Origin: an uncultured Micavibrio sp.
GTDB taxonomy: Bacteria > Pseudomonadota > Alphaproteobacteria > Micavibrionales > Micavibrionaceae
Assembly (NCBI GenBank): GCA_964473655.1
Contig: CAYYPX010000001.1
Location: 1-54,414, forward strand
Direction: 5' to 3'
Length of the DNA stretch: 54,414 nucleotides
The notes under the pieces were generated by a model. The model ran no database searches. It was not told the DNA's origin and saw nothing but the letters and a program-made list of their open reading frames with translations. Each line of letters opens with the position of its first letter. The stretch's first letter is position 1. Of the stretch, positions 1 through 54,414 are shown piece by piece. The translations under genes and the position numbers were made by a program.

Positions 1-1990
1 AACCCGAAGAAGTAAAGGAACCCGGATTGAATGCGTAATGACCCGGAACGTCTGCGCCAAAGTTTGCATCCAACTTGCCTGTTTCGATGGCTGGGCCACC
101 TGTCAGGTTTGTTTCGTCAACGATCTCCAGACCTTTGTCTGGTTTCGGACCGCAACCGCAAGATTGGAAGTCCGGACCATCATCAACGATGTGGATGATG
201 ATCGGGGCTGTTTGTGAGTCACCGTCGTAATCGATGATTTTCGCGCCGAAGCTCAGCGTGATTTCATCGTTCGGGTTGGAATTGTCTGCGTGATCAAGAT
301 TTTTGAACTGCGTGTATGTGTACGCGCCTGTCAGTGGATCGATCACCAGAGTGAATACTGTCACGCCGTTGGCTTTACCTTCGTACCCTGTTGCTGTCGA
401 AGAAACGACAACTGGAATACCGTTCGTCGTCAGAACGCCGTTCTTCAACGAACCGCCCGGTGTGAACGCGCCTGTTGTTTCAACTTTACCCGCGCCGTCT
501 TGACCGTAATCAAGTGTCAGGTTGCCGGATGTGGAGATCGACGTTGCTGGATCGAAATCTGTTTCGTCAACAAAGCCTGTGCTTCCGCCGATGCTTGGTG
601 CATCGTCGGCGATTGTTACAATAACGGTCGTACTGATTGCATCGCCATCGCCGTCTTTCGCAACGATACCGAATGTCAGGTTTATTTCATCGTTTGGATT
701 GCTGCCGTCGGCATGATCCAATTGTTCGAATTGCGTGAATGTGTATTCGCCAGTCACTGAATTGAGGACGAGTTCGAACACTTTAACGCCGCCTGCCATA
801 CCGACATAGTTGTTGCCGACAACGGAAACCGAAACTGGTACGCCGTTCGAAGAAAGAACGCCGCCTGTTTGCGAGCCGTTGGATGTGAACACACCGTTCG
901 GGTTAATGCCGCCGGGGCCGTCCGCACCGAAGTTAACATTGATAACGCCGGATCTGGAGATCGGGCCGCCGGACAAAGCTGTCTCGTCGATATATTCCGT
1001 ACCCGGCAAGATACCGAGTGGTACGTTTTTCGGAGGAGTGCCCGGTGTACCCGGATCGAAGAACTGAGATGGCGTCAGGATCGGCGCGCGGTAGCCCAAC
1101 TGTGTTGGGTCGATTGGGCCGATGTCTGGATTCGTTGTGAATGGATCGCTGCCCGGACGGCTGTTAAAACCATAACCGGAATTCGAACGACCACCAGCAG
1201 GTGCGCCAGCGGCAGTTTCGATTTGCGCGAGTTCTTCAGCAGATGGCTCGCCAGCCGCTGGTTCGATTTTGGCAACCTTGTAACCAAGATCCGTCTTATT
1301 GCCCGGACCGATATCTTCTTTGCCTTCCATGTCGGCATCGGCGATTTTGGATTTGCGTGCCGATGTTTCTTTTTCTTCTTCAACAACGATCACTTCTTCT
1401 TTGGCAGATGCCAATTGTTGAATGTTCGTCAAAAGTTCATCGCCTGTCACGATGCAAGTCTTGCTCGCAAGGCTCAGTTCCGGTGGCGTCTTGGAAGCCA
1501 TCGCTGTTTCGTAATTGTTGATGACGATTTTTCCGCCGTTCGCGAAATCAACGACCATCTTGCCGTCTTTTACGTTCGCGCCTTGCGTTTCCGTCAGGTC
1601 GAAATTCATCAGATATTTTTTGCCCGGCTCGAGCGTGATTTCTTCTTGCGTATTTGCCGCAGGAATGCCGATCTTTGTTATGCTTGCATCGGAGAGATTT
1701 GCAAGGGCGTCAGAATCGCCGCCAAGTGTATTGAAAAGAACTTTTGGATCTACTTGTGTGCCGTCAGACAGGGAGAGTGTATTTCCATTATCAACAAAAG
1801 TTTGGAAGTTGGTCAGCGTAACGCTACCGCCTTCAACGAAGCTGATGACCAATCCACCATTCGGATCGAGCTTCAAACCGTTAATGTCTTCCGGACCAAA
1901 GGAGAGCTTTGCGGATTCGCTTTGCGGTAGGTCATAGTTGACCGAAGAATTTGCGCTTGGAACCGCAAGAATGATGTTGTTTTGTGCCAT
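1..1990 (-). CDS. Giant repeat adhesin, N-terminal part (T1SS-143-type repeat protein); partial, continues beyond the left edge
   Basis: Not in the supplied ORF track because it runs off the window. Reading the reverse complement from ATG at complement(1988..1990), with GGAGAG 7 nt upstream, the frame stays open to position 1: MAQNNIILAVPSANSSVNYDLPQSESAKLSFGPEDINGLKLDPNGG... Two repeat units lie about 430 nt (~143 aa) apart. Each carries ...VF.LV....TG.YT.TQF..LDHAD.SNPNDEI.L.FG....D.DGD......I....DD.P, the signature I associate with T1SS-143 repeats. The plus-strand ORFs listed here are Cys/Arg-rich antisense shadows. Confidence 0.8.
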   Translation of the reverse strand, partial: MAQNNIILAVPSANSSVNYDLPQSESAKLSFGPEDINGLKLDPNGGLVISFVEGGSVTLTNFQTFVDNGNTLSLSDGTQVDPKVLFNTLGGDSDALANLSDASITKIGIPAANTQEEITLEPGKKYLMNFDLTETQGANVKDGKMVVDFANGGKIVINNYETAMASKTPPELSLASKTCIVTGDELLTNIQQLASAKEEVIVVEEEKETSARKSKIADADMEGKEDIGPGNKTDLGYKVAKIEPAAGEPSAEELAQIETAAGAPAGGRSNSGYGFNSRPGSDPFTTNPDIGPIDPTQLGYRAPILTPSQFFDPGTPGTPPKNVPLGILPGTEYIDETALSGGPISRSGVINVNFGADGPGGINPNGVFTSNGSQTGGVLSSNGVPVSVSVVGNNYVGMAGGVKVFELVLNSVTGEYTFTQFEQLDHADGSNPNDEINLTFGIVAKDGDGDAISTTVIVTIADDAPSIGGSTGFVDETDFDPATSISTSGNLTLDYGQDGAGKVETTGAFTPGGSLKNGVLTTNGIPVVVSSTATGYEGKANGVTVFTLVIDPLTGAYTYTQFKNLDHADNSNPNDEITLSFGAKIIDYDGDSQTAPIIIHIVDDGPDFQSCGCGPKPDKGLEIVDETNLTGGPAIETGKLDANFGADVPGHYAFNPGSFTSSG

Positions 1991-2174
1991 ATTTCTACTC
2001 TCCTAAAGTAAATCAAAAATCGGACTAATTGCTGACGGCAAGATCCGAATAGTTAACAGTTTCCTAACATGAATGCCAAGTTTTTACCCTCATTGAAGGA
2101 AAAAGTCAAATGTTATGTTAATTCTATTTTAAGTTCTTTTATATTAGATAACCCTAATTGTTAAACTCCTGAAA

Positions 2175-3668
2175 TCAGGCCAAAAGCCGATACTTGATGT
2201 TCGTATACTCGGACATACCATACTGGCCACCCTCTCTGCCAATTCCCGATTCCTTGATCCCGCCGAACGGGGCAAGGTCCGTGGCTAGTAATGGTTCGTT
2301 CACGGCAACCATCCCATATTGAAGCCTGTCGCTGACCCGCCAGATCTGGGCGTGGTCCTGACTATATATATAAGAGGAGAGGCTATATTGGGTGTCGTTG
2401 GCACGATTAACCACCTCATCCTCCGATTCAAAGCTATAAAGTGCCGCCACTGGGCCAAAGATTTCCTCACGGGCTATGGCCGAATCGTCGGGAATATTTT
2501 GCAAAAGCGTAGGTTCGAAGAACGTCCCACCCAGCGCGTGGCGCGCACCGCCATGCAGGATTTCTGCGCCTTTTTCCTTCGCTTCGATCAGCATTTTTTC
2601 AATCTTTTCAATGGCTTTGCTATTTATGAGTGGACCTATCGTGACGTCTTTTTCCCATCCGGGACCGACTTTTAAGGATTTGATTTTCTTTAAGAATATA
2701 GCCGAAAACAGGTTAAAAACATCTTTATGAATATAGATTCGATTGGCGCAAATGCAGGTCTGGCCGGCATTGCGGAATTTGGACGCAATCGCCCCCTCCG
2801 CCGCCTTTTCAAGGTCCGCTGATGGAAAAACGATAAAGGGTGCATTCCCGCCAAGCTCGAGCGATATCTTTTGGATATGTCCTGCGGCCTGAGCCATCAG
2901 TTTCTTGCCAACGCTCGTAGATCCCGTGAAGGATATCTTTCGTACGCGTACGTCCGAGGTCAGTATTTCCCCAATTTCCGAAGGATTTGCAGACGTCACG
3001 ATGTTCAGAGCCCCTGAAGGTACGCCTGCTTGCATGGCAAGGTCGGCCAGTGCCAACGCACAAAGAGGCGTCGATTCTGCCGGTTTTAAAACAACCGTAC
3101 ACCCCGCCGCCAGCGCAGGCCCGACTTTGCGGGTGATCATGCTGACGGGGAAATTCCAAGGCGTAATGGCACCGACGACCCCCACAGGATGACGGCTGAT
3201 GACAATCTTGGTGCCGGCCTTCGGCCCTTCGATAAATTCACCATACGTACGGCGGCCTTCTTCGGCGCACCATTGGATTGTGGCGGCCGCCGCCACAACT
3301 TCACTCTTTGCCTCTTTCAAAGGCTTGCCCTGCTCGCAAGTCATGAGAAGTGCGAGATCATCCGCCTTCGCTTCGATCAGTTGCGACCATTTCGTAAGAA
3401 TCTTCGCGCGCTCGGCAGGAAGGATCGCGCTCCATACATCGAACGCTTTTTCGGCGGCATCGATCGCATCACGTACGTCTGCCGCTTTCATATCTGGAAC
3501 GGTCGTAATTTCGGAAAGATCAACAGGGTTGGTAACAGGGAAGCCCACCTTGTCGCGCGCCTCAACCCATTTGCCGCCTATCAACGCACGGCTCTTTACG
3601 ATTTCATCGTTTGGTTTCATCATAGCCCCGATGTTACTCTGAACTCTGTTTGCCTTCTGGTTGTTCAT
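2175..3668 (-). CDS. gabD: NAD(P)+-dependent succinate-semialdehyde dehydrogenase (aldehyde dehydrogenase family)
   Basis: Aldehyde dehydrogenase motifs SLELGGNAPFIVF and FRNAGQTCICANR (catalytic Cys). Overall GabD-like: ALIGGKWVEA...PVTNP. The track ORF starts at 3737. I prefer ATG at complement(3666..3668) (MNNQKAN..., AGGGGGA about 8 nt upstream). An MMKPNDE start at 3623 is also possible. Confidence 0.8.
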   Translation of the reverse strand: MNNQKANRVQSNIGAMMKPNDEIVKSRALIGGKWVEARDKVGFPVTNPVDLSEITTVPDMKAADVRDAIDAAEKAFDVWSAILPAERAKILTKWSQLIEAKADDLALLMTCEQGKPLKEAKSEVVAAAATIQWCAEEGRRTYGEFIEGPKAGTKIVISRHPVGVVGAITPWNFPVSMITRKVGPALAAGCTVVLKPAESTPLCALALADLAMQAGVPSGALNIVTSANPSEIGEILTSDVRVRKISFTGSTSVGKKLMAQAAGHIQKISLELGGNAPFIVFPSADLEKAAEGAIASKFRNAGQTCICANRIYIHKDVFNLFSAIFLKKIKSLKVGPGWEKDVTIGPLINSKAIEKIEKMLIEAKEKGAEILHGGARHALGGTFFEPTLLQNIPDDSAIAREEIFGPVAALYSFESEDEVVNRANDTQYSLSSYIYSQDHAQIWRVSDRLQYGMVAVNEPLLATDLAPFGGIKESGIGREGGQYGMSEYTNIKYRLLA

Positions 3669-3709
3669 AAACCATGTCCCCCTTGCAACGTCCATAGGAA
3701 AGTGTCCCG

Positions 3710-4204
3710 ATGAAAACGATCGAAGCAATAACGTCAAACAAGGTTTTTTCGTTCCTTGTCATCGCAATCATGTTGCAAATAATCGGCGGTACGATTGGGT
3801 GGGCGACGCAAAGCGGCGTTGATAATTGGTACGATACACTGAATCGCTCCCCATTTACGCCTCCCAATGCAACATTCGGAATCGTTTGGTCTCTACTTTA
3901 TCTCATGTTGGCTTATGTATTCTGGACAATCTGGCACTCGCGCCCGAAAGACCGGATGCGTAATATCATCATCGATCTTTTTATCGTGCACATGGTTGTG
4001 AATTGGAGCTGGAGCATCGTGTTCTTCCAATTTCATTACGTTGCGCTCGCCCTTTACATCATTCTTGTCATGATCCTGACCGCCGCAATGCTGGCATGGT
4101 TAGTGTGGAAGATGGATCCGAAAGCATCCATCGTGTTCGTGCCTTATATTGCGTGGCTTATTTTCGCAGGGCATCTGACGCATTTCATTATGCAGAACAA
4201 TTAA
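3710..4204 (+). CDS. tspO: TspO/MBR family tryptophan-rich sensory protein
   Basis: 164-aa protein with 5 TM segments and typical W-rich TspO motifs (GWATQSGVDNWYDTLNRSPFTPPNATFGIVWSLLY, NWSWSIVFF). Confidence 0.85.
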   Translation: MKTIEAITSNKVFSFLVIAIMLQIIGGTIGWATQSGVDNWYDTLNRSPFTPPNATFGIVWSLLYLMLAYVFWTIWHSRPKDRMRNIIIDLFIVHMVVNWSWSIVFFQFHYVALALYIILVMILTAAMLAWLVWKMDPKASIVFVPYIAWLIFAGHLTHFIMQNN

Positions 4205-4234
4205 TTCAAAGAATCCAACAAGATAAAATTATTT

Positions 4235-4259
4235 GGAACTGGAGCCTCGCCGCTTCGTT
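4235..4259 (+). promoter_or_regulatory. EcfG-type (alphaproteobacterial general stress response sigma factor) promoter candidate for csbD
   Basis: GGAAC (4235-4239), a 16-nt spacer, then CGTT (4256-4259), 43 nt upstream of the csbD ATG. This matches the published GGAAC-N16/17-CGTT consensus. Confidence 0.55.
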
Positions 4260-4301
4260 GGTAGAGCATCATTCGTCCATTTAACAAAAAGGAGATAGAC
4301 A

Positions 4302-4490
4302 ATGGGTAGCACATCCGACAAAGCATCTGGCCTGTACAATGAAGGCATGGGCAAAGCAAAACAAAGCGTTGGCCGCATGACCGACAATGCATCGCTGCAG
4401 GGTGAAGGCGTTGCGCAAGAAGCCAAAGGCAAAGCACAGAAGTTTTCAGGCAAAGCCAAGGAAACAATCAAGAAAGCTGCCGATCTCTAA
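4302..4490 (+). CDS. CsbD family general stress protein
   Basis: 62 aa, with the KAxGxxxExxGKAK repeats typical of CsbD ([43 protein letters not shown]). AAGGAGA RBS 7 nt upstream. Confidence 0.85.
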
Positions 4491-4510
4491 GATTTGCGAG
4501 AAGCAAAATA

Positions 4511-4532
4511 AAACCCGCCAATCGGCGGGTTT
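4511..4532. terminator. Bidirectional intrinsic terminator between convergent csbD and serA
   Basis: Stem AAACCCGCC (4511-4519), loop AATC, stem GGCGGGTTT (4524-4532). It is flanked by an A-run upstream and a T-run downstream. Confidence 0.7.
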
Positions 4533-4540
4533 TATTTTTT

Positions 4541-4555
4541 GGGCGCAATGCGCCC
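4541..4555. repeat. Palindromic 15-mer GGGCGCAATGCGCCC, copy 1 (second copy at 6300-6314)
   Basis: The exact 15-nt hairpin-forming sequence occurs on both sides of serA in the same orientation. Confidence 0.6.
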
Positions 4556-4584
4556 GTTGATAACTCATCATAACATAAATCGCG

Positions 4585-6168
4585 TCAGAATGTAAGTCTT
4601 TTCGCCGTCTTGACTTGCGGCAGGTTCGACACTTCGGTGAACAATGCATCAGACAATGGTGCATCGAGCGTCACAAGACACACAGCGGAGTTACCATCTT
4701 CGGTACGACCGAGACGGAAGTCAGCGATGTTTTGTTTCGCATTGCCAAGAATTGTACCGAGGCCGCCGATCAGGCCCGGTTTGTCTTCATTGCGGATCAG
4801 CAGCATATTTTTCGCGAGCGCAGCTTCAAGTGGAACACCTTCGATGTTTACGATGCGTGGTTCGCGGCCCGTGAAGAGTGTTCCCGAAATCGTGCGCTTG
4901 CCTTTTTCGGTTTCGACCGTCACAGCGATGAGCGAGCGATGTTCTTTCGATGTGGCCGAGCGGCTCTCGCTCACTTGCACACCACGACTTTCGGCGATCG
5001 TCATGGCGTTGACCATGTTGACCGTGTCCATTTGTGCCTTGAGCAGATTTGCAACGACGACTTGCACGAGCGGTTTTACGTTCAGCTCCGTCACCGTTCC
5101 TTCGAATGAGATATCGACACGCTTGATCGGCTCTTCCGTGATCTGGCCCGCGAGGGAGCCGAGCTGCTCTGCTAGTTTCATGTAGTAGCGCAGACGCGGC
5201 GCATCTTCCGCCGAAATAGACGGCGTATTCAGCGCGTTCGTTACCGCACCGGTCATTAGGTAATCGGCGATTTGTTCCGCCACCTGAATGGCGACATTGA
5301 CTTGCGCCTCATCCGTCGACGCACCAAGGTGCGGCGTGCAGATGATTTTTTCGTGCCCCAAGAGCGGCGTCGTGTCTTTCGTCGCTGGTTCCACATCGAA
5401 CACATCGAGTGCCGCGCCGCCGACTTTGCCACTGTCGAGCGCGTCTTTCAGGTCAGCCTCGACGATCAGTCCGCCACGCGCACAGTTAATGATGCGCACG
5501 CCTTTTTTCATTTTGGCGATGGAGTCTTTGTTGATGATGCCTTTCGTCTTTTCGTTCTTCGGCACGTGCAGTGTGATAAAGTCTGCCTCCGTGAACAATT
5601 GATCAAGTTCGACTTTCTTCACACCCAATTCAACTGCCTTTTCGTCCGATAAGAACGGATCGTAGGCCACAACGTTCATCTTCAAACCAATCGCGCGGTC
5701 GGCCACGATAGAGCCAATGTTGCCGCATCCGATAAGCCCGAGCGTTTTGTTGTAAAGTTCAACACCCATGAATTTGTTCTTTTCCCATTTGCCAAGATGG
5801 GTGGATTCTGACGCTTGCGGAATGTCTCGTGCAAGCGCGAACATCATCGCGATTGCGTGTTCCGCCGTGGTGATGGAGTTGCCGAACGGTGTGTTCATGA
5901 CGATCACGCCCGCCGCCGTTGCCGCCTTGATGTCCACATTGTCCACGCCGATGCCAGCGCGGCCAACCACTTTGAGGTTCTTTGCGGCTTCGATGATTTC
6001 GGGCGTCACTGTGGTGGATGAACGGATGGCGAGGCCATCGTATTCGCCAATGATGGCTTTGAGTTCGTCTGGTTTCAGGCCTGTTTTGACATCCACCTCT
6101 ACGCCACGCGCGCGGAAAATGTCTTCGGCCAGTTTGTTCATTTTGTCGGATATAAGGACTTTGGGCAT
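4585..6168 (-). CDS. serA: D-3-phosphoglycerate dehydrogenase (long form with C-terminal regulatory domain)
   Basis: MPKVLISDK... from ATG at complement(6166..6168), with AGGAG upstream. NAD-binding GLIGCGNIGS and the 2-hydroxyacid dehydrogenase core; about 527 aa, as for long-form SerA. The track ORF begins 15 codons earlier. Confidence 0.9.
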   Translation of the reverse strand: MPKVLISDKMNKLAEDIFRARGVEVDVKTGLKPDELKAIIGEYDGLAIRSSTTVTPEIIEAAKNLKVVGRAGIGVDNVDIKAATAAGVIVMNTPFGNSITTAEHAIAMMFALARDIPQASESTHLGKWEKNKFMGVELYNKTLGLIGCGNIGSIVADRAIGLKMNVVAYDPFLSDEKAVELGVKKVELDQLFTEADFITLHVPKNEKTKGIINKDSIAKMKKGVRIINCARGGLIVEADLKDALDSGKVGGAALDVFDVEPATKDTTPLLGHEKIICTPHLGASTDEAQVNVAIQVAEQIADYLMTGAVTNALNTPSISAEDAPRLRYYMKLAEQLGSLAGQITEEPIKRVDISFEGTVTELNVKPLVQVVVANLLKAQMDTVNMVNAMTIAESRGVQVSESRSATSKEHRSLIAVTVETEKGKRTISGTLFTGREPRIVNIEGVPLEAALAKNMLLIRNEDKPGLIGGLGTILGNAKQNIADFRLGRTEDGNSAVCLVTLDAPLSDALFTEVSNLPQVKTAKRLTF

Positions 6169-6258
6169 TTGGTAACTCCTGATTTTGTCTTGTTCGGGAA
6201 AACAGGCCGTCAACGTAGCAGTTTGCTTTATAGAAGAAAAGCTACGTCCAAAAAACTA

Positions 6259-6287
6259 TTGACATTTTTCTAGGAATTAATTACTAT
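6259..6287 (+). promoter_or_regulatory. Sigma70-like promoter candidate (TTGACA-17 nt-TACTAT)
   Basis: TTGACA at 6259-6264, a 17-nt spacer, TACTAT at 6282-6287. It lies upstream of the 6349 gene and directly before the 6300-6314 hairpin. Confidence 0.35.
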
Positions 6288-6299
6288 CTTTTTATTCAA

Positions 6300-6314
6300 G
6301 GGCGCAATGCGCCC
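6300..6314. repeat. Palindromic 15-mer GGGCGCAATGCGCCC, copy 2, followed by a T-run
   Basis: Identical to 4541-4555. Here it is followed by TTTTTTATTTT on the plus strand, so it looks like a terminator, but no plus-strand CDS precedes it. Confidence 0.6.
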
Positions 6315-6348
6315 TTTTTTATTTTCCCAAAATCATAAGGATTAAACC

Positions 6349-6978
6349 ATGCCTATATTGAACGATATAGCCGCGCTCTTGCGCGCGCCTGTCGGCAATA
6401 ACCTTGAAAACCGACCAGAAGACGTAAAAAACGCCAAACGCAATTTCGCAAAACAAGGACGATATAAACGCCCGATCGAAAACGGAATCATCGATCAGGA
6501 ATTGGACGATGCCATTACGGGTTTTCAACGCGATCACAAACTAAAAGTCGACGGGATTATGAATCCCGGCGGCGAAACCGAGGCTATGCTGTTGAGTAAG
6601 ATTTTAAAGTTAGATGAAGAAAAATCCTCTAATAAAAATCAAACGGCAGGATATCAGCAAGCAAGCGCATTGCCTATAACAGCCCTACGCTTATTTGGCT
6701 TCGGTTTAGGCACAGCAGGAGCAATGGAATGGTGGAAAAATAATTCCACAGATCATCGCAATGATATGGTTAAAGGAATTGAGCGACAAAGAAACGGTAG
6801 AATAAGTAAAGAGGAAGAAGCACGATGCGATGAGCTTTTTAGTAAGCTTACAGACGTATGTAGCCGCGTAAAAGAAAGATATGGCGCAGAAGAAGCAGCT
6901 ATATGTCGAAAACAAGCATCAGAGGTTTATGCCGCATGTTTAGCAGGAAAACAGACTCTGCCACCATTTCATTATTGA
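6349..6978 (+). CDS. Hypothetical protein with an N-terminal peptidoglycan-binding-like domain, a hydrophobic segment and a Cys-containing C-terminal region
   Basis: AAGGA RBS. LDDAITGFQRDHKLKVDGIMNPGGETEAML resembles the PG_binding_1 motif. Hydrophobic ALPITALRLFGFGLGTAGAMEWW. The C-terminal 70 aa carry 4 Cys. Confidence 0.6.
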   Translation: MPILNDIAALLRAPVGNNLENRPEDVKNAKRNFAKQGRYKRPIENGIIDQELDDAITGFQRDHKLKVDGIMNPGGETEAMLLSKILKLDEEKSSNKNQTAGYQQASALPITALRLFGFGLGTAGAMEWWKNNSTDHRNDMVKGIERQRNGRISKEEEARCDELFSKLTDVCSRVKERYGAEEAAICRKQASEVYAACLAGKQTLPPFHY

Positions 6979-7286
6979 CGCAGGTCTCTCGCTTCCAACA
7001 TTAAGTCAGGATTATTATTAAAGAAAAAATTACCTTCACCAAAAGTATAGGCAAGCTCTACATTGGCTTTTTCTACAGCAATCAAAAATGCCTGCAAACT
7101 ATCTACGCCATATCCATATCTCATTCTCTCGTCGCCGTATCCTAAAATTTGGTATGGGCAAGCAATGCCCTTACCCGGTTCATCAAATATTTGACCAAAG
7201 ACAAGACGACATTCGAAATGTTCACCTTTTTCGGTAACAAAGGTAAGTTCACGTTCTGCAATGATGTTTTTGATGGTTTCGGACAT
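6972..7286 (-). CDS. Small hypothetical protein (about 104 aa)
   Basis: ORF with ATG at complement(7284..7286): MSETIKNIIAERELTFVTEKGEHFECRLVFGQIFDEPGKGIACPYQILGYGD... Its 3' end overlaps that of the convergent 6349-6978 gene by 7 nt. I could not confidently recognise a family. Confidence 0.5.
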   Translation of the reverse strand: MSETIKNIIAERELTFVTEKGEHFECRLVFGQIFDEPGKGIACPYQILGYGDERMRYGYGVDSLQAFLIAVEKANVELAYTFGEGNFFFNNNPDLMLEARDLRQ

Positions 7287-7333
7287 AGGTTTTATTCTAG
7301 TCTGACCGCCACGCGTTGGCAATCACCCAACAA

Positions 7334-7354
7334 AAAGGGGCCGATGGCCCCTTT
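7334..7354 (-). terminator. Intrinsic terminator after the 66-aa ORF
   Basis: AAAGGGGCC (7334-7342), loop GAT, GGCCCCTTT (7346-7354). On the minus strand the hairpin is followed by TTTTTG. Confidence 0.65.
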
Positions 7355-7356
7355 CT

Positions 7357-7557
7357 TTATTCACAATCTAATAAATCAAACGGATATGGCGCAACCGCTG
7401 GATTACGGCCTGCAGGCCTGTTCTTGGATTTGTCCATCCTGAGTTCAAGCATCTCCAAAAGTTTTGGATCGAAATCGGACTCTTTGAAGCGGTCTCTTTC
7501 TTTACGCTCGTTAAAAGCTTCCGTGGCAGTCAAAATTTTGGGAGGCATGTCTTTCAT
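7357..7557 (-). CDS. Small hypothetical protein (66 aa, charged)
   Basis: The ORF is bracketed by its own terminator (7334-7354) and by the serC terminator upstream. AGGAA-like RBS. No family recognised. Confidence 0.45.
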   Translation of the reverse strand: MKDMPPKILTATEAFNERKERDRFKESDFDPKLLEMLELRMDKSKNRPAGRNPAVAPYPFDLLDCE

Positions 7558-7603
7558 GGGTATTCGTTCCTTTCAAAGGTTGATGAATACCCGTCTTGCA
7601 AAA

Positions 7604-7630
7604 ATGCACCGTGGTAAGCCTACGGTGCAT
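7604..7630 (-). terminator. Intrinsic terminator of serC
   Basis: ATGCACCGT (7604-7612), a 9-nt loop, ACGGTGCAT (7622-7630). On the minus strand it is followed by TTTTTG. Confidence 0.65.
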
Positions 7631-7655
7631 TCTTTATTTCTTATTGTCAATTCGC

Positions 7656-8828
7656 TTAAGCGGCTTTCTTTTGTTCCTCGCCTTTCGCGGCGGCGTAAGC
7701 CCAATCAAGCCATGGCAGCAATGCTTCCATATCGGATGATTCCACCGTTGCGCCGCCCCAGATGCGGATGCCCGCAGGCGCATCGCGATAAGAGGCGATG
7801 TCATAAGCGACTTGTTCTTTATCCAATGGTTTCAACATGCCCTTGATGAAGGTTTGTTTTTCTTCATCACCCAAAGACGCGAACCATGGATCGGTGACTT
7901 TCAATGTAATCGATGTGCGGGAGCGAACCGCATCATCGGCGCAAAGGAAATCCGCCCAGTTGGATTTGGATGTCCATTTTGCAACAGCGGCCAAGTTTGA
8001 TTCCGAGCGTTTTTTCGTGGCATCGACGCCGCCGATTTGTTCAACCCATTTCAGCGCATCGAGGCAATCTTCCACCGCGAGCATCGATGGCGTGTTGATG
8101 GTTTCGCCTTTAAAAATTCCGTCGGCGAGTTTTCCGCCCTTCGTCATGCGGAAAATTTTCGGCAAAGCGCGATCCGGTTTAAAAGATTCCAGACGTTCCA
8201 CAGCACGCGGGCTTAGCACCAACATTCCGTGCGCGGCTTCACCGCCCAGAACTTTTTGCCAGCTCCACGTTGTCACATCCAATTTGTCCCACGGCATATC
8301 ATAGGCGAACACGGCAGAGGTTGCATCGCAGATGGTGATCCCTTTTCTATCCGCGGCGATCCAGTCGCCATTCGGTGATCTCACGCCCGACGTTGTGCCG
8401 TTCCATGTAAAGACAACATCGTTTTCTTTCGTGTTTACTTTCGAGAGGTCAGGAATTTCGCCGTAGGCGGCTTTGTGAATTGTCGCATCTTTCAATTTGA
8501 GCTGATCGGTCACATCCTTCGCCCAGTCCAGACCGAACGCTTCCCAATAGACCAGATCAACACCTCGCGCGCCGAGCATCGACCACATCGCCATTTCAAC
8601 CGCGCCGGTGTCTGATGCCGGTACAATCGCGACATGGAAATCATCCGGAATGCCGAGCAGTTTACGGTGACGATCGCAAACCTCGTTCAGCTTCGCCTTG
8701 CCCGTGGCGTGGCGGTGGGAACGGCCCAAAAACGCGCCCTGAAGTTGATCGAGGCTCCATCCCGGGCGCTTGGCGCAGGGTCCGGACGAAAAACACGGGT
8801 TTTTAGGCTTGGCGGTTGGCTTGTCCAT
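7656..8828 (-). CDS. serC: Phosphoserine aminotransferase (390-aa alphaproteobacterial type)
   Basis: [24 protein letters not shown]...; class-V aminotransferase fold; AAGGA RBS. This is the intact copy. Confidence 0.92.
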
Positions 8829-8870
8829 GGACTATATCCTTTAAGTGAATTTAGGAGCCAACATTACGCA

Positions 8871-9128
8871 ATGACACGCCTCTCCGTCAATCTGAACAAA
8901 GTCGCCTTACTGCGGAATCAGCGCGATGTCGGCTATCCGAGCGTGGTGGAGGCCGCGAAGATGGTGCTTGAGGCCGGTGCGCACGGCATCACCATTCATC
9001 CCCGCCCCGACGAGCGGCATATCAGACGATCCGACGTTCCAGAGATTGCGGAATTCCTCGCCGGTTTCAATTCCCCCTTCCCATCTTTCATGATGAAGCG
9101 CGAGGAAATCGGCGATATCGAATTCAAC
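8871..9128 (+). pseudogene. Truncated 5' copy of pdxJ (about 86 codons), fused out of context to antisense serC sequence
   Basis: [24 protein letters not shown]...GDIEFN, then the duplication junction. The frame runs on to a stop at 9245 through unrelated sequence. Confidence 0.8.
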
Positions 9129-9735
9129 ACATTCCGTGCGCGGCTTCACCGCCCAGAACTTTTTGCCAGCTCCACGTTGTCACATCCAATTTGTCCCACG
9201 GCATATCATAGGCGAACACGGCAGAGGTTGCATCGCAGATGGTGATCCCTTTTCTATCCGCGGCGATCCAGTCGCCATTCGGTGATCTCACGCCCGACGT
9301 TGTGCCGTTCCATGTAAAGACAACATCGTTTTCTTTCGTGTTTACTTTCGAGAGGTCAGGAATTTCGCCGTAGGCGGCTTTGTGAATTGTCGCATCTTTC
9401 AATTTGAGCTGATCGGTCACATCCTTCGCCCAGTCCAGACCGAACGCTTCCCAATAGACCAGATCAACACCTCGCGCGCCGAGCATCGACCACATCGCCA
9501 TTTCAACCGCGCCGGTGTCTGATGCCGGTACAATCGCGACATGGAAATCATCCGGAATGCCGAGCAGTTTACGGTGACGATCGCAAACCTCGTTCAGCTT
9601 CGCCTTGCCCGTGGCGTGGCGGTGGGAACGGCCCAAAAACGCGCCCTGAAGTTGATCGAGGCTCCATCCCGGGCGCTTGGCGCAGGGTCCGGACGAAAAA
9701 CACGGGTTTTTAGGCTTGGCGGTTGGCTTGTCCAT
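9129..9735 (-). pseudogene. Truncated 5' copy of serC (N-terminal 202 codons) with its promoter region
   Basis: Identical to SerC residues 1-202, terminating just past the junction (track ORF 9124-9735). Confidence 0.8.
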
Positions 9736-9777
9736 GGACTATATCCTTTAAGTGAATTTAGGAGCCAACATTACGCA

Positions 9778-10557
9778 ATGACACGCCTCTCCGTCAATCT
9801 GAACAAAGTCGCCTTACTGCGGAATCAGCGCGATGTCGGCTATCCGAGCGTGGTGGAGGCCGCGAAGATGGTGCTTGAGGCCGGTGCGCACGGCATCACC
9901 ATTCATCCCCGCCCCGACGAGCGGCATATCAGACGATCCGACGTTCCAGAGATTGCGGAATTCCTCGCCGGTTTCAATTCCCCCTTCCCATCTTTCATGA
10001 TGAAGCGCGAGGAAATCGGCGATATCGAATTCAACATCGAAGGATATCCAGACGCGGATTTTATAAAACTCGTGTGCGATAACGATTGCGATCAGGTAAC
10101 TCTCGTGCCCGATCATCCGGACCAGAAAACATCCGACCACGGATGGGATATTCCGCTGCACAAAAATTTACTGCGCGATGTGATGAAGGAGTTGAAAGAT
10201 GCCGGACGCCGCGTGTCGTTGTTCGTCGACCCGTTGCCGATGATGGCGAACGAGGCGGCAGAGATCGGCGCGGACCGCGTGGAACTTTACACCGGCCCCT
10301 ATGCGATGGATGCGAAAACCTTATCCGATTATGTGGCGACAGCCAAAGCCGCAAAGGAAGCAGGCATCGGCATTAATGCAGGCCATGATTTGAATTTGGA
10401 CAATCTGGCGAAATTTATTGCGGCCGTGCCGGACTGTGATGAGGTTTCTATCGGCCATGCCATAACAGCGGATGCATTGAAAATGGGTTGGCACAGCGCA
10501 GTGAGCGCGTACCTGACCGCCATTCAATACGGTCATAAATCAAAGAAGGTGGCGTGA
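9778..10557 (+). CDS. pdxJ: Pyridoxine 5'-phosphate synthase
   Basis: [51 protein letters not shown]... is typical PdxJ. The true start is ATG at 9778. The track's 9541 start is an antisense-of-serC extension. Confidence 0.9.
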   Translation: MTRLSVNLNKVALLRNQRDVGYPSVVEAAKMVLEAGAHGITIHPRPDERHIRRSDVPEIAEFLAGFNSPFPSFMMKREEIGDIEFNIEGYPDADFIKLVCDNDCDQVTLVPDHPDQKTSDHGWDIPLHKNLLRDVMKELKDAGRRVSLFVDPLPMMANEAAEIGADRVELYTGPYAMDAKTLSDYVATAKAAKEAGIGINAGHDLNLDNLAKFIAAVPDCDEVSIGHAITADALKMGWHSAVSAYLTAIQYGHKSKKVA

Positions 10558-11444
10558 TGGAGCACATTATTGTCCTGATCGCTTCCGATATCCCGCTCTC
10601 GATTGCGCATATAGAACGTGTAGAGAAATTTATTGAAGAACGCGGCGTTGGTTTGAACGGCAAGCCAGACTGGCTTTACCCGCACAAGGCCGCCGATATT
10701 CCGGTGCAAAACGGTTTGACGTTGGAGCAGATGAAAGCCTTACGCAGTGTGTTCCAACAAGACCGCATCGATTTATTGTGCGTTCCGGCGAAAGGCAGAA
10801 AAAAGAAATTGCTGCTCGCCGATATGGATTCCACCATCGTCACCACGGAAACGTTAGACGAATTGGCGGGAAAGGCGGGTATCAAAGATCAGATTGCGGC
10901 GATCACCGCGCGCGCCATGAACGGTGAACTAGATTTCCATGCGGCCTTGCGCGAACGTGTCGGTCTTTTGAAAAACCTACCGCTTATCGCCCTCAATGAA
11001 ACACTCGATGAAACAGTCCTATGCGAAGGCGCGGATATCATGGTGAAAACGATGGCAGATCACGGCACGAAATGCGTTCTGGTTTCTGGCGGGTTTACAT
11101 TCTTCACCGGCGCGATTGCAGATAAAACAGGCTTTCACCATCACCACGGCAACACATTGCATGATGATGGAACGGTGTTGATCGGTACAGTCGGTGATCC
11201 CATTCTGGACAAGAATTCCAAACTGGAATTCTTAAAATCTTACGCGAATGATCTGGGAATTGATTTATCAGAAACGGTTGCGATTGGCGATGGAGCCAAC
11301 GATCTTCCTATGCTCCTCGCCGCAGGACTGGGCATTGGCTACCGCCCGAAACCCATTTTGGAAGAAACGTTGATGAATGTTTTGCGCTTTGCCGATTTGA
11401 CCGGCGTATTGTACGCGCAAGGATATCGCGGTTTGTCGCTATGA
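10554..11444 (+). CDS. serB: Phosphoserine phosphatase (HAD superfamily)
   Basis: HAD motifs LADMDSTIV, VSGGF and GDGANDLPML; SerB-like AMNGELDF. The start overlaps the pdxJ stop (ATGA). Confidence 0.88.
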   Translation: MMEHIIVLIASDIPLSIAHIERVEKFIEERGVGLNGKPDWLYPHKAADIPVQNGLTLEQMKALRSVFQQDRIDLLCVPAKGRKKKLLLADMDSTIVTTETLDELAGKAGIKDQIAAITARAMNGELDFHAALRERVGLLKNLPLIALNETLDETVLCEGADIMVKTMADHGTKCVLVSGGFTFFTGAIADKTGFHHHHGNTLHDDGTVLIGTVGDPILDKNSKLEFLKSYANDLGIDLSETVAIGDGANDLPMLLAAGLGIGYRPKPILEETLMNVLRFADLTGVLYAQGYRGLSL

Positions 11445-12409
11445 ACCCTGCGCTTGAAACTCTTTTCCTGCCTTTTGAAAATGGTGACACGCCTTACACA
11501 TCGCCAGCATTATTTCTTCACGCGCAAAATCATCCGGCGTTAAAATCCTTCGGGGCATTGGATGTTTCAACACCGTTTTATCCGGATGCGGAAACGTTAA
11601 AGCAATTTTCAAAAGACTCTCACCCATCCTATCAAACCGCCCTCATCCTTATTCCCAAACAAGTTGACGAGGCCAAATATGCGCTCGCCAACGCCTATCA
11701 GAAATTGGATACAGGCGGCGTGTTGATAGCGGCGGCGGCGAATGATGCCAATGGAAACCGTCTGGAAGGATGGTTCAAGGAATTGGGCCTTGCGCCATCA
11801 TCACATTCGAAAAACAAATGCCGTGTCGTCTGGGCAACCAAACACGAGGTTCATTCCATTTGCGCCGAAAGCTGGATCGCGAATGGATTACCCCGCGCAA
11901 CCTATTTCGATGAAGATAATTTCATGACACAACCGGGCGTGTTCTCATGGAACAAGATCGATGCGGGATCAAAACTTCTCGTGGCGCACATTGCGGATTT
12001 AAAAGGCGAAGGCGCGGATTTCGGATGCGGAATCGGTTATTTGTCCCATCACATAAAAGATGCCAAAATTCATGCGATCGATGCCGATTCACGCGCCCTG
12101 TTCTGTGCGCAACAAAATCTGCACGGGCAGATCGTTTATCATTGGGCGGATTTATCAAAGCCGGTATCCGATTTGCCGCCACTTGATTTCATCGTCATGA
12201 ATCCGCCGTTTCATACAGGCAAAGATACGAAATCATCCTTAGGACAGGATTTCGTCAAAACCGCCGCGCACCATTTAAAGAAGGGCGGGAAGTTGATCAT
12301 GGTTTCCAACGCGCATCTTCCTTATGAATCCACGCTGCAAGAGCTGTTTTCAAAAATGAAACAGATCGAACAAAAAGACGGATTTAAAATTATTGAAGCG
12401 GTGAAATAG
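11441..12409 (+). CDS. Class I SAM-dependent methyltransferase, RsmC/RsmD-like (rRNA guanine-N2 type)
   Basis: GADFGCGIGYLS SAM-binding motif and the VMNPPFH catalytic motif. The start overlaps the serB stop. Confidence 0.7.
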   Translation: MNPALETLFLPFENGDTPYTSPALFLHAQNHPALKSFGALDVSTPFYPDAETLKQFSKDSHPSYQTALILIPKQVDEAKYALANAYQKLDTGGVLIAAAANDANGNRLEGWFKELGLAPSSHSKNKCRVVWATKHEVHSICAESWIANGLPRATYFDEDNFMTQPGVFSWNKIDAGSKLLVAHIADLKGEGADFGCGIGYLSHHIKDAKIHAIDADSRALFCAQQNLHGQIVYHWADLSKPVSDLPPLDFIVMNPPFHTGKDTKSSLGQDFVKTAAHHLKKGGKLIMVSNAHLPYESTLQELFSKMKQIEQKDGFKIIEAVK

Positions 12410-13372
12410 TTATTCTTCGAAACTGCGCGTTCCGACCTGTACTTCCATTTTCGACGGATCGAATGTCTGCCCCAGATCATAACGTGTATCGGAAAGTGCG
12501 TTCGGATTAAGCCCTGTTTCTTTCGCCACCATCATATGGACGGCTTCCATCGTCAGGTTGCGATTATCGCCGCGGAACATGTTCTGCCATGCGCAAGCTG
12601 CATCCATCGTGATGATTGATTTATCAGGCTGCGTTCTTTTTCTCATATGCTCGTCCGTGAGCTTTACGACTTCGGCAATGCATTCATCGGAAATTTTAAG
12701 TTTGTGGTGGCGTTCGTAATTCGGACGAACCCCTTGCAGGATTTTTACCGTTTCATCGCGATCAGGCATTTTCAAAAGAACTTTTTGGAAACGACGGTCC
12801 AGCGCAGGATCGGCCGCAACATATTCACGATATTCATCGAGCGTCGTCGCGCCGATTACGTGCAAATCACCAACGGTTAGATATGGTTTCATCACTTCGG
12901 ACAAACCTGCATAGGCGGAACCTGTTACCGTCGGCATGATCGTATGAATTTCATCGATAAAGATCACGTAACGCGGCAAATCCGCATCGTGATAACGCTC
13001 GGCAATACCGCGGCAGATCGGAATGAAACGTTCCTGAAATTCCGCTGGTGAGTTCGTACCCGCCGCCATGGCAGGCATATCAAGCTCAAGAATTTGTGCG
13101 CCTTTCAAATAATCCGGTACGCGCCCCGCAACAACGGCCTGTGCCACACCAACGACCAGCGCGGTTTTACCAACCCCAGCAGGCGCGAGCAGACACGCGT
13201 TCTTGCGGCTTCGTTGTAGTAAAATCAAAACGACATTGTCGATTTCGGTATCGCGCCCGATGATCGGATCAAACCGGCCTTCCTTGGCAAGATCCGTGTA
13301 ATTCCGGCAATAAAGATGGATCAGCTCGTCGAGCTGTTCTTGCGGCACCACATATTTTTGTTTCTTGGACAT
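12410..13372 (-). CDS. Stand-alone ClpA/ClpB-type AAA+ ATPase consisting of an NBD1 (D1) module only
   Basis: FDPIIGRDTEIDNVVLILLQRSRKNACLLAPAGVGKTAL (Walker A), VIFIDEIHT (Walker B), IGATTLDEYREY, DPALDRRFQKV. It aligns by eye with ClpB/ClpA D1. There is no N-domain and no D2. The KYRGEFE pore loop is replaced by NSPAEFQE. ATG at complement(13370..13372); the track's longer ORF uses an upstream TTG. Confidence 0.75.
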   Translation of the reverse strand: MSKKQKYVVPQEQLDELIHLYCRNYTDLAKEGRFDPIIGRDTEIDNVVLILLQRSRKNACLLAPAGVGKTALVVGVAQAVVAGRVPDYLKGAQILELDMPAMAAGTNSPAEFQERFIPICRGIAERYHDADLPRYVIFIDEIHTIMPTVTGSAYAGLSEVMKPYLTVGDLHVIGATTLDEYREYVAADPALDRRFQKVLLKMPDRDETVKILQGVRPNYERHHKLKISDECIAEVVKLTDEHMRKRTQPDKSIITMDAACAWQNMFRGDNRNLTMEAVHMMVAKETGLNPNALSDTRYDLGQTFDPSKMEVQVGTRSFEE

Positions 13373-13472
13373 GATCTTTGAACGGTTAAGGCCTACCAAC
13401 ACATATAGTGTATCGGAATTGGTTAACAAATGGCAAAGATGGTGAAAGGCTTATGGAATAAGAACTGATTTA

Positions 13473-16025
13473 TCAGGCAATTGCGCCGTGATCGGCAACC
13501 AAAGAGCCGTTGTTGATGAGGGTTGCGAGGTCAACCCCACCTACGCCGCCCATGATGAGAGTTGCTGTAACGAACGCACCTTCACCATCGGCATTGATCT
13601 GGATCGCCGTATCCGAACCAGATTGAACGAGGCGAACGAAATTCGCGATATCGTCGGAAAGCGGATCGTATCCTTGCAACACATCATGAATGTTGATGAC
13701 ATCGCCTTCGGCAGCATTGAAATCATAGATTTTGTCAACTAGACCATCGACCAGAGTCATCGCGAAGGTGTCCGCGCCAGTACCGCCGTAAAGTTGATCC
13801 GCGCCAAGACCGAAGATCAGGATATCGTTTCCACCCTCGCCATAAAGAGTATCATTGCCCGCGCCGCCATCGAGAATGTCATTGCCGCCTTCTTCGTCAC
13901 GATTGACGACCTGATGAATATCAATGTCAAACAGCACATCTTCGTAATCGGAGTCGCCTAGATTGTACAAATCTTCAAAACCGATGCGCAGGACGTTAGA
14001 CTCATTCGCGTCCGTTACGATGGCAAGAATATTGTTCAGCCAGAAAGTTTCCGTTCCCGAAGACATTTGAATGCCTGTGATAAAACCTGCGCCAAAATCT
14101 TCGGCCGTCAGAACGATATCGAGAATCCCATTCGGAATGTTGCCGGTGTGGTAATTGTAATCGATTGGCGTAGCCGACCCGTTCATGAAAATTTTGAGCG
14201 CAATATCGGAATTACCAGCGATATCGGACAGGCTGACCACAATTTTTTCCGCGCCTTGATCCAGCGTTACTTTCAACGCTTCATTACCACCAATCGTGTT
14301 GCCGCCATCGACGGAAGTCTGGATACCGATCCTATCGCCGCCGGTGATCAGGTTTCCATCCAATGCTTCGACCGTCATGCCATTTTTTGTAAAGCTGTTC
14401 GGGCGCGTGGAGATATCCGCGTTCTTCGGATCAAGATAGATATGCGCGCCTGTGGAAATACCGGAGATAATGTGCGCTTTTCCATCTTCGTTTATGGCGG
14501 AACTCGCGCCGCGCTCGGTCGTCATGTACATATTGCCGTTTAGAATGCGCACCGTGCTGCCATCGTTATACACCAGCGCAACATCGGCGTTGGAATCTGT
14601 CACTTTCGCTGCACGTTGATCGGACTGACCGTAGTGATAAATAAACGAGAGCAAGCCATCGCCCGTAACGTTGATGCCGTTATAGCCACCATTCGCATTA
14701 TTACCGTTTGCGATGATAAAGAACCCGAACGAGCCGCCATCTACCCCGACAGGAATATCGATTGTGTGATCGACATCAATACCGGCGGTTTTAACGTTCT
14801 TCCACAGCATCGATGTATTCATGATGGTGCCATCGGCCGCCACGGCAAACATCCCCAAACTACTGTCATAGCCGGAATAACCTTTGCGGAACGTCAGCGT
14901 AGCCGTTGCACCCTGATCGATTGTAAGATTGCCGTCACTGATACCAATTGCAGGGCTGCTGGATGGGCGCACTGTTACGATATCAACGCCTTCTTCCAGT
15001 CTTGGAAGGATGGTGGAATCAGAAAATGTCTTGTCCCAGATGGAATGGATCAGCTTTCCATCATCACCATAGAGAACATCGTCGCCATCCCCGCCGAGCA
15101 ACGTATCATTCCCGCCCATACCGAACAGGATATCGTTATCAGCGCCACCATCGATATGGTCATTGTTGTTTCCGCCAGCAACCAAATCATCGCCCGAACC
15201 GCCGCTGATCGTCACGGGGCCGATATTCGTGGCAGAAGACAGATCAACCACATCATTGCCGGTACCGGCATCGATGACATCAATCCCCGACATATCTGTA
15301 TTGCCTGCTACGATCACATCGTTGCCCACCGTCATAACGATTGTATCGATACCGTTGTCGTGCGTGGTCAGCGTTTCATCCATATCGCCATGGAAAGAAT
15401 CAAGGCTGCGATTGTATCCTTCAAGCGTCAGCAGAATCGCAGAATTTTTAATGGAAGAACCAAGTGACGCCAGAGTCGTGCCAACTCCCCAAATAGAATC
15501 CGCATGATAAACCAACGTATCATTGCCCGCGCCGCCGTATAATTTGTCTTCGCCAGAACCGCCATCAAGATAGTCATCATCAAATCCGCCCGAAAGCGTA
15601 TCGTTGCCGCCGCCGCCATCCATGATGTCGTTGCCCGCGCCGCCTTGAAGAACATCGTTCCCAAGGTTCGACCAGATGATGTCGTTGCCGTTCGATCCGC
15701 GGATCGTAACATTGCCGTAAGTGACGGTGGAATGTGCGAGGTTGACGATATCGCCGTCATCGCCCGCAGAAATAATTTCGACATTCTTGATCATGATCGT
15801 GCCGTTCGCATCAACCAGTTCGAGAAGATCGCCCATCGATGTCATCGAAAGCGTGTCGGTTCCGCCGCGGCCATCATAGATGCCGTTGTTGACATTCATG
15901 TAGTCGGATATATTGATGGAGTAACCGCTATAAGGGTTGACGAGCGTACCGTTGAAAAACTGCTGCTCTCCGACAAAAGCCAGAAAGTTGTTTCCGTTCG
16001 TACCGGTAACGTTTACATACGGCAT
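13473..16025 (-). CDS. RTX calcium-binding repeat exoprotein with a DUF4114-like central region and a type I secretion C-terminal target domain
   Basis: Many GGxGxDxUx nonapeptides (GGAGNDIMDGGGGNDTLSGG, GGAGNDTLYGEGGNDIL). FEDLYNLGDSDYEDVLFD is DUF4114-like. The C-terminus, DVINIHDVLQGYDP...SGSDTAIQINADGEG...LINNGSLV, resembles the T1SS VC_A0849-type signal. Start MPYVNVTG at complement(16023..16025). Confidence 0.85.
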   Translation of the reverse strand: MPYVNVTGTNGNNFLAFVGEQQFFNGTLVNPYSGYSINISDYMNVNNGIYDGRGGTDTLSMTSMGDLLELVDANGTIMIKNVEIISAGDDGDIVNLAHSTVTYGNVTIRGSNGNDIIWSNLGNDVLQGGAGNDIMDGGGGNDTLSGGFDDDYLDGGSGEDKLYGGAGNDTLVYHADSIWGVGTTLASLGSSIKNSAILLTLEGYNRSLDSFHGDMDETLTTHDNGIDTIVMTVGNDVIVAGNTDMSGIDVIDAGTGNDVVDLSSATNIGPVTISGGSGDDLVAGGNNNDHIDGGADNDILFGMGGNDTLLGGDGDDVLYGDDGKLIHSIWDKTFSDSTILPRLEEGVDIVTVRPSSSPAIGISDGNLTIDQGATATLTFRKGYSGYDSSLGMFAVAADGTIMNTSMLWKNVKTAGIDVDHTIDIPVGVDGGSFGFFIIANGNNANGGYNGINVTGDGLLSFIYHYGQSDQRAAKVTDSNADVALVYNDGSTVRILNGNMYMTTERGASSAINEDGKAHIISGISTGAHIYLDPKNADISTRPNSFTKNGMTVEALDGNLITGGDRIGIQTSVDGGNTIGGNEALKVTLDQGAEKIVVSLSDIAGNSDIALKIFMNGSATPIDYNYHTGNIPNGILDIVLTAEDFGAGFITGIQMSSGTETFWLNNILAIVTDANESNVLRIGFEDLYNLGDSDYEDVLFDIDIHQVVNRDEEGGNDILDGGAGNDTLYGEGGNDILIFGLGADQLYGGTGADTFAMTLVDGLVDKIYDFNAAEGDVINIHDVLQGYDPLSDDIANFVRLVQSGSDTAIQINADGEGAFVTATLIMGGVGGVDLATLINNGSLVADHGAIA

Positions 16026-16294
16026 ACCCAATTCCCCAATTTGGCAGCTCTTATTTGTAGCCTTGGCTTGCCTTTGCGGCCCGTTACACACACCGGACCA
16101 ACAAACCATCTTATCAAATAAGAATAAATATTATGTAAAATTATATCCGTACTCTATTTACACGTACACTCTTAACGAAAGGTTAAAGAACGGCGGATTT
16201 CCGTCCTTTTCCACCGTACTTATATATGTGTCTTGCCTTTGCCTCGTCATTGGAGGATAAAACTGCATAACCATTTCAAGGACTTGCCCACCCT

Positions 16295-17662
16295 ATGTCG
16301 ATTTCCCGCGTCGATCTTAAAACCGGACCCATCAGAAACCATCTGGTCCGACTGACAATCCCCATGATCTGGGGGATCGCCGCCATCGTCAGTTTCCAGC
16401 TGGTCGATACATATTATGTGTCCCTTCTGGGTACCAAAGAGCTGGCGGCCATGACCTTTACCTTTCCGGTCACGTTTTTCATTTTTTCGATCATCATGGG
16501 GTTCGGCATTGCCATGTCTTCGGTGGTGTCCCGCCTGATCGGCGAGAGCCGCGAAGAAGATGTGAAACGTGTCACGACCCACGGTCTGATCCTAGCATTC
16601 ACCGTTGGATTGGTTTTCGCGATCATCGGCTATGTTCTGCGCGATGTGATTTTCGCCGCGATGGGCGCGGATGAACAGATGCGTCCCCTCATCCATGATT
16701 ATATGACGCTCTGGTTTTTCGGTGCGCCGTTCATGGCAACACCCTTCGTTGGAAATTCCGCAATCCGCGCGGCAGGCTCCACCTTCGCGCCCGCCGTCAT
16801 CATGGTGAGTGTTGCGGTTTTGAATGCTGCGCTCGCACCGTTTCTTGTTTTCGGCATTGCCGGATTTCCAAGATTGGAATTACAGGGTGCAGCCATCGCA
16901 ACCGTTTTTTCCAACATGGTCGCCATGGCGTTCGGTTTGTATATTCTGGCGGTACGCAAAAAAATGCTGCTGCCATTGAACAATCTTCACTTCCACCAAT
17001 TCAAAGACTCCTGCAAACGCTTGCTGTTTATCGCAATCCCCGCGGGCGTAACAACATCTGTTGCACCTCTGGTCAACACGGTGATCATCGGTCTTCTTGC
17101 CGGATACGGCCCAGAAGCCGTCGCATCGTTCGGTATTGCCACACGTGTGGAGGCCTTCGTCTTTATCATCCTGATGGCGCTCGCCGTCGGTATGTCACCG
17201 ATCATTGGTCAGAATTTCGGCGCAAAGAATTTCGATCGTGTTCATGAAACATTGCGCGACGCGATCGGCTTTTCTGTTTTTTGGTGTATCGGTGCCGCCG
17301 TCATTCTCGTTCTTCTCGCGCAACCGATTGCCGAAGTTTTCTCGAACGATCCGATCGTTGTCTATTACACGAAGCTTTGCTTCATGATTATCGGCCCCTC
17401 CTATTTGTTCAGCGCGCTCCTCAATGGCTGGAGCTCCGCCTTCAACGCCATGGGCAAGCCACAAATGTCCGTCATCATGACAGTGGTAAAAATGATATGC
17501 CTCCTGATCCCCGCAGTCCTAATCGGCGCAAAAACCGGCGGAGTCATGGGCATTTTTTGGGCCATTTCCTTGGTCAACATCGTCACAGGCATAGGATTCC
17601 ATGTCTGGAGCCGCAGCGTTTGCTTTAAAACCGAAATGCAGTTTGCCCTGAAAACGCCTTAA
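16295..17662 (+). CDS. MATE family efflux transporter
   Basis: 455 aa with about 12 TM segments. The N-terminus LVRLTIPMIWGIAAIVSFQLVDTYYVSLLGTKELAA is typical of MATE/NorM-like proteins. Confidence 0.88.
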   Translation: MSISRVDLKTGPIRNHLVRLTIPMIWGIAAIVSFQLVDTYYVSLLGTKELAAMTFTFPVTFFIFSIIMGFGIAMSSVVSRLIGESREEDVKRVTTHGLILAFTVGLVFAIIGYVLRDVIFAAMGADEQMRPLIHDYMTLWFFGAPFMATPFVGNSAIRAAGSTFAPAVIMVSVAVLNAALAPFLVFGIAGFPRLELQGAAIATVFSNMVAMAFGLYILAVRKKMLLPLNNLHFHQFKDSCKRLLFIAIPAGVTTSVAPLVNTVIIGLLAGYGPEAVASFGIATRVEAFVFIILMALAVGMSPIIGQNFGAKNFDRVHETLRDAIGFSVFWCIGAAVILVLLAQPIAEVFSNDPIVVYYTKLCFMIIGPSYLFSALLNGWSSAFNAMGKPQMSVIMTVVKMICLLIPAVLIGAKTGGVMGIFWAISLVNIVTGIGFHVWSRSVCFKTEMQFALKTP

Positions 17663-17711
17663 AACTATAGTTCACTGATCCCAATTCATATTCTTTAAGG
17701 AGATACAAAAG

Positions 17712-18467
17712 ATGTCTTTACGCCTTCTTGCCCTGAGTTTACTGGCCATTGGTTTTACCGCACAACACGCGATGGCGGGCGATAACGGATTGAACCTTCC
17801 ACCCGAAGGCACGACCATCATCAATTTATCCGCAACGGAAAAACGCACATTGCCACAAGATTTGCTGGTGGCGTCACTTCGTATCGAAGTCGATGATAAA
17901 AAAGATGCGGGCGTCGTTCAGAAAAAAATCAATGAAGCCATGACCAAAGCGTTGGAGCTCGCCAAGAAAGAAAGCGAATTTAAAGTATCCACCGGTGCTT
18001 ACTCGGTTTACAAATACGACAACCATGTCGTCGTGAATAAAACCACAGGCGAAACCAAAGTTGAATCTGTCTGGCGCGGATCACAAACCATAGAAATTGA
18101 ATCGAAAGAATCAACAAAGCTTCTGGATGTTGTTGGAAAAATCCAAGGCCTTGGCTTTGCGATGAACAATCTCGCCTACACGCTCTCCCCCGAAGTGATG
18201 GAAAAAACGCGTGATGAACTTTTGGTTTCCGCGCTGAAAAAACTGACCGCCAAGGCGGAAATCGTTGCCAAGACACTCGGAAAATCCAAAGCAGACCTTG
18301 TCGATGTGAATGTCGACACAGGCGGGCCTGTCATGCCGATGTATAAAAACATGATGGCACGCGCCGAAGTGGCGATGGATGCAGGCGCACCGATGCCGGC
18401 ACCTGTGGCAGAAGCCGGTGAAAGCGACGTATCTCTCACCGTCTCCGCCCGCGCATTGATAAAATAA
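17712..18467 (+). CDS. SIMPL domain (DUF541, BP26/Omp28-like) periplasmic protein
   Basis: Signal peptide MSLRLLALSLLAIGFTAQHAMA. It has the length and sequence pattern of SIMPL proteins. AAGGAGA RBS. Confidence 0.78.
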   Translation: MSLRLLALSLLAIGFTAQHAMAGDNGLNLPPEGTTIINLSATEKRTLPQDLLVASLRIEVDDKKDAGVVQKKINEAMTKALELAKKESEFKVSTGAYSVYKYDNHVVVNKTTGETKVESVWRGSQTIEIESKESTKLLDVVGKIQGLGFAMNNLAYTLSPEVMEKTRDELLVSALKKLTAKAEIVAKTLGKSKADLVDVNVDTGGPVMPMYKNMMARAEVAMDAGAPMPAPVAEAGESDVSLTVSARALIK

Positions 18468-18485
18468 AACTATCTTTAATTAAAA

Positions 18486-18505
18486 ATCCCCGCGTCAGCG
18501 GGGAT
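18486..18505. terminator. Bidirectional intrinsic terminator (end of the SIMPL gene and of the four-gene operon)
   Basis: ATCCCCGC (18486-18493), loop GTCA, GCGGGGAT (18498-18505). It is flanked by A5 and T6 runs. Confidence 0.78.
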
Positions 18506-18509
18506 TTTT

Positions 18510-19106
18510 TTATGGCGAGGAGTCTCTTGGTTTTGGTGGATCAAAAGAAATTCTTTCTACAGGCGTATCATCCTCTATCCCCACAAGTTGCGGTGATTCC
18601 GGTGGCAGCGGGTTTGGCGGCGGCAGACTTCCATCAGCATTCGGCTCTATCTCTATAATTCTTGGACTTCGCGGATCATCGTAAACAGGAGCGGGTAAAA
18701 CGCCTTCCTTGTTATCATTGCTGGTATCCGCGCTCTTGTCCGGAATTTTGACATCGTCCTGCTCGTACCATTGAACCGCTTTTTTGCCCAAAAGAAATCC
18801 ACCAACGGCACCGACCGTGCCCGCAACGATAACACCTTTGGGACCAAGCACCACGCCGAGTGTCCCGCCAGCCTTCGCACCAGCAGCGGCACCCAGCAGC
18901 CGCTCGCTGCCCACACGGTCTTTTACGAACTGATAGCTTTCACCCACCACCAATTCGCCCGCCTTGATACCGATACGAAGACCTTTGCTGATCCACGAAG
19001 ATTTGCCGGCTGCAATGGTGAAGGCATCACGTGTAAAATTTTTAACCGCCGTGCTTTTTAATACTTCTTGGGCAATTGAATCTTGCTTCTTGTTATCTTC
19101 GCTCAT
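18510..19106 (-). CDS. Hypothetical membrane protein P4: glycine-zipper segment plus Pro-rich C-terminal tail
   Basis: RBS AGGGAGGA. LLGAAAGAKAGGTLGVVLGPKGVIVAGTVGAVGGFLLG is glycine-zipper-like. The tail is PPPNPLPPESP...PPKP. Last gene of the operon. Confidence 0.6.
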   Translation of the reverse strand: MSEDNKKQDSIAQEVLKSTAVKNFTRDAFTIAAGKSSWISKGLRIGIKAGELVVGESYQFVKDRVGSERLLGAAAGAKAGGTLGVVLGPKGVIVAGTVGAVGGFLLGKKAVQWYEQDDVKIPDKSADTSNDNKEGVLPAPVYDDPRSPRIIEIEPNADGSLPPPNPLPPESPQLVGIEDDTPVERISFDPPKPRDSSP

Positions 19107-19124
19107 TTTATCCTCCCTGTTCTC

Positions 19125-20018
19125 TTATGCGAATAACGGCCCTGTCGGAAATTCAACCCGCAGCACAACTGGCCGGTCTACCGCATAGGTTGGTTGCTGT
19201 TCCGATGGATTGGCCGGAGATTCTTGCGCAGCTTTCACTGCTGCCTGTTCGGCAGGTTTCATCGATTGATGAATTTCTTCTTGCGTTAACGGACGACAGG
19301 AGACATTCGTGACATTCTGATAAAGATCCAGCGTGTGATAGAAAGGCATACCTTTCCAGTGAAACCCGTATCCGGTGACTTCACACACGGCCATTTCGTT
19401 TGGAATGTTGGCATAAACATCTTCTTCCGGAAAAATCAGGAATGGCGAATACCAGCTTTTTTGAATTTGATAATATTCACCATTTCCTGAGTCTGTGCTA
19501 CACGGCAAAGATGTACATCCGGTAAATTGATATGTCTGTCCCGGAACAATTTCCTGTTTGCCTGTCGTGTAGATTGTTTGCGTGAATTGTGTGGTTTGAT
19601 AATAGACAGTATTCACCGCACCGATGGATGCAACGCCAAGACCGACTGCCAGTGTAAACATTCTGCACAAACGCCCTGCCGAAAAGATACGGTCACCATC
19701 GGCATCCAGTTTTTGCTTGCCGTCTTCGCGCTCATACGCCGCCCAACTGAACGCATCCATCAATTTTCCACCAACCCAACGCGCTGGAGTCAAAATCTTT
19801 TTGGCATAAGGACTTACTTTTTCATACAAATCCTGCGCGGCATCCCAGACTTTTCCGATTCTACGCACCGGCAACGTGATAAACCGGACAGCCTCCAGCA
19901 AAGAAGATCCGCTTTTCTTCGGATGCTCTTCTACCTCTTCGCGGGCTTCTATTTTTTTGGTAGTCAGCTGCGCCGCTCTTAAACTTTCTTGTGCTGCTCT
20001 CAATGCATCGTTTTTCAT
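19125..20018 (-). CDS. Hypothetical single-pass membrane protein P3 with a Cys-containing C-terminal domain
   Basis: GAGG RBS, 7 nt after the P2 stop. Helical N-terminus, TM segment MFTLAVGLGVASIGAVNTVYY, and a C-terminal domain with 4 Cys (TGCTSLPC...VCEV...SCRP). No family recognised with confidence. Confidence 0.6.
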   Translation of the reverse strand: MKNDALRAAQESLRAAQLTTKKIEAREEVEEHPKKSGSSLLEAVRFITLPVRRIGKVWDAAQDLYEKVSPYAKKILTPARWVGGKLMDAFSWAAYEREDGKQKLDADGDRIFSAGRLCRMFTLAVGLGVASIGAVNTVYYQTTQFTQTIYTTGKQEIVPGQTYQFTGCTSLPCSTDSGNGEYYQIQKSWYSPFLIFPEEDVYANIPNEMAVCEVTGYGFHWKGMPFYHTLDLYQNVTNVSCRPLTQEEIHQSMKPAEQAAVKAAQESPANPSEQQPTYAVDRPVVLRVEFPTGPLFA

Positions 20019-20025
20019 GTCAACC

Positions 20026-22365
20026 TCACATCATCATCGGCGCAAAAACATTGCGCAGGTTTGAGCCTTGGAACGGAGGCAGAGGACGTCCGCCACCGAC
20101 CACCTTTAAAGGCACCACTTCAGCAGAAGGCGCTTCAGGTATTGGCTCGTTTATATTGGCGGCATATCCCAATGTGAAAGAATCTTCGGGCTTACCCGTT
20201 GTCTTATAGGTCGCCGTAATAACACCGCCCGCCTTGTTGTCGGAATTTTCAAGGACGATGTCGGCGATTTTATCGGTCAGGTTGTTGGTCACGAATTTTT
20301 GAACCTGACGTGCGCCTTCCTCGACCTTGTATTTATCTTCCACAAGAGCGCGGATATCATCAACAGACAAAGCCACGGTGATTTTCTTTTCACCCATGCG
20401 CTTGTTCAAACCATCAAGATCGCGCTTGACGATCCGCTCGATGTTTTCGTTGCTATGCGCCTTTAACAGCAAAAATTTATCGATACGGTTGATCAACTCT
20501 TGCGGGAAAATCGCACGAGACTCACTCTTGATATCCGCCTCGCTGTTCGCTGATGTACGATAAGCATCGAACGACATTTTCTGTCCCAAATTGGTGGTCA
20601 TGATGATCACCGTGTTGCGAAAATCGACCGTACCCAATTCATCGCTCAAACGGCCTTTATCCAAAACCTGCAATAAAATTTTGAAAACATCTGGATGCGC
20701 TTTTTCAACCTCATCCAGCAAGATCACCTGATAAGGTTTACGGCGCACAGCGTTGGTGAGCGCGCCGCCTTCCCCATAGCCGGCATAACCCGGAGGCGCG
20801 CCGATCAAGCGTGATACCGTATGTTTTTCCATGTATTCGGACATATCGAATACGGTGAGCGAGTCTTTATCATCGTATAAATCTTCGGCCAGACATTCGG
20901 CGACATAGCTTTTTCCGATACCGGAAGAGCCTACGAGCATAAAAGAGCCGATCGGTTTTTGCGGATCTTTCAAACCGGCTTTTGCACGTTTGATAGCGCC
21001 GGAAATGGAATCGACCGCATCGTCCTGCCCAAATATTTTGTCCTTCAGTCGTTTATCAAGACCCATCGCCTTGGTCGCTTCATTGGCGTTCAAATCTTTG
21101 GCCGGAATACCGGAAATCTCCCCGAACAATTCGCGTACGTCCGAAACTTCAAGCGACAATTTATCGTTATGCTCGCCCTTCAAAGATTTTGCTTTTTCGG
21201 TTGCTTCAATAACTGCTTTACGGGTTTCACGAAGGAATTTTTCGATATCCTTAACATCCTGCGTCTTCATGCCGTTCAATTCGTTTTCGTTCGGCTCCCG
21301 TCCTTTTTCATCTTGAAATTTTCTTCTTAAGACGTCCATTTTTTCTTCAAGTTCGATCTCCAGCTTCACAACGTCTTTTTCTTGTTTGCGTTTTTCAAGA
21401 TAAGCGGCACCCAGCGCCTTTGCGCGAGCCCCCCATGATTCATTGATCGCATCGATTTTCTCTTTCAGGGCGGTCTTTGCTTCAGCATCTCCATCACCAA
21501 GAGCCGCCATTTTTTTCTCCAGCTCATCCAGCTCTTTCGGGCGGGATTGCATGCGGGATACGAATGTACTCGCGATCTGATCGCGCATTCGCAGAGCGCG
21601 GGATGGCTGTTCCCGCATATAGATACGAAGGTTCGGATATAAAAAGGTAAGGTTGACGATTTCAGCGTTTGCTTCGTCCGTGATGTGAAGGCCGTCATGG
21701 TGTTTTTCCAAACCTTCTTTGGATTTCGCCATGATATCGAGAACGACGTCTTTGGTCGGCGCTTTCTTTTCAACGATGGTAAAAAGTTCTGCCATTTCGG
21801 AATGTGCTTCCATCACTTGGCGCAGATTGTTACGGCCCGGCTCTTCACGAACCATCAGGATAGATTGAAACGCCCCTTTTTTCAGATCGCGGATGAAAGC
21901 GGATACCATACCTTGGCACTGATTGTCTTCGATACCTTTCAACCAATCATTGGCATCTTCGATGATCAGAACATGGTTTCCCGGTCTCTCCAGTTCTGCA
22001 AAAATTTTTTTGATATTCGCCTGAATTTTGTCCGGATCATTTTCTTCAAACAGCGTGTTCACATCGAGCAAAAGAAAACGGCGATCGATCATGTGCAGAG
22101 GCAATCTTTTTTCGCCCTCTTTCAACGTACCTTCGATCGTGTCTTTCTTACGCTGCGCGATACCCTTGATCGTTGCGGTCTTTCCAAGGCCGGATTTGCC
22201 GACATAGATGATATTGCTGTTCTGACTCTGGCCCAAGATGCTGGACAGTTTTTCGATGTCGCCGTCCCCGACCAGATTGAAATCCGCGTTCAACATATCG
22301 AGTGAGTCTTCGAGATCGTGCAAAAGTTCGTTCTTGCGCTTATCGGCAAGAGGCTTGGTGGTCAT
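20026..22365 (-). CDS. Atypical ClpB/ClpV-like Hsp100 AAA+ ATPase (no N-domain, degenerate NBD1, canonical NBD2)
   Basis: NBD1: GKSGLGKT (Walker A) but VLIIEDAN in place of hhhhDE, and no KYRGEFE pore loop. A long charged coiled coil resembles the middle domain. NBD2: GSSGIGKS, VILLDEVEKAH, GAPPGYAGYGEGG, TVDFRNTVIIMTTN, ELINRID. The C-terminal extension of about 60 aa is unrelated to ClpB. Confidence 0.85.
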   Translation of the reverse strand: MTTKPLADKRKNELLHDLEDSLDMLNADFNLVGDGDIEKLSSILGQSQNSNIIYVGKSGLGKTATIKGIAQRKKDTIEGTLKEGEKRLPLHMIDRRFLLLDVNTLFEENDPDKIQANIKKIFAELERPGNHVLIIEDANDWLKGIEDNQCQGMVSAFIRDLKKGAFQSILMVREEPGRNNLRQVMEAHSEMAELFTIVEKKAPTKDVVLDIMAKSKEGLEKHHDGLHITDEANAEIVNLTFLYPNLRIYMREQPSRALRMRDQIASTFVSRMQSRPKELDELEKKMAALGDGDAEAKTALKEKIDAINESWGARAKALGAAYLEKRKQEKDVVKLEIELEEKMDVLRRKFQDEKGREPNENELNGMKTQDVKDIEKFLRETRKAVIEATEKAKSLKGEHNDKLSLEVSDVRELFGEISGIPAKDLNANEATKAMGLDKRLKDKIFGQDDAVDSISGAIKRAKAGLKDPQKPIGSFMLVGSSGIGKSYVAECLAEDLYDDKDSLTVFDMSEYMEKHTVSRLIGAPPGYAGYGEGGALTNAVRRKPYQVILLDEVEKAHPDVFKILLQVLDKGRLSDELGTVDFRNTVIIMTTNLGQKMSFDAYRTSANSEADIKSESRAIFPQELINRIDKFLLLKAHSNENIERIVKRDLDGLNKRMGEKKITVALSVDDIRALVEDKYKVEEGARQVQKFVTNNLTDKIADIVLENSDNKAGGVITATYKTTGKPEDSFTLGYAANINEPIPEAPSAEVVPLKVVGGGRPLPPFQGSNLRNVFAPMMM

Positions 22366-22436
22366 AGTGAAACTCCCTGTGTGTGTCTTTTTTATATTTT
22401 TAGTTTTTTATTCATGGTCCCGAGTGCCCAGTGGAA

Positions 22437-22459
22437 CCGTATCCTTTTTGGGGATACGG
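22437..22459 (-). promoter_or_regulatory. Intercistronic RNA hairpin between P1 and P2
   Basis: CCGTATCC (22437-22444) and GGATACGG (22452-22459), an 8-bp perfect stem in the 110-nt P1-P2 gap. No U-tract follows on the mRNA strand. Confidence 0.4.
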
Positions 22460-22475
22460 CCCCACCCACACAGGG

Positions 22476-24203
22476 TTAACCCATCGAAGGAGCCGAGGGA
22501 GCCCCAACGCCAAGTTGACCATCTTTTACAAAGACCCTGCGGTTGATTTCACCGTCTATAGCCAACGAATCTTCGTTTGCTTTACCAAGGTCTTGGGTTG
22601 TTTTGATCAAACGGTCGATCAGTTCTTTCCTTGTGCCGGCAATATCCAACATTATATCATTGCCCTCACTCATGGTTTCCGTGACCGCACGAACAGCATC
22701 GCTCATTGTTTTGATGCCTTCATTCTTTGCCATTTGAGCCATGAATTTACGCTCCATATCCTTGGCAAAATCACCCAAGAAGGTGTGCGTTTCACGCGTA
22801 TACAATCCACGGCTGACCAAACTCTGAACATCAGTTGCAAGACCTTCGATCCGCATGATCGTGGCATTACCGGTAACAGCCGCACTACCAACAGCCATCA
22901 ATTGATGTTCCATGGCATCATTCAAACCAGACTTCATTTGGTCTTTCATATTCGAAAGTTGGGTTTGCGTTCTTTCTAGTTCACTCGATACGGAAGCCGT
23001 AGTCTGCACCGTCTTTTCTACCGAGGAAACGTGGTCATTTAAAAACCGCAACTTCTTCTCTCGCTTCATACCTTCAATACCGGTTGACGCATCTGTTGCT
23101 TCGATCTCTTTGAGTTTGATGGCGTTATTTTCTTGCGCCTTCCTTTGAGCATCCAGAAGAATTGAAACATTTTCTGCCGTGTTCTGTGTCAGCGTATGAA
23201 CATCAATAACGCGACCATGCAACACGCCCAGCTGCTTTCCAACGCCTTTCAATGTGTCAGTTGTGTTTTCGATATAATTCAACGTCGCATCAGCAAGTGC
23301 TTTTAATTTTTCCTTGAACTCTTCAGAACCAATATCAAGAATTTCCAATATTTGTTCATGCACCTTGTAATCACTACCTTGCAAAAACGTTTCAAAAGCT
23401 GCCGCTTTGCCGGTGAGATCCGTTGTGGCAGTTGTCAAATCTTCCCTTTTTAGACTTGTGTCAGCTTCGATCTCTGCCAATTTTATTTTATTGGCGACGA
23501 TACGACGCTTCTTTTCGCCTTTGAAGAATAAGAAACTATCTTTTTCTTCTTCAGCAATCACCGTTTTCAGCGCCAGTGCTTCTCTGTCTTTTGTTTTAAC
23601 GGCGGCGTTTATGACCTCAACGCCCTTACGCAACTCTTCAAGCTGTCTTTCAAGTTCTTTCTTTTCTTCCGTCTTGTCTTTAGAATTGAGCAATGCCTTG
23701 ACCAGACCTTCCGGTCCACCATGTTCGGTCAAGATTTTATCGATCACAGCAAGTTTGTCTCTTAACTCCGCACGACCTTCATCCATCGCATGATAGTTTT
23801 CAAAAACCTCTCGAAGGTTGGTCTGTAGCTCAGAAAGCGGGTTGTCACGCGCAAGTCGAATCATTGCCTTGTTATGCTCGGTGAAATCATCCAGAAGCTG
23901 CCCAACAGCCGCTTGGTTTTCAGCGATCGATTTCAGGTTTGCTTCGAGGTCCTCTTCATTGAAGAACAATAGTTCGGCGATTTTGTCGGCTTTTTCTTTC
24001 GGGTCGAGCGAGGCGTCGTTCAGAATTTTGAAAATCGGTGAGTTGGAGACATCGATTTTCGACGTGGCCACAGCCACATCCTGTTCTTCCGCACGCGTAC
24101 GGCGAAAACGGCCTAGCCCTGTACTTGCTTTGGTTTCGCCTGACTCAGCGGCGCGCATTCTCTCGGCAACCGCCGCAAAGCGGGGTTTCATTTGATCGGT
24201 CAT
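22476..24203 (-). CDS. Hypothetical 575-aa coiled-coil protein P1 (first gene of the operon)
   Basis: RBS context ACACAGGGAG. Basic, disordered N-terminal stretch of about 45 aa, then nearly continuous Glu/Lys/Leu-rich helical sequence. No enzymatic motif and no TM segment. Family not recognised. Confidence 0.7.
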   Translation of the reverse strand: MTDQMKPRFAAVAERMRAAESGETKASTGLGRFRRTRAEEQDVAVATSKIDVSNSPIFKILNDASLDPKEKADKIAELLFFNEEDLEANLKSIAENQAAVGQLLDDFTEHNKAMIRLARDNPLSELQTNLREVFENYHAMDEGRAELRDKLAVIDKILTEHGGPEGLVKALLNSKDKTEEKKELERQLEELRKGVEVINAAVKTKDREALALKTVIAEEEKDSFLFFKGEKKRRIVANKIKLAEIEADTSLKREDLTTATTDLTGKAAAFETFLQGSDYKVHEQILEILDIGSEEFKEKLKALADATLNYIENTTDTLKGVGKQLGVLHGRVIDVHTLTQNTAENVSILLDAQRKAQENNAIKLKEIEATDASTGIEGMKREKKLRFLNDHVSSVEKTVQTTASVSSELERTQTQLSNMKDQMKSGLNDAMEHQLMAVGSAAVTGNATIMRIEGLATDVQSLVSRGLYTRETHTFLGDFAKDMERKFMAQMAKNEGIKTMSDAVRAVTETMSEGNDIMLDIAGTRKELIDRLIKTTQDLGKANEDSLAIDGEINRRVFVKDGQLGVGAPSAPSMG

Positions 24204-24238
24204 TACTTTTACTCCCTGTGTATAGTTTTTTGTTATTA

Positions 24239-24261
24239 AAGTAATACTTTGAGTATTACTT
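24239..24261. promoter_or_regulatory. Perfect 10-bp inverted repeat AAGTAATACT-TTG-AGTATTACTT in the P1 5' leader
   Basis: Arms at 24239-24248 and 24252-24261 are exact reverse complements, 36-58 nt upstream of the P1 ATG. Candidate operator or 5'-UTR hairpin. Confidence 0.35.
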
Positions 24262-24366
24262 GTGATTACGAACGCCGCTTTTGCGGGCCGTTTTGCAAAT
24301 CACGTGATGTACGTGGGTTGCGGATCGTCTGTCCCGAGATTAAAAAATCTAGGAAAAACAAACGGT

Positions 24367-24388
24367 TCTAACGCCATACGGCGTTGGA
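24367..24388 (-). promoter_or_regulatory. Terminator/attenuator-like hairpin in the operon leader
   Basis: On the mRNA strand: TTCcAACGCC-GTAT-GGCGTTaGAA, then CCGTTTGTTTTT. It lies immediately downstream of the 10-codon uORF. Confidence 0.35.
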
Positions 24389-24389
24389 A

Positions 24390-24422
24390 TTAGGATGGTT
24401 TTGTGGATTTGGATGTGATCAT
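24390..24422 (-). CDS. Candidate leader peptide uORF (MITSKSTKPS)
   Basis: ATG at complement(24420..24422), preceded by the same ACACAGGGAG element that precedes P1 and P2. 10 codons plus TAA. Very short, so chance cannot be excluded. Confidence 0.2.
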   Translation of the reverse strand: MITSKSTKPS

Positions 24423-24451
24423 GTTTTAGCTCCCTGTGTGTTTTATTTTGT

Positions 24452-24473
24452 GGCCTTCTTTATGTAGAAGGCC
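24452..24473 (+). terminator. Orphan hairpin plus T-tract (plus-strand orientation) in the divergent control region
   Basis: GGCCTTCT (24452-24459), a 6-nt loop, AGAAGGCC (24466-24473), followed by CGATATTTTTATTT. No plus-strand CDS lies upstream. Confidence 0.35.
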
Positions 24474-24896
24474 CGATATTTTTATTTGTTATTAATACTA
24501 TCTTAAATTTTTACTTTATTGTCAACAAATTTTGTAAATTTATACAAGCTCCTAAAAATCTATACTTGCAAGGCTCGTTGCTTTGTAAAAAATCGCATTT
24601 CGGAACGCAAAAGAAGAGGGGCAGCAACGCAGAAGGTCACATATCAATGCCAAAATACAAGATTACGTAAAAAATTTAGCAGATTTCCGGCATTTTATGC
24701 CTCTTGAGGCGCAGATAGATACAATTTTAGTAAATTTGGAGGCATTTTGGACGCCTTTTGTCGCCAAATGGTTAACAAAATTCTTTCTTGGCCAAGTGGT
24801 ACTTTTAATTATATCATTAGAATCAATAGATTACTGTTGGTTTTTCCCTCCCCCCATCCTTACGATTTCCCGCGCCTTTTATAGTAAAATTTAAGA

Positions 24897-27800
24897 ATGC
24901 TCGTTCCAAAGAAATACAGCCGCGTGCTCATGCACACGACCGCATTGGTCGCGGCACTTTGTGTGGGTGGAACGAATGCTTTCGCAGAACCAACTGGTGG
25001 CACAGTGACATCGGGTTCTGCCGGGATTTCCACGAGTGGCAATACCACCTCGATCCTGCAATCAACAGACCGCGCAATCATTCGTTGGGACACGTTCGAT
25101 ATCAATTCATCCGAACACGTACAATTTTTACAGCCGAACAGTTCTTCGATCACGGTCAACAGAATTCGTGATTCCAAAGCATCGCAAATTGATGGCCGCC
25201 TTAGCGCGAACGGAAATATTATTTTGATTAACCCGAACGGCATTTTGTTCGGCGCAAGTTCGGTGGTTGATGTCGGCGGGCTCATCGCAACCACATCCGA
25301 TCTTGATGATGACAATGCGTTCATGAATGGCGGCGCGGTAAAATTTACAAAGCCCGGGGACCCCAATGCAAAGATCGTCAACAGCGGTACCATAACCGTA
25401 CGCGATGGCGGGCTTGTCGGGCTTGTCGCCCCGAATGTTGAAAACCACGGCGTGATACAGGCGAAGCTCGGAAAGGTACATCTGGCCTCCGGTGATATTC
25501 ATACAATCGATTTGGCCGGCGATGGTTTGATCAAGCTCGAAGTCTCTGAACACGTGTACGCGCAATCCGTTAAGAACACCGGTACGATCAAAGCAGATGG
25601 TGGTGAAATTCTTTTAACAGCTGCCGCCGCCCGTGGCATTGTCGATACGTTGGTGACGAACACAGGTACATTGCAGGCGAACACGGTGACCCTCACCGAT
25701 GGTACACAAAAAACGGGTCGTATCACGGTCTCTACGTACGGCCTCAATCTTACAGTTCCACATGACATCACCGTTACCACGCCCGATCTAGCCGTGCAGC
25801 CGCCGCGCATCATCAATACAGGCACATTGTCCGTAAATGGTGACCTTGTGGATCAAGTGGCGGGTAGCATCACCGTTTTGGGCAAACTGATTCAAATCGG
25901 CGATGGATCGGTCGTCACGGCATCGGGTGATTCCGGCGGCGGCGATATCCGCATCGGCGGCGATTACCAAGGCGGCAACAACGTTCCAACATCCGACATG
26001 GTATTCATTTCCGAACACGCGATTTTGAGCGCGAACGCACGTCGTCGCGGCGATGGCGGCCGGATCATTTTATGGTCGGATGAGAACACGCGATTCTACG
26101 GCCACGCGGAAAGCATGGGTGGCATCGATGGTGGCAACGGCGGATTGATCGAAGTCTCCAGCAAAAAATTCCTCGATTTTAACGGGACAACGGATCTTCG
26201 CGGAGAGACGAACGGTATCCTGCTTCTTGACCCAACGGACATCACAATTTCCACCGGCGCGAATTCCAACGTGAATGGTGCATCGCCCTTCGCACCAACA
26301 GCCGATGATGTCGTTTCGGTTTTGAATATCACGACACTTCAAGCCGCGCTTGCATCTGGTAACGTCATCGTACAAACCCGCGCAACAGGCGCGCAGGCCG
26401 GTAATATCACCGTTGCCAATGCCTTGTCATGGACAAGCGGTAACACTCTTACACTCGATGCGCATGGCGGCATCATCGTCAACGCCGCGATCGCAGCGAA
26501 CAGCGGTAGCATCACGATGATTGCAGGTGCGGATGTTGCATTCAACGCGAACATCACAGGGACCGGCACGATCACAATTCGCCAAGCGAATGATTCGATG
26601 ACGATGGGTATCGCGGGCGGGGCGGGCACGCTCAACCTAAGCGCGGCAGATCTCACACGCATCGTCGATGGATGGGGCAATATTATTCTAGGCCGCGCAA
26701 CATCGACAGTTGCCACCACCGTCAACGCACGGACATGGAATGATAATCTAACGATTCTTTCCGGAACGGGCGCGGTCAACATCGCGGGCACGCAAACGAT
26801 GGCGGCGAACACATTGACCATCACAACGGCAAACGGCGCGGTCGGTATCGGCGGCATGGCAGGCACGACCGGCGGATTAACAGTAAGTAGCGGCGGCGCG
26901 GCGATCAGCATCACCGGCGCGGTTGCCACGGGCGGCGCGGTCAGTTTGACGTCCGCCGGCGGTACGATTTCGAATTCGGCGACGTTGGGTTCGGGCGCAC
27001 TGACCATGACATCGGGCGGAGGCATTATCACACTCGGCTCTGCGGTCACCGCAACCGGCACGACCAATATCAACTCCGGCGCGGGCGCACTTAATATTAA
27101 TGCGGCCCTAAGCTCGGGTACGAACGCCCTCACACTCACAACGGCAGGATCGAATATCACAACAAACGCATCGGGCGCGATCACCGGCGGTGTCATTAAT
27201 ATGACGACATCGGGCGGCAACATCGTAACCGGTTCCACCATCACCGCATCGAATACAACAACGTTGAACAGCGGCGCAGGTCTTATCAATCTTGGCGGAA
27301 ACCTGAATGCCGGCGCAAACTCGGTTAGCCTAACCACAACAGCGCGCACCATCACAACACTCGGCCTGACATCGAGCGGCCTGACCATCAATTCCAACGG
27401 TGCCAACGTTTCTACGGGCGCTATCTCCGCCAGCGGCGCGGTTTCCATCACCAGCGGCGCAGGCACAATCAATGTCGGCGCGATCACGTCTGGTACAAAC
27501 GCCGTTACATTGACATCAACCGGATTTGGTATCACAACCGCCGCCATCACATCTGGCGCCCTCTCTATAGCATCGAGTGGTGGTATCATCACAACGAACG
27601 GCGCGATTGCAGCAGCAGGGATTACCAACATCAATTCCGGCGCGGCAGCGATGAATATCAATAACGCGCTCGGTTCCGGCGCATTCGCGATGACATTGAC
27701 AACAACGGGAACCGCCATAACAAAGAACAACACAGGCGCGATCACATCCGCAGCATTGACGATCAACACATCGGGCGGAAATTTAAGCATCGGCACGGCA

Positions 27801-30800
27801 GGCGTCGCAGCCACCGGAACAGTTGCGGTTAACACCGGTGCAGGAACCGTTAATGTTACAGGGACATTCTCCTCCACCGCCGCAACATTGGGTATCACTA
27901 CGACGAACGCCGCTATCACACTCGCGGGCGTCACGTCAGGGGCGTTGAACCTTGCATCCGGCGGCGCGGCGATCATCACAGGCGCGATCACGGCAACAGG
28001 CGCGGTCGGCATTAACGCAGGCGCAAACACAATCAATGTCGGGGCGATTGCCGCCGGTACAAACGGCGTGACACTAACCACCGTCGGTTTTGGCATCACC
28101 ACAGCCGCGGTCACATCGGGTGCGTTCACGGTTGGATCAGGCGGCGGTATCATTAATTTCAACGGCAACATAGCCGCAAGTGGCATTACAGGCATTACAT
28201 CTGGCGGTGCCGCCGTCAATGCAAACGCTGCCTTTGGCGCAGGTGCGCTCACCATCACAACAGCAGGTGGTGCCTTTACCAAAGCCAACACCGGTGCGTT
28301 GACCGCCAGTACCATGACAATCACAACAACGAACGGTAATGTGAGCATCGGCACCGGCGGTGTCACCACCACTGGTGCAACAAACATAAACGCCGGAACA
28401 GGTTCTATCGCCATCGGCGGAACATGGACAGCAACCGGACAAACCATCGCGCTGACCACAAATAACAACACGGTCAACAAAGGCAATTCCACATCCGCAG
28501 CATTGACGGTCAACACATCGGGCGGTGCGGTTACATTCGCAGGCACAACAACAACAACCGGTATCCTGACCATCAACTCAGGCGCCGGGAATGTCGCGTT
28601 GAATGCAGCCGTCAATACGGCAGCAAACGCCTTCAACATCACCACGACAGGCGGCGAGATCAACAAAGCCGCCGCCATCACATCGACGGGTGCACTGACA
28701 TGGGCCAGCGGCGGCGGTAACATTATATGGGGTACGGGTGCGCTTACTGCAGCAACAGGATCAACAAGCTTGAACAGCGGCGGCGGTAACATCACGATCG
28801 GCGGATCGGGAATTGTTTACACCACGGGCGGCGCGGTGACATTGAACAGCGGCGCAACCGGTGTAATCTCTATCAACAATGTTATCACGACGGGAACGGG
28901 TGCTCTCGCCATCACAACAGACACCGACATGGTGATAGGCGCAGCGATTTCGGGAACGGGCGCTTTCTCTCTGACACAATTCTCTGCAGGAACCACGATC
29001 GGTATCGGCGCAGGGCAAGCAGGTACTATTAATATAAGCGCGGCGGAATACGCCTTGATCGGTCAAACATGGAGCGGTCTCACCATCGGCCGTATCGATG
29101 GTACGGGCGCAATCAACATTGCCGCCACAACATGGGGCGATAATTTAACGCTACGTTCATCGACAGGTGTCATCAGCTTGAATGGCGCACAAAACTTTGC
29201 CGGTAACAGTTTTACGATTACAACGGACGCCGACATCGTGGTCGGTGGACAATTGACCGGTACCGGTACGCTCACCATCGCACCGCAAACAAACACCACA
29301 ACAATCGGTATCGGCACCGGACAAACCGGAACGATTTCCTTTACTGATGCGGAAAAAGCGTTCCTGCACACAACATGGGGCAGCATCATCATTGGTTCGG
29401 TCAATATGACCGGCGATATAAATATCGGCGCGACGTCATGGCTCGATCCACTTACATTGCGCACCAATACTGGTGTCATTAATATCAATGGCGCACAGAC
29501 AATGGCGGCCAACGCACTGACCATCAACACCAACGCCGACCTCAACCTCGGTGGAAATCTTTCCGGTACGGGTGCGCTCACTATTTCAACCGTCGCCTCT
29601 AGCTCCACCACCATGGGATTCGGCGATGGACAAGTCGGAACGCTGAATCTGACCAACGCAGAGCTAAGCCGCATTCAATTCGGATGGTCGGGTATTACGC
29701 TAGGCAGCACGACAGCCGCCGGCACACTCAATCTTGGCGCGTGGACATGGGATGACGTTCTGACCGTTACAACGGCAGGCGGCAACATCAATATGGGCGC
29801 CACGACGATGACAGTAACGAACGGCCTGAACGTGACGACAACAACAGGTAACGTTGTTCTTGCCAACGCAACTTTCGGAACAACAGGTGCCCTGACCATC
29901 ACAACAACATCCGGCGGCGTGACTTTGAATGGCGCAACGATGGGAACAGGGAACCTTACCGTCAACACCAACGGAAACCTTGTCGTCGGCGGAAACCTGA
30001 ACGGTTCTTCCTCCAGCACGCTGACCATCCAAGGCCAAGCGAACGCAACAACAATGGGTATCGGCGATGCTCAGGTCGGCACGATCAACTTAACCAACGC
30101 CGAACTTGATTTCATTCAAGATGGCTGGGGCTCTCTCGTCTTTGGTCTGACAACATCGACCGGCGCGGTCAATCTTGGTAACTACACATGGAAAGACGCA
30201 CTGACAGTCCGCAGTGGATCCGGTCTTATGACCGTCGATGGCGCGACAATGGGCGCAAACAATTTGACCATCATGACAGATTCCGCCTTTGCTTTGAATG
30301 GAGCATTGTCAGGGACGGGAACTTTGACACTACGTTCCACGTCGAACGTCGTGAGCATGGCGATCGGTGACGGACAGACCGGAACGGTCCAGCTAAGCTC
30401 AACAGAACTTGCCAACATCCAAAGCAACTGGAACAGCGTTATCATCGGTCATGCGGGTCTGACCAATACGATGAATATCGGGCAGATGACATGGGGCAAC
30501 AACATTACCTTCTTGTCTAACAGCGGCGCGATCACCGTCAATGGTGCGCAGCAGATGGGCGCCAACAACCTGACATTCACCACCAACGCGGATCCGACTT
30601 TTGCGGCAGGCCTTGCCGGTACGGGAATTCTAACCATTCAATCGACGACCAACAGCATCGATATGGGTATCGGCGATGGTCAGGCCGGTAACGTTCTTCT
30701 TTCCAACGCCGACCTTGGAAATATTCTGAATGGATGGAATCAAATCGTCTTTTCAACGACGGGCACCGGCGCGGATATCAATCTGGGTGCTTACACATGG

Positions 30801-33800
30801 CAGTACGATACACTGTTCCGTACCGCGCCCGGCATCATCACCATTGCAGGCGATCAGCAAACAAACAAAAACATGACGTTCGAAACGAACGCTAATATTG
30901 CCATCAATGCCAATCTAGGTGGATCGGGCACGCTCACCATTCGCGGCCAAGCCGTTGGCACCACGATGACTATTGCAACAACCGGTGGCAATATCGTCGT
31001 TGATGCTACGGAATTGGGGCGCATTGCAGATGGATGGGATCAAATCGTCTTCGGACGCACCGATGCAACGGGAACGATAAATGCAGGTGCGTATTCGAAC
31101 TGGAACGACAATGTTCGCTTTGCAACCGGAACAGGCATCATAACAGTATCGGGCGCACAGAATTTTAATGGAAACGATCTTACCATCTCAACGAACTCAA
31201 ACCTCGCCCTTAGCAACACCATTACCAGCGCAGGTGGAGATTTAATCATCGAAGGATCGGCCGCCAACACAACCATCAATTTGGTTGCTGCCGGCGGCAC
31301 GCTCAACCTGACCGCGGCAGAATTGAACCAGATCTCGGATGGTTGGAACTCTCTGACCTTCGGTAATATTACCGGCACAGGTGTCATCTCGATTGCGGCC
31401 TATACATGGAAAGACAATGCAACCTTTATTACCAGAGGAAACATCGCCGTAAGCGGCGTTCAATCCTCGAATGCTTCGACAGACGTCACCTATGTTTCTC
31501 TGGCAGGTAACTTCGTCAACAGCGCGGGCGCAACACCATTCTCCGGCGTCGGCGCAGGCGGGCGATACCTTATATATTCCACGGCGTCTGGTTCAGACAC
31601 TTACGGCGGCTTTACACCACCCACGGCTATTAACGCACAAACCTACTTCTCGCAGCCACCATCATCCATCGCTGCCGGCCAGAACCGTATTATATACAAT
31701 TCAGGCGCGGCAAAAATTCTTTACCTAAAGATCGATGATCAAACGAAGGTCTACGGCGATACATTGCCGACATTCACCTATACATATCTAGGTGGATTGC
31801 AGGGCGGCGAGCTTCTTAGCAACGCGATAACATCTTTCAGCTTGAATGCCGTTGGCGCGAGCATGACCGATGATGCAGGCACGATGACGGCGATCACGGG
31901 AAGCTTCAGCACCGCGCTTGGCTACACAACTGTGGTCACGAACGGAACACTCACCGTAACAAAAGCTCCAATCCTGATCACCGCAAGCAACACATCGCAA
32001 ACATATGGTGATGCAACGCCGACCTTTACCATTAATTATATTGGTCTTCGTAACGGTGAGACATCTAGTGTAATCGATACGCTTGCGACCGCATCATCGG
32101 GTACCAGCAATTTAACGAATGCAGGAACGTATAACATCACGGTCTCCGGTGCGATCGACAATAACTACACCTTTAACTATGCGGCGGGCACACTCACGAT
32201 CAACAAAGCCGTTTTGACGGCAACGACACAAAACGCCACCCGTGAATTCGGTGATGCCAACCCATCGATGAGTATTGTCTATACCGGATTCAAAAACGGG
32301 GAAGATGACACCGTCATCGATTCATTTGCAACAGCATCATCAGCCGCAGTTGCAACAACAGGCATTGGTAACTATACAATATCGGGAAGCGGCGGTCTTG
32401 ATAACAACTACACGTTCAACTTCGTCAACACCGGCCAGCTCACAATCACCAGAGCAACGCTGACGGCGACAACGCAGAATGCCACCCGCGAATACGGCTT
32501 GGCCAACCCATCGATGAGCGTCGTCTATACCGGGTTTAAAAATGCCGATGGCGTGGGCGTTGTGACAACACCTTCAACGGTCATCAGCGGCGCAACCTTA
32601 ACATCCGATGTTGGCGATTATGCGATCACGGCATCTGGCGCGGCGGCTTCGAACTATCAGTTCGTATATGTGAATAGCGGCCTTCTAACCGTGACAAAAG
32701 CAACCGTTACAGTGACAACACAAAACTCTAGCCGCGAATATGGTGATGCGAATACGGGCCTATCGGCGTCTTATTCCGGTTTCCGCAACGGACAAACATC
32801 GGCTGTCCTGACATCGCCAACACTATTTTCTAGCACCGCCAATAATACTTCTGCGGCAGGAACCACATACGCCATCACAGCAACGGGTGCAGACGCGCTC
32901 AACTATCAATTCAACTACGTGAATAGCGGTCTTCTAACGATCACAAAAGCGACCGTGACGGGCACGACGCAAAACGCCACCCGTGAATATGGCGATGCGA
33001 ACCCGGCTCTTTCCATCGTCTATACAGGATTTAAAAACGGCGAAGACCAAACGGTTCTGAATGTATTGGGAACGGCGAGCACCACAGCATCAGCCGTCAC
33101 AGGCATCGGCGATTACGCTATCACAGGCTCCGGCGGAACGGATGACAACTACAACATCGTCTACAACAACGCAGGCCTATTGACGATCGCAAGAGCAACG
33201 ATCAATGTCACCGCCAACAATGCAACGCGTGAGTACGGCCTCGCCAACCCCGCTATGAGCATCGCTTCCTACACCGGATTCAAAAACGGCGAAGACACCA
33301 GCGTTTTCACGTCTTTGGCCACAGCAGGCACCACAGCAACAATTCTTTCCGATGTTGGAAACTATAATATTCTTGGAACGGGTGCTGCCGCCGCCAACTA
33401 TCAATTCAATTATATTGCAGGCACGCTTTCGGTCACCAAGGCAATGTTGACGGCAACCACACAAAACGCCACCCGTGAATATGGTCTGGCCAACCCGACA
33501 TTGTCGGTGGTCTACACAGGATTTAGAAACGGCGATGATGAACTTGATCTCAATACGCAGGCCAATGTAACCACGGGCGCAACGTTAGCATCCAATGTTG
33601 GCACATATGGCATCAGCGCAAGCGGCGCGTCAGATAACAATTATGACTTCACCTATGTGAACACCGGAAATCTTGACATCACCAAGGCGATGTTGACGGT
33701 TACAACTCAGAACAACACCCGCGAGTATGGTCTCGCCAACCCGACATTATCGGTTGCCTATAGCGGGTTTAGAAATGGCGATGACGAACTTGATTTGACG

Positions 33801-36452
33801 ACCCAAGCAAACGTTACAACCGGCGCAACAATTTTATCAAATGTTGGTACATATGGTATTAGCTCTACTGGTGCCTTTGACGATAATTATGATTTCACCT
33901 ATGTGAATACCGGTAACCTATCCATCACCAAAGCGATGCTGACCGCGACGACGCAAAACGCCAACCGCGAATACGGCCTTGCAAACCCGACGCTTTCGGT
34001 CGTTTACACTGGATACAGAAACGGCGACGACGATCTTGATCTGACGACCCAAGCAAACGTTACAACAGGCGCAACAATCTTCTCGAATGTCGGCACGTAC
34101 GGCATTTCGGCCACCGGCGCATTCGATGACAATTATGATTTCACCTATGTGAATACCGGTAACCTATCCATCACCAAAGCGATGCTGACCGCGACGACAC
34201 AAAACGCCAACCGTGAATACGGCCTTGCAAACCCGACATTGTCGGTTGTCTATACCGGATTCAGAAATGGCGATGATGAGCTTGATCTGACGACCCAAGC
34301 GAATGTCACGACGGGCGCAACAATCTTTTCGAATGTCGGCACGTACGGCATTTCGGCCACCGGCGCGTTCGATGACAATTACGACTTCACCTATGCGAAC
34401 ACGGGTAACTTAAGCATCACGCAGGCAACCTTGACCGCGACGACACAGGACAACACCCGCGAGTATGGCCTTGCCAACCCAACGCTTTCTGTCATTTACA
34501 CCGGATTCCGTAATGGCGACGACGAATTTGATATCGATACAGGCGCGAATGTCACAAGTGCCGCCTTGATCGGCTCCGATGTCGGCACGTACGGCATTTC
34601 GGCCAGCGGAGCCGCCGACACCAATTACACCTTTATATATGTGAACACCGGCAATCTATCGGTCACCAAAGCGATGTTGACCGCGACAACGCAGAGCGAT
34701 AGCCGCGAATACGGTCTCGCTAACCCAACGCTTTCCGTGATCTACACGGGTTTCCGCAATGGCGATGACGATCTGGACATCAATACGCTGGCCAATGTCA
34801 CAACGGGCGCAACTTTAACATCCAATGTCGGCACGTACGGCATTTCGGCCAGCGGCGCGTTCGATAATAACTATGACTTTACCTACGTAAATACAGGCAA
34901 CCTGTCCGTCACCAAAGCGATGCTGACCGCCACAACACAGAACGACACACGCGAATACGGCTTGGCCAACCCAACGCTTTCTGTGATCTACACGGGTTTC
35001 CGCAATGGCGATGACGATCTGGACATTGATACGCTGGCCAATGTCACAACGGGTGCAACATTGACATCCAACGTTGGCACATATGGCATCAGTGCGAACG
35101 GTGCCTTCGACAATAACTATGACTTTGCCTACGTGAATACGGGCAACCTGTCGGTCACCAAGGCCATGTTGACGGCAACAACGCAAAGCGATAGCCGCGA
35201 ATATGGCCTCGCCAACCCAACCTTGAATGTCACCTACACAGGATTCAGAAACGGCGATGATGAGCTTGACCTCACCACGCTGGCCACAGCCTCGACCATT
35301 GCCGATCTATTATCCAATGTTGGCACATACGCCATCACCGCCGCAGGTGCGTTCGATGACAACTATGACTTTACTTACGCGAACACCGGTAACCTTTCGG
35401 TCACCAAAGCGATGCTAACCGCGACAACGCAGAATGCTACCCGTGAATACGGCCTCGCCAACCCCGCGATGAGTATCGTCTATACAGGATTCAGAAACGG
35501 CGATGACGATCTGGATATCGACATGCTGGGTACGGCTTCCTCTCTTGCCAATTTGCTGTCGAATGTCGGAACCTACGCCATCACGGGTTCGGGTGCGCTT
35601 GATAACAACTACGACTTCACCTATGTGAACACCGGTAACCTGTCCATCACGAAGGCAATGCTGACGGCGACAACGCAAAACGCCACCCGTGAATATGGCC
35701 TTGCCAACCCAACCTTGAATGTTGCTTATTCCGGATTCAGGAACGGTGATGACGCTTTTGATCTTAATGTGTGGGCCGCACCAACAACAGGAGCCACCAT
35801 CCTTTCCGATGTCGGCACATACGGTATCAGCGCGAGCGGCGCAAGCGCCACAAACTATGATTTCACTTACGTGAATACGGGCACTTTATCGATTACCCAA
35901 GCTACGATCACCGTCGATGTCGATGATACATACAGGGAATTTAGTAATCCGAACCCAACCTTCTCGGCGACCTATAGTGGATTTAGAAACGGTGAAACCA
36001 CCAGCGTAATCGATCTATTGCCGACCTTTAACACGATCGCCACAAACGGATCGCCAGAGGGCACATACGCCATCACGGCCGGCGGGGCAAGCGATAACAA
36101 TTACAGCTTCATCTACTTGAATGGTATGTTGACCATCATCGCCGATGGCGCGCCGCCACCAGTAATTACGCCGCCAGCACCGCCGGTAACAACAACACCG
36201 CCATCGAACAATATTCCGAGCACGGCGGAGCGTTCGACCAGCGCGCCGGATTCGTACTACCTCTACAACACGCCGTTCGCATCCGTATATTTGGGCGACA
36301 TCGTAAGCAACCAAACACCATCGATCGTCTTCATCGATGATGACAGTGTATTCGATACTAGTCGCCGCGGCACATACCTGATCGCGATCACCGAACGCCT
36401 GCGCCGCGAATATTACGGCGAAGAGCGCGAAGAGCAGGATTCGGACGAATAA
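24897..36452 (+). CDS. Giant two-partner-secretion exoprotein (TpsA / filamentous haemagglutinin family), 3851 aa
   Basis: Signal peptide ...GGTNAFA|EP. The TPS domain has the hallmarks ILQSTDRAIIRWDTFDINSSEHVQFLQPNSSSITVNRI and NGNIILINPNGILFGASSVVDVGGLIATT. Long Gly/Thr/Asn/Ala-rich beta-helix-type repeats follow, then 18 tandem ~82-aa units (LTATTQNATREYGLANP.LSV.YTGFRNGDD...NYDFTYVNTGNLS.TKA) that I associate with MBG/YGX-type domains. The C-terminal tail is Pro-rich and acidic. Confidence 0.92.
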   Translation: MLVPKKYSRVLMHTTALVAALCVGGTNAFAEPTGGTVTSGSAGISTSGNTTSILQSTDRAIIRWDTFDINSSEHVQFLQPNSSSITVNRIRDSKASQIDGRLSANGNIILINPNGILFGASSVVDVGGLIATTSDLDDDNAFMNGGAVKFTKPGDPNAKIVNSGTITVRDGGLVGLVAPNVENHGVIQAKLGKVHLASGDIHTIDLAGDGLIKLEVSEHVYAQSVKNTGTIKADGGEILLTAAAARGIVDTLVTNTGTLQANTVTLTDGTQKTGRITVSTYGLNLTVPHDITVTTPDLAVQPPRIINTGTLSVNGDLVDQVAGSITVLGKLIQIGDGSVVTASGDSGGGDIRIGGDYQGGNNVPTSDMVFISEHAILSANARRRGDGGRIILWSDENTRFYGHAESMGGIDGGNGGLIEVSSKKFLDFNGTTDLRGETNGILLLDPTDITISTGANSNVNGASPFAPTADDVVSVLNITTLQAALASGNVIVQTRATGAQAGNITVANALSWTSGNTLTLDAHGGIIVNAAIAANSGSITMIAGADVAFNANITGTGTITIRQANDSMTMGIAGGAGTLNLSAADLTRIVDGWGNIILGRATSTVATTVNARTWNDNLTILSGTGAVNIAGTQTMAANTLTITTANGAVGIGGMAGTTGGLTVSSGGAAISITGAVATGGAVSLTSAGGTISNSATLGSGALTMTSGGGIITLGSAVTATGTTNINSGAGALNINAALSSGTNALTLTTAGSNITTNASGAITGGVINMTTSGGNIVTGSTITASNTTTLNSGAGLINLGGNLNAGANSVSLTTTARTITTLGLTSSGLTINSNGANVSTGAISASGAVSITSGAGTINVGAITSGTNAVTLTSTGFGITTAAITSGALSIASSGGIITTNGAIAAAGITNINSGAAAMNINNALGSGAFAMTLTTTGTAITKNNTGAITSAALTINTSGGNLSIGTAGVAATGTVAVNTGAGTVNVTGTFSSTAATLGITTTNAAITLAGVTSGALNLASGGAAIITGAITATGAVGINAGANTINVGAIAAGTNGVTLTTVGFGITTAAVTSGAFTVGSGGGIINFNGNIAASGITGITSGGAAVNANAAFGAGALTITTAGGAFTKANTGALTASTMTITTTNGNVSIGTGGVTTTGATNINAGTGSIAIGGTWTATGQTIALTTNNNTVNKGNSTSAALTVNTSGGAVTFAGTTTTTGILTINSGAGNVALNAAVNTAANAFNITTTGGEINKAAAITSTGALTWASGGGNIIWGTGALTAATGSTSLNSGGGNITIGGSGIVYTTGGAVTLNSGATGVISINNVITTGTGALAITTDTDMVIGAAISGTGAFSLTQFSAGTTIGIGAGQAGTINISAAEYALIGQTWSGLTIGRIDGTGAINIAATTWGDNLTLRSSTGVISLNGAQNFAGNSFTITTDADIVVGGQLTGTGTLTIAPQTNTTTIGIGTGQTGTISFTDAEKAFLHTTWGSIIIGSVNMTGDINIGATSWLDPLTLRTNTGVININGAQTMAANALTINTNADLNLGGNLSGTGALTISTVASSSTTMGFGDGQVGTLNLTNAELSRIQFGWSGITLGSTTAAGTLNLGAWTWDDVLTVTTAGGNINMGATTMTVTNGLNVTTTTGNVVLANATFGTTGALTITTTSGGVTLNGATMGTGNLTVNTNGNLVVGGNLNGSSSSTLTIQGQANATTMGIGDAQVGTINLTNAELDFIQDGWGSLVFGLTTSTGAVNLGNYTWKDALTVRSGSGLMTVDGATMGANNLTIMTDSAFALNGALSGTGTLTLRSTSNVVSMAIGDGQTGTVQLSSTELANIQSNWNSVIIGHAGLTNTMNIGQMTWGNNITFLSNSGAITVNGAQQMGANNLTFTTNADPTFAAGLAGTGILTIQSTTNSIDMGIGDGQAGNVLLSNADLGNILNGWNQIVFSTTGTGADINLGAYTWQYDTLFRTAPGIITIAGDQQTNKNMTFETNANIAINANLGGSGTLTIRGQAVGTTMTIATTGGNIVVDATELGRIADGWDQIVFGRTDATGTINAGAYSNWNDNVRFATGTGIITVSGAQNFNGNDLTISTNSNLALSNTITSAGGDLIIEGSAANTTINLVAAGGTLNLTAAELNQISDGWNSLTFGNITGTGVISIAAYTWKDNATFITRGNIAVSGVQSSNASTDVTYVSLAGNFVNSAGATPFSGVGAGGRYLIYSTASGSDTYGGFTPPTAINAQTYFSQPPSSIAAGQNRIIYNSGAAKILYLKIDDQTKVYGDTLPTFTYTYLGGLQGGELLSNAITSFSLNAVGASMTDDAGTMTAITGSFSTALGYTTVVTNGTLTVTKAPILITASNTSQTYGDATPTFTINYIGLRNGETSSVIDTLATASSGTSNLTNAGTYNITVSGAIDNNYTFNYAAGTLTINKAVLTATTQNATREFGDANPSMSIVYTGFKNGEDDTVIDSFATASSAAVATTGIGNYTISGSGGLDNNYTFNFVNTGQLTITRATLTATTQNATREYGLANPSMSVVYTGFKNADGVGVVTTPSTVISGATLTSDVGDYAITASGAAASNYQFVYVNSGLLTVTKATVTVTTQNSSREYGDANTGLSASYSGFRNGQTSAVLTSPTLFSSTANNTSAAGTTYAITATGADALNYQFNYVNSGLLTITKATVTGTTQNATREYGDANPALSIVYTGFKNGEDQTVLNVLGTASTTASAVTGIGDYAITGSGGTDDNYNIVYNNAGLLTIARATINVTANNATREYGLANPAMSIASYTGFKNGEDTSVFTSLATAGTTATILSDVGNYNILGTGAAAANYQFNYIAGTLSVTKAMLTATTQNATREYGLANPTLSVVYTGFRNGDDELDLNTQANVTTGATLASNVGTYGISASGASDNNYDFTYVNTGNLDITKAMLTVTTQNNTREYGLANPTLSVAYSGFRNGDDELDLTTQANVTTGATILSNVGTYGISSTGAFDDNYDFTYVNTGNLSITKAMLTATTQNANREYGLANPTLSVVYTGYRNGDDDLDLTTQANVTTGATIFSNVGTYGISATGAFDDNYDFTYVNTGNLSITKAMLTATTQNANREYGLANPTLSVVYTGFRNGDDELDLTTQANVTTGATIFSNVGTYGISATGAFDDNYDFTYANTGNLSITQATLTATTQDNTREYGLANPTLSVIYTGFRNGDDEFDIDTGANVTSAALIGSDVGTYGISASGAADTNYTFIYVNTGNLSVTKAMLTATTQSDSREYGLANPTLSVIYTGFRNGDDDLDINTLANVTTGATLTSNVGTYGISASGAFDNNYDFTYVNTGNLSVTKAMLTATTQNDTREYGLANPTLSVIYTGFRNGDDDLDIDTLANVTTGATLTSNVGTYGISANGAFDNNYDFAYVNTGNLSVTKAMLTATTQSDSREYGLANPTLNVTYTGFRNGDDELDLTTLATASTIADLLSNVGTYAITAAGAFDDNYDFTYANTGNLSVTKAMLTATTQNATREYGLANPAMSIVYTGFRNGDDDLDIDMLGTASSLANLLSNVGTYAITGSGALDNNYDFTYVNTGNLSITKAMLTATTQNATREYGLANPTLNVAYSGFRNGDDAFDLNVWAAPTTGATILSDVGTYGISASGASATNYDFTYVNTGTLSITQATITVDVDDTYREFSNPNPTFSATYSGFRNGETTSVIDLLPTFNTIATNGSPEGTYAITAGGASDNNYSFIYLNGMLTIIADGAPPPVITPPAPPVTTTPPSNNIPSTAERSTSAPDSYYLYNTPFASVYLGDIVSNQTPSIVFIDDDSVFDTSRRGTYLIAITERLRREYYGEEREEQDSDE
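24987..25800 (+). other. TPS (haemagglutination activity) secretion domain of the TpsA protein (approximate bounds)
   Basis: The NPNG/NPNL-like motifs listed above lie within the first ~300 residues. Confidence 0.8.
28908..31440 (+). repeat. Eight tandem ~102-aa (~306-bp) coding repeats inside the TpsA gene (approximate bounds)
   Basis: Recurring pattern I.T.AD......L.GTG.LTI.......TMGIGDGQ.GT..L...EL..I..GW......G....TG..N.GA.TW.D.LT.R...G.I...GAQ....N.LT. One diverged extra copy lies near 26500-26860. Confidence 0.75.
31710..36140 (+). repeat. Eighteen tandem ~246-bp (82-aa) coding repeats inside the TpsA gene (approximate bounds)
   Basis: The period was measured between identical GATTTCACCTATGTGAATACCGG strings at 33891 and 34137, giving 246 nt. 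Adjacent central units share near-identical stretches of about 70-95 nt, separated by diverged segments. Confidence 0.85.
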
Positions 36453-36542
36453 TCCCCACACTTATATGTAATAGCCAGCCAATCATGATGTTATCGGGCT
36501 TGACGAATGGCGTAACGCGCCACGCATTGGAATGGCGGGGAC

Positions 36543-36722
36543 ATGGTTGAAAAGTATTGGCTTGGTTATTACGCCAGCATATTCAACCCGGTGCGCCCGA
36601 AAAAAGGTGCGATGTTGAATCAGATGCCCAAAAAATATTGGAAAAATATGCCAGAGACCATTTTGGTGAAAGACCTTCTTCGTGGCGCCGATGCTAGGGT
36701 CAAAAAAATGCTGACCGAATGA
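36543..36722 (+). pseudogene. Relic of a DUF4130 / family-4 uracil-DNA-glycosylase-type gene (59 codons)
   Basis: The translation MVEKYWLGYYASIFNPVRPKKGAMLNQMPKKYWKNMPETILVKDLLRGADARVKKMLTE matches from memory the conserved W..YY.SIFNPAR....M...MP..YW.NLPE segment that normally sits between a DUF4130 domain and a UDG domain. Both neighbouring domains are missing here. It falls below the track's size cut-off. Confidence 0.45.
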
Positions 36723-36765
36723 GCCAGTATTTCGCCTTCTTTAGGAACCGGAATGTGGGAAATAA

Positions 36766-36855
36766 TGGCGGACAGGATGAGATTCGAACTCACGATAGGG
36801 GTTAACCTATACACACTTTCCAGGCGTGCGCCTTCAACCGCTCGGCCACCTGTCC
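36766..36855 (-). tRNA. tRNA-Ser (anticodon GGA), CCA encoded
   Basis: The reverse complement folds as a cloverleaf: acceptor GGACAGG/CCTGTCC, anticodon stem CACGC/GTGTG with loop CTGGAAA, a long variable arm (ATAGG..CCTAT), T-arm GTGAG-TTCGAAT-CTCAT, and 3' GCCA. Confidence 0.92.
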
Positions 36856-36870
36856 GCAAAAGAATGCCGG

Positions 36871-36899
36871 ACCTTATCCAAAAAGGCGGCGAAGTTCAA
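36871..36899 (-). promoter_or_regulatory. Candidate promoter of tRNA-Ser (TTGAAC-17 nt-TAAGGT on the minus strand)
   Basis: The hexamers are the reverse complements of 36894-36899 and 36871-36876. The -10 element ends 15 nt before the mature tRNA 5' end. Confidence 0.3.
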
Positions 36900-37006
36900 G
36901 CCTTTGCTGTCCCAAGGTAAAAGCGCGGCAAATCAAAGGCTTTTCGACCTATTCGATCCCTGTTAGAATAGCGTTATCGACCCCTTAAGATTAGGTGATT
37001 TTCAAG

Positions 37007-37456
37007 ATGAGCAATGGGATTAAAATCTGGTGTTTCCTTCTTCTATTGCCGTTTTTCGGGGCGGCAGGGCATGATATTTACGCCAATTACTTCTCTACCC
37101 CTGAAAAAAAGGCGGAATTCGAAGCCCTTGCCATCGATCCTGCCGATTATCAGGTGAGCGATCTGGGCTATATCCTTCTCACCTATCAACCCGAATTGTA
37201 TGAAACCGCCAAGCAGACCGTCGGCGAAGACAATTGGGTAAAAAGGGTTGATCCGGTGTTGCAACTACCAAGCATGGTGGCGACGCTCATCCCGTTCGGA
37301 ATTTTTCTGGGTTGGCTTTTGATTGCCCGCATTTTGAGCATCTGGCCGTTCAACAGGGGAACGTCGATCTTCAAAAGCAAGCGCGGCATTGAAATGGATG
37401 ACAACATCACCAAGCATAGCTCTTCGGGTAAAAAATTCGATTTCAAACGTCGCTAG
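37007..37456 (+). CDS. Hypothetical membrane protein
   Basis: N-terminal signal/TM segment (IWCFLLLLPFFGAAG) and a second TM segment (MVATLIPFGIFLGWLLIARIL). The start could be 36995 or 37007. No family recognised. Confidence 0.5.
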   Translation: MSNGIKIWCFLLLLPFFGAAGHDIYANYFSTPEKKAEFEALAIDPADYQVSDLGYILLTYQPELYETAKQTVGEDNWVKRVDPVLQLPSMVATLIPFGIFLGWLLIARILSIWPFNRGTSIFKSKRGIEMDDNITKHSSSGKKFDFKRR

Positions 37457-38202
37457 ACCTTCGACAATTCCTTCACAAGATTGCCGAGCAATTCCAGATC
37501 GTCTGCCTGCGATAATCTATGATCGCCTTCTTCACGCAAATAGATTTTTTTATCCTTCGTTGTAATTGCATTGCCGATACGGTGCGCCATTTGCCACGGC
37601 ACTTCGGAATCCTTCATACCTTGAATAAGACGAACAGGGCATTGCAGATCGATGGCGGAATCCAGCAGGCAATGTTTTTCGCCCTCATCCAACAATGATT
37701 TCGTGATTTTGTATGATGCCGGATCATAATTATTCTCCAGCTCAAAAAACCCACGATCTTCCATCGATTGTTTTTGTGTCTCGTTCATGCGCTTTGGAAT
37801 ATCGCGTGTAAAATCAGGCGCGGCTGCAAGGCCGATATAACCAGCAACGCGATCTTTTCTTGCAAGCGATACCAACAATCCAATCCACCCACCCATGGAC
37901 GATCCCACCACGATAATCGGCCCTTTGGTCAAAGTGTCGATCATATCGAACGCGTCTTGAAGCCATAGGCCAATATTGGAATCTTCGAACGCGCCGCCAG
38001 ATTGCCCGTGCCCACGATAATCGAACCGCACAAAGCTCTGCCCCGTCTTTGCACATAAATCGGAAAGATACACGGCCTTGGTTCCGCTCATATCGGATCG
38101 AAAACCGGTGAGGAAAGCAACGGTGGGTAAATCAGCATTGCCTTCTATGGTCTGATAGGCGAGATCGGGGCCATTCGCGCGCTTTAAAAACATGATGGAC
38201 AT
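37453..38202 (-). CDS. Alpha/beta-fold hydrolase
   Basis: Nucleophile elbow GSSMGG, HG oxyanion region (FLTGFRSDM), and a C-terminal EGDHRL catalytic His context. Confidence 0.8.
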   Translation of the reverse strand: MSIMFLKRANGPDLAYQTIEGNADLPTVAFLTGFRSDMSGTKAVYLSDLCAKTGQSFVRFDYRGHGQSGGAFEDSNIGLWLQDAFDMIDTLTKGPIIVVGSSMGGWIGLLVSLARKDRVAGYIGLAAAPDFTRDIPKRMNETQKQSMEDRGFFELENNYDPASYKITKSLLDEGEKHCLLDSAIDLQCPVRLIQGMKDSEVPWQMAHRIGNAITTKDKKIYLREEGDHRLSQADDLELLGNLVKELSKV

Positions 38203-38291
38203 CGTGAATTACCGGCTTTTCTTGTTGTGCAATGCAGGGGCGATTGTGCTAATTCTTTCTAGCAAAGATTATAACGTGAAATGACCGGCCA

Positions 38292-39515
38292 ATGAACGAC
38301 AAAACGAACAATATTTCCCCGCTGCGAAAGCCTCCTGTGGTGATGCAGATCATTCCATCCCTTGGTGCGGGCGGCGCCGAACAAGGCTGCATCGATGTAG
38401 CGGCAGAACTTGTGAAATCCGGCGCAACCTCCATCGTTGTTTGCAATGGCGGCCATCGCTTGCCGGAAATTTTGCGTGGTGGATCAAAACACATCAATCT
38501 TCCCGTCGATTCCAAAAACCCCTTCACGATGTGGCGTAACATTGCGCGTCTTAAAAAACTGATAAAAGAACATGACGTCGATATCGTCCACGCCAGATCA
38601 CGCGCTCCCGCATGGTCGGCATGGAAAGCTTGCATGAACACCAAGGCACGCTTCATGACGACTTGTCACGCACCATTCAATATTTCGGGCAGCGCAAAGA
38701 AATTCTACAATTCCTCCATCGCGCGCGGAGAGCGTGTGATTGCGATTTCAAACTACGTTCAAGAATATCTGCTGAAAAATTACGATATCGATCAACGCAA
38801 TATCCGGTTGATCCATCGCGGTGTTGCCATCGAAAAATTCCACCCGAATGCGGTGCCGCCGACGCAAATGATCAAACTATCGCAAGAATGGCGTATACCT
38901 GACGGATGCACTATCGTGATGATGCCGGGACGTTTAACCCGTTGGAAAGGCCATCTGGTCTTGATCGAAGCAATGTCGATTCTGGGCCGCGATGATGTGT
39001 TCTGCGTGATGATCGGCGATGATCAAGGCCGCGGCGAATATCGCGCCGAAGTCGAAGCCGCCATCAAGGAAAAAAATCTGGAAGGGCGCGCGCGCATAAT
39101 CGGTCACTGCTCCGATATGCCTGCCGCCTATATGCTCTCCACCGTTGTGGTGTCCGCCTCTACAGACCCCGAAGGTTTTGGCCGCGTGCCGATCGAAGCC
39201 CAAGCCATGGGCCGCGCGATTGTCGCCACAGATCATGGTGGCGCGAAAGAAACGATTTTACCGGGCGATACAGGCTGGCTGGTGCCACCGAACGATGCGA
39301 AAGCTCTGGCCGATGCCATTCGTGAAGCCCTTGATATGGATCCTGAAAAGAAAGCCATCATGGCAACCCACGCCATGATGCACGTGGCAGAACATTTCAC
39401 GCGTAGCAAAATGGTCGATGATACACTCAATGTCTATGCGGAGTTGCTACAGGAAAAATACAATCTGCAGCGTATCACGCATCAACCAGAAATTTTGAAA
39501 CAGGCGGCGGAATAA
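38292..39515 (+). CDS. Glycosyltransferase family 4 (GT-B, LPS core/surface polysaccharide type)
   Basis: The EGFGRVPIEAQAMGRAIVATDHGGAKETI (E-x7-E) motif is typical of GT4 enzymes. Confidence 0.85.
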   Translation: MNDKTNNISPLRKPPVVMQIIPSLGAGGAEQGCIDVAAELVKSGATSIVVCNGGHRLPEILRGGSKHINLPVDSKNPFTMWRNIARLKKLIKEHDVDIVHARSRAPAWSAWKACMNTKARFMTTCHAPFNISGSAKKFYNSSIARGERVIAISNYVQEYLLKNYDIDQRNIRLIHRGVAIEKFHPNAVPPTQMIKLSQEWRIPDGCTIVMMPGRLTRWKGHLVLIEAMSILGRDDVFCVMIGDDQGRGEYRAEVEAAIKEKNLEGRARIIGHCSDMPAAYMLSTVVVSASTDPEGFGRVPIEAQAMGRAIVATDHGGAKETILPGDTGWLVPPNDAKALADAIREALDMDPEKKAIMATHAMMHVAEHFTRSKMVDDTLNVYAELLQEKYNLQRITHQPEILKQAAE

Positions 39516-39516
39516 C

Positions 39517-40458
39517 GTGACCGAAACTCCCGCCAACATCCTTGTGATCAAACTTGGCGCGCTGGGAGATTTCATTCAAGCCTTGGGTCCGATGGCGGCC
39601 ATCCGCGCGGCGCACCCGCACGATAAAATCACGCTTCTGACCACCAAGCCTTATGAAACACTGGCACGCGAGAGCGGTTACGCCAACGAGATCATCATCG
39701 ATAAACGCCCGAAATGGTTTGATGTCAAAGGCTGGACAAAGCTCAGGACGTTTTTTAATTCCGGACGTTTCGCGCGTGTCTATGATCTACAAAACAACGA
39801 TCGAACCTCTTTTTATTTTCGTCTCTTCGCGCCAAAACCCGAATGGGTAGGCGTTGCGCGCGGCGCATCACATAGAAACACGTCACCCAAACGCACCGAA
39901 GGAAAAGCGTTCGATGGACACGTGCAAACACTTGGTCTCGCCGGTATAAAAAATATTCAAATCGATCGCTTGGAATGGATGAAGGGTACGCTTGATTTAT
40001 CTGCACTCCCGTCGCGCTACGTTTTGTTTGTGGCGGGATCCTCGCCCAAACACCCCTATAAACGCTGGCCAACAAAACATTATGCCGCGCTTGGCAAAAG
40101 ACTGGTTGAAAGCGGATTCACGCCCGTGCTTATAGGCGCGAAAGAAGAGTCCGGAATATTGGAAGAAATCCATTCGCTTCTTCCACAATCGATCAATCTA
40201 TGTGGAGAGACAAATTTATCGGACATACCCGCGCTTGCCCGTGGTGCCATCGGTGCCATTGGTAATGACACAGGGCCGATGCATTTGATCGCTCCGACAG
40301 GCTGCAAATCCATCATCCTCTTTTCACAAAACAGCGATCCTCGTCGTCACGCACCAAAAGGCCATGATGTCATCACACTGCAAAAACAAAATCTGGAAGA
40401 TTTAAAACCGGACGATGTCTGGAACGCGTTCGTGCGTCAGCAATCCTTGGTATCGTAA
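39517..40458 (+). CDS. Glycosyltransferase family 9 (ADP-heptose:LPS heptosyltransferase-like)
   Basis: N-terminus ILVIKLGALGDFIQALGPMAAIR and the C-terminal GNDTGPMHLIA motif. GTG start 2 nt after the GT4 stop. Confidence 0.85.
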   Translation: MTETPANILVIKLGALGDFIQALGPMAAIRAAHPHDKITLLTTKPYETLARESGYANEIIIDKRPKWFDVKGWTKLRTFFNSGRFARVYDLQNNDRTSFYFRLFAPKPEWVGVARGASHRNTSPKRTEGKAFDGHVQTLGLAGIKNIQIDRLEWMKGTLDLSALPSRYVLFVAGSSPKHPYKRWPTKHYAALGKRLVESGFTPVLIGAKEESGILEEIHSLLPQSINLCGETNLSDIPALARGAIGAIGNDTGPMHLIAPTGCKSIILFSQNSDPRRHAPKGHDVITLQKQNLEDLKPDDVWNAFVRQQSLVS

Positions 40459-40739
40459 ATTCCGCGAAGACATTCCAGCAAATGCGGGATGCACGGGTCC
40501 TTGATCGAGTAATATATAGTTTGCGCTTCGCGACGCGTTTCGACAACGCCGTCGCGGCGAAGGCGCGCCAGATGTTGCGAAAGGGCGGATTGGCTGAGAT
40601 CCACCACCTGTTCCAATTCGCCGACATTCTTTTCGCCATTCGATAGAATGCAGACGATCAGCAAACGCTTTTCATTCGCCAACGCCTTCAAAAGGCCAGC
40701 GGCATGCTCTGCGCGTTCTTCGAGTTTTTTCAAATCCAT
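40437..40739 (-). CDS. ArsR/SmtB family transcriptional regulator
   Basis: wHTH: VGELEQVVDLSQSALSQHLARLRRDGVVETRREAQTIYYSI. Confidence 0.85.
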   Translation of the reverse strand: MDLKKLEERAEHAAGLLKALANEKRLLIVCILSNGEKNVGELEQVVDLSQSALSQHLARLRRDGVVETRREAQTIYYSIKDPCIPHLLECLRGIYDTKDC

Positions 40740-40922
40740 TTTGAGAACCGTCCAAAGACGTCCTTTTCAGTACAGCTATAAGTAGTATAACTTTATTTTA
40801 TTATGAGTATAAATACGACAAAAAATTAGGGAAACACTCGTCTATTTTATAAGAAAATTATAATATAGGTTGCAACATTTAAAATAAATGACCCATTTCA
40901 GACAAAGAATCAATACGGATCG

Positions 40923-40940
40923 AAGCCCCAACAGGGGCTT
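40923..40940. terminator. Hairpin next to the SDR gene stop (T-run on the plus strand only)
   Basis: AAGCCCC (40923-40929), loop AACA, GGGGCTT (40934-40940), followed by TTT on the plus strand. Confidence 0.45.
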
Positions 40941-40941
40941 T

Positions 40942-41715
40942 TTAACGTTTTCCCTTCGCCGGAAGACGATTTAACAGCTTTTGCGCCAACCAGTCGGGTA
41001 GAACGGAGGCAAACCAAGCCCCCAAATGGGTGGGTAGTGGGAATGCGATCCTGCCTTGATTGACGGCAAGGCCGCGGGCGATGATTCGTGCGGCCTCATC
41101 GGCTTGCATGAAAAACGGCATTTTGAAATCATTGGCGTCCGTCATGCGCGATTTCACGAATCCGGGACACACGACATTGATACGTACATTCGTGCGGCTT
41201 AAAGATCCGCGTAATGCTTCGCCGTAAAAACGCACCGCGCCTTTGGAGGCACTGTAGGCTGGCGCGCTCGGAAATCCACGAAAACCTGCCATAGAACTGA
41301 TCAAGGCAATCTGTCCGGCATTGCGCGATAAAAAACGCGGCAGGATAGGCCCAACCGTATTCAAAACACCGGTCAAGTTCACATCGAAAATCTCGCGCGC
41401 CTGCGATACAGCCTCGCCATTCATCACACCCCCCGTGCCGCCGGAAATGCCGGCATTGGCAACAACAAGATCAAGCGGGCGATGCTGGTCCGTTTCCACG
41501 ATCCATTGCTCCATTCTTGCCTGATCGGTGACATCCAAAACAACCGTGTCGACATCCGCACCTTTGGCACGGCAAGCAGCCGCAACAGACAAAAGCCTGC
41601 TTTCATTGCGACCAGATAGCGTTAAAAACACACCGCTTGCGGCGTAATGCAGGGCCAAAGCTTCTCCGATGCCGCTGCTGGCCCCTGTGATCAGGATGGA
41701 TTTTGGATTATTCAT
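40942..41715 (-). CDS. Short-chain dehydrogenase/reductase (SDR) family oxidoreductase
   Basis: TGASSGIGEA cofactor motif, NAG, and the catalytic S...YSASK. Confidence 0.85.
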   Translation of the reverse strand: MNNPKSILITGASSGIGEALALHYAASGVFLTLSGRNESRLLSVAAACRAKGADVDTVVLDVTDQARMEQWIVETDQHRPLDLVVANAGISGGTGGVMNGEAVSQAREIFDVNLTGVLNTVGPILPRFLSRNAGQIALISSMAGFRGFPSAPAYSASKGAVRFYGEALRGSLSRTNVRINVVCPGFVKSRMTDANDFKMPFFMQADEAARIIARGLAVNQGRIAFPLPTHLGAWFASVLPDWLAQKLLNRLPAKGKR

Positions 41716-41820
41716 GCGCCAAACCTATCATCTCCTCTTAAAAAAACATATACGGGACTTTGCAGGCCTCTTTCAGGGCGGTAAGATGGTCCGGAATTTA
41801 AAAGGGTTACGATTTTTAAA

Positions 41821-42456
41821 ATGGATACAGTACTACAACGCCGCGGTCTCATGTTCGTTCTATCTTCCCCATCAGGGGCCGGTAAGACAACTATCACGCG
41901 CGCACTCTTGCAAAAAAATCCTGACCTCGAAATTTCAATTTCTGCGACCACACGCCCGCGCCGCCCCGGCGAAGTCGACGGACAGGATTATTATTTCGTC
42001 GGCATTCCCGAATTCAACCAAATGGTCGACAATGGCGAGATGTTGGAACACGCAAAAGTCTTCAACAATTATTACGGCACACCAAGACTTCCCGTCGAAG
42101 AAGCACTCACACGTGGCCACGATGTGATCTTCGACATTGATTGGCAAGGCACCCAGCAATTGCGCGAACAACGCGAAAGCGATCTTGTGACTGTCTTCCT
42201 TTTGCCGCCCAATTCAAAAGAACTGGAACGCCGCCTTCGTGCGAGAGCGCAAGATTCCGAAGAATCCATCCGTCACCGCATGGATAAAGCCGCCGATGAA
42301 ATGACGCACTATTCGGAATATGATTACGTTCTGATCAATAACAATGTGGAAGCGGCAATTGAAAAGGCGCAGGAAATTCTGAACGCCGAAAGATTGAAAC
42401 GTCACCGCCTCGTGGGTCTATCGGATTTTGTGCGTGGCCTTAAAGAGGGGCTTTAG
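41821..42456 (+). CDS. gmk: Guanylate kinase
   Basis: P-loop SSPSGAGKTT, TTRPRRPGEVDGQDYYFV, EHAKVFNNYYGT. Confidence 0.92.
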   Translation: MDTVLQRRGLMFVLSSPSGAGKTTITRALLQKNPDLEISISATTRPRRPGEVDGQDYYFVGIPEFNQMVDNGEMLEHAKVFNNYYGTPRLPVEEALTRGHDVIFDIDWQGTQQLREQRESDLVTVFLLPPNSKELERRLRARAQDSEESIRHRMDKAADEMTHYSEYDYVLINNNVEAAIEKAQEILNAERLKRHRLVGLSDFVRGLKEGL

Positions 42457-43285
42457 AAGCTTCGGTCGCAAGCTTAACAAAATCCGCAACGCTTAGCTCT
42501 TCAGCGCGCGCTTCTTCACGAAGGCCTATTTTTTCAACATGCGACATATAATCTTTAAGTGATGATCTGATCATCTTACGGCGTTGACCGAACGCCGCCG
42601 CCGTTATTTTTTCTAAAGCATGAAAATCCACATCTGATTTTTTGGATACAAACCGGACAATGGAAGATGTCACTTTGGGCGGCGGCGTAAACGCGGCGGC
42701 CGGCACATCGAACATCAATTTTACATCGCAAAACGCTTGCGCGAGGATCGATAAACGCCCATACGCCTTCGTCGATGGTTTGGCGACAATGCGCTGCGCC
42801 ACTTCTTTTTGAAACATCAAAACCATTTCGCGATAACGCGTGTGATCATCAAAAATCTGCTCCAGCCATCCGGTGAGAAGCGGCGTTGCAATGTTGTAAG
42901 GAAGATTAGCAACAATCACGAAAGGTGGTTTCGCACCATATTGTGCCGCCAATACAGGCAGATCAGCATGAAGCGCGTCTTGCTGCACGATTTCAAGCCT
43001 ACCCCCCGAAGCATCCTTCAAGCTCTGCAAAGCCTCGATGGCACGTGGATCATATTCGATGGCGATGACTTTTGCCGCACCCGCGGACAACAAGGCGCGC
43101 GTCAATCCACCGGGTCCCGGCCCGATTTCAAAGACCGTGCAGCCATCGAGCTTGCCCGCGGCGCGGGCTATTTTTGCGGTGAGATTTAAATCGAGCAGGA
43201 AATTCTGGCCCAACGATTTTTCAGCCCGCAAACCATGTTCACGGATGATATCACGCAAAGGCGGAAGGGAATCGACCTCAGACAC
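42440..43285 (-). CDS. rsmA: 16S rRNA (adenine1518/1519-N6)-dimethyltransferase
   Basis: KSLGQNFLLD, VFEIGPGPGGLT, ANLPYNIATP. GTG start overlapping the surA stop (GTGTCTGA). Confidence 0.92.
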   Translation of the reverse strand: MSEVDSLPPLRDIIREHGLRAEKSLGQNFLLDLNLTAKIARAAGKLDGCTVFEIGPGPGGLTRALLSAGAAKVIAIEYDPRAIEALQSLKDASGGRLEIVQQDALHADLPVLAAQYGAKPPFVIVANLPYNIATPLLTGWLEQIFDDHTRYREMVLMFQKEVAQRIVAKPSTKAYGRLSILAQAFCDVKLMFDVPAAAFTPPPKVTSSIVRFVSKKSDVDFHALEKITAAAFGQRRKMIRSSLKDYMSHVEKIGLREEARAEELSVADFVKLATEASKAPL

Positions 43286-44219
43286 GCCGGTCGATGAAGG
43301 CAGAAGATTTCAAATCAAGCAGCGTTCTTTGCTGCACGCGGTCCAAACGTTCGAACCCGATCTGATTCGTAAGCTCATCACGCGGCGGAATGGATTCTTC
43401 CGTAAGAACGCGCTTCTTTTGCAGCCAGATAATATGAAGACCGCTATTGGTTTCAATCGGATTGCTGACCTGCCCTTCGGCCAATGTCAAAAGAACCTGA
43501 TCAAGCGCAGGCTCCAATTGTCCTTGTTGAATCCAACCCAAAGATCCGCCTTTTTCCGCGCCCGCAGCTTTGGAGAATTGTGCGGCCACAGCACCGAATG
43601 GCGCTTTTTTCGCCTGCAATTCTGCTGTCATCTTCTGTGCGAACTGACGCACTTCGCCATCGCGTTTCGCATCGCCCAGCGGCAAGAGGATTTCAGACAC
43701 CAGATATTCGGTCTGACCGAGTTTGGATTTCAAACGCTCGATCCTTACATCGACATCGGTGGCGTTAACATCCACCTGATTGCGCAATCTTTCCTTGATG
43801 AATTTATTCCATGCAAGCTGCGCTTTGATCTGACGTTTAAGTGTGCCTATCGGCACGCCCTGCTTTGACATGATCGCGGCAAACTGTTCGCCAGTGAAAT
43901 TATTTTGCTTGGCGATGATATCCAAACCTTCGGTGATTTCCTCATCGCTGATGCTCAATTTGTTGCGAGAGGCTTCTTGTAGTTTCAGTTGCTCTTCGAT
44001 CAAACTGTCAATCACTTGCGGCAAAATCTTCGCTTGAATTTCCTTGCTGTTTGGAAGGCCTGACGAAATCATCACCAGCTTCATACGGTCAGTAACGTCT
44101 TGCATGGAAATGGCTTCATCGTTCACCACGGCGGCGATGCCTTGGGTTTGCTGCGCCTGAGTGGGTGCGATCCCGAACAAGGTTGAAAAAGCCAAAGCAA
44201 TGATAAGCACATATTTCAT
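43278..44219 (-). CDS. surA: SurA-like periplasmic chaperone / parvulin-type peptidyl-prolyl isomerase
   Basis: Signal peptide, a SurA N-terminal-type domain (IAAVVNDEAISMQDV), and one parvulin domain (GGSLGWIQQGQL...SGLHIIWL). Confidence 0.75.
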   Translation of the reverse strand: MKYVLIIALAFSTLFGIAPTQAQQTQGIAAVVNDEAISMQDVTDRMKLVMISSGLPNSKEIQAKILPQVIDSLIEEQLKLQEASRNKLSISDEEITEGLDIIAKQNNFTGEQFAAIMSKQGVPIGTLKRQIKAQLAWNKFIKERLRNQVDVNATDVDVRIERLKSKLGQTEYLVSEILLPLGDAKRDGEVRQFAQKMTAELQAKKAPFGAVAAQFSKAAGAEKGGSLGWIQQGQLEPALDQVLLTLAEGQVSNPIETNSGLHIIWLQKKRVLTEESIPPRDELTNQIGFERLDRVQQRTLLDLKSSAFIDRRV

Positions 44220-44265
44220 GTAAGTTCTTTCGTTATACTTTCACTAATCTTCAGATGCGGCAATA

Positions 44266-45222
44266 TTATGCCCTTTTCTTGTCACCGAAACGGCCACCCG
44301 GTTTGAACCGCGCCAGATAGGTCGGCAAAATCGTATCCAGCGATGTCGGCACGATGTCCAAATCCTTGAATGATGGCGTGTGTGGCTGCACGACATTGTT
44401 GGTCTTAAGCGATTCCACTTGATCGGCGGTCAGAAGCGGCGCGGGCAAACATCCCATCAGCATCCCTTGAAATTTCGCAACACCCCATGGCAGCGGGATC
44501 AGAATTTTTTTACGCCCCGTATTGTCGAACAATTTTTGATAGATCTGGCGGAAGCTTAAAATCTCCGGACCGCCAAGCTCATAAATGCGGCCCTCGCTTT
44601 GCGCGTCTTTCAAAACATTGATGGCGGCCAATGCGACGTCGCCGACATAGACCGGCTGGAATTTTGTATGACCACCGCCGATGAGTGGCAGCGCGGGCGA
44701 TAAAACCGATATCTTGGCGAACATATTGAAAAAATTATCTTCGCCGCCGAATACAACGGATGGGCGCAGAATCGTCGCGCGCGGGAAATTTTCAAGAACG
44801 GCCATCTCCCCATTGCGTTTTGATTTTGCATATTTTGAATGGGCTTCATCGCAACCAAGGGCGGAGATATGAACGAAACGCCCCACTTTTTCCAGACTGC
44901 AGGCTTTGGCGATCGACCGTGGCAATTCAGTATGGATTTTTGTGAAGGAATTTTTGCCGCGCTCATACAAAACGCCGATGCAATTGATCACGACATCGCA
45001 CCCCTTGACTGCCGCCCTCATGCTAGCCTCGTCTTTATAGTTACAGGCGAAAGGCACGATCTGGCCGACATTGCCGGCGGTACGCAGGAAATAGGCGCGC
45101 TCGGGCACACGGGTGGCGACCTTGATCGCATATCCCTGCCGTGCCAGCTCACGGACGATCTGGCGGCCGATAAAGCCGGTGCCGCCGAAAATACAGGCCT
45201 GTTTGTAGCTATCTGTGCGCAT
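44266..45222 (-). CDS. Complex I NDUFA9-like NAD(P)-binding (atypical SDR/epimerase) protein
   Basis: IFGGTGFIGRQIVREL Rossmann motif. About 320 aa, with a C-terminal region like alphaproteobacterial NDUFA9 homologues. Confidence 0.78.
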   Translation of the reverse strand: MRTDSYKQACIFGGTGFIGRQIVRELARQGYAIKVATRVPERAYFLRTAGNVGQIVPFACNYKDEASMRAAVKGCDVVINCIGVLYERGKNSFTKIHTELPRSIAKACSLEKVGRFVHISALGCDEAHSKYAKSKRNGEMAVLENFPRATILRPSVVFGGEDNFFNMFAKISVLSPALPLIGGGHTKFQPVYVGDVALAAINVLKDAQSEGRIYELGGPEILSFRQIYQKLFDNTGRKKILIPLPWGVAKFQGMLMGCLPAPLLTADQVESLKTNNVVQPHTPSFKDLDIVPTSLDTILPTYLARFKPGGRFGDKKRA

Positions 45223-45311
45223 TCTTAAAATCTTTTCACTTTGTTGATGCCGCCATGAAACGGCCCCATCTTAAACATGATTTTTATCCTGTTTTCTGGC
45301 ACAATAAAACA

Positions 45312-46184
45312 ATGACTTGTTTTTCCATACATAAAATTTTGGTATTCGGACTGGTTTTAACACTCGGATTTTCAGGTTCCGTGGCAGCAAACGCACAAAG
45401 CACGCCCTCTTCCAGAGAAAGAGACAAGGACAAAGTCCGCGTAGACGCACCTATCGTGCTGGAGCTCTACACAGCCTCCGATTGCAGCGCCTGTATTTTT
45501 GCGGACCGTATGCTGTACGACGCAGCCAAGGATAAAAATGTCATCGCGCTGAGCTGCCATATCGAAGATACCAACGTGGAAGGTAAAGGAAAACCCGATT
45601 CCGGCCCGATCGATCCTTGCGTGCTGCGCCAATGGGCCTACAGCAGCGCGAAACGCGACGAAGCCGTCGATATCACCATTCCAACATTCATCTTCAATGG
45701 CCGCACAAAAGTCGGGTCCGGCAGAATGCAGGATTTACCTGCCGAAGTTGAAAATTATCACTTTCAACATGTGAACGATGCGGTGCATGTTCCCATTCGA
45801 TGGAAAGACGACAACACGATTTCAATCCAGCTTCCTGAAAATCAAAAAAGATTGAAAGCCAAACGCGTCGCGAGCGTCTGGATTATTCGCTACAAGGATA
45901 TGGAAGTCGAAAAAATTGAAACCGGTACAAATGCCGGCAAAGTTTTACGTTTCAGCAATATCGTACAAAGCGTCGAACATGTCGGAAAATGGCATGGCTC
46001 CGCCCGCACGATTGATGTCGATGTTACAAAACCGCAAGGCGGTAAAGAACGCGGTGGTTATGCTGTGATCGTGCAAGAAATGATGGGAACACCCATTTTG
46101 GCGGCGGGAAAACTGGCGGACTATCCGACCCCAGCCGATGCCCGCGCAGTCAAAGAAACGCCGACGACAGCACCACCGCACTAA
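45312..46184 (+). CDS. DUF1223-like thioredoxin-fold secreted protein
   Basis: Signal peptide from M at 45312. VLELYTASDCSACIFAD...ALSCHIED...RQWAY resembles DUF1223 (ELFTSqGCSSCPPAD...fHVDYW...RQ.aY). Confidence 0.55.
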   Translation: MTCFSIHKILVFGLVLTLGFSGSVAANAQSTPSSRERDKDKVRVDAPIVLELYTASDCSACIFADRMLYDAAKDKNVIALSCHIEDTNVEGKGKPDSGPIDPCVLRQWAYSSAKRDEAVDITIPTFIFNGRTKVGSGRMQDLPAEVENYHFQHVNDAVHVPIRWKDDNTISIQLPENQKRLKAKRVASVWIIRYKDMEVEKIETGTNAGKVLRFSNIVQSVEHVGKWHGSARTIDVDVTKPQGGKERGGYAVIVQEMMGTPILAAGKLADYPTPADARAVKETPTTAPPH

Positions 46185-48406
46185 TCCGCCTTTGTTATAA
46201 AGCTATCCATCACGCGCTTCGTGCCGCTTTTGCCGAATGCGATATCTAGCTTGTGCCCATCGATATGCACGATGGTGCCAACCCCGAATTTTTCGTGCAC
46301 GACTTTATCGCCGCGCGAATAACCTGAAATCGCTTCGCCGGAATCCGCCTTTGATTCCACGCGGCGGGCGCTGCCTTCGACAAAAGATGTCTGCCGTGCG
46401 CCAAAGCCGGATGAATCCCAATGTTGCGACCGGCCCACATTCCCATACAGACCGGTTTCTGCTTCCACTTCGATATGATCTTCCGGCAATTCATCGACAA
46501 AGCGCGAAGGAATGGCGTTGATCCAGCTTCCATACATGCGGCGGTTTGCAACGTGTGAAATATAGGAACGTTCACGTGCGCGCGTGATACCTACATAGGC
46601 AAGGCGACGCTCTTCTTCCAATCCCTTCAATCCATTCTCATCCATGCTGCGCTGGGATGGAAACAATCCTTCTTCCCACCCGGGCAAAAAGACGCATTTG
46701 AATTCAAGGCCCTTTGCACCGTGTAGAGTCATAATGCTGACTTGTTCGCCGGTTGCATTGTTGGCGTTTTCCATGACCAGCGATACGTGTTCCAAAAACA
46801 TCGGAAGCGATTCAAATTCTTCCATGCCCGACACAAGTTCTTTTAAGTTTTCAAGACGACCCGGAGAATCCGGTGATTTATCCGCCTGCCACATTGCTGT
46901 GTAGTCGCTTTCATCCAGAATAATTCCAGCAAGCGCCCCGTGATGTGTTGTGGATACCATGCCGCGCCAGCGTTCGAAATCATCGACCAGCTTCATCAAA
47001 GTCGCACGCACCTTCGGTTTCAATTCCTGCGTTTGTGTTAGATCAAGGATCGCGCTGTAGAGGCTGATCCCTTTGGCTCTTGCATGGGTGTAAAGTGTTT
47101 GCACGGTGGAATCGCCGATACCGCGCTTTGGTGTGTTGATAATTCGCTCTAATGCGAGATCATCGTCTTTCTGATTTACTACACGCAGATAAGCCAGCGC
47201 ATCACGAATTTCCATGCGCTCGTAAAAGCGCGGGCCGCCTATCACGCGATAAGGTAAACCAAGCTGGATAAACCGCTCTTCAAATTCGCGCGTTTGGAAT
47301 CCGGCACGTATCAACACTGCTATATCATCCAGTGAATATTTTTTGTGCTGCAAGGATTCGATTTCTTCACCGACCCAGCGTGCCTCGGCTTCGCCATCCC
47401 ACAGCCCGCGGATTTTGACTTTATCGCCGGCTCCAATACTGGTGAAAAGTTCTTTGCCCAAGCGCCCTTCGTTATTGGCGATCACGGCATTGGCCGCCGC
47501 CAGAATATGCCCCGTGCTACGATAATTTTCTTCGAGACGCACGGTAATCGCACCCGGAAAATCTTTTTCGAATCTTAAAATATTTTCGACTTCCGCGCCG
47601 CGCCAGCCATAGATCGATTGGTCATCATCACCAACGCAGCAGATATTCCCCGAAGCCTTCGCGAGTAAACGCAGCCATAGATATTGTGCAACGTTCGTGT
47701 CTTGATATTCATCGACCAAAATATATTTGAAACGTCGATGATAATCGGCAAGCACATCGGCGTTTTTCGGATCCTTGAAAATCGTGATCATGTGCAACAA
47801 AAGATCGCCGAAATCCGCTGCGTTCAATGTTTTCAATCGTTGCTGATATTGCGTGTAAAGCGAGAGTAGCTTGCCATTCGCCATATCGCCGGCTTCATGC
47901 GGCGCGATATCGGATGGAACCTGCCCTTTGTCTTTCCAGCTGCTGATTTTATCGGCGATGGCTTTCGGTGGCCATTTTTTGACATCGATATTTTCGGCCT
48001 CCATCAATTGTTTGATGAGACGCACCTGATCATCTTGATCCAAAATGGTGAAAGACGATGTAAGGCCCACAAGTTCCGCATGACGGCGCAACATACGGGC
48101 CGCCAGCGCGTGGAATGTGCCAAGCCACCAACCCTCCACCGGTGCGCCGCCCATAAGCGAGGACACACGATGTTTCATTTCCTGTGCGGCCTTGTTCGTA
48201 AAAGTCACAGACAATATTTGCCCGGGGAACGCTTTGTTCGTGCGCAGCAAATGTGCGAGCCGTGTCGTTAGAACGCGGGTCTTTCCTGTGCCAGCACCAG
48301 CAAGCACAAGCACCGCGCCTTCGGTGGCTTCAACGGCCTGACGCTGTGCGGGATTGAGCGAGGCCAAATAATCGGATTGTTGTGGGGAAACGGGCGCGTT
48401 TTGCAT
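46181..48406 (-). CDS. uvrD: ATP-dependent DNA helicase, UvrD/PcrA/Rep family
   Basis: SF1 motifs AGAGTGKTRVLT, ILVDEYQDTN, VGDDDQSIYGWRGA, TLHGAKGLEF, YVGITRA. Confidence 0.9.
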   Translation of the reverse strand: MQNAPVSPQQSDYLASLNPAQRQAVEATEGAVLVLAGAGTGKTRVLTTRLAHLLRTNKAFPGQILSVTFTNKAAQEMKHRVSSLMGGAPVEGWWLGTFHALAARMLRRHAELVGLTSSFTILDQDDQVRLIKQLMEAENIDVKKWPPKAIADKISSWKDKGQVPSDIAPHEAGDMANGKLLSLYTQYQQRLKTLNAADFGDLLLHMITIFKDPKNADVLADYHRRFKYILVDEYQDTNVAQYLWLRLLAKASGNICCVGDDDQSIYGWRGAEVENILRFEKDFPGAITVRLEENYRSTGHILAAANAVIANNEGRLGKELFTSIGAGDKVKIRGLWDGEAEARWVGEEIESLQHKKYSLDDIAVLIRAGFQTREFEERFIQLGLPYRVIGGPRFYERMEIRDALAYLRVVNQKDDDLALERIINTPKRGIGDSTVQTLYTHARAKGISLYSAILDLTQTQELKPKVRATLMKLVDDFERWRGMVSTTHHGALAGIILDESDYTAMWQADKSPDSPGRLENLKELVSGMEEFESLPMFLEHVSLVMENANNATGEQVSIMTLHGAKGLEFKCVFLPGWEEGLFPSQRSMDENGLKGLEEERRLAYVGITRARERSYISHVANRRMYGSWINAIPSRFVDELPEDHIEVEAETGLYGNVGRSQHWDSSGFGARQTSFVEGSARRVESKADSGEAISGYSRGDKVVHEKFGVGTIVHIDGHKLDIAFGKSGTKRVMDSFITKAD

Positions 48407-48447
48407 GGGATAGAGATATAGACGGCAACGCTTTGGGGCAAGGATTT

Positions 48448-48891
48448 TTAGGCTTTTTTCTTCTTCGAAAAGGTCGCCATCGCCTTTAACGTTTCGCTGC
48501 TGATATGGTGTTCCACCCCTTCGGCGTCCAGTTCTGCCGTGCGTGAACTTACCCCGATCGATTTTAAGAAACCGACCACGATTTCATGCCGCGCCTTGCA
48601 GCTTTCGGCGAGCTTCTGACCCTTGGTGGTCAAAAACAAGGATCGGTATTTTTCGTTGGTAACAAGACCCTCTTTGTTCAGGCGGGCAATCGTCTTGTTG
48701 ACGGTTGCGTGCGTAATGCCAAAGGCGGAGGCCAGATCGACCACGCGGGCCTCGCCCTGTTCTTCGATCAAATCGGCGATCATCTCCACATAATCTTCCG
48801 CCGTTTCCGATTGGTGCGCGACCCTGACCTGTTCAAAGGCCTTGGAGCGCACTTCGCGGCGCAAATTTTTAGCAGTGGATGGGCTGGTCAT
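48448..48891 (-). CDS. mntR: DtxR-family manganese-responsive transcriptional regulator
   Basis: ETAEDYVEMIADLIEEQGEARVVDLASAFGITHATVNKTIARL is typical of MntR/DtxR. It is divergent from mntH. Confidence 0.85.
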   Translation of the reverse strand: MTSPSTAKNLRREVRSKAFEQVRVAHQSETAEDYVEMIADLIEEQGEARVVDLASAFGITHATVNKTIARLNKEGLVTNEKYRSLFLTTKGQKLAESCKARHEIVVGFLKSIGVSSRTAELDAEGVEHHISSETLKAMATFSKKKKA

Positions 48892-48941
48892 TCCTTATTT
48901 TTCGCCCAATTCAAGCGGTTTGTCAATTTGGCATACCATCC

Positions 48942-48985
48942 AAAATGTAGCCAAGGCTAACTTATTTGTTGCCAAGGCTACATTT
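48942..48985. promoter_or_regulatory. Candidate MntR operator(s) in the mntR-mntH divergent region
   Basis: AAAATGTAGCC (48942-48952) is the exact reverse complement of GGCTACATTTT (48975-48985). GCCAAGGCTA occurs twice inside, each copy containing the sub-palindrome TAGCC/GGCTA or a near match. Confidence 0.45.
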
Positions 48986-49004
48986 TAGCGGCTAGACTAA
49001 AATT

Positions 49005-50357
49005 ATGAATACAGACGCAATGAAAGCATATCTAAGCCAAGGATGGCGCAATCAACGTGGCGAAGCCTCTATGGCCGACGTCAACGCATCGATCCCCGTA
49101 CGCAAATCTTGGGGCACATGGCGCAGGTTCGCGGCGTTTTTGGGGCCGGGCTATCTTGTGGCGGTGGGTTACATGGATCCCGGCAACTGGGCGACCTCTA
49201 TCGCGGGCGGCGCGCAATTCGGCTACACGCTTTTGGCCGTGGCTCTCGTTTCTAACCTCATGGCGATCCTGCTGCAATCATTATGCGCACGCCTTGGTAT
49301 CGCCTCTGGCCGCGACCTAGCGCAAGCCTGCCGCGATTCATATTCCAAGCCTGTCTCATTTATTTTGTGGGTGCTCGCGGAACTTGCCATCTGCGCCACC
49401 GATCTCGCCGAAGTGATCGGTACAGCGATCGGTCTTTATCTTCTCTTCGGCATACCGTTGGAAATCGGCGTCATCATCACCGCCTTCGATGTGTTCTTGA
49501 TTTTGGCGTTCCAGCGTTTGGGTTTCCGCTGGATCGAAGCCTTCGTCATCACATTGCTGATGGTCATCTTCGCTTGTTTTGGCATTCAAATGTGGTTGGC
49601 ACAACCTGACGTCGCCGCCGTGTTCGGCGGGTTTGTTCCATCAACGGAAATCATCACCAACCCCGCCATGCTCTATATCGCGCTCGGTATCATTGGTGCG
49701 ACGGTTATGCCGCATAATCTTTATCTTCATTCTTCTATCGTGCAAACCCGCGCGGTCGGAGATTCAAAGGCGGAAAAGAAAGAAGCCATCAAATTCGCAA
49801 CATGGGATTCCACCATTGCCCTCATGCTCGCGCTCTTCATCAACGCCTCGATTTTGATTTTGGCGGCGTCTACATTCCACGCCAATGGTCACACGGATAT
49901 TGTGGAATTGAATGACGCGCACGCGTTGCTATCGCCGCTACTGGGTGCCGCTATCGCCGCGCCGTTATTTGCCATCGCGCTTCTTTGCTGCGGTTTGAAT
50001 TCTACTGTCACGGCAACGCTGGCTGGCCAGATCGTGATGGAAGGTTTCATCAATATAAAATTAAAACCATATCAACGCCGCCTGATCACGCGCCTGATCG
50101 CCATCGTGCCGGCTATCATCGTTACCATGTGGTACGGCGAAAGCGGTACCGCACAGTTGTTGATTGCATCGCAAGTGATCCTGAGTATGCAGCTTCCCTT
50201 CGCCGTTATTCCATTGGTGATGTTTACGATGGATCGAAAAAAACTCGGTGATTTCACCGCGCCGGTCTGGGTGTCATCCTTGGCCGTATTGATCGCGATC
50301 ATCCTTGTAACCCTGAACATGAAAATGCTCTGGGATCTGGCAAGCTCAGTGTTCTAA
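49005..50357 (+). CDS. mntH: Nramp-family divalent metal (Mn2+/Fe2+):H+ symporter
   Basis: [18 protein letters not shown] and [13 protein letters not shown] are Nramp signature motifs. Confidence 0.92.
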
Positions 50358-50370
50358 AATTTTTGGAAAA

Positions 50371-51429
50371 TTATTTCTTTGCGTGTGCGGCGCGATCATG
50401 CGGCGTTGGGGCGGCGGCAACCTGATTACGACCGTTATGCTTGGCTGTATAAAGCGCGGCGTCGGCACGCTCGATCAGTTCTTCCACTTTTTCATTCGCA
50501 TAGTGCTGGGCAACGCCGATGGACATGGTGATACGTCCAAGAAATTCACCGTTCGATCTGTTGATGACTTCTTTGTTGGCAAGCGCTTTTCGAAGTGATT
50601 CCGCCACCGCAATCGCATGGTCCAGATTTGTTTCGGGAAGAAGGATCACGAATTCCTCACCGCCGTAACGCGCGGCAATATCTTTTCCCTTGATACCATC
50701 CGTCAATGTGCGGGCAACAAGGCGTAACACTTGATCGCCCACTTGGTGGCCGAAATTATCGTTGAATCCTTTGAAATGGTCGATATCGAGCATAAGGAAG
50801 GAGAATGTCTTTCCTTCTTCATCGGCATCCTTGGTCAGGCTCGTGATATATTCATCCAACGCCTTGCGGTTTGAAAGGCCAGTCAGGCCATCCGTCATCG
50901 CTTCGCGGCGTACGCGTTCCAGATCGCGCTTCAATTCATCCATGACATGAGATGAGCGATCAAGCTGTGCTTCCAACTTTTTATTATGCTCCATCATCTT
51001 GTTCGTATCGGCGACAACGCTCTTCAAAACGATCGCCATTTCTTCGGGTGTGCGCACGGTGGAAATTCTTTGCGTCGCACCAGTCAACGTTTCCGAATAT
51101 TCAGTTGTTGCAACTTTAACGTTGTTCATCAAACCGGAGACATCTTGCAACGTTGCGTGAATCTGATCGCTCGCGCGGTTGTATAATTCTTGTTCTTTTT
51201 TTTCGCTCAGGAATTGTTCGTAGAACGCGCGGCAATCCATGCCGGTCAATTTGCCCTTCATCTTGATCGCGGCGTCCATTGTTTTTTTCAATTCGGGATG
51301 TGCGTTCGAAAAATACGCATACCAGACTTCGTAATTCATCGGGTCTGGAGCGATCTCGTCGCGTTGCATCCGGGCGATGGCTTCGCCGGCTACGTTTTTG
51401 GCAAGATCGAGATCGTGATCGTATTGCAT
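50371..51429 (-). CDS. Diguanylate cyclase (GGDEF domain) with a helical N-terminal domain
   Basis: DGLTGLSNRKAL, RYGGEEFVILLPET, SIGVA. Confidence 0.88.
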   Translation of the reverse strand: MQYDHDLDLAKNVAGEAIARMQRDEIAPDPMNYEVWYAYFSNAHPELKKTMDAAIKMKGKLTGMDCRAFYEQFLSEKKEQELYNRASDQIHATLQDVSGLMNNVKVATTEYSETLTGATQRISTVRTPEEMAIVLKSVVADTNKMMEHNKKLEAQLDRSSHVMDELKRDLERVRREAMTDGLTGLSNRKALDEYITSLTKDADEEGKTFSFLMLDIDHFKGFNDNFGHQVGDQVLRLVARTLTDGIKGKDIAARYGGEEFVILLPETNLDHAIAVAESLRKALANKEVINRSNGEFLGRITMSIGVAQHYANEKVEELIERADAALYTAKHNGRNQVAAAPTPHDRAAHAKK

Positions 51430-51546
51430 TGCCTTGGACCTAAAATGCGCTTTCGCTGAAATTTTTCAAAGAATTGCCCGAAGGGGGGCGGCTTATACAA
51501 AGAATAACAGGAGGCGTCTTAAATCGGGGTTAATGTAATATGAAAA

Positions 51547-52131
51547 TCATATCCATTTGGTGGAAGGATCGAAGCGCTCATTCGGCGCATTGGCTAGCGC
51601 GGCCGGTACTTCCGCTACGGTTTGAACGACCTTGAACATCGTCATGTCTTCTTCGCGCATGAATTTCTGGTCGGCGATGTACTTGATGGCCTCAACCATA
51701 CGCGTCCAGTAATCATTGATGTTTACCATAACGATTGGTTTATCGTGCATCCCCAATTGCTTCCAAGTCAGAAGCTCGAAAAATTCATCAAGCGTACCTA
51801 GGCCGCCCGCCAGAATGACGAAGGCATCCGCGCGGTCGACCATCATTTGCTTCCGTATATGCATGGAATCCACCACGTGCAGCTCGCTAAGGTCTGTATG
51901 CTGTACTTCTCTTGCCTGTATGTGGTGTGGAATGATACCGACAACTTTGGAACCAGCCTTCAAAGCGCTATCGGCCACAAGGCCCATGAGTCCTACGCGC
52001 CCGCCGCCATAAACGACGTCCCATTTGTTCGCGGCCAAGGCCGTGCCCAGCTCGACGGCGGCGTCCTTGTAAACCTGATCTACGCGGGAAGATGATCCGC
52101 AATACACACACACTGATTTGATTTTGCTCAT
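51547..52131 (-). CDS. LOG family protein (TIGR00730; nucleotide 5'-monophosphate nucleosidase type)
   Basis: VCVYCGSS, VVYGGGRVGLMG, LAGGLGTLDEFFE. Confidence 0.88.
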   Translation of the reverse strand: MSKIKSVCVYCGSSSRVDQVYKDAAVELGTALAANKWDVVYGGGRVGLMGLVADSALKAGSKVVGIIPHHIQAREVQHTDLSELHVVDSMHIRKQMMVDRADAFVILAGGLGTLDEFFELLTWKQLGMHDKPIVMVNINDYWTRMVEAIKYIADQKFMREEDMTMFKVVQTVAEVPAALANAPNERFDPSTKWI

Positions 52132-52243
52132 ATTGTTCTTTTTATTCCGTTTTTTGTAGTTCCTGAATTCACTGTACCATCAATGACATAAGCATTTCCA
52201 GCCCGTATGACGGCACTATCTTTTACGCCCATGCGTTAGACCT

Positions 52244-52270
52244 TTGCAAGAGCGGCGGAACCAGTATAAT
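52244..52270 (+). promoter_or_regulatory. Sigma70-like promoter candidate for psd-pssA (TTGCAA-15 nt-TATAAT)
   Basis: TTGCAA at 52244-52249 and TATAAT at 52265-52270. The spacer is short (15-16 nt depending on register). Confidence 0.3.
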
Positions 52271-52307
52271 CGCCACTCAATTATAACTTTAAGGATATTG
52301 GAAAAAT

Positions 52308-53027
52308 ATGAGCGGCGAATCCCTACTCGATACCATCAAGAAAACCATGCTGGTTTTACCGCACCCCGCAGGCATTCCCTTTATCGGCGGCGGCGTGGTC
52401 GCGGCCCTGATCTTTTTCATCTTCTCGGAATTCCTTGGATTCATCGCTCTCATCTTCACGACTTTTTGTTTGTACTTCTTCCGTGATCCAGATCGCGTGA
52501 CGCCGCAAAAATCCTCGCTGGTTCTTGCGGGCGGCGATGGTGAGATCAGCGGAATCGTGAATGACGTTTCTCTTCCAGCCGAACTCGCAGGCGGCGATGA
52601 CACTCGCTATACACGCATCAGCACATTTTTGTCCGTCTTCGATGTTCACGTGCAACGTCTTCCTATCTCCGGAAAAATTATTCGACGCGTTTACACGCCG
52701 GGAAAATTTTTGAATGCCGATCTCGACAAAGCCAGCGAAGACAATGAACGCTGCTCGCTTCTGATCGAAACACCATCGGGACAAAAAGTTTGCGTGGTGC
52801 AAATTGCTGGTCTCGTCGCACGCCGTATTTTGAACGATGTGAAAGAAGATCAATCCGTTCAAGCGGGCAGTCGTTTCGGTATCATTCGTTTCGGCAGTCG
52901 CGTCGATGTGTACATCCCAGAAGGCGTATCGCCATTGGTTTGCATCGGTCAACGCGCCATCGGCGGCGAAACCGTTCTGGCGGATTTTGAGTCCTCCGAA
53001 CCAGCCCGTTACGGTACAGTGGTGTAA
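52308..53027 (+). CDS. psd: Phosphatidylserine decarboxylase proenzyme (short type)
   Basis: ISTFLSVFDVHVQRLPISG, and the self-cleavage region IIRFGSRVDVYIP (GS motif). Confidence 0.88.
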   Translation: MSGESLLDTIKKTMLVLPHPAGIPFIGGGVVAALIFFIFSEFLGFIALIFTTFCLYFFRDPDRVTPQKSSLVLAGGDGEISGIVNDVSLPAELAGGDDTRYTRISTFLSVFDVHVQRLPISGKIIRRVYTPGKFLNADLDKASEDNERCSLLIETPSGQKVCVVQIAGLVARRILNDVKEDQSVQAGSRFGIIRFGSRVDVYIPEGVSPLVCIGQRAIGGETVLADFESSEPARYGTVV

Positions 53028-53029
53028 TC

Positions 53030-53908
53030 ATGAATGTCAGCGAGATGAAGCCGAAAAACAATGACAACGGAAAAACAATTTCCGTGAACAGCTTCGTCGG
53101 TCTTCATCGCCTGCTACCAAACCTGATGACGCTCACCGCAATTGCAGCGGGCCTCACCGCCATTCAATTGGCGTGGGATGATCAATGGGAAAAAGCGGCG
53201 CTCGCCATTTTGGTCGCCGCCATCCTCGATGCACTTGATGGTGCCACCGCGCGCCTATTGAAAGCGCAAAGTGAATTTGGCGCGCAGCTCGACAGTCTTT
53301 CTGACTTTCTCGCCTTCGGTGTTGCACCATCCATCATTCTTTATTCTTGGATCTTGCAAGAATCCGGCAAGGTCGGATGGATCGCGATGATCGTCTATGC
53401 CTCGGCTTGTGCGCTTCGTCTTGCAAGATTCAATGTCGCGCAAAAAGAATTGCCTGCATGGAAGAAAGGATTCTTCTCCGGCATTCCATCACCCGCCGGC
53501 GCGGGCCTTGCACTCTTTCCGCTCATCATCTGGATTCAAGACACACGCTTTTTCGAACAATTCGCCTTTGCCTCACCATTGGTAGGCCTATGGATGCTTC
53601 TGGTCGCAGGCTTAATGGTCAGCCGCATTCCCACATATTCAACCAAAGCCATCAAAATACCGGCCAAATTCGCCATGCCGATGCTGGCCTTGGCGGCATT
53701 GTTGATGGCCGCGCTCGTACACGCGCCGTGGCAAACCTTAACGATTGTCGCCCTGCTTTATATGATCAGCCTTCCTTTTGGCGTACGCAGCTTTAGAAGA
53801 CTGCAAAAAGAGCATAAAGACGATGAAGACTTGACGGACCTCGCTATCGGAGCGACCATTCCTTATGAAATGGCCCCTTCCGGTAAAGAGGATTCTCTAG
53901 ATGCTTGA
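53030..53908 (+). CDS. pssA: CDP-diacylglycerol--serine O-phosphatidyltransferase
   Basis: Complete CDP-alcohol phosphatidyltransferase motif DALDGATARLLKAQSEFGAQLDSLSDF (DG..AR-x8-G-x3-D-x3-D). Confidence 0.9.
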   Translation: MNVSEMKPKNNDNGKTISVNSFVGLHRLLPNLMTLTAIAAGLTAIQLAWDDQWEKAALAILVAAILDALDGATARLLKAQSEFGAQLDSLSDFLAFGVAPSIILYSWILQESGKVGWIAMIVYASACALRLARFNVAQKELPAWKKGFFSGIPSPAGAGLALFPLIIWIQDTRFFEQFAFASPLVGLWMLLVAGLMVSRIPTYSTKAIKIPAKFAMPMLALAALLMAALVHAPWQTLTIVALLYMISLPFGVRSFRRLQKEHKDDEDLTDLAIGATIPYEMAPSGKEDSLDA

Positions 53909-54414
53909 TGCCTACGTAAAGCCGATCGTTACACCCTATCTCGAAAAACTCGCTCCAAAAATCAGTGCCAGCGGGCTAACGCTCAACAAAGTGATCCTTG
54001 CCGGATTGCTGTTCGGATTGGCAGGTTGCTTTCTGGTCGGTATGCAGACCTACGCCATCGGCATCATCTTGATCCTGACCAACCGTCTGCTCGCTTCCAC
54101 CGGAAACGCCATGGCGCGCGCAGGCGAAGCAAACGATCTAAGCGCGTTTCTGGCCATCCTCGGTGATTTTGTCGTCTACGCCGCATTTGCATTTTTCTTC
54201 GCGCTCGCCATGCCAGAACACGCAATGGCAGCCAGCTTTTTGATCTTCGCTTATTTGGTCATCGGCATGACTTATTGGGGCTATGCATTCTTCGCAGTCA
54301 AACGCGGAATTTACGATGAACCCGCAGGCGGAATCGTCGGCACCACCGAAATCGTGCTGTTCATGATTTTGTGTTGTTTGTATCCGCCGGGATTTTCGGC
54401 GTTCGCAGTATTGT
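53901..54414 (+). CDS. Membrane protein related to CDP-alcohol phosphatidyltransferases but with a degenerate catalytic motif; partial, continues beyond the right edge
   Basis: Not in the ORF track because no stop falls in the window. ATG at 53901 overlaps the pssA stop. MLDAYVKPIVTPYLEKLAPKISASGLTLNKVILAGLLF...LTNRLLASTGNAMARAGEANDLSAFLAILGDFVVY: the topology and spacing resemble the family, but the D..DG..AR...G...D...D acidic residues are mostly replaced. Confidence 0.55.
   Translation, partial: MLDAYVKPIVTPYLEKLAPKISASGLTLNKVILAGLLFGLAGCFLVGMQTYAIGIILILTNRLLASTGNAMARAGEANDLSAFLAILGDFVVYAAFAFFFALAMPEHAMAASFLIFAYLVIGMTYWGYAFFAVKRGIYDEPAGGIVGTTEIVLFMILCCLYPPGFSAFAVL

Follow-up and report, generated by a model that had tools for sequence, protein, structure and literature searches.

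A conserved three-gene unit with a ClpB-derived AAA+ protein, a long helical protein and a membrane protein in bacteria and jumbo phages

The P1, P2 and P3 genes, encoding a long helical protein, an AAA+ protein derived from ClpB and a membrane protein, respectively, form a conserved and so far undescribed unit that is new as a system. The unit was studied in a 54,414-nucleotide stretch of DNA (the window) from an uncultured Micavibrio sp. (contig CAYYPX010000001.1, positions 1 to 54,414). The reading that we prefer, albeit tentatively, is that of a membrane-tethered Hsp100 driven by its second ring (D2) and remodelling assemblies of P1, this mechanism being one that we infer. The original prediction, in which a four-gene operon was read from the letters alone, is partly supported: the four open reading frames (ORFs) are present, but the conserved unit consists of the three genes P1-P2-P3. 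Its picture of an ATP-driven envelope module that had not been described before is a fair one, P2 being an atypical Hsp100 and P1 and P3 having no known family.

Organization of the locus

The four ORFs lie exactly at the coordinates originally given, and the claimed gaps of 110 nt (P1-P2), 7 nt (P2-P3) and 18 nt (P3-P4) were also found:

22476-24203, minus strand: P1 gene, 575 aa, the first of the conserved triad
20026-22365, minus strand: P2 gene, 779 aa
19125-20018, minus strand: P3 gene, 297 aa
18510-19106, minus strand: P4 gene, 198 aa

The AT-rich region described upstream of the operon extends over 693 bp (24204-24896) and has a GC content of 36.4%, versus 50.4% in the whole window. Since P1, P2 and P3 each have dozens of homologues and their order is conserved, they are far beyond chance ORFs.

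Distribution, synteny and phage copies

In a search carried out with P3 alone on 185,579 species representatives, homologues were identified in only 34 genomes; the triad is rare and patchy. In 32 of these 34 genomes P1 and P2 are located upstream of P3 in an unchanged order, so that the gene order does recur; of the other two loci, one is truncated at the end of its contig and the other has just P3. The median gaps across the loci are 86 nt (P1-P2) and 14 nt (P2-P3). Besides jumbo phages, the carriers of the triad are alpha- and gammaproteobacteria and Desulfuromonadales. The sub-clades are congruent between the trees of the three proteins, and the Desulfuromonadales group with the Cellvibrionaceae; this indicates that the triad has been transferred as a block.

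No other recurrent gene family was found in the flanks. The statement that no genes of the type VI secretion system (T6SS) are present at the operon holds true, and none recur beside the triad in the bacterial loci surveyed. The operon had also been thought to help in exporting or handling the giant adhesin/RTX proteins encoded next to it, or in cell contact. It is indeed divergent from the adjoining gene of a 3851-aa TPS-domain protein in the window, where an RTX protein lies about 2.4 kb away, and RTX giants occur downstream of the triad in one other locus (L006). The flanks nevertheless differ in nearly every genome, and across 13 phage contigs and more than 30 other genomes the triad lies among quite different neighbours: the synteny survey largely refutes an adhesin/RTX-specific role, and we regard this local explanation as very improbable.

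The triad was identified in the same order in the Agrobacterium jumbo phage Atu_ph07 (gp493, gp492, and gp488) and in 12 large-phage contigs of IMG/VR. All three proteins have true homologues there (HMM E-values 1e-150 for P1, 6e-217 for P2 and 7e-16 for P3), and P3 gave a full-length structural match with gp488 (E = 3e-10). The phage proteins group with the "type B" bacterial branch. They differ from the bacterial ones in that the middle region of P2 is shorter, P3 shares only about 20% identity with its bacterial counterpart and, in Atu_ph07, three extra genes separate the P2 and P3 homologues. The gp492 protein has been named simply ClpB in the literature (PMC6102473).

The presence of the triad in both bacteria and large phages is a point in favour of the main rival explanation, that of a phage-host conflict, to which we give a smaller though still appreciable chance. 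The triad would serve superinfection exclusion or anti-phage defence, or would be a phage tool manipulating the envelope of the host. In such a scheme, events at the envelope would be sensed or blocked by P3, and P2 would act by unfolding a target or by switching on an effector. This effector would be P1, or else P1 would be a coiled coil that transmits a signal. For jumbo phages the benefit would be the exclusion of competitors, and for bacteria, which would have taken up the triad, it would be immunity. Its rarity, its block-wise horizontal transfer across phyla and its autonomy from variable flanks fit this picture, as does the one locus that has an inovirus-like region and the HsdR gene of a type I restriction system beside it. 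The NBD2 domain of P2 also resembles the ClpB-like parts of the candidate defence systems PDC-M37B and Dodola (DolB) in PADLOC (E 1e-24 to 3e-28), although these matches are confined to this generic domain and the partners in those systems are unmatched by P1 or P3. Neither P1 nor P3 matches any PADLOC model, which is weak evidence against a conflict since the copy used dates from 2023. Also against it, the 33 bacterial loci are flanked mostly by housekeeping and envelope genes, with single, scattered defence-type matches; a tRNA gene adjoins the triad in just 3 of these 33 loci; none of 72,556 plasmids carries the triad; and an effector domain of the nuclease, protease, pore-forming or NADase type was not detectable in it.

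The AAA+ protein P2

In P2 a degenerate NBD1 is followed by a middle domain, by NBD2, which is intact, and by a C-terminal tail specific to the clade. The matching profiles were AAA_2 (4.6e-58), AAA_lid_9 and ClpB_D2-small. All the motif strings previously reported (GSSGIGKS, VILLDEVEKAH, GAPPGYAGYGEGG, DFRNT, and LIIEDAN) were found in the translation. The absence of the ClpB/ClpA N-domain was confirmed, since the residue-level alignment with Thermus thermophilus ClpB covers only residues 176-827; in the same alignment, the KYRGEFE pore loop is missing from NBD1, as previously claimed, and so are the ERRF arginine fingers. P2 scored 390 bits with ClpB (TIGR03346, cut-off 1232), 340 bits with ClpV1 (TIGR03345, cut-off 885) and 348 bits with ClpA (cut-off 993). 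The possibility that it might prove to be a housekeeping ClpB can therefore be set aside.

In the family motif table, the Walker A motif of NBD1 reads GxGGVGCSA in most members, the lysine being replaced by a cysteine, as is also the case in the phage proteins; Walker B reads ED or DD across the family, and the arginine fingers, sensor-1 and pore-loop tyrosine of NBD1 are all absent. Judging from these motifs, NBD1 is a pseudo-ATPase family-wide, a point missed in the original prediction, and the first ring of this class-1, ClpB-derived AAA+ protein has been turned into a non-catalytic scaffold. All the NBD2 motifs are conserved in 35/35 members, and the second ring, as read from its sequence, keeps every ATP-hydrolysis motif as well as the pore-loop tyrosine for polypeptide threading. 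Since the ClpP-docking IGF/L loop is not present, P2 can be taken to be an unfoldase or remodeller and not the partner of a protease. The length of the middle region ranges from 97 to 181 aa across the family.

The closest relatives of P2 by sequence are the ClpB and Hsp104 disaggregases, with which it shares about 31-33% identity and, from the N-NBD1 linker onwards, the same order of NBD1, coiled-coil middle domain, NBD2 and D2-small; the NBD2 motifs are virtually identical, including GAPPGY and the DE Walker B, and neither carries the ClpP loop. This kinship, along with the retention of the middle domain, suits an ordinary set of stress chaperones in which P2 would be a spare disaggregase paralogue and P1 and P3 would be co-chaperone-like helpers, supporting bulk proteostasis, for example during protein overproduction by jumbo phages, as proposed for the Atu_ph07 "ClpB gp492": the authors of that study read gp492 and a phage DnaJ as aggregate removers (PMC6102473). 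Unlike ClpB/Hsp104, however, P2 lacks the substrate-binding N-domain, NBD1 catalysis and the NBD1 pore loop throughout the family, lies far under the ClpB equivalog cut-off, and is strictly linked to two dedicated partners, one of which is a membrane protein. The middle region is variable, being down to 97 aa in some phage versions, and the heat-shock genes dnaK, ibp and grpE are not recurrent nearby. We therefore consider this explanation improbable.

ClpV/TssH is another class-1 AAA+ protein, and P2 may be likened to it as a specialised Hsp100 serving one helical assembly instead of bulk aggregates. The N-domain of ClpV binds the sheath protein and both of its rings are active, whereas P2 has neither the N-domain nor two active rings, and its genes do not lie beside those of a T6SS.

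The long helical protein P1

The near-continuous helix predicted behind a basic, disordered N-terminus was borne out by the AF2 model (pLDDT 72.5), which is all-helical at about residues 51-559 of the window protein, after a low-confidence basic N-terminus; the pTM of this model is low (0.42) and no informative fold match was obtained. The family comprises 124 representatives at 50% identity, and nearly all the full-length members are about 530-630 aa long, apart from a few longer ones and some fragments. P1 is acidic (pI about 5), with no cysteine in 32/33 members. According to the model, this acidic, Cys-free protein of roughly 560 aa is a bundle of very long helices whose basic N-terminal tail is disordered. 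That no family was originally recognised agrees with the Pfam, NCBIfam, PADLOC and PHROG comparisons, which were all empty, and with the absence of any significant match in the PDB, whether in sequence or in fold. Neither a signal peptide nor any segment with the hydrophobicity of a transmembrane helix was detected, the maximum 19-residue Kyte-Doolittle score being 0.93 in the window protein. A small-residue hydrophobic helix (GVAGVADRLSxVLxAVSxAAL) is conserved in type-B and phage P1. Two candidate relationships were rejected using hhalign, those with ClyA-type pore formers and with PspA/ESCRT-III-type proteins (comparison with PspA). Since the P1 profiles are unrelated to both of these types, the idea of a P1 polymer is drawn by analogy only.

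The membrane protein P3 and the accessory protein P4

P3 had been described as a single-pass membrane protein with a four-Cys outer domain of no recognised family, and this description stands. It has one clear hydrophobic helix at about residues 117-138 with a positively charged N-flank, cytoplasmic N-terminal helices and an extracytoplasmic beta domain at 144-243 (AF2, pLDDT 75.6), which includes the invariant motif TGCTSLPCST and four family-invariant cysteines (C168, C173, C212, and C241). None of its 89 homologues is named; it matched neither a solved structure nor a family in Pfam, NCBIfam, PADLOC or PHROG, and the OB-fold-like matches among the PDB folds were not significant. In the phage homologues the cysteines are lost or kept strictly in pairs (one pair is lost in three phages) and insertions between the first and second cysteines are tolerated, which argues for disulfides, probably C168-C173 and C212-C241, rather than a metal site. 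P3 is thus likely to be an inner-membrane protein of N-in/C-out topology with a disulfide-type beta domain outside. This topology is no more than likely, since the transmembrane helix is just weakly hydrophobic in part of the clade of the window and a second hydrophobic segment occurs in many type-B proteins. Conservation is much higher in the outer domain of bacterial P3 than in P1 or P2, which hints that P3, rather than P1, may be the functional focus.

The anchoring of P4 in the membrane as a core component was not upheld. Its homologues are located 3' of P3 only in the window and in loci L002/L008 and L010, with a weak overlapping match in L007, and P4 is, as far as the sequences indicate, a clade-specific add-on outside the conserved core. 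Its description as a small membrane protein of glycine-zipper type with a Pro-rich tail holds: a glycine-zipper-like hydrophobic stretch (70-101) and the tail are present, and the family matches are all sub-threshold (PRK11280, 2.9e-5, 24 bits with a cut-off of 99; Gly-zipper_Omp, 0.079).

In eukaryotic membrane AAA+ machines a small anchored protein recruits a ring ATPase, and helical or coiled-coil partners are acted on. Pex1/Pex6 has an inactive D1 and an active D2, and PTEX uses a ClpB-type Hsp100. The logic of Pex1/Pex6-Pex15(26), Vps4-ESCRT-III, NSF-SNARE, and PTEX HSP101-EXP2-PTEX150 is shared with the triad by analogy only: P1 and P3 show no detectable sequence or fold relation to the partners in these machines, and P2 descends from bacterial ClpB and not from the classical AAA clade. 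By the same analogy, P2 docked on P3 might pull proteins from or through the inner membrane, as Pex1/Pex6 does on Pex15/26 or HSP101 in the Plasmodium PTEX, with P1 as the cargo or as a channel-forming or adaptor subunit. The apparently dead D1 and active D2 of P2, the obligatory membrane partner, the hydrophobic helix of type-B and phage P1, and the lack of cysteines and disordered ends of the P1 family, which are traits common among exported proteins, are compatible with such extraction or translocation. An oligomeric channel cannot be inferred from the single span of P3, however, and P1 has neither a signal peptide nor a transmembrane-grade segment and is unrelated to the ClyA-type pore formers; nor does any outer-membrane component co-occur in the flanks of the triad. 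The odds on this explanation are accordingly poor.

Control elements and RNA structure

The following elements were found in the window:

24497..24525, minus strand: sigma-70-like promoter (TTGACA, 17 nt, GATAGT), the best promoter-like site in the region, with 10/12 matches
24390..24422, minus strand: 10-codon leader ORF MITSKSTKPS, read from the sequence
22366..22475, minus strand: RNA structure in the P1-P2 spacer, predicted by folding
18482..18509 (about), minus strand: intrinsic-terminator-like hairpin directly 3' of the P4 stop codon

When five type-A upstream regions were aligned, the promoter block proved invariant as TTGAC-N17-TTTAAGATAGT. The 5' region of the operon would contain a leader ORF in the clade of the window: that in the window shares its strong Shine-Dalgarno sequence (ACACAGGGAG) with P1 and P2, a small hairpin and a T-rich stretch lie 3' of it, and short leader ORFs occur at the equivalent position in L003 (MIIFHHISVS), L007 (MIKLHTTSP), L009 (MIISSQTSP), and L010 (MTKQHAS). 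The terminator claimed 3' of the operon was seen on direct reading as AAAAATCCCCGC-tgac-GCGGGGATTTTT, the consensus scanner not having listed it; this hairpin is bidirectional and is shared by the operon and the convergent SIMPL gene.

The P1-P2 spacer of the window (MFE -41.8 kcal/mol, z = -3.9 versus dinucleotide shuffles) includes a 15-bp hairpin (arms 22466-22452 and 22444-22430) and a closing helix in which CCCUGUGUG (22475-22467) pairs with CACACAGGG (22383-22375), the latter strand overlapping the P2 Shine-Dalgarno sequence. This long-range anti-SD helix appears to tie the translation of P2 to that of P1 in the clade of the window. No Rfam family was matched by the spacer. A strong stem-loop (z < -2) is present 3' of the P1 gene in 19/30 loci, with U-tracts in several cases, and the spacers of the other 11/30 show no significant structure. 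This stem-loop or attenuator, obtained by RNA folding, suggests that P1 is made in excess. With this indirect sign of excess expression behind it, we infer that P1 is a substrate or scaffold, as originally proposed.

Proposed mechanism

In the preferred reading, that of P1 remodelling by a tethered P2, P1 would be present in stoichiometric excess and would assemble into a helical structure on the cytoplasmic side of the membrane. The P2 hexamer would be brought to this site by P1 itself, by the part of P3 that lies in the cytoplasm or by both, docking through its dead D1 ring or its middle domain. D2 would then pull on a disordered end of P1, so that the assembly would be disassembled or reset, following the logic of ClpV with the T6SS sheath, Vps4 with ESCRT-III or NSF with SNAREs. 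P1 could also be an adaptor or an effector instead of a substrate of the P2 pore, or could be unrelated to threading. The outer domain of P3 would couple the cycle of P1 and P2 to something in the periplasm or envelope, and the occurrence of the triad in jumbo phages shifts the likely biology towards an interplay between phage and host.

Conservation and genomic context of the P1-P2-P3 genes

The four ORFs are carried by the minus strand of the window at the positions originally predicted, and are separated by intergenic gaps of 110, 7, and 18 nt:

22476-24203, minus strand: P1, ORF of 575 aa
20026-22365, minus strand: P2, ORF of 779 aa
19125-20018, minus strand: P3, ORF of 297 aa
18510-19106, minus strand: P4, ORF of 198 aa

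The gene order was found to recur in other genomes, where P1-like, ClpB-like, and P3-like genes occur in this order among otherwise unrelated neighbors. When one genome per GTDB species was scanned with P3 patterns only, 34 loci were obtained, in 32 of which P1 and P2 homologs (detected with HMMs built from our own alignments) are located directly upstream of P3, with order and strand unchanged. One of the two remaining loci is cut at a contig end, and the other (L039; L-numbers denote homologous bacterial loci in other genomes) carries P3 alone. The median gaps are 14 nt between P2 and P3 and 86 nt between P1 and P2. The carriers include Alphaproteobacteria (Micavibrio-like and other MAGs, Hyphococcus, and Rhodospirillales), numerous Gammaproteobacteria (Halopseudomonas, Motilimonas, Pokkaliibacter, Vibrio sp. 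Of7-15, Wenzhouxiangellaceae, Woeseiaceae, Luteimonas, and Cellvibrionaceae), and Desulfuromonadales.

The four-gene conserved operon originally proposed was not borne out: the window, L002/L008, and L010 are the only loci with a P4 homolog 3' of P3, to which L007 adds a weak overlapping match, so that P4 is limited to one clade and the constant unit is P1-P2-P3 (the triad). P4 has a glycine-rich hydrophobic stretch at residues 70-101 and is a candidate glycine-zipper-like small membrane protein. It matches no Pfam, NCBIfam, PADLOC, or PHROG family above threshold, its scores with PRK11280 (24 bits; cut-off 99) and Gly-zipper_Omp (13.3 bits; cut-off 25) being below the limit.

The clustering of all the flanking ORFs revealed no further family common beyond close relatives, and no recurrent neighbors were detected in 35 bacterial or 13 phage loci. 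A functional link with neighboring adhesin genes, as suggested in the original prediction, is thus largely refuted by the synteny survey, the flanks being otherwise unrelated, and we consider it very improbable. The 107 immediate flanking proteins matched 168 different Pfam families and scattered single PADLOC models. The location of the triad in defense islands was rejected, since the bulk annotation of these 107 proteins showed no enrichment, as was its location in genomic islands, a tRNA gene being adjacent in just 3 of 33 loci subjected to tRNA scanning. No match to P3 or P1 was obtained by tblastn against plasmids. As regards known defense systems (PADLOC-DB v2, 2023), P1, P3, and P4 match none, and P2 is matched via its generic NBD2 only. 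Two large genes of the window show no connection with the triad elsewhere:

24897-36452, plus strand: 3851-aa protein with a TPS secretion domain at its N-terminus and long repeats in its interior
13473-16109, minus strand: 878-aa RTX calcium-binding repeat protein

P2, a ClpB-derived protein with a degenerate first ring

All the P2 strings cited in the original prediction are present in the translation. P2 matches the Pfam families AAA_2 (4.6e-58, second module), AAA_lid_9 (2.8e-6, Clp NBD1 lid), and ClpB_D2-small (2e-10), and aligns over its full length to ClpB structures (E = 1e-92). It therefore has the features defining Hsp100/Clp class 1, namely two tandem AAA+ modules, a Clp-type NBD1 lid, an AAA_2-type NBD2, and a D2-small domain. 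Among the NCBIfam models, ClpB is the nearest, and every curated cut-off is missed by far: P2 scored 390.6 bits with the ClpB equivalog TIGR03346 (cut-off 1232.1), 339.6 bits with ClpV1/TssH TIGR03345 (cut-off 884.95), and 348 bits with ClpA (cut-off 993). The alignment begins at residue 176 of Thermus thermophilus ClpB, which means that the N-domain is absent; about 33 residues precede this point and give no Clp_N match.

As had been predicted, NBD1 is atypical, the KYRGEFE pore loop being missing upon alignment to ClpB. In the window P2, its Walker A reads GKSGLGKTA, its Walker B reads IIED (ED for DE), and AELF replaces the ERRF arginine fingers. The motif table drawn up from the homologs of 35 loci shows that NBD1 is degenerate across the whole family, most members of which lack even the Walker A lysine (GxGGVGCSA). 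All the NBD2 motifs are retained in the family, namely both Walker motifs (A and B), the pore loop (GAPPGY), the arginine finger, and sensors 1 and 2. The middle region, through which ClpB cooperates with DnaK, is retained and is 143-181 aa long in bacteria and 97-146 aa long in phages (97-181 aa overall). P2 therefore differs from housekeeping ClpB, as originally claimed, in its equivalog score, its lack of an N-domain, and the competence of its NBD1. It also lacks what defines ClpV and the ClpP partners. Its identification as ClpV/TssH was rejected because of the score and the lack of T6SS partners among the neighbors in the bacterial and phage loci, and that as a ClpA/ClpC/ClpE/ClpX-type partner of ClpP because of the lack of an IGF/IGL docking loop: [IVL]G[FLM] occurs between sensor-1 and the arginine finger in only one of 48 members, which is not the window P2. 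Taken together, the loss of the N-domain, the decay of NBD1, the intact NBD2, and the lack of a ClpP loop mark P2 as a predicted unfoldase, derived from ClpB and driven by D2 alone, whose D1 ring is, judging from these residues, non-catalytic.

The window also encodes a D1-only Clp-like ATPase, consisting of a stand-alone AAA + AAA_lid_9 protein of 339 aa (12410-13429, minus strand), the gene of which adjoins the RTX protein gene. It gives a weak match to the P2 HMM (3e-14) and lies outside the conserved synteny.

P1, a long helical protein

In line with the original prediction that P1 and P3 are outside the described families, P1 matches no Pfam, NCBIfam, PADLOC, or PHROG family above threshold, and Pfam searches on 48 diverse members gave scattered coiled-coil noise and no family. 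An exhaustive profile search of 1.84 billion representatives yielded 124 related clusters. The full-length members are nearly all about 530-630 aa long, the exceptions being a few longer proteins, alongside some fragments; none carries an added known domain. In the AlphaFold model (pLDDT 72.5, pTM 0.42), P1 is helical from residue 51 to residue 559, individual helices being as long as 100 residues, and begins with a disordered basic N-terminus. Members of the family are acidic (pI about 5), and cysteines are absent from 32 of 33 of them. Foldseek searches of the PDB with this model gave nothing below E = 0.01, the matches being generic coiled coils with a TM of about 0.14, and profile searches of PDB sequences with the P1 and P3 alignments returned only keratin, coronin, and designed coiled coils.

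Several identities were considered for P1 and rejected. A PspA/Vipp1/ESCRT-III protein is not supported by hhalign (48-sequence profile against Escherichia coli PspA, probability 0.5%) and none occurs among the Foldseek matches. In the case of a ClyA/Hbl/Nhe-type pore former, hhalign against E. coli HlyE gave a probability of 0.2%; AhlB and SmhB are present among the Foldseek matches with E = 0.3-0.4 and a TM of about 0.14, and the maximum 19-residue hydropathy of the window P1 (0.93) is too low for a membrane-inserting segment. A likeness to TelA-type proteins was dropped, none of the 48 members matching the TelA Pfam family.

In type-B and phage P1 (type B comprises most other bacterial triads, and type A is the sub-clade of the window), the C-terminus consists of an acidic disordered linker followed by a terminal aromatic motif (…PFGF, …AFGF, …PFGL) that resembles a docking peptide and is lacking in the type-A P1 of the window. 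In L004, from Motilimonas eburnea, the triad is preceded, at a distance of about 1.4 kb, by a diverged second P1 paralog (positions 2974-4593, 539 aa, HMM E = 8e-99), after which comes an ORF of 138 aa with no annotation; the same is true of L032.

P3, a putative bitopic membrane protein

P3 has 89 homologs, none of which is named, and no Pfam, NCBIfam, PADLOC, or PHROG family matches it above threshold. Conservation is striking in its C-terminal domain (YTTGKQEI...TGCTSLPCST...YPEEDVYANIP...SCRP), which includes four invariant cysteines. In the model (pLDDT 75.6), N-terminal helices are followed by a hydrophobic helix (114-142) with a positively charged N-terminal flank, and by a compact beta domain (144-243). 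In phage P3, the cysteines are retained or lost strictly in pairs (C168 with C173, C212 with C241), and the C1-C2 spacing varies. The charge of the flank and the pairwise loss are consistent with an N-in/C-out topology and with two disulfides located outside the cytoplasm, and a zinc site formed by the four cysteines was dropped in favor of these disulfides because of the pairwise loss and the variable spacing. In Foldseek searches of the PDB, the outer domain matched dozens of OB folds (SSB, PriB, and CusF), all with non-significant E-values (0.1-1) and target-normalized TM values of up to 0.5. A profile of the outer domain alone retrieved just the same family, with no new architectures.

Giant eukaryotic viruses (Fadolivirus and Pyramimonas orientalis virus) encode small proteins of 104-119 aa that match the P3 outer domain in Foldseek searches of BFVD, with target-normalized TM values of 0.6-0.68, E-values of 5e-4 to 2e-2, and identities of up to about 21%. 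The orphan P3 homolog in L039 (9704-10372, 222 aa, E = 2e-79) is preceded by a lipoprotein-like gene, and the 9.7 kb upstream of it contain neither P1 nor P2. Going by this gene content, P3 may be able to work alone, or the locus may have decayed.

Occurrence of the triad in jumbo phages

Neither tblastn searches of cultured phages with P3, even at E = 10, nor an IMG/VR scan with the bacterial P3 alignment gave any match. Foldseek searches of predicted viral structures with the P3 model gave a full-length match (E = 3e-10) to an uncharacterized protein of the Agrobacterium jumbo phage Atu_ph07, which was reached only in this way and then via the match of P2 to a phage "ClpB" gene. The region consists of gp493 (543 aa), gp492 (661 aa), three small genes, and gp488 (237 aa), and HMM matches identify gp493 as P1 (1e-150), gp492 as P2 (6e-217; Walker A GPGGVGCST), and gp488 as P3 (7e-16). 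A scan of IMG/VR with the P1 alignment, to which the phage protein had been added, yielded 13 viral contigs of 24-518 kb, 12 of which carry the triad in the same order, the thirteenth being cut. Nothing but the triad is common to these contigs, the flanks of which contain 104 PHROG families typical of large phages (NAD salvage, HNH endonucleases, clamp loader).

No description of the P1-P2-P3 triad was found in the literature. In the Atu_ph07 paper, gp492 is given simply as ClpB, among chaperones thought to aid host survival during infection (PMC6102473), and the part of its supplement available to us holds no virion data for gp488 or gp493 (PMC6102473). That the triad might be a plain stress-chaperone set seems to us improbable.

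Evolution of the module

The neighbor-joining trees of the three proteins, which carry no support values, show the same sub-clades. Since the Desulfuromonadales nest with a gammaproteobacterial family in these trees, the triad appears to move as a block. Three groups can be distinguished: type A (the clade of the window, in which the NBD1 Walker A lysine is retained), type B, and the phages.

Amino acid identities between the groups
Type A versus type B: P1 16-17%, P2 32%, P3 34-40%
Phages versus type B: P1 33-40%, P2 46-51%, P3 about 20%

In the case of P1 and P2, the phages are near type B and type A is the outlier, whereas in that of P3, the bacterial types are near each other and the phages are the outliers, being about 20% identical to either bacterial type. 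The outer domain of bacterial P3 is thus unusually constrained, more so than the cytoplasmic components. The three proteins differ in rate: bacterial P3 shows 34-46% identity between types A and B, as against just 16% for P1. At three alphaproteobacterial loci, P1 and P2 are of type B and P3 groups with the type-A (alphaproteobacterial) P3s, which suggests either a host-linked constraint on P3 or an exchange of P3.

The distribution of the three genes among phages and bacteria, their rarity, and their transfer as a block would suit a role in phage-host conflicts, in the form of exclusion or defense, but this finds no support in the content of the flanks or in known defense models; we regard it as the principal alternative to the mechanism proposed below, possible although rather unlikely.

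Expression signals

The AT-rich control region predicted upstream of P1 is 693 bp long, with 36.4% GC as compared with 50.4% in the window, and the predicted terminator downstream of P4 corresponds to a hairpin rich in GC and bordered by runs of A and T, 3' of the stop codon. The signals are as follows:

About 18482-18509: hairpin after the P4 stop, AAAAATCCCCGC tgac GCGGGGATTTTT, read from the sequence
22375-22475, minus strand: P1-P2 spacer with a long-range helix, in which CCCUGUGUG pairs with CACACAGGG and a 15-bp hairpin is enclosed
24390-24525, minus strand: promoter-like block and leader ORF region upstream of P1, also present in L003, L007, L009, L010, and L002

RNA folding predicted a strong stem-loop in the P1-P2 spacer at 19 of 30 loci (z < -2), and several of these spacers contain U-tracts resembling intrinsic terminators. 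P1 is thus presumably produced in excess over P2 and P3. In the window (MFE -41.8 kcal/mol, z -3.9), CCCUGUGUG consists of the 9 nt directly 3' of the P1 stop codon and CACACAGGG overlaps the P2 Shine-Dalgarno (SD) sequence; the same arrangement is present in the L007 spacer. In the type-A clade, P2 translation would be coupled to the termination of P1 translation, and in the window the helix could act as the coupler.

Upstream of P1, a promoter-like block TTGAC-N17-TTTAAGATAGT is common to five type-A loci. It is followed about 45 nt 3' by a strong SD sequence (ACACAGGGAG) and then by a leader ORF of 7-10 codons, after which the sequence forms a small hairpin and becomes T-rich. Of the five loci aligned, four (the window, L003, L007, and L009) have the same strong SD sequence and a leader ORF of 9-10 codons, that of the window encoding MITSKSTKPS (24390-24422), while L010, outside the five-locus alignment, has a 7-codon ORF; the peptides elsewhere are MIIFHHISVS, MIKLHTTSP, MIISSQTSP, and MTKQHAS. 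This region resembles either an attenuator of the leader-peptide type or a small gene. Rfam has no family for the leader or for the P1-P2 spacer. In the window, a perfect AT-rich palindrome, AGTAATACT-caa-AGTATTACT (24240-24260), precedes the P1 SD sequence by about 20 nt and may be an operator site; it is not retained in the aligned relatives.

Possible mechanism

The triad is an autonomous unit common to phages and bacteria, in which P2 is a predicted D2-only threading motor with no protease partner, P1 is a long helical protein with disordered ends, and P3 is probably bitopic with an extracytoplasmic disulfide domain. By analogy with ClpV and its sheath, Vps4/ESCRT-III, NSF/SNARE, and Pex1/6-Pex15, P1 might form an abundant helical assembly at the membrane, to which P2 would be brought by the cytoplasmic part of P3 and/or by P1, via the dead D1 ring or the middle domain. 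P2 would then thread P1 from a disordered end, which would result in the disassembly of P1, and P3 would link this cycle to the envelope. We regard this mechanism as a whole, in which a membrane-coupled P2 disassembles a P1 assembly, as a reasonable proposal with somewhat less than an even chance of being correct. The likelihood that the triad is a translocation or extraction device is slight.

A broader reading, which we put forward as tentative, is that jumbo phages and bacteria share a hitherto unrecognized kind of Hsp100 machine coupled to the membrane. P3 would anchor a ClpB-type motor working by D2 alone, and this motor would drive the coiled-coil protein P1 through cycles of assembly and disassembly, or would translocate it, acting on or across the inner membrane, for example so as to repair or reshape this membrane or to block it during phage infection. 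Vps4/ESCRT-III, Pex1/6, or PTEX would then have a prokaryotic and viral equivalent in this machine.

Significance

Hsp100s specialized on one dedicated client are rare, ClpV being the textbook case. As a system, the triad is a client-dedicated Hsp100, and as far as the libraries scanned are concerned, P1 and P3 appear to belong to no described family. It amounts to a whole ClpB-derived sub-family in which the first ring has been inactivated and the N-domain lost, and which is locked to two unannotated partner families. The fact that the same three genes are present in lytic jumbo phages and in unrelated bacteria means that they are useful on both sides of the phage-host divide. The Agrobacterium phage Atu_ph07 and the cultured strains of Halopseudomonas, Motilimonas, Pokkaliibacter, and Vibrio provide tractable entry points. 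Working out the triad would add a client-specific AAA+ remodeling system and give a function to two orphan families, and may uncover a new step, linked to the envelope, in infection by jumbo phages or in bacterial immunity.
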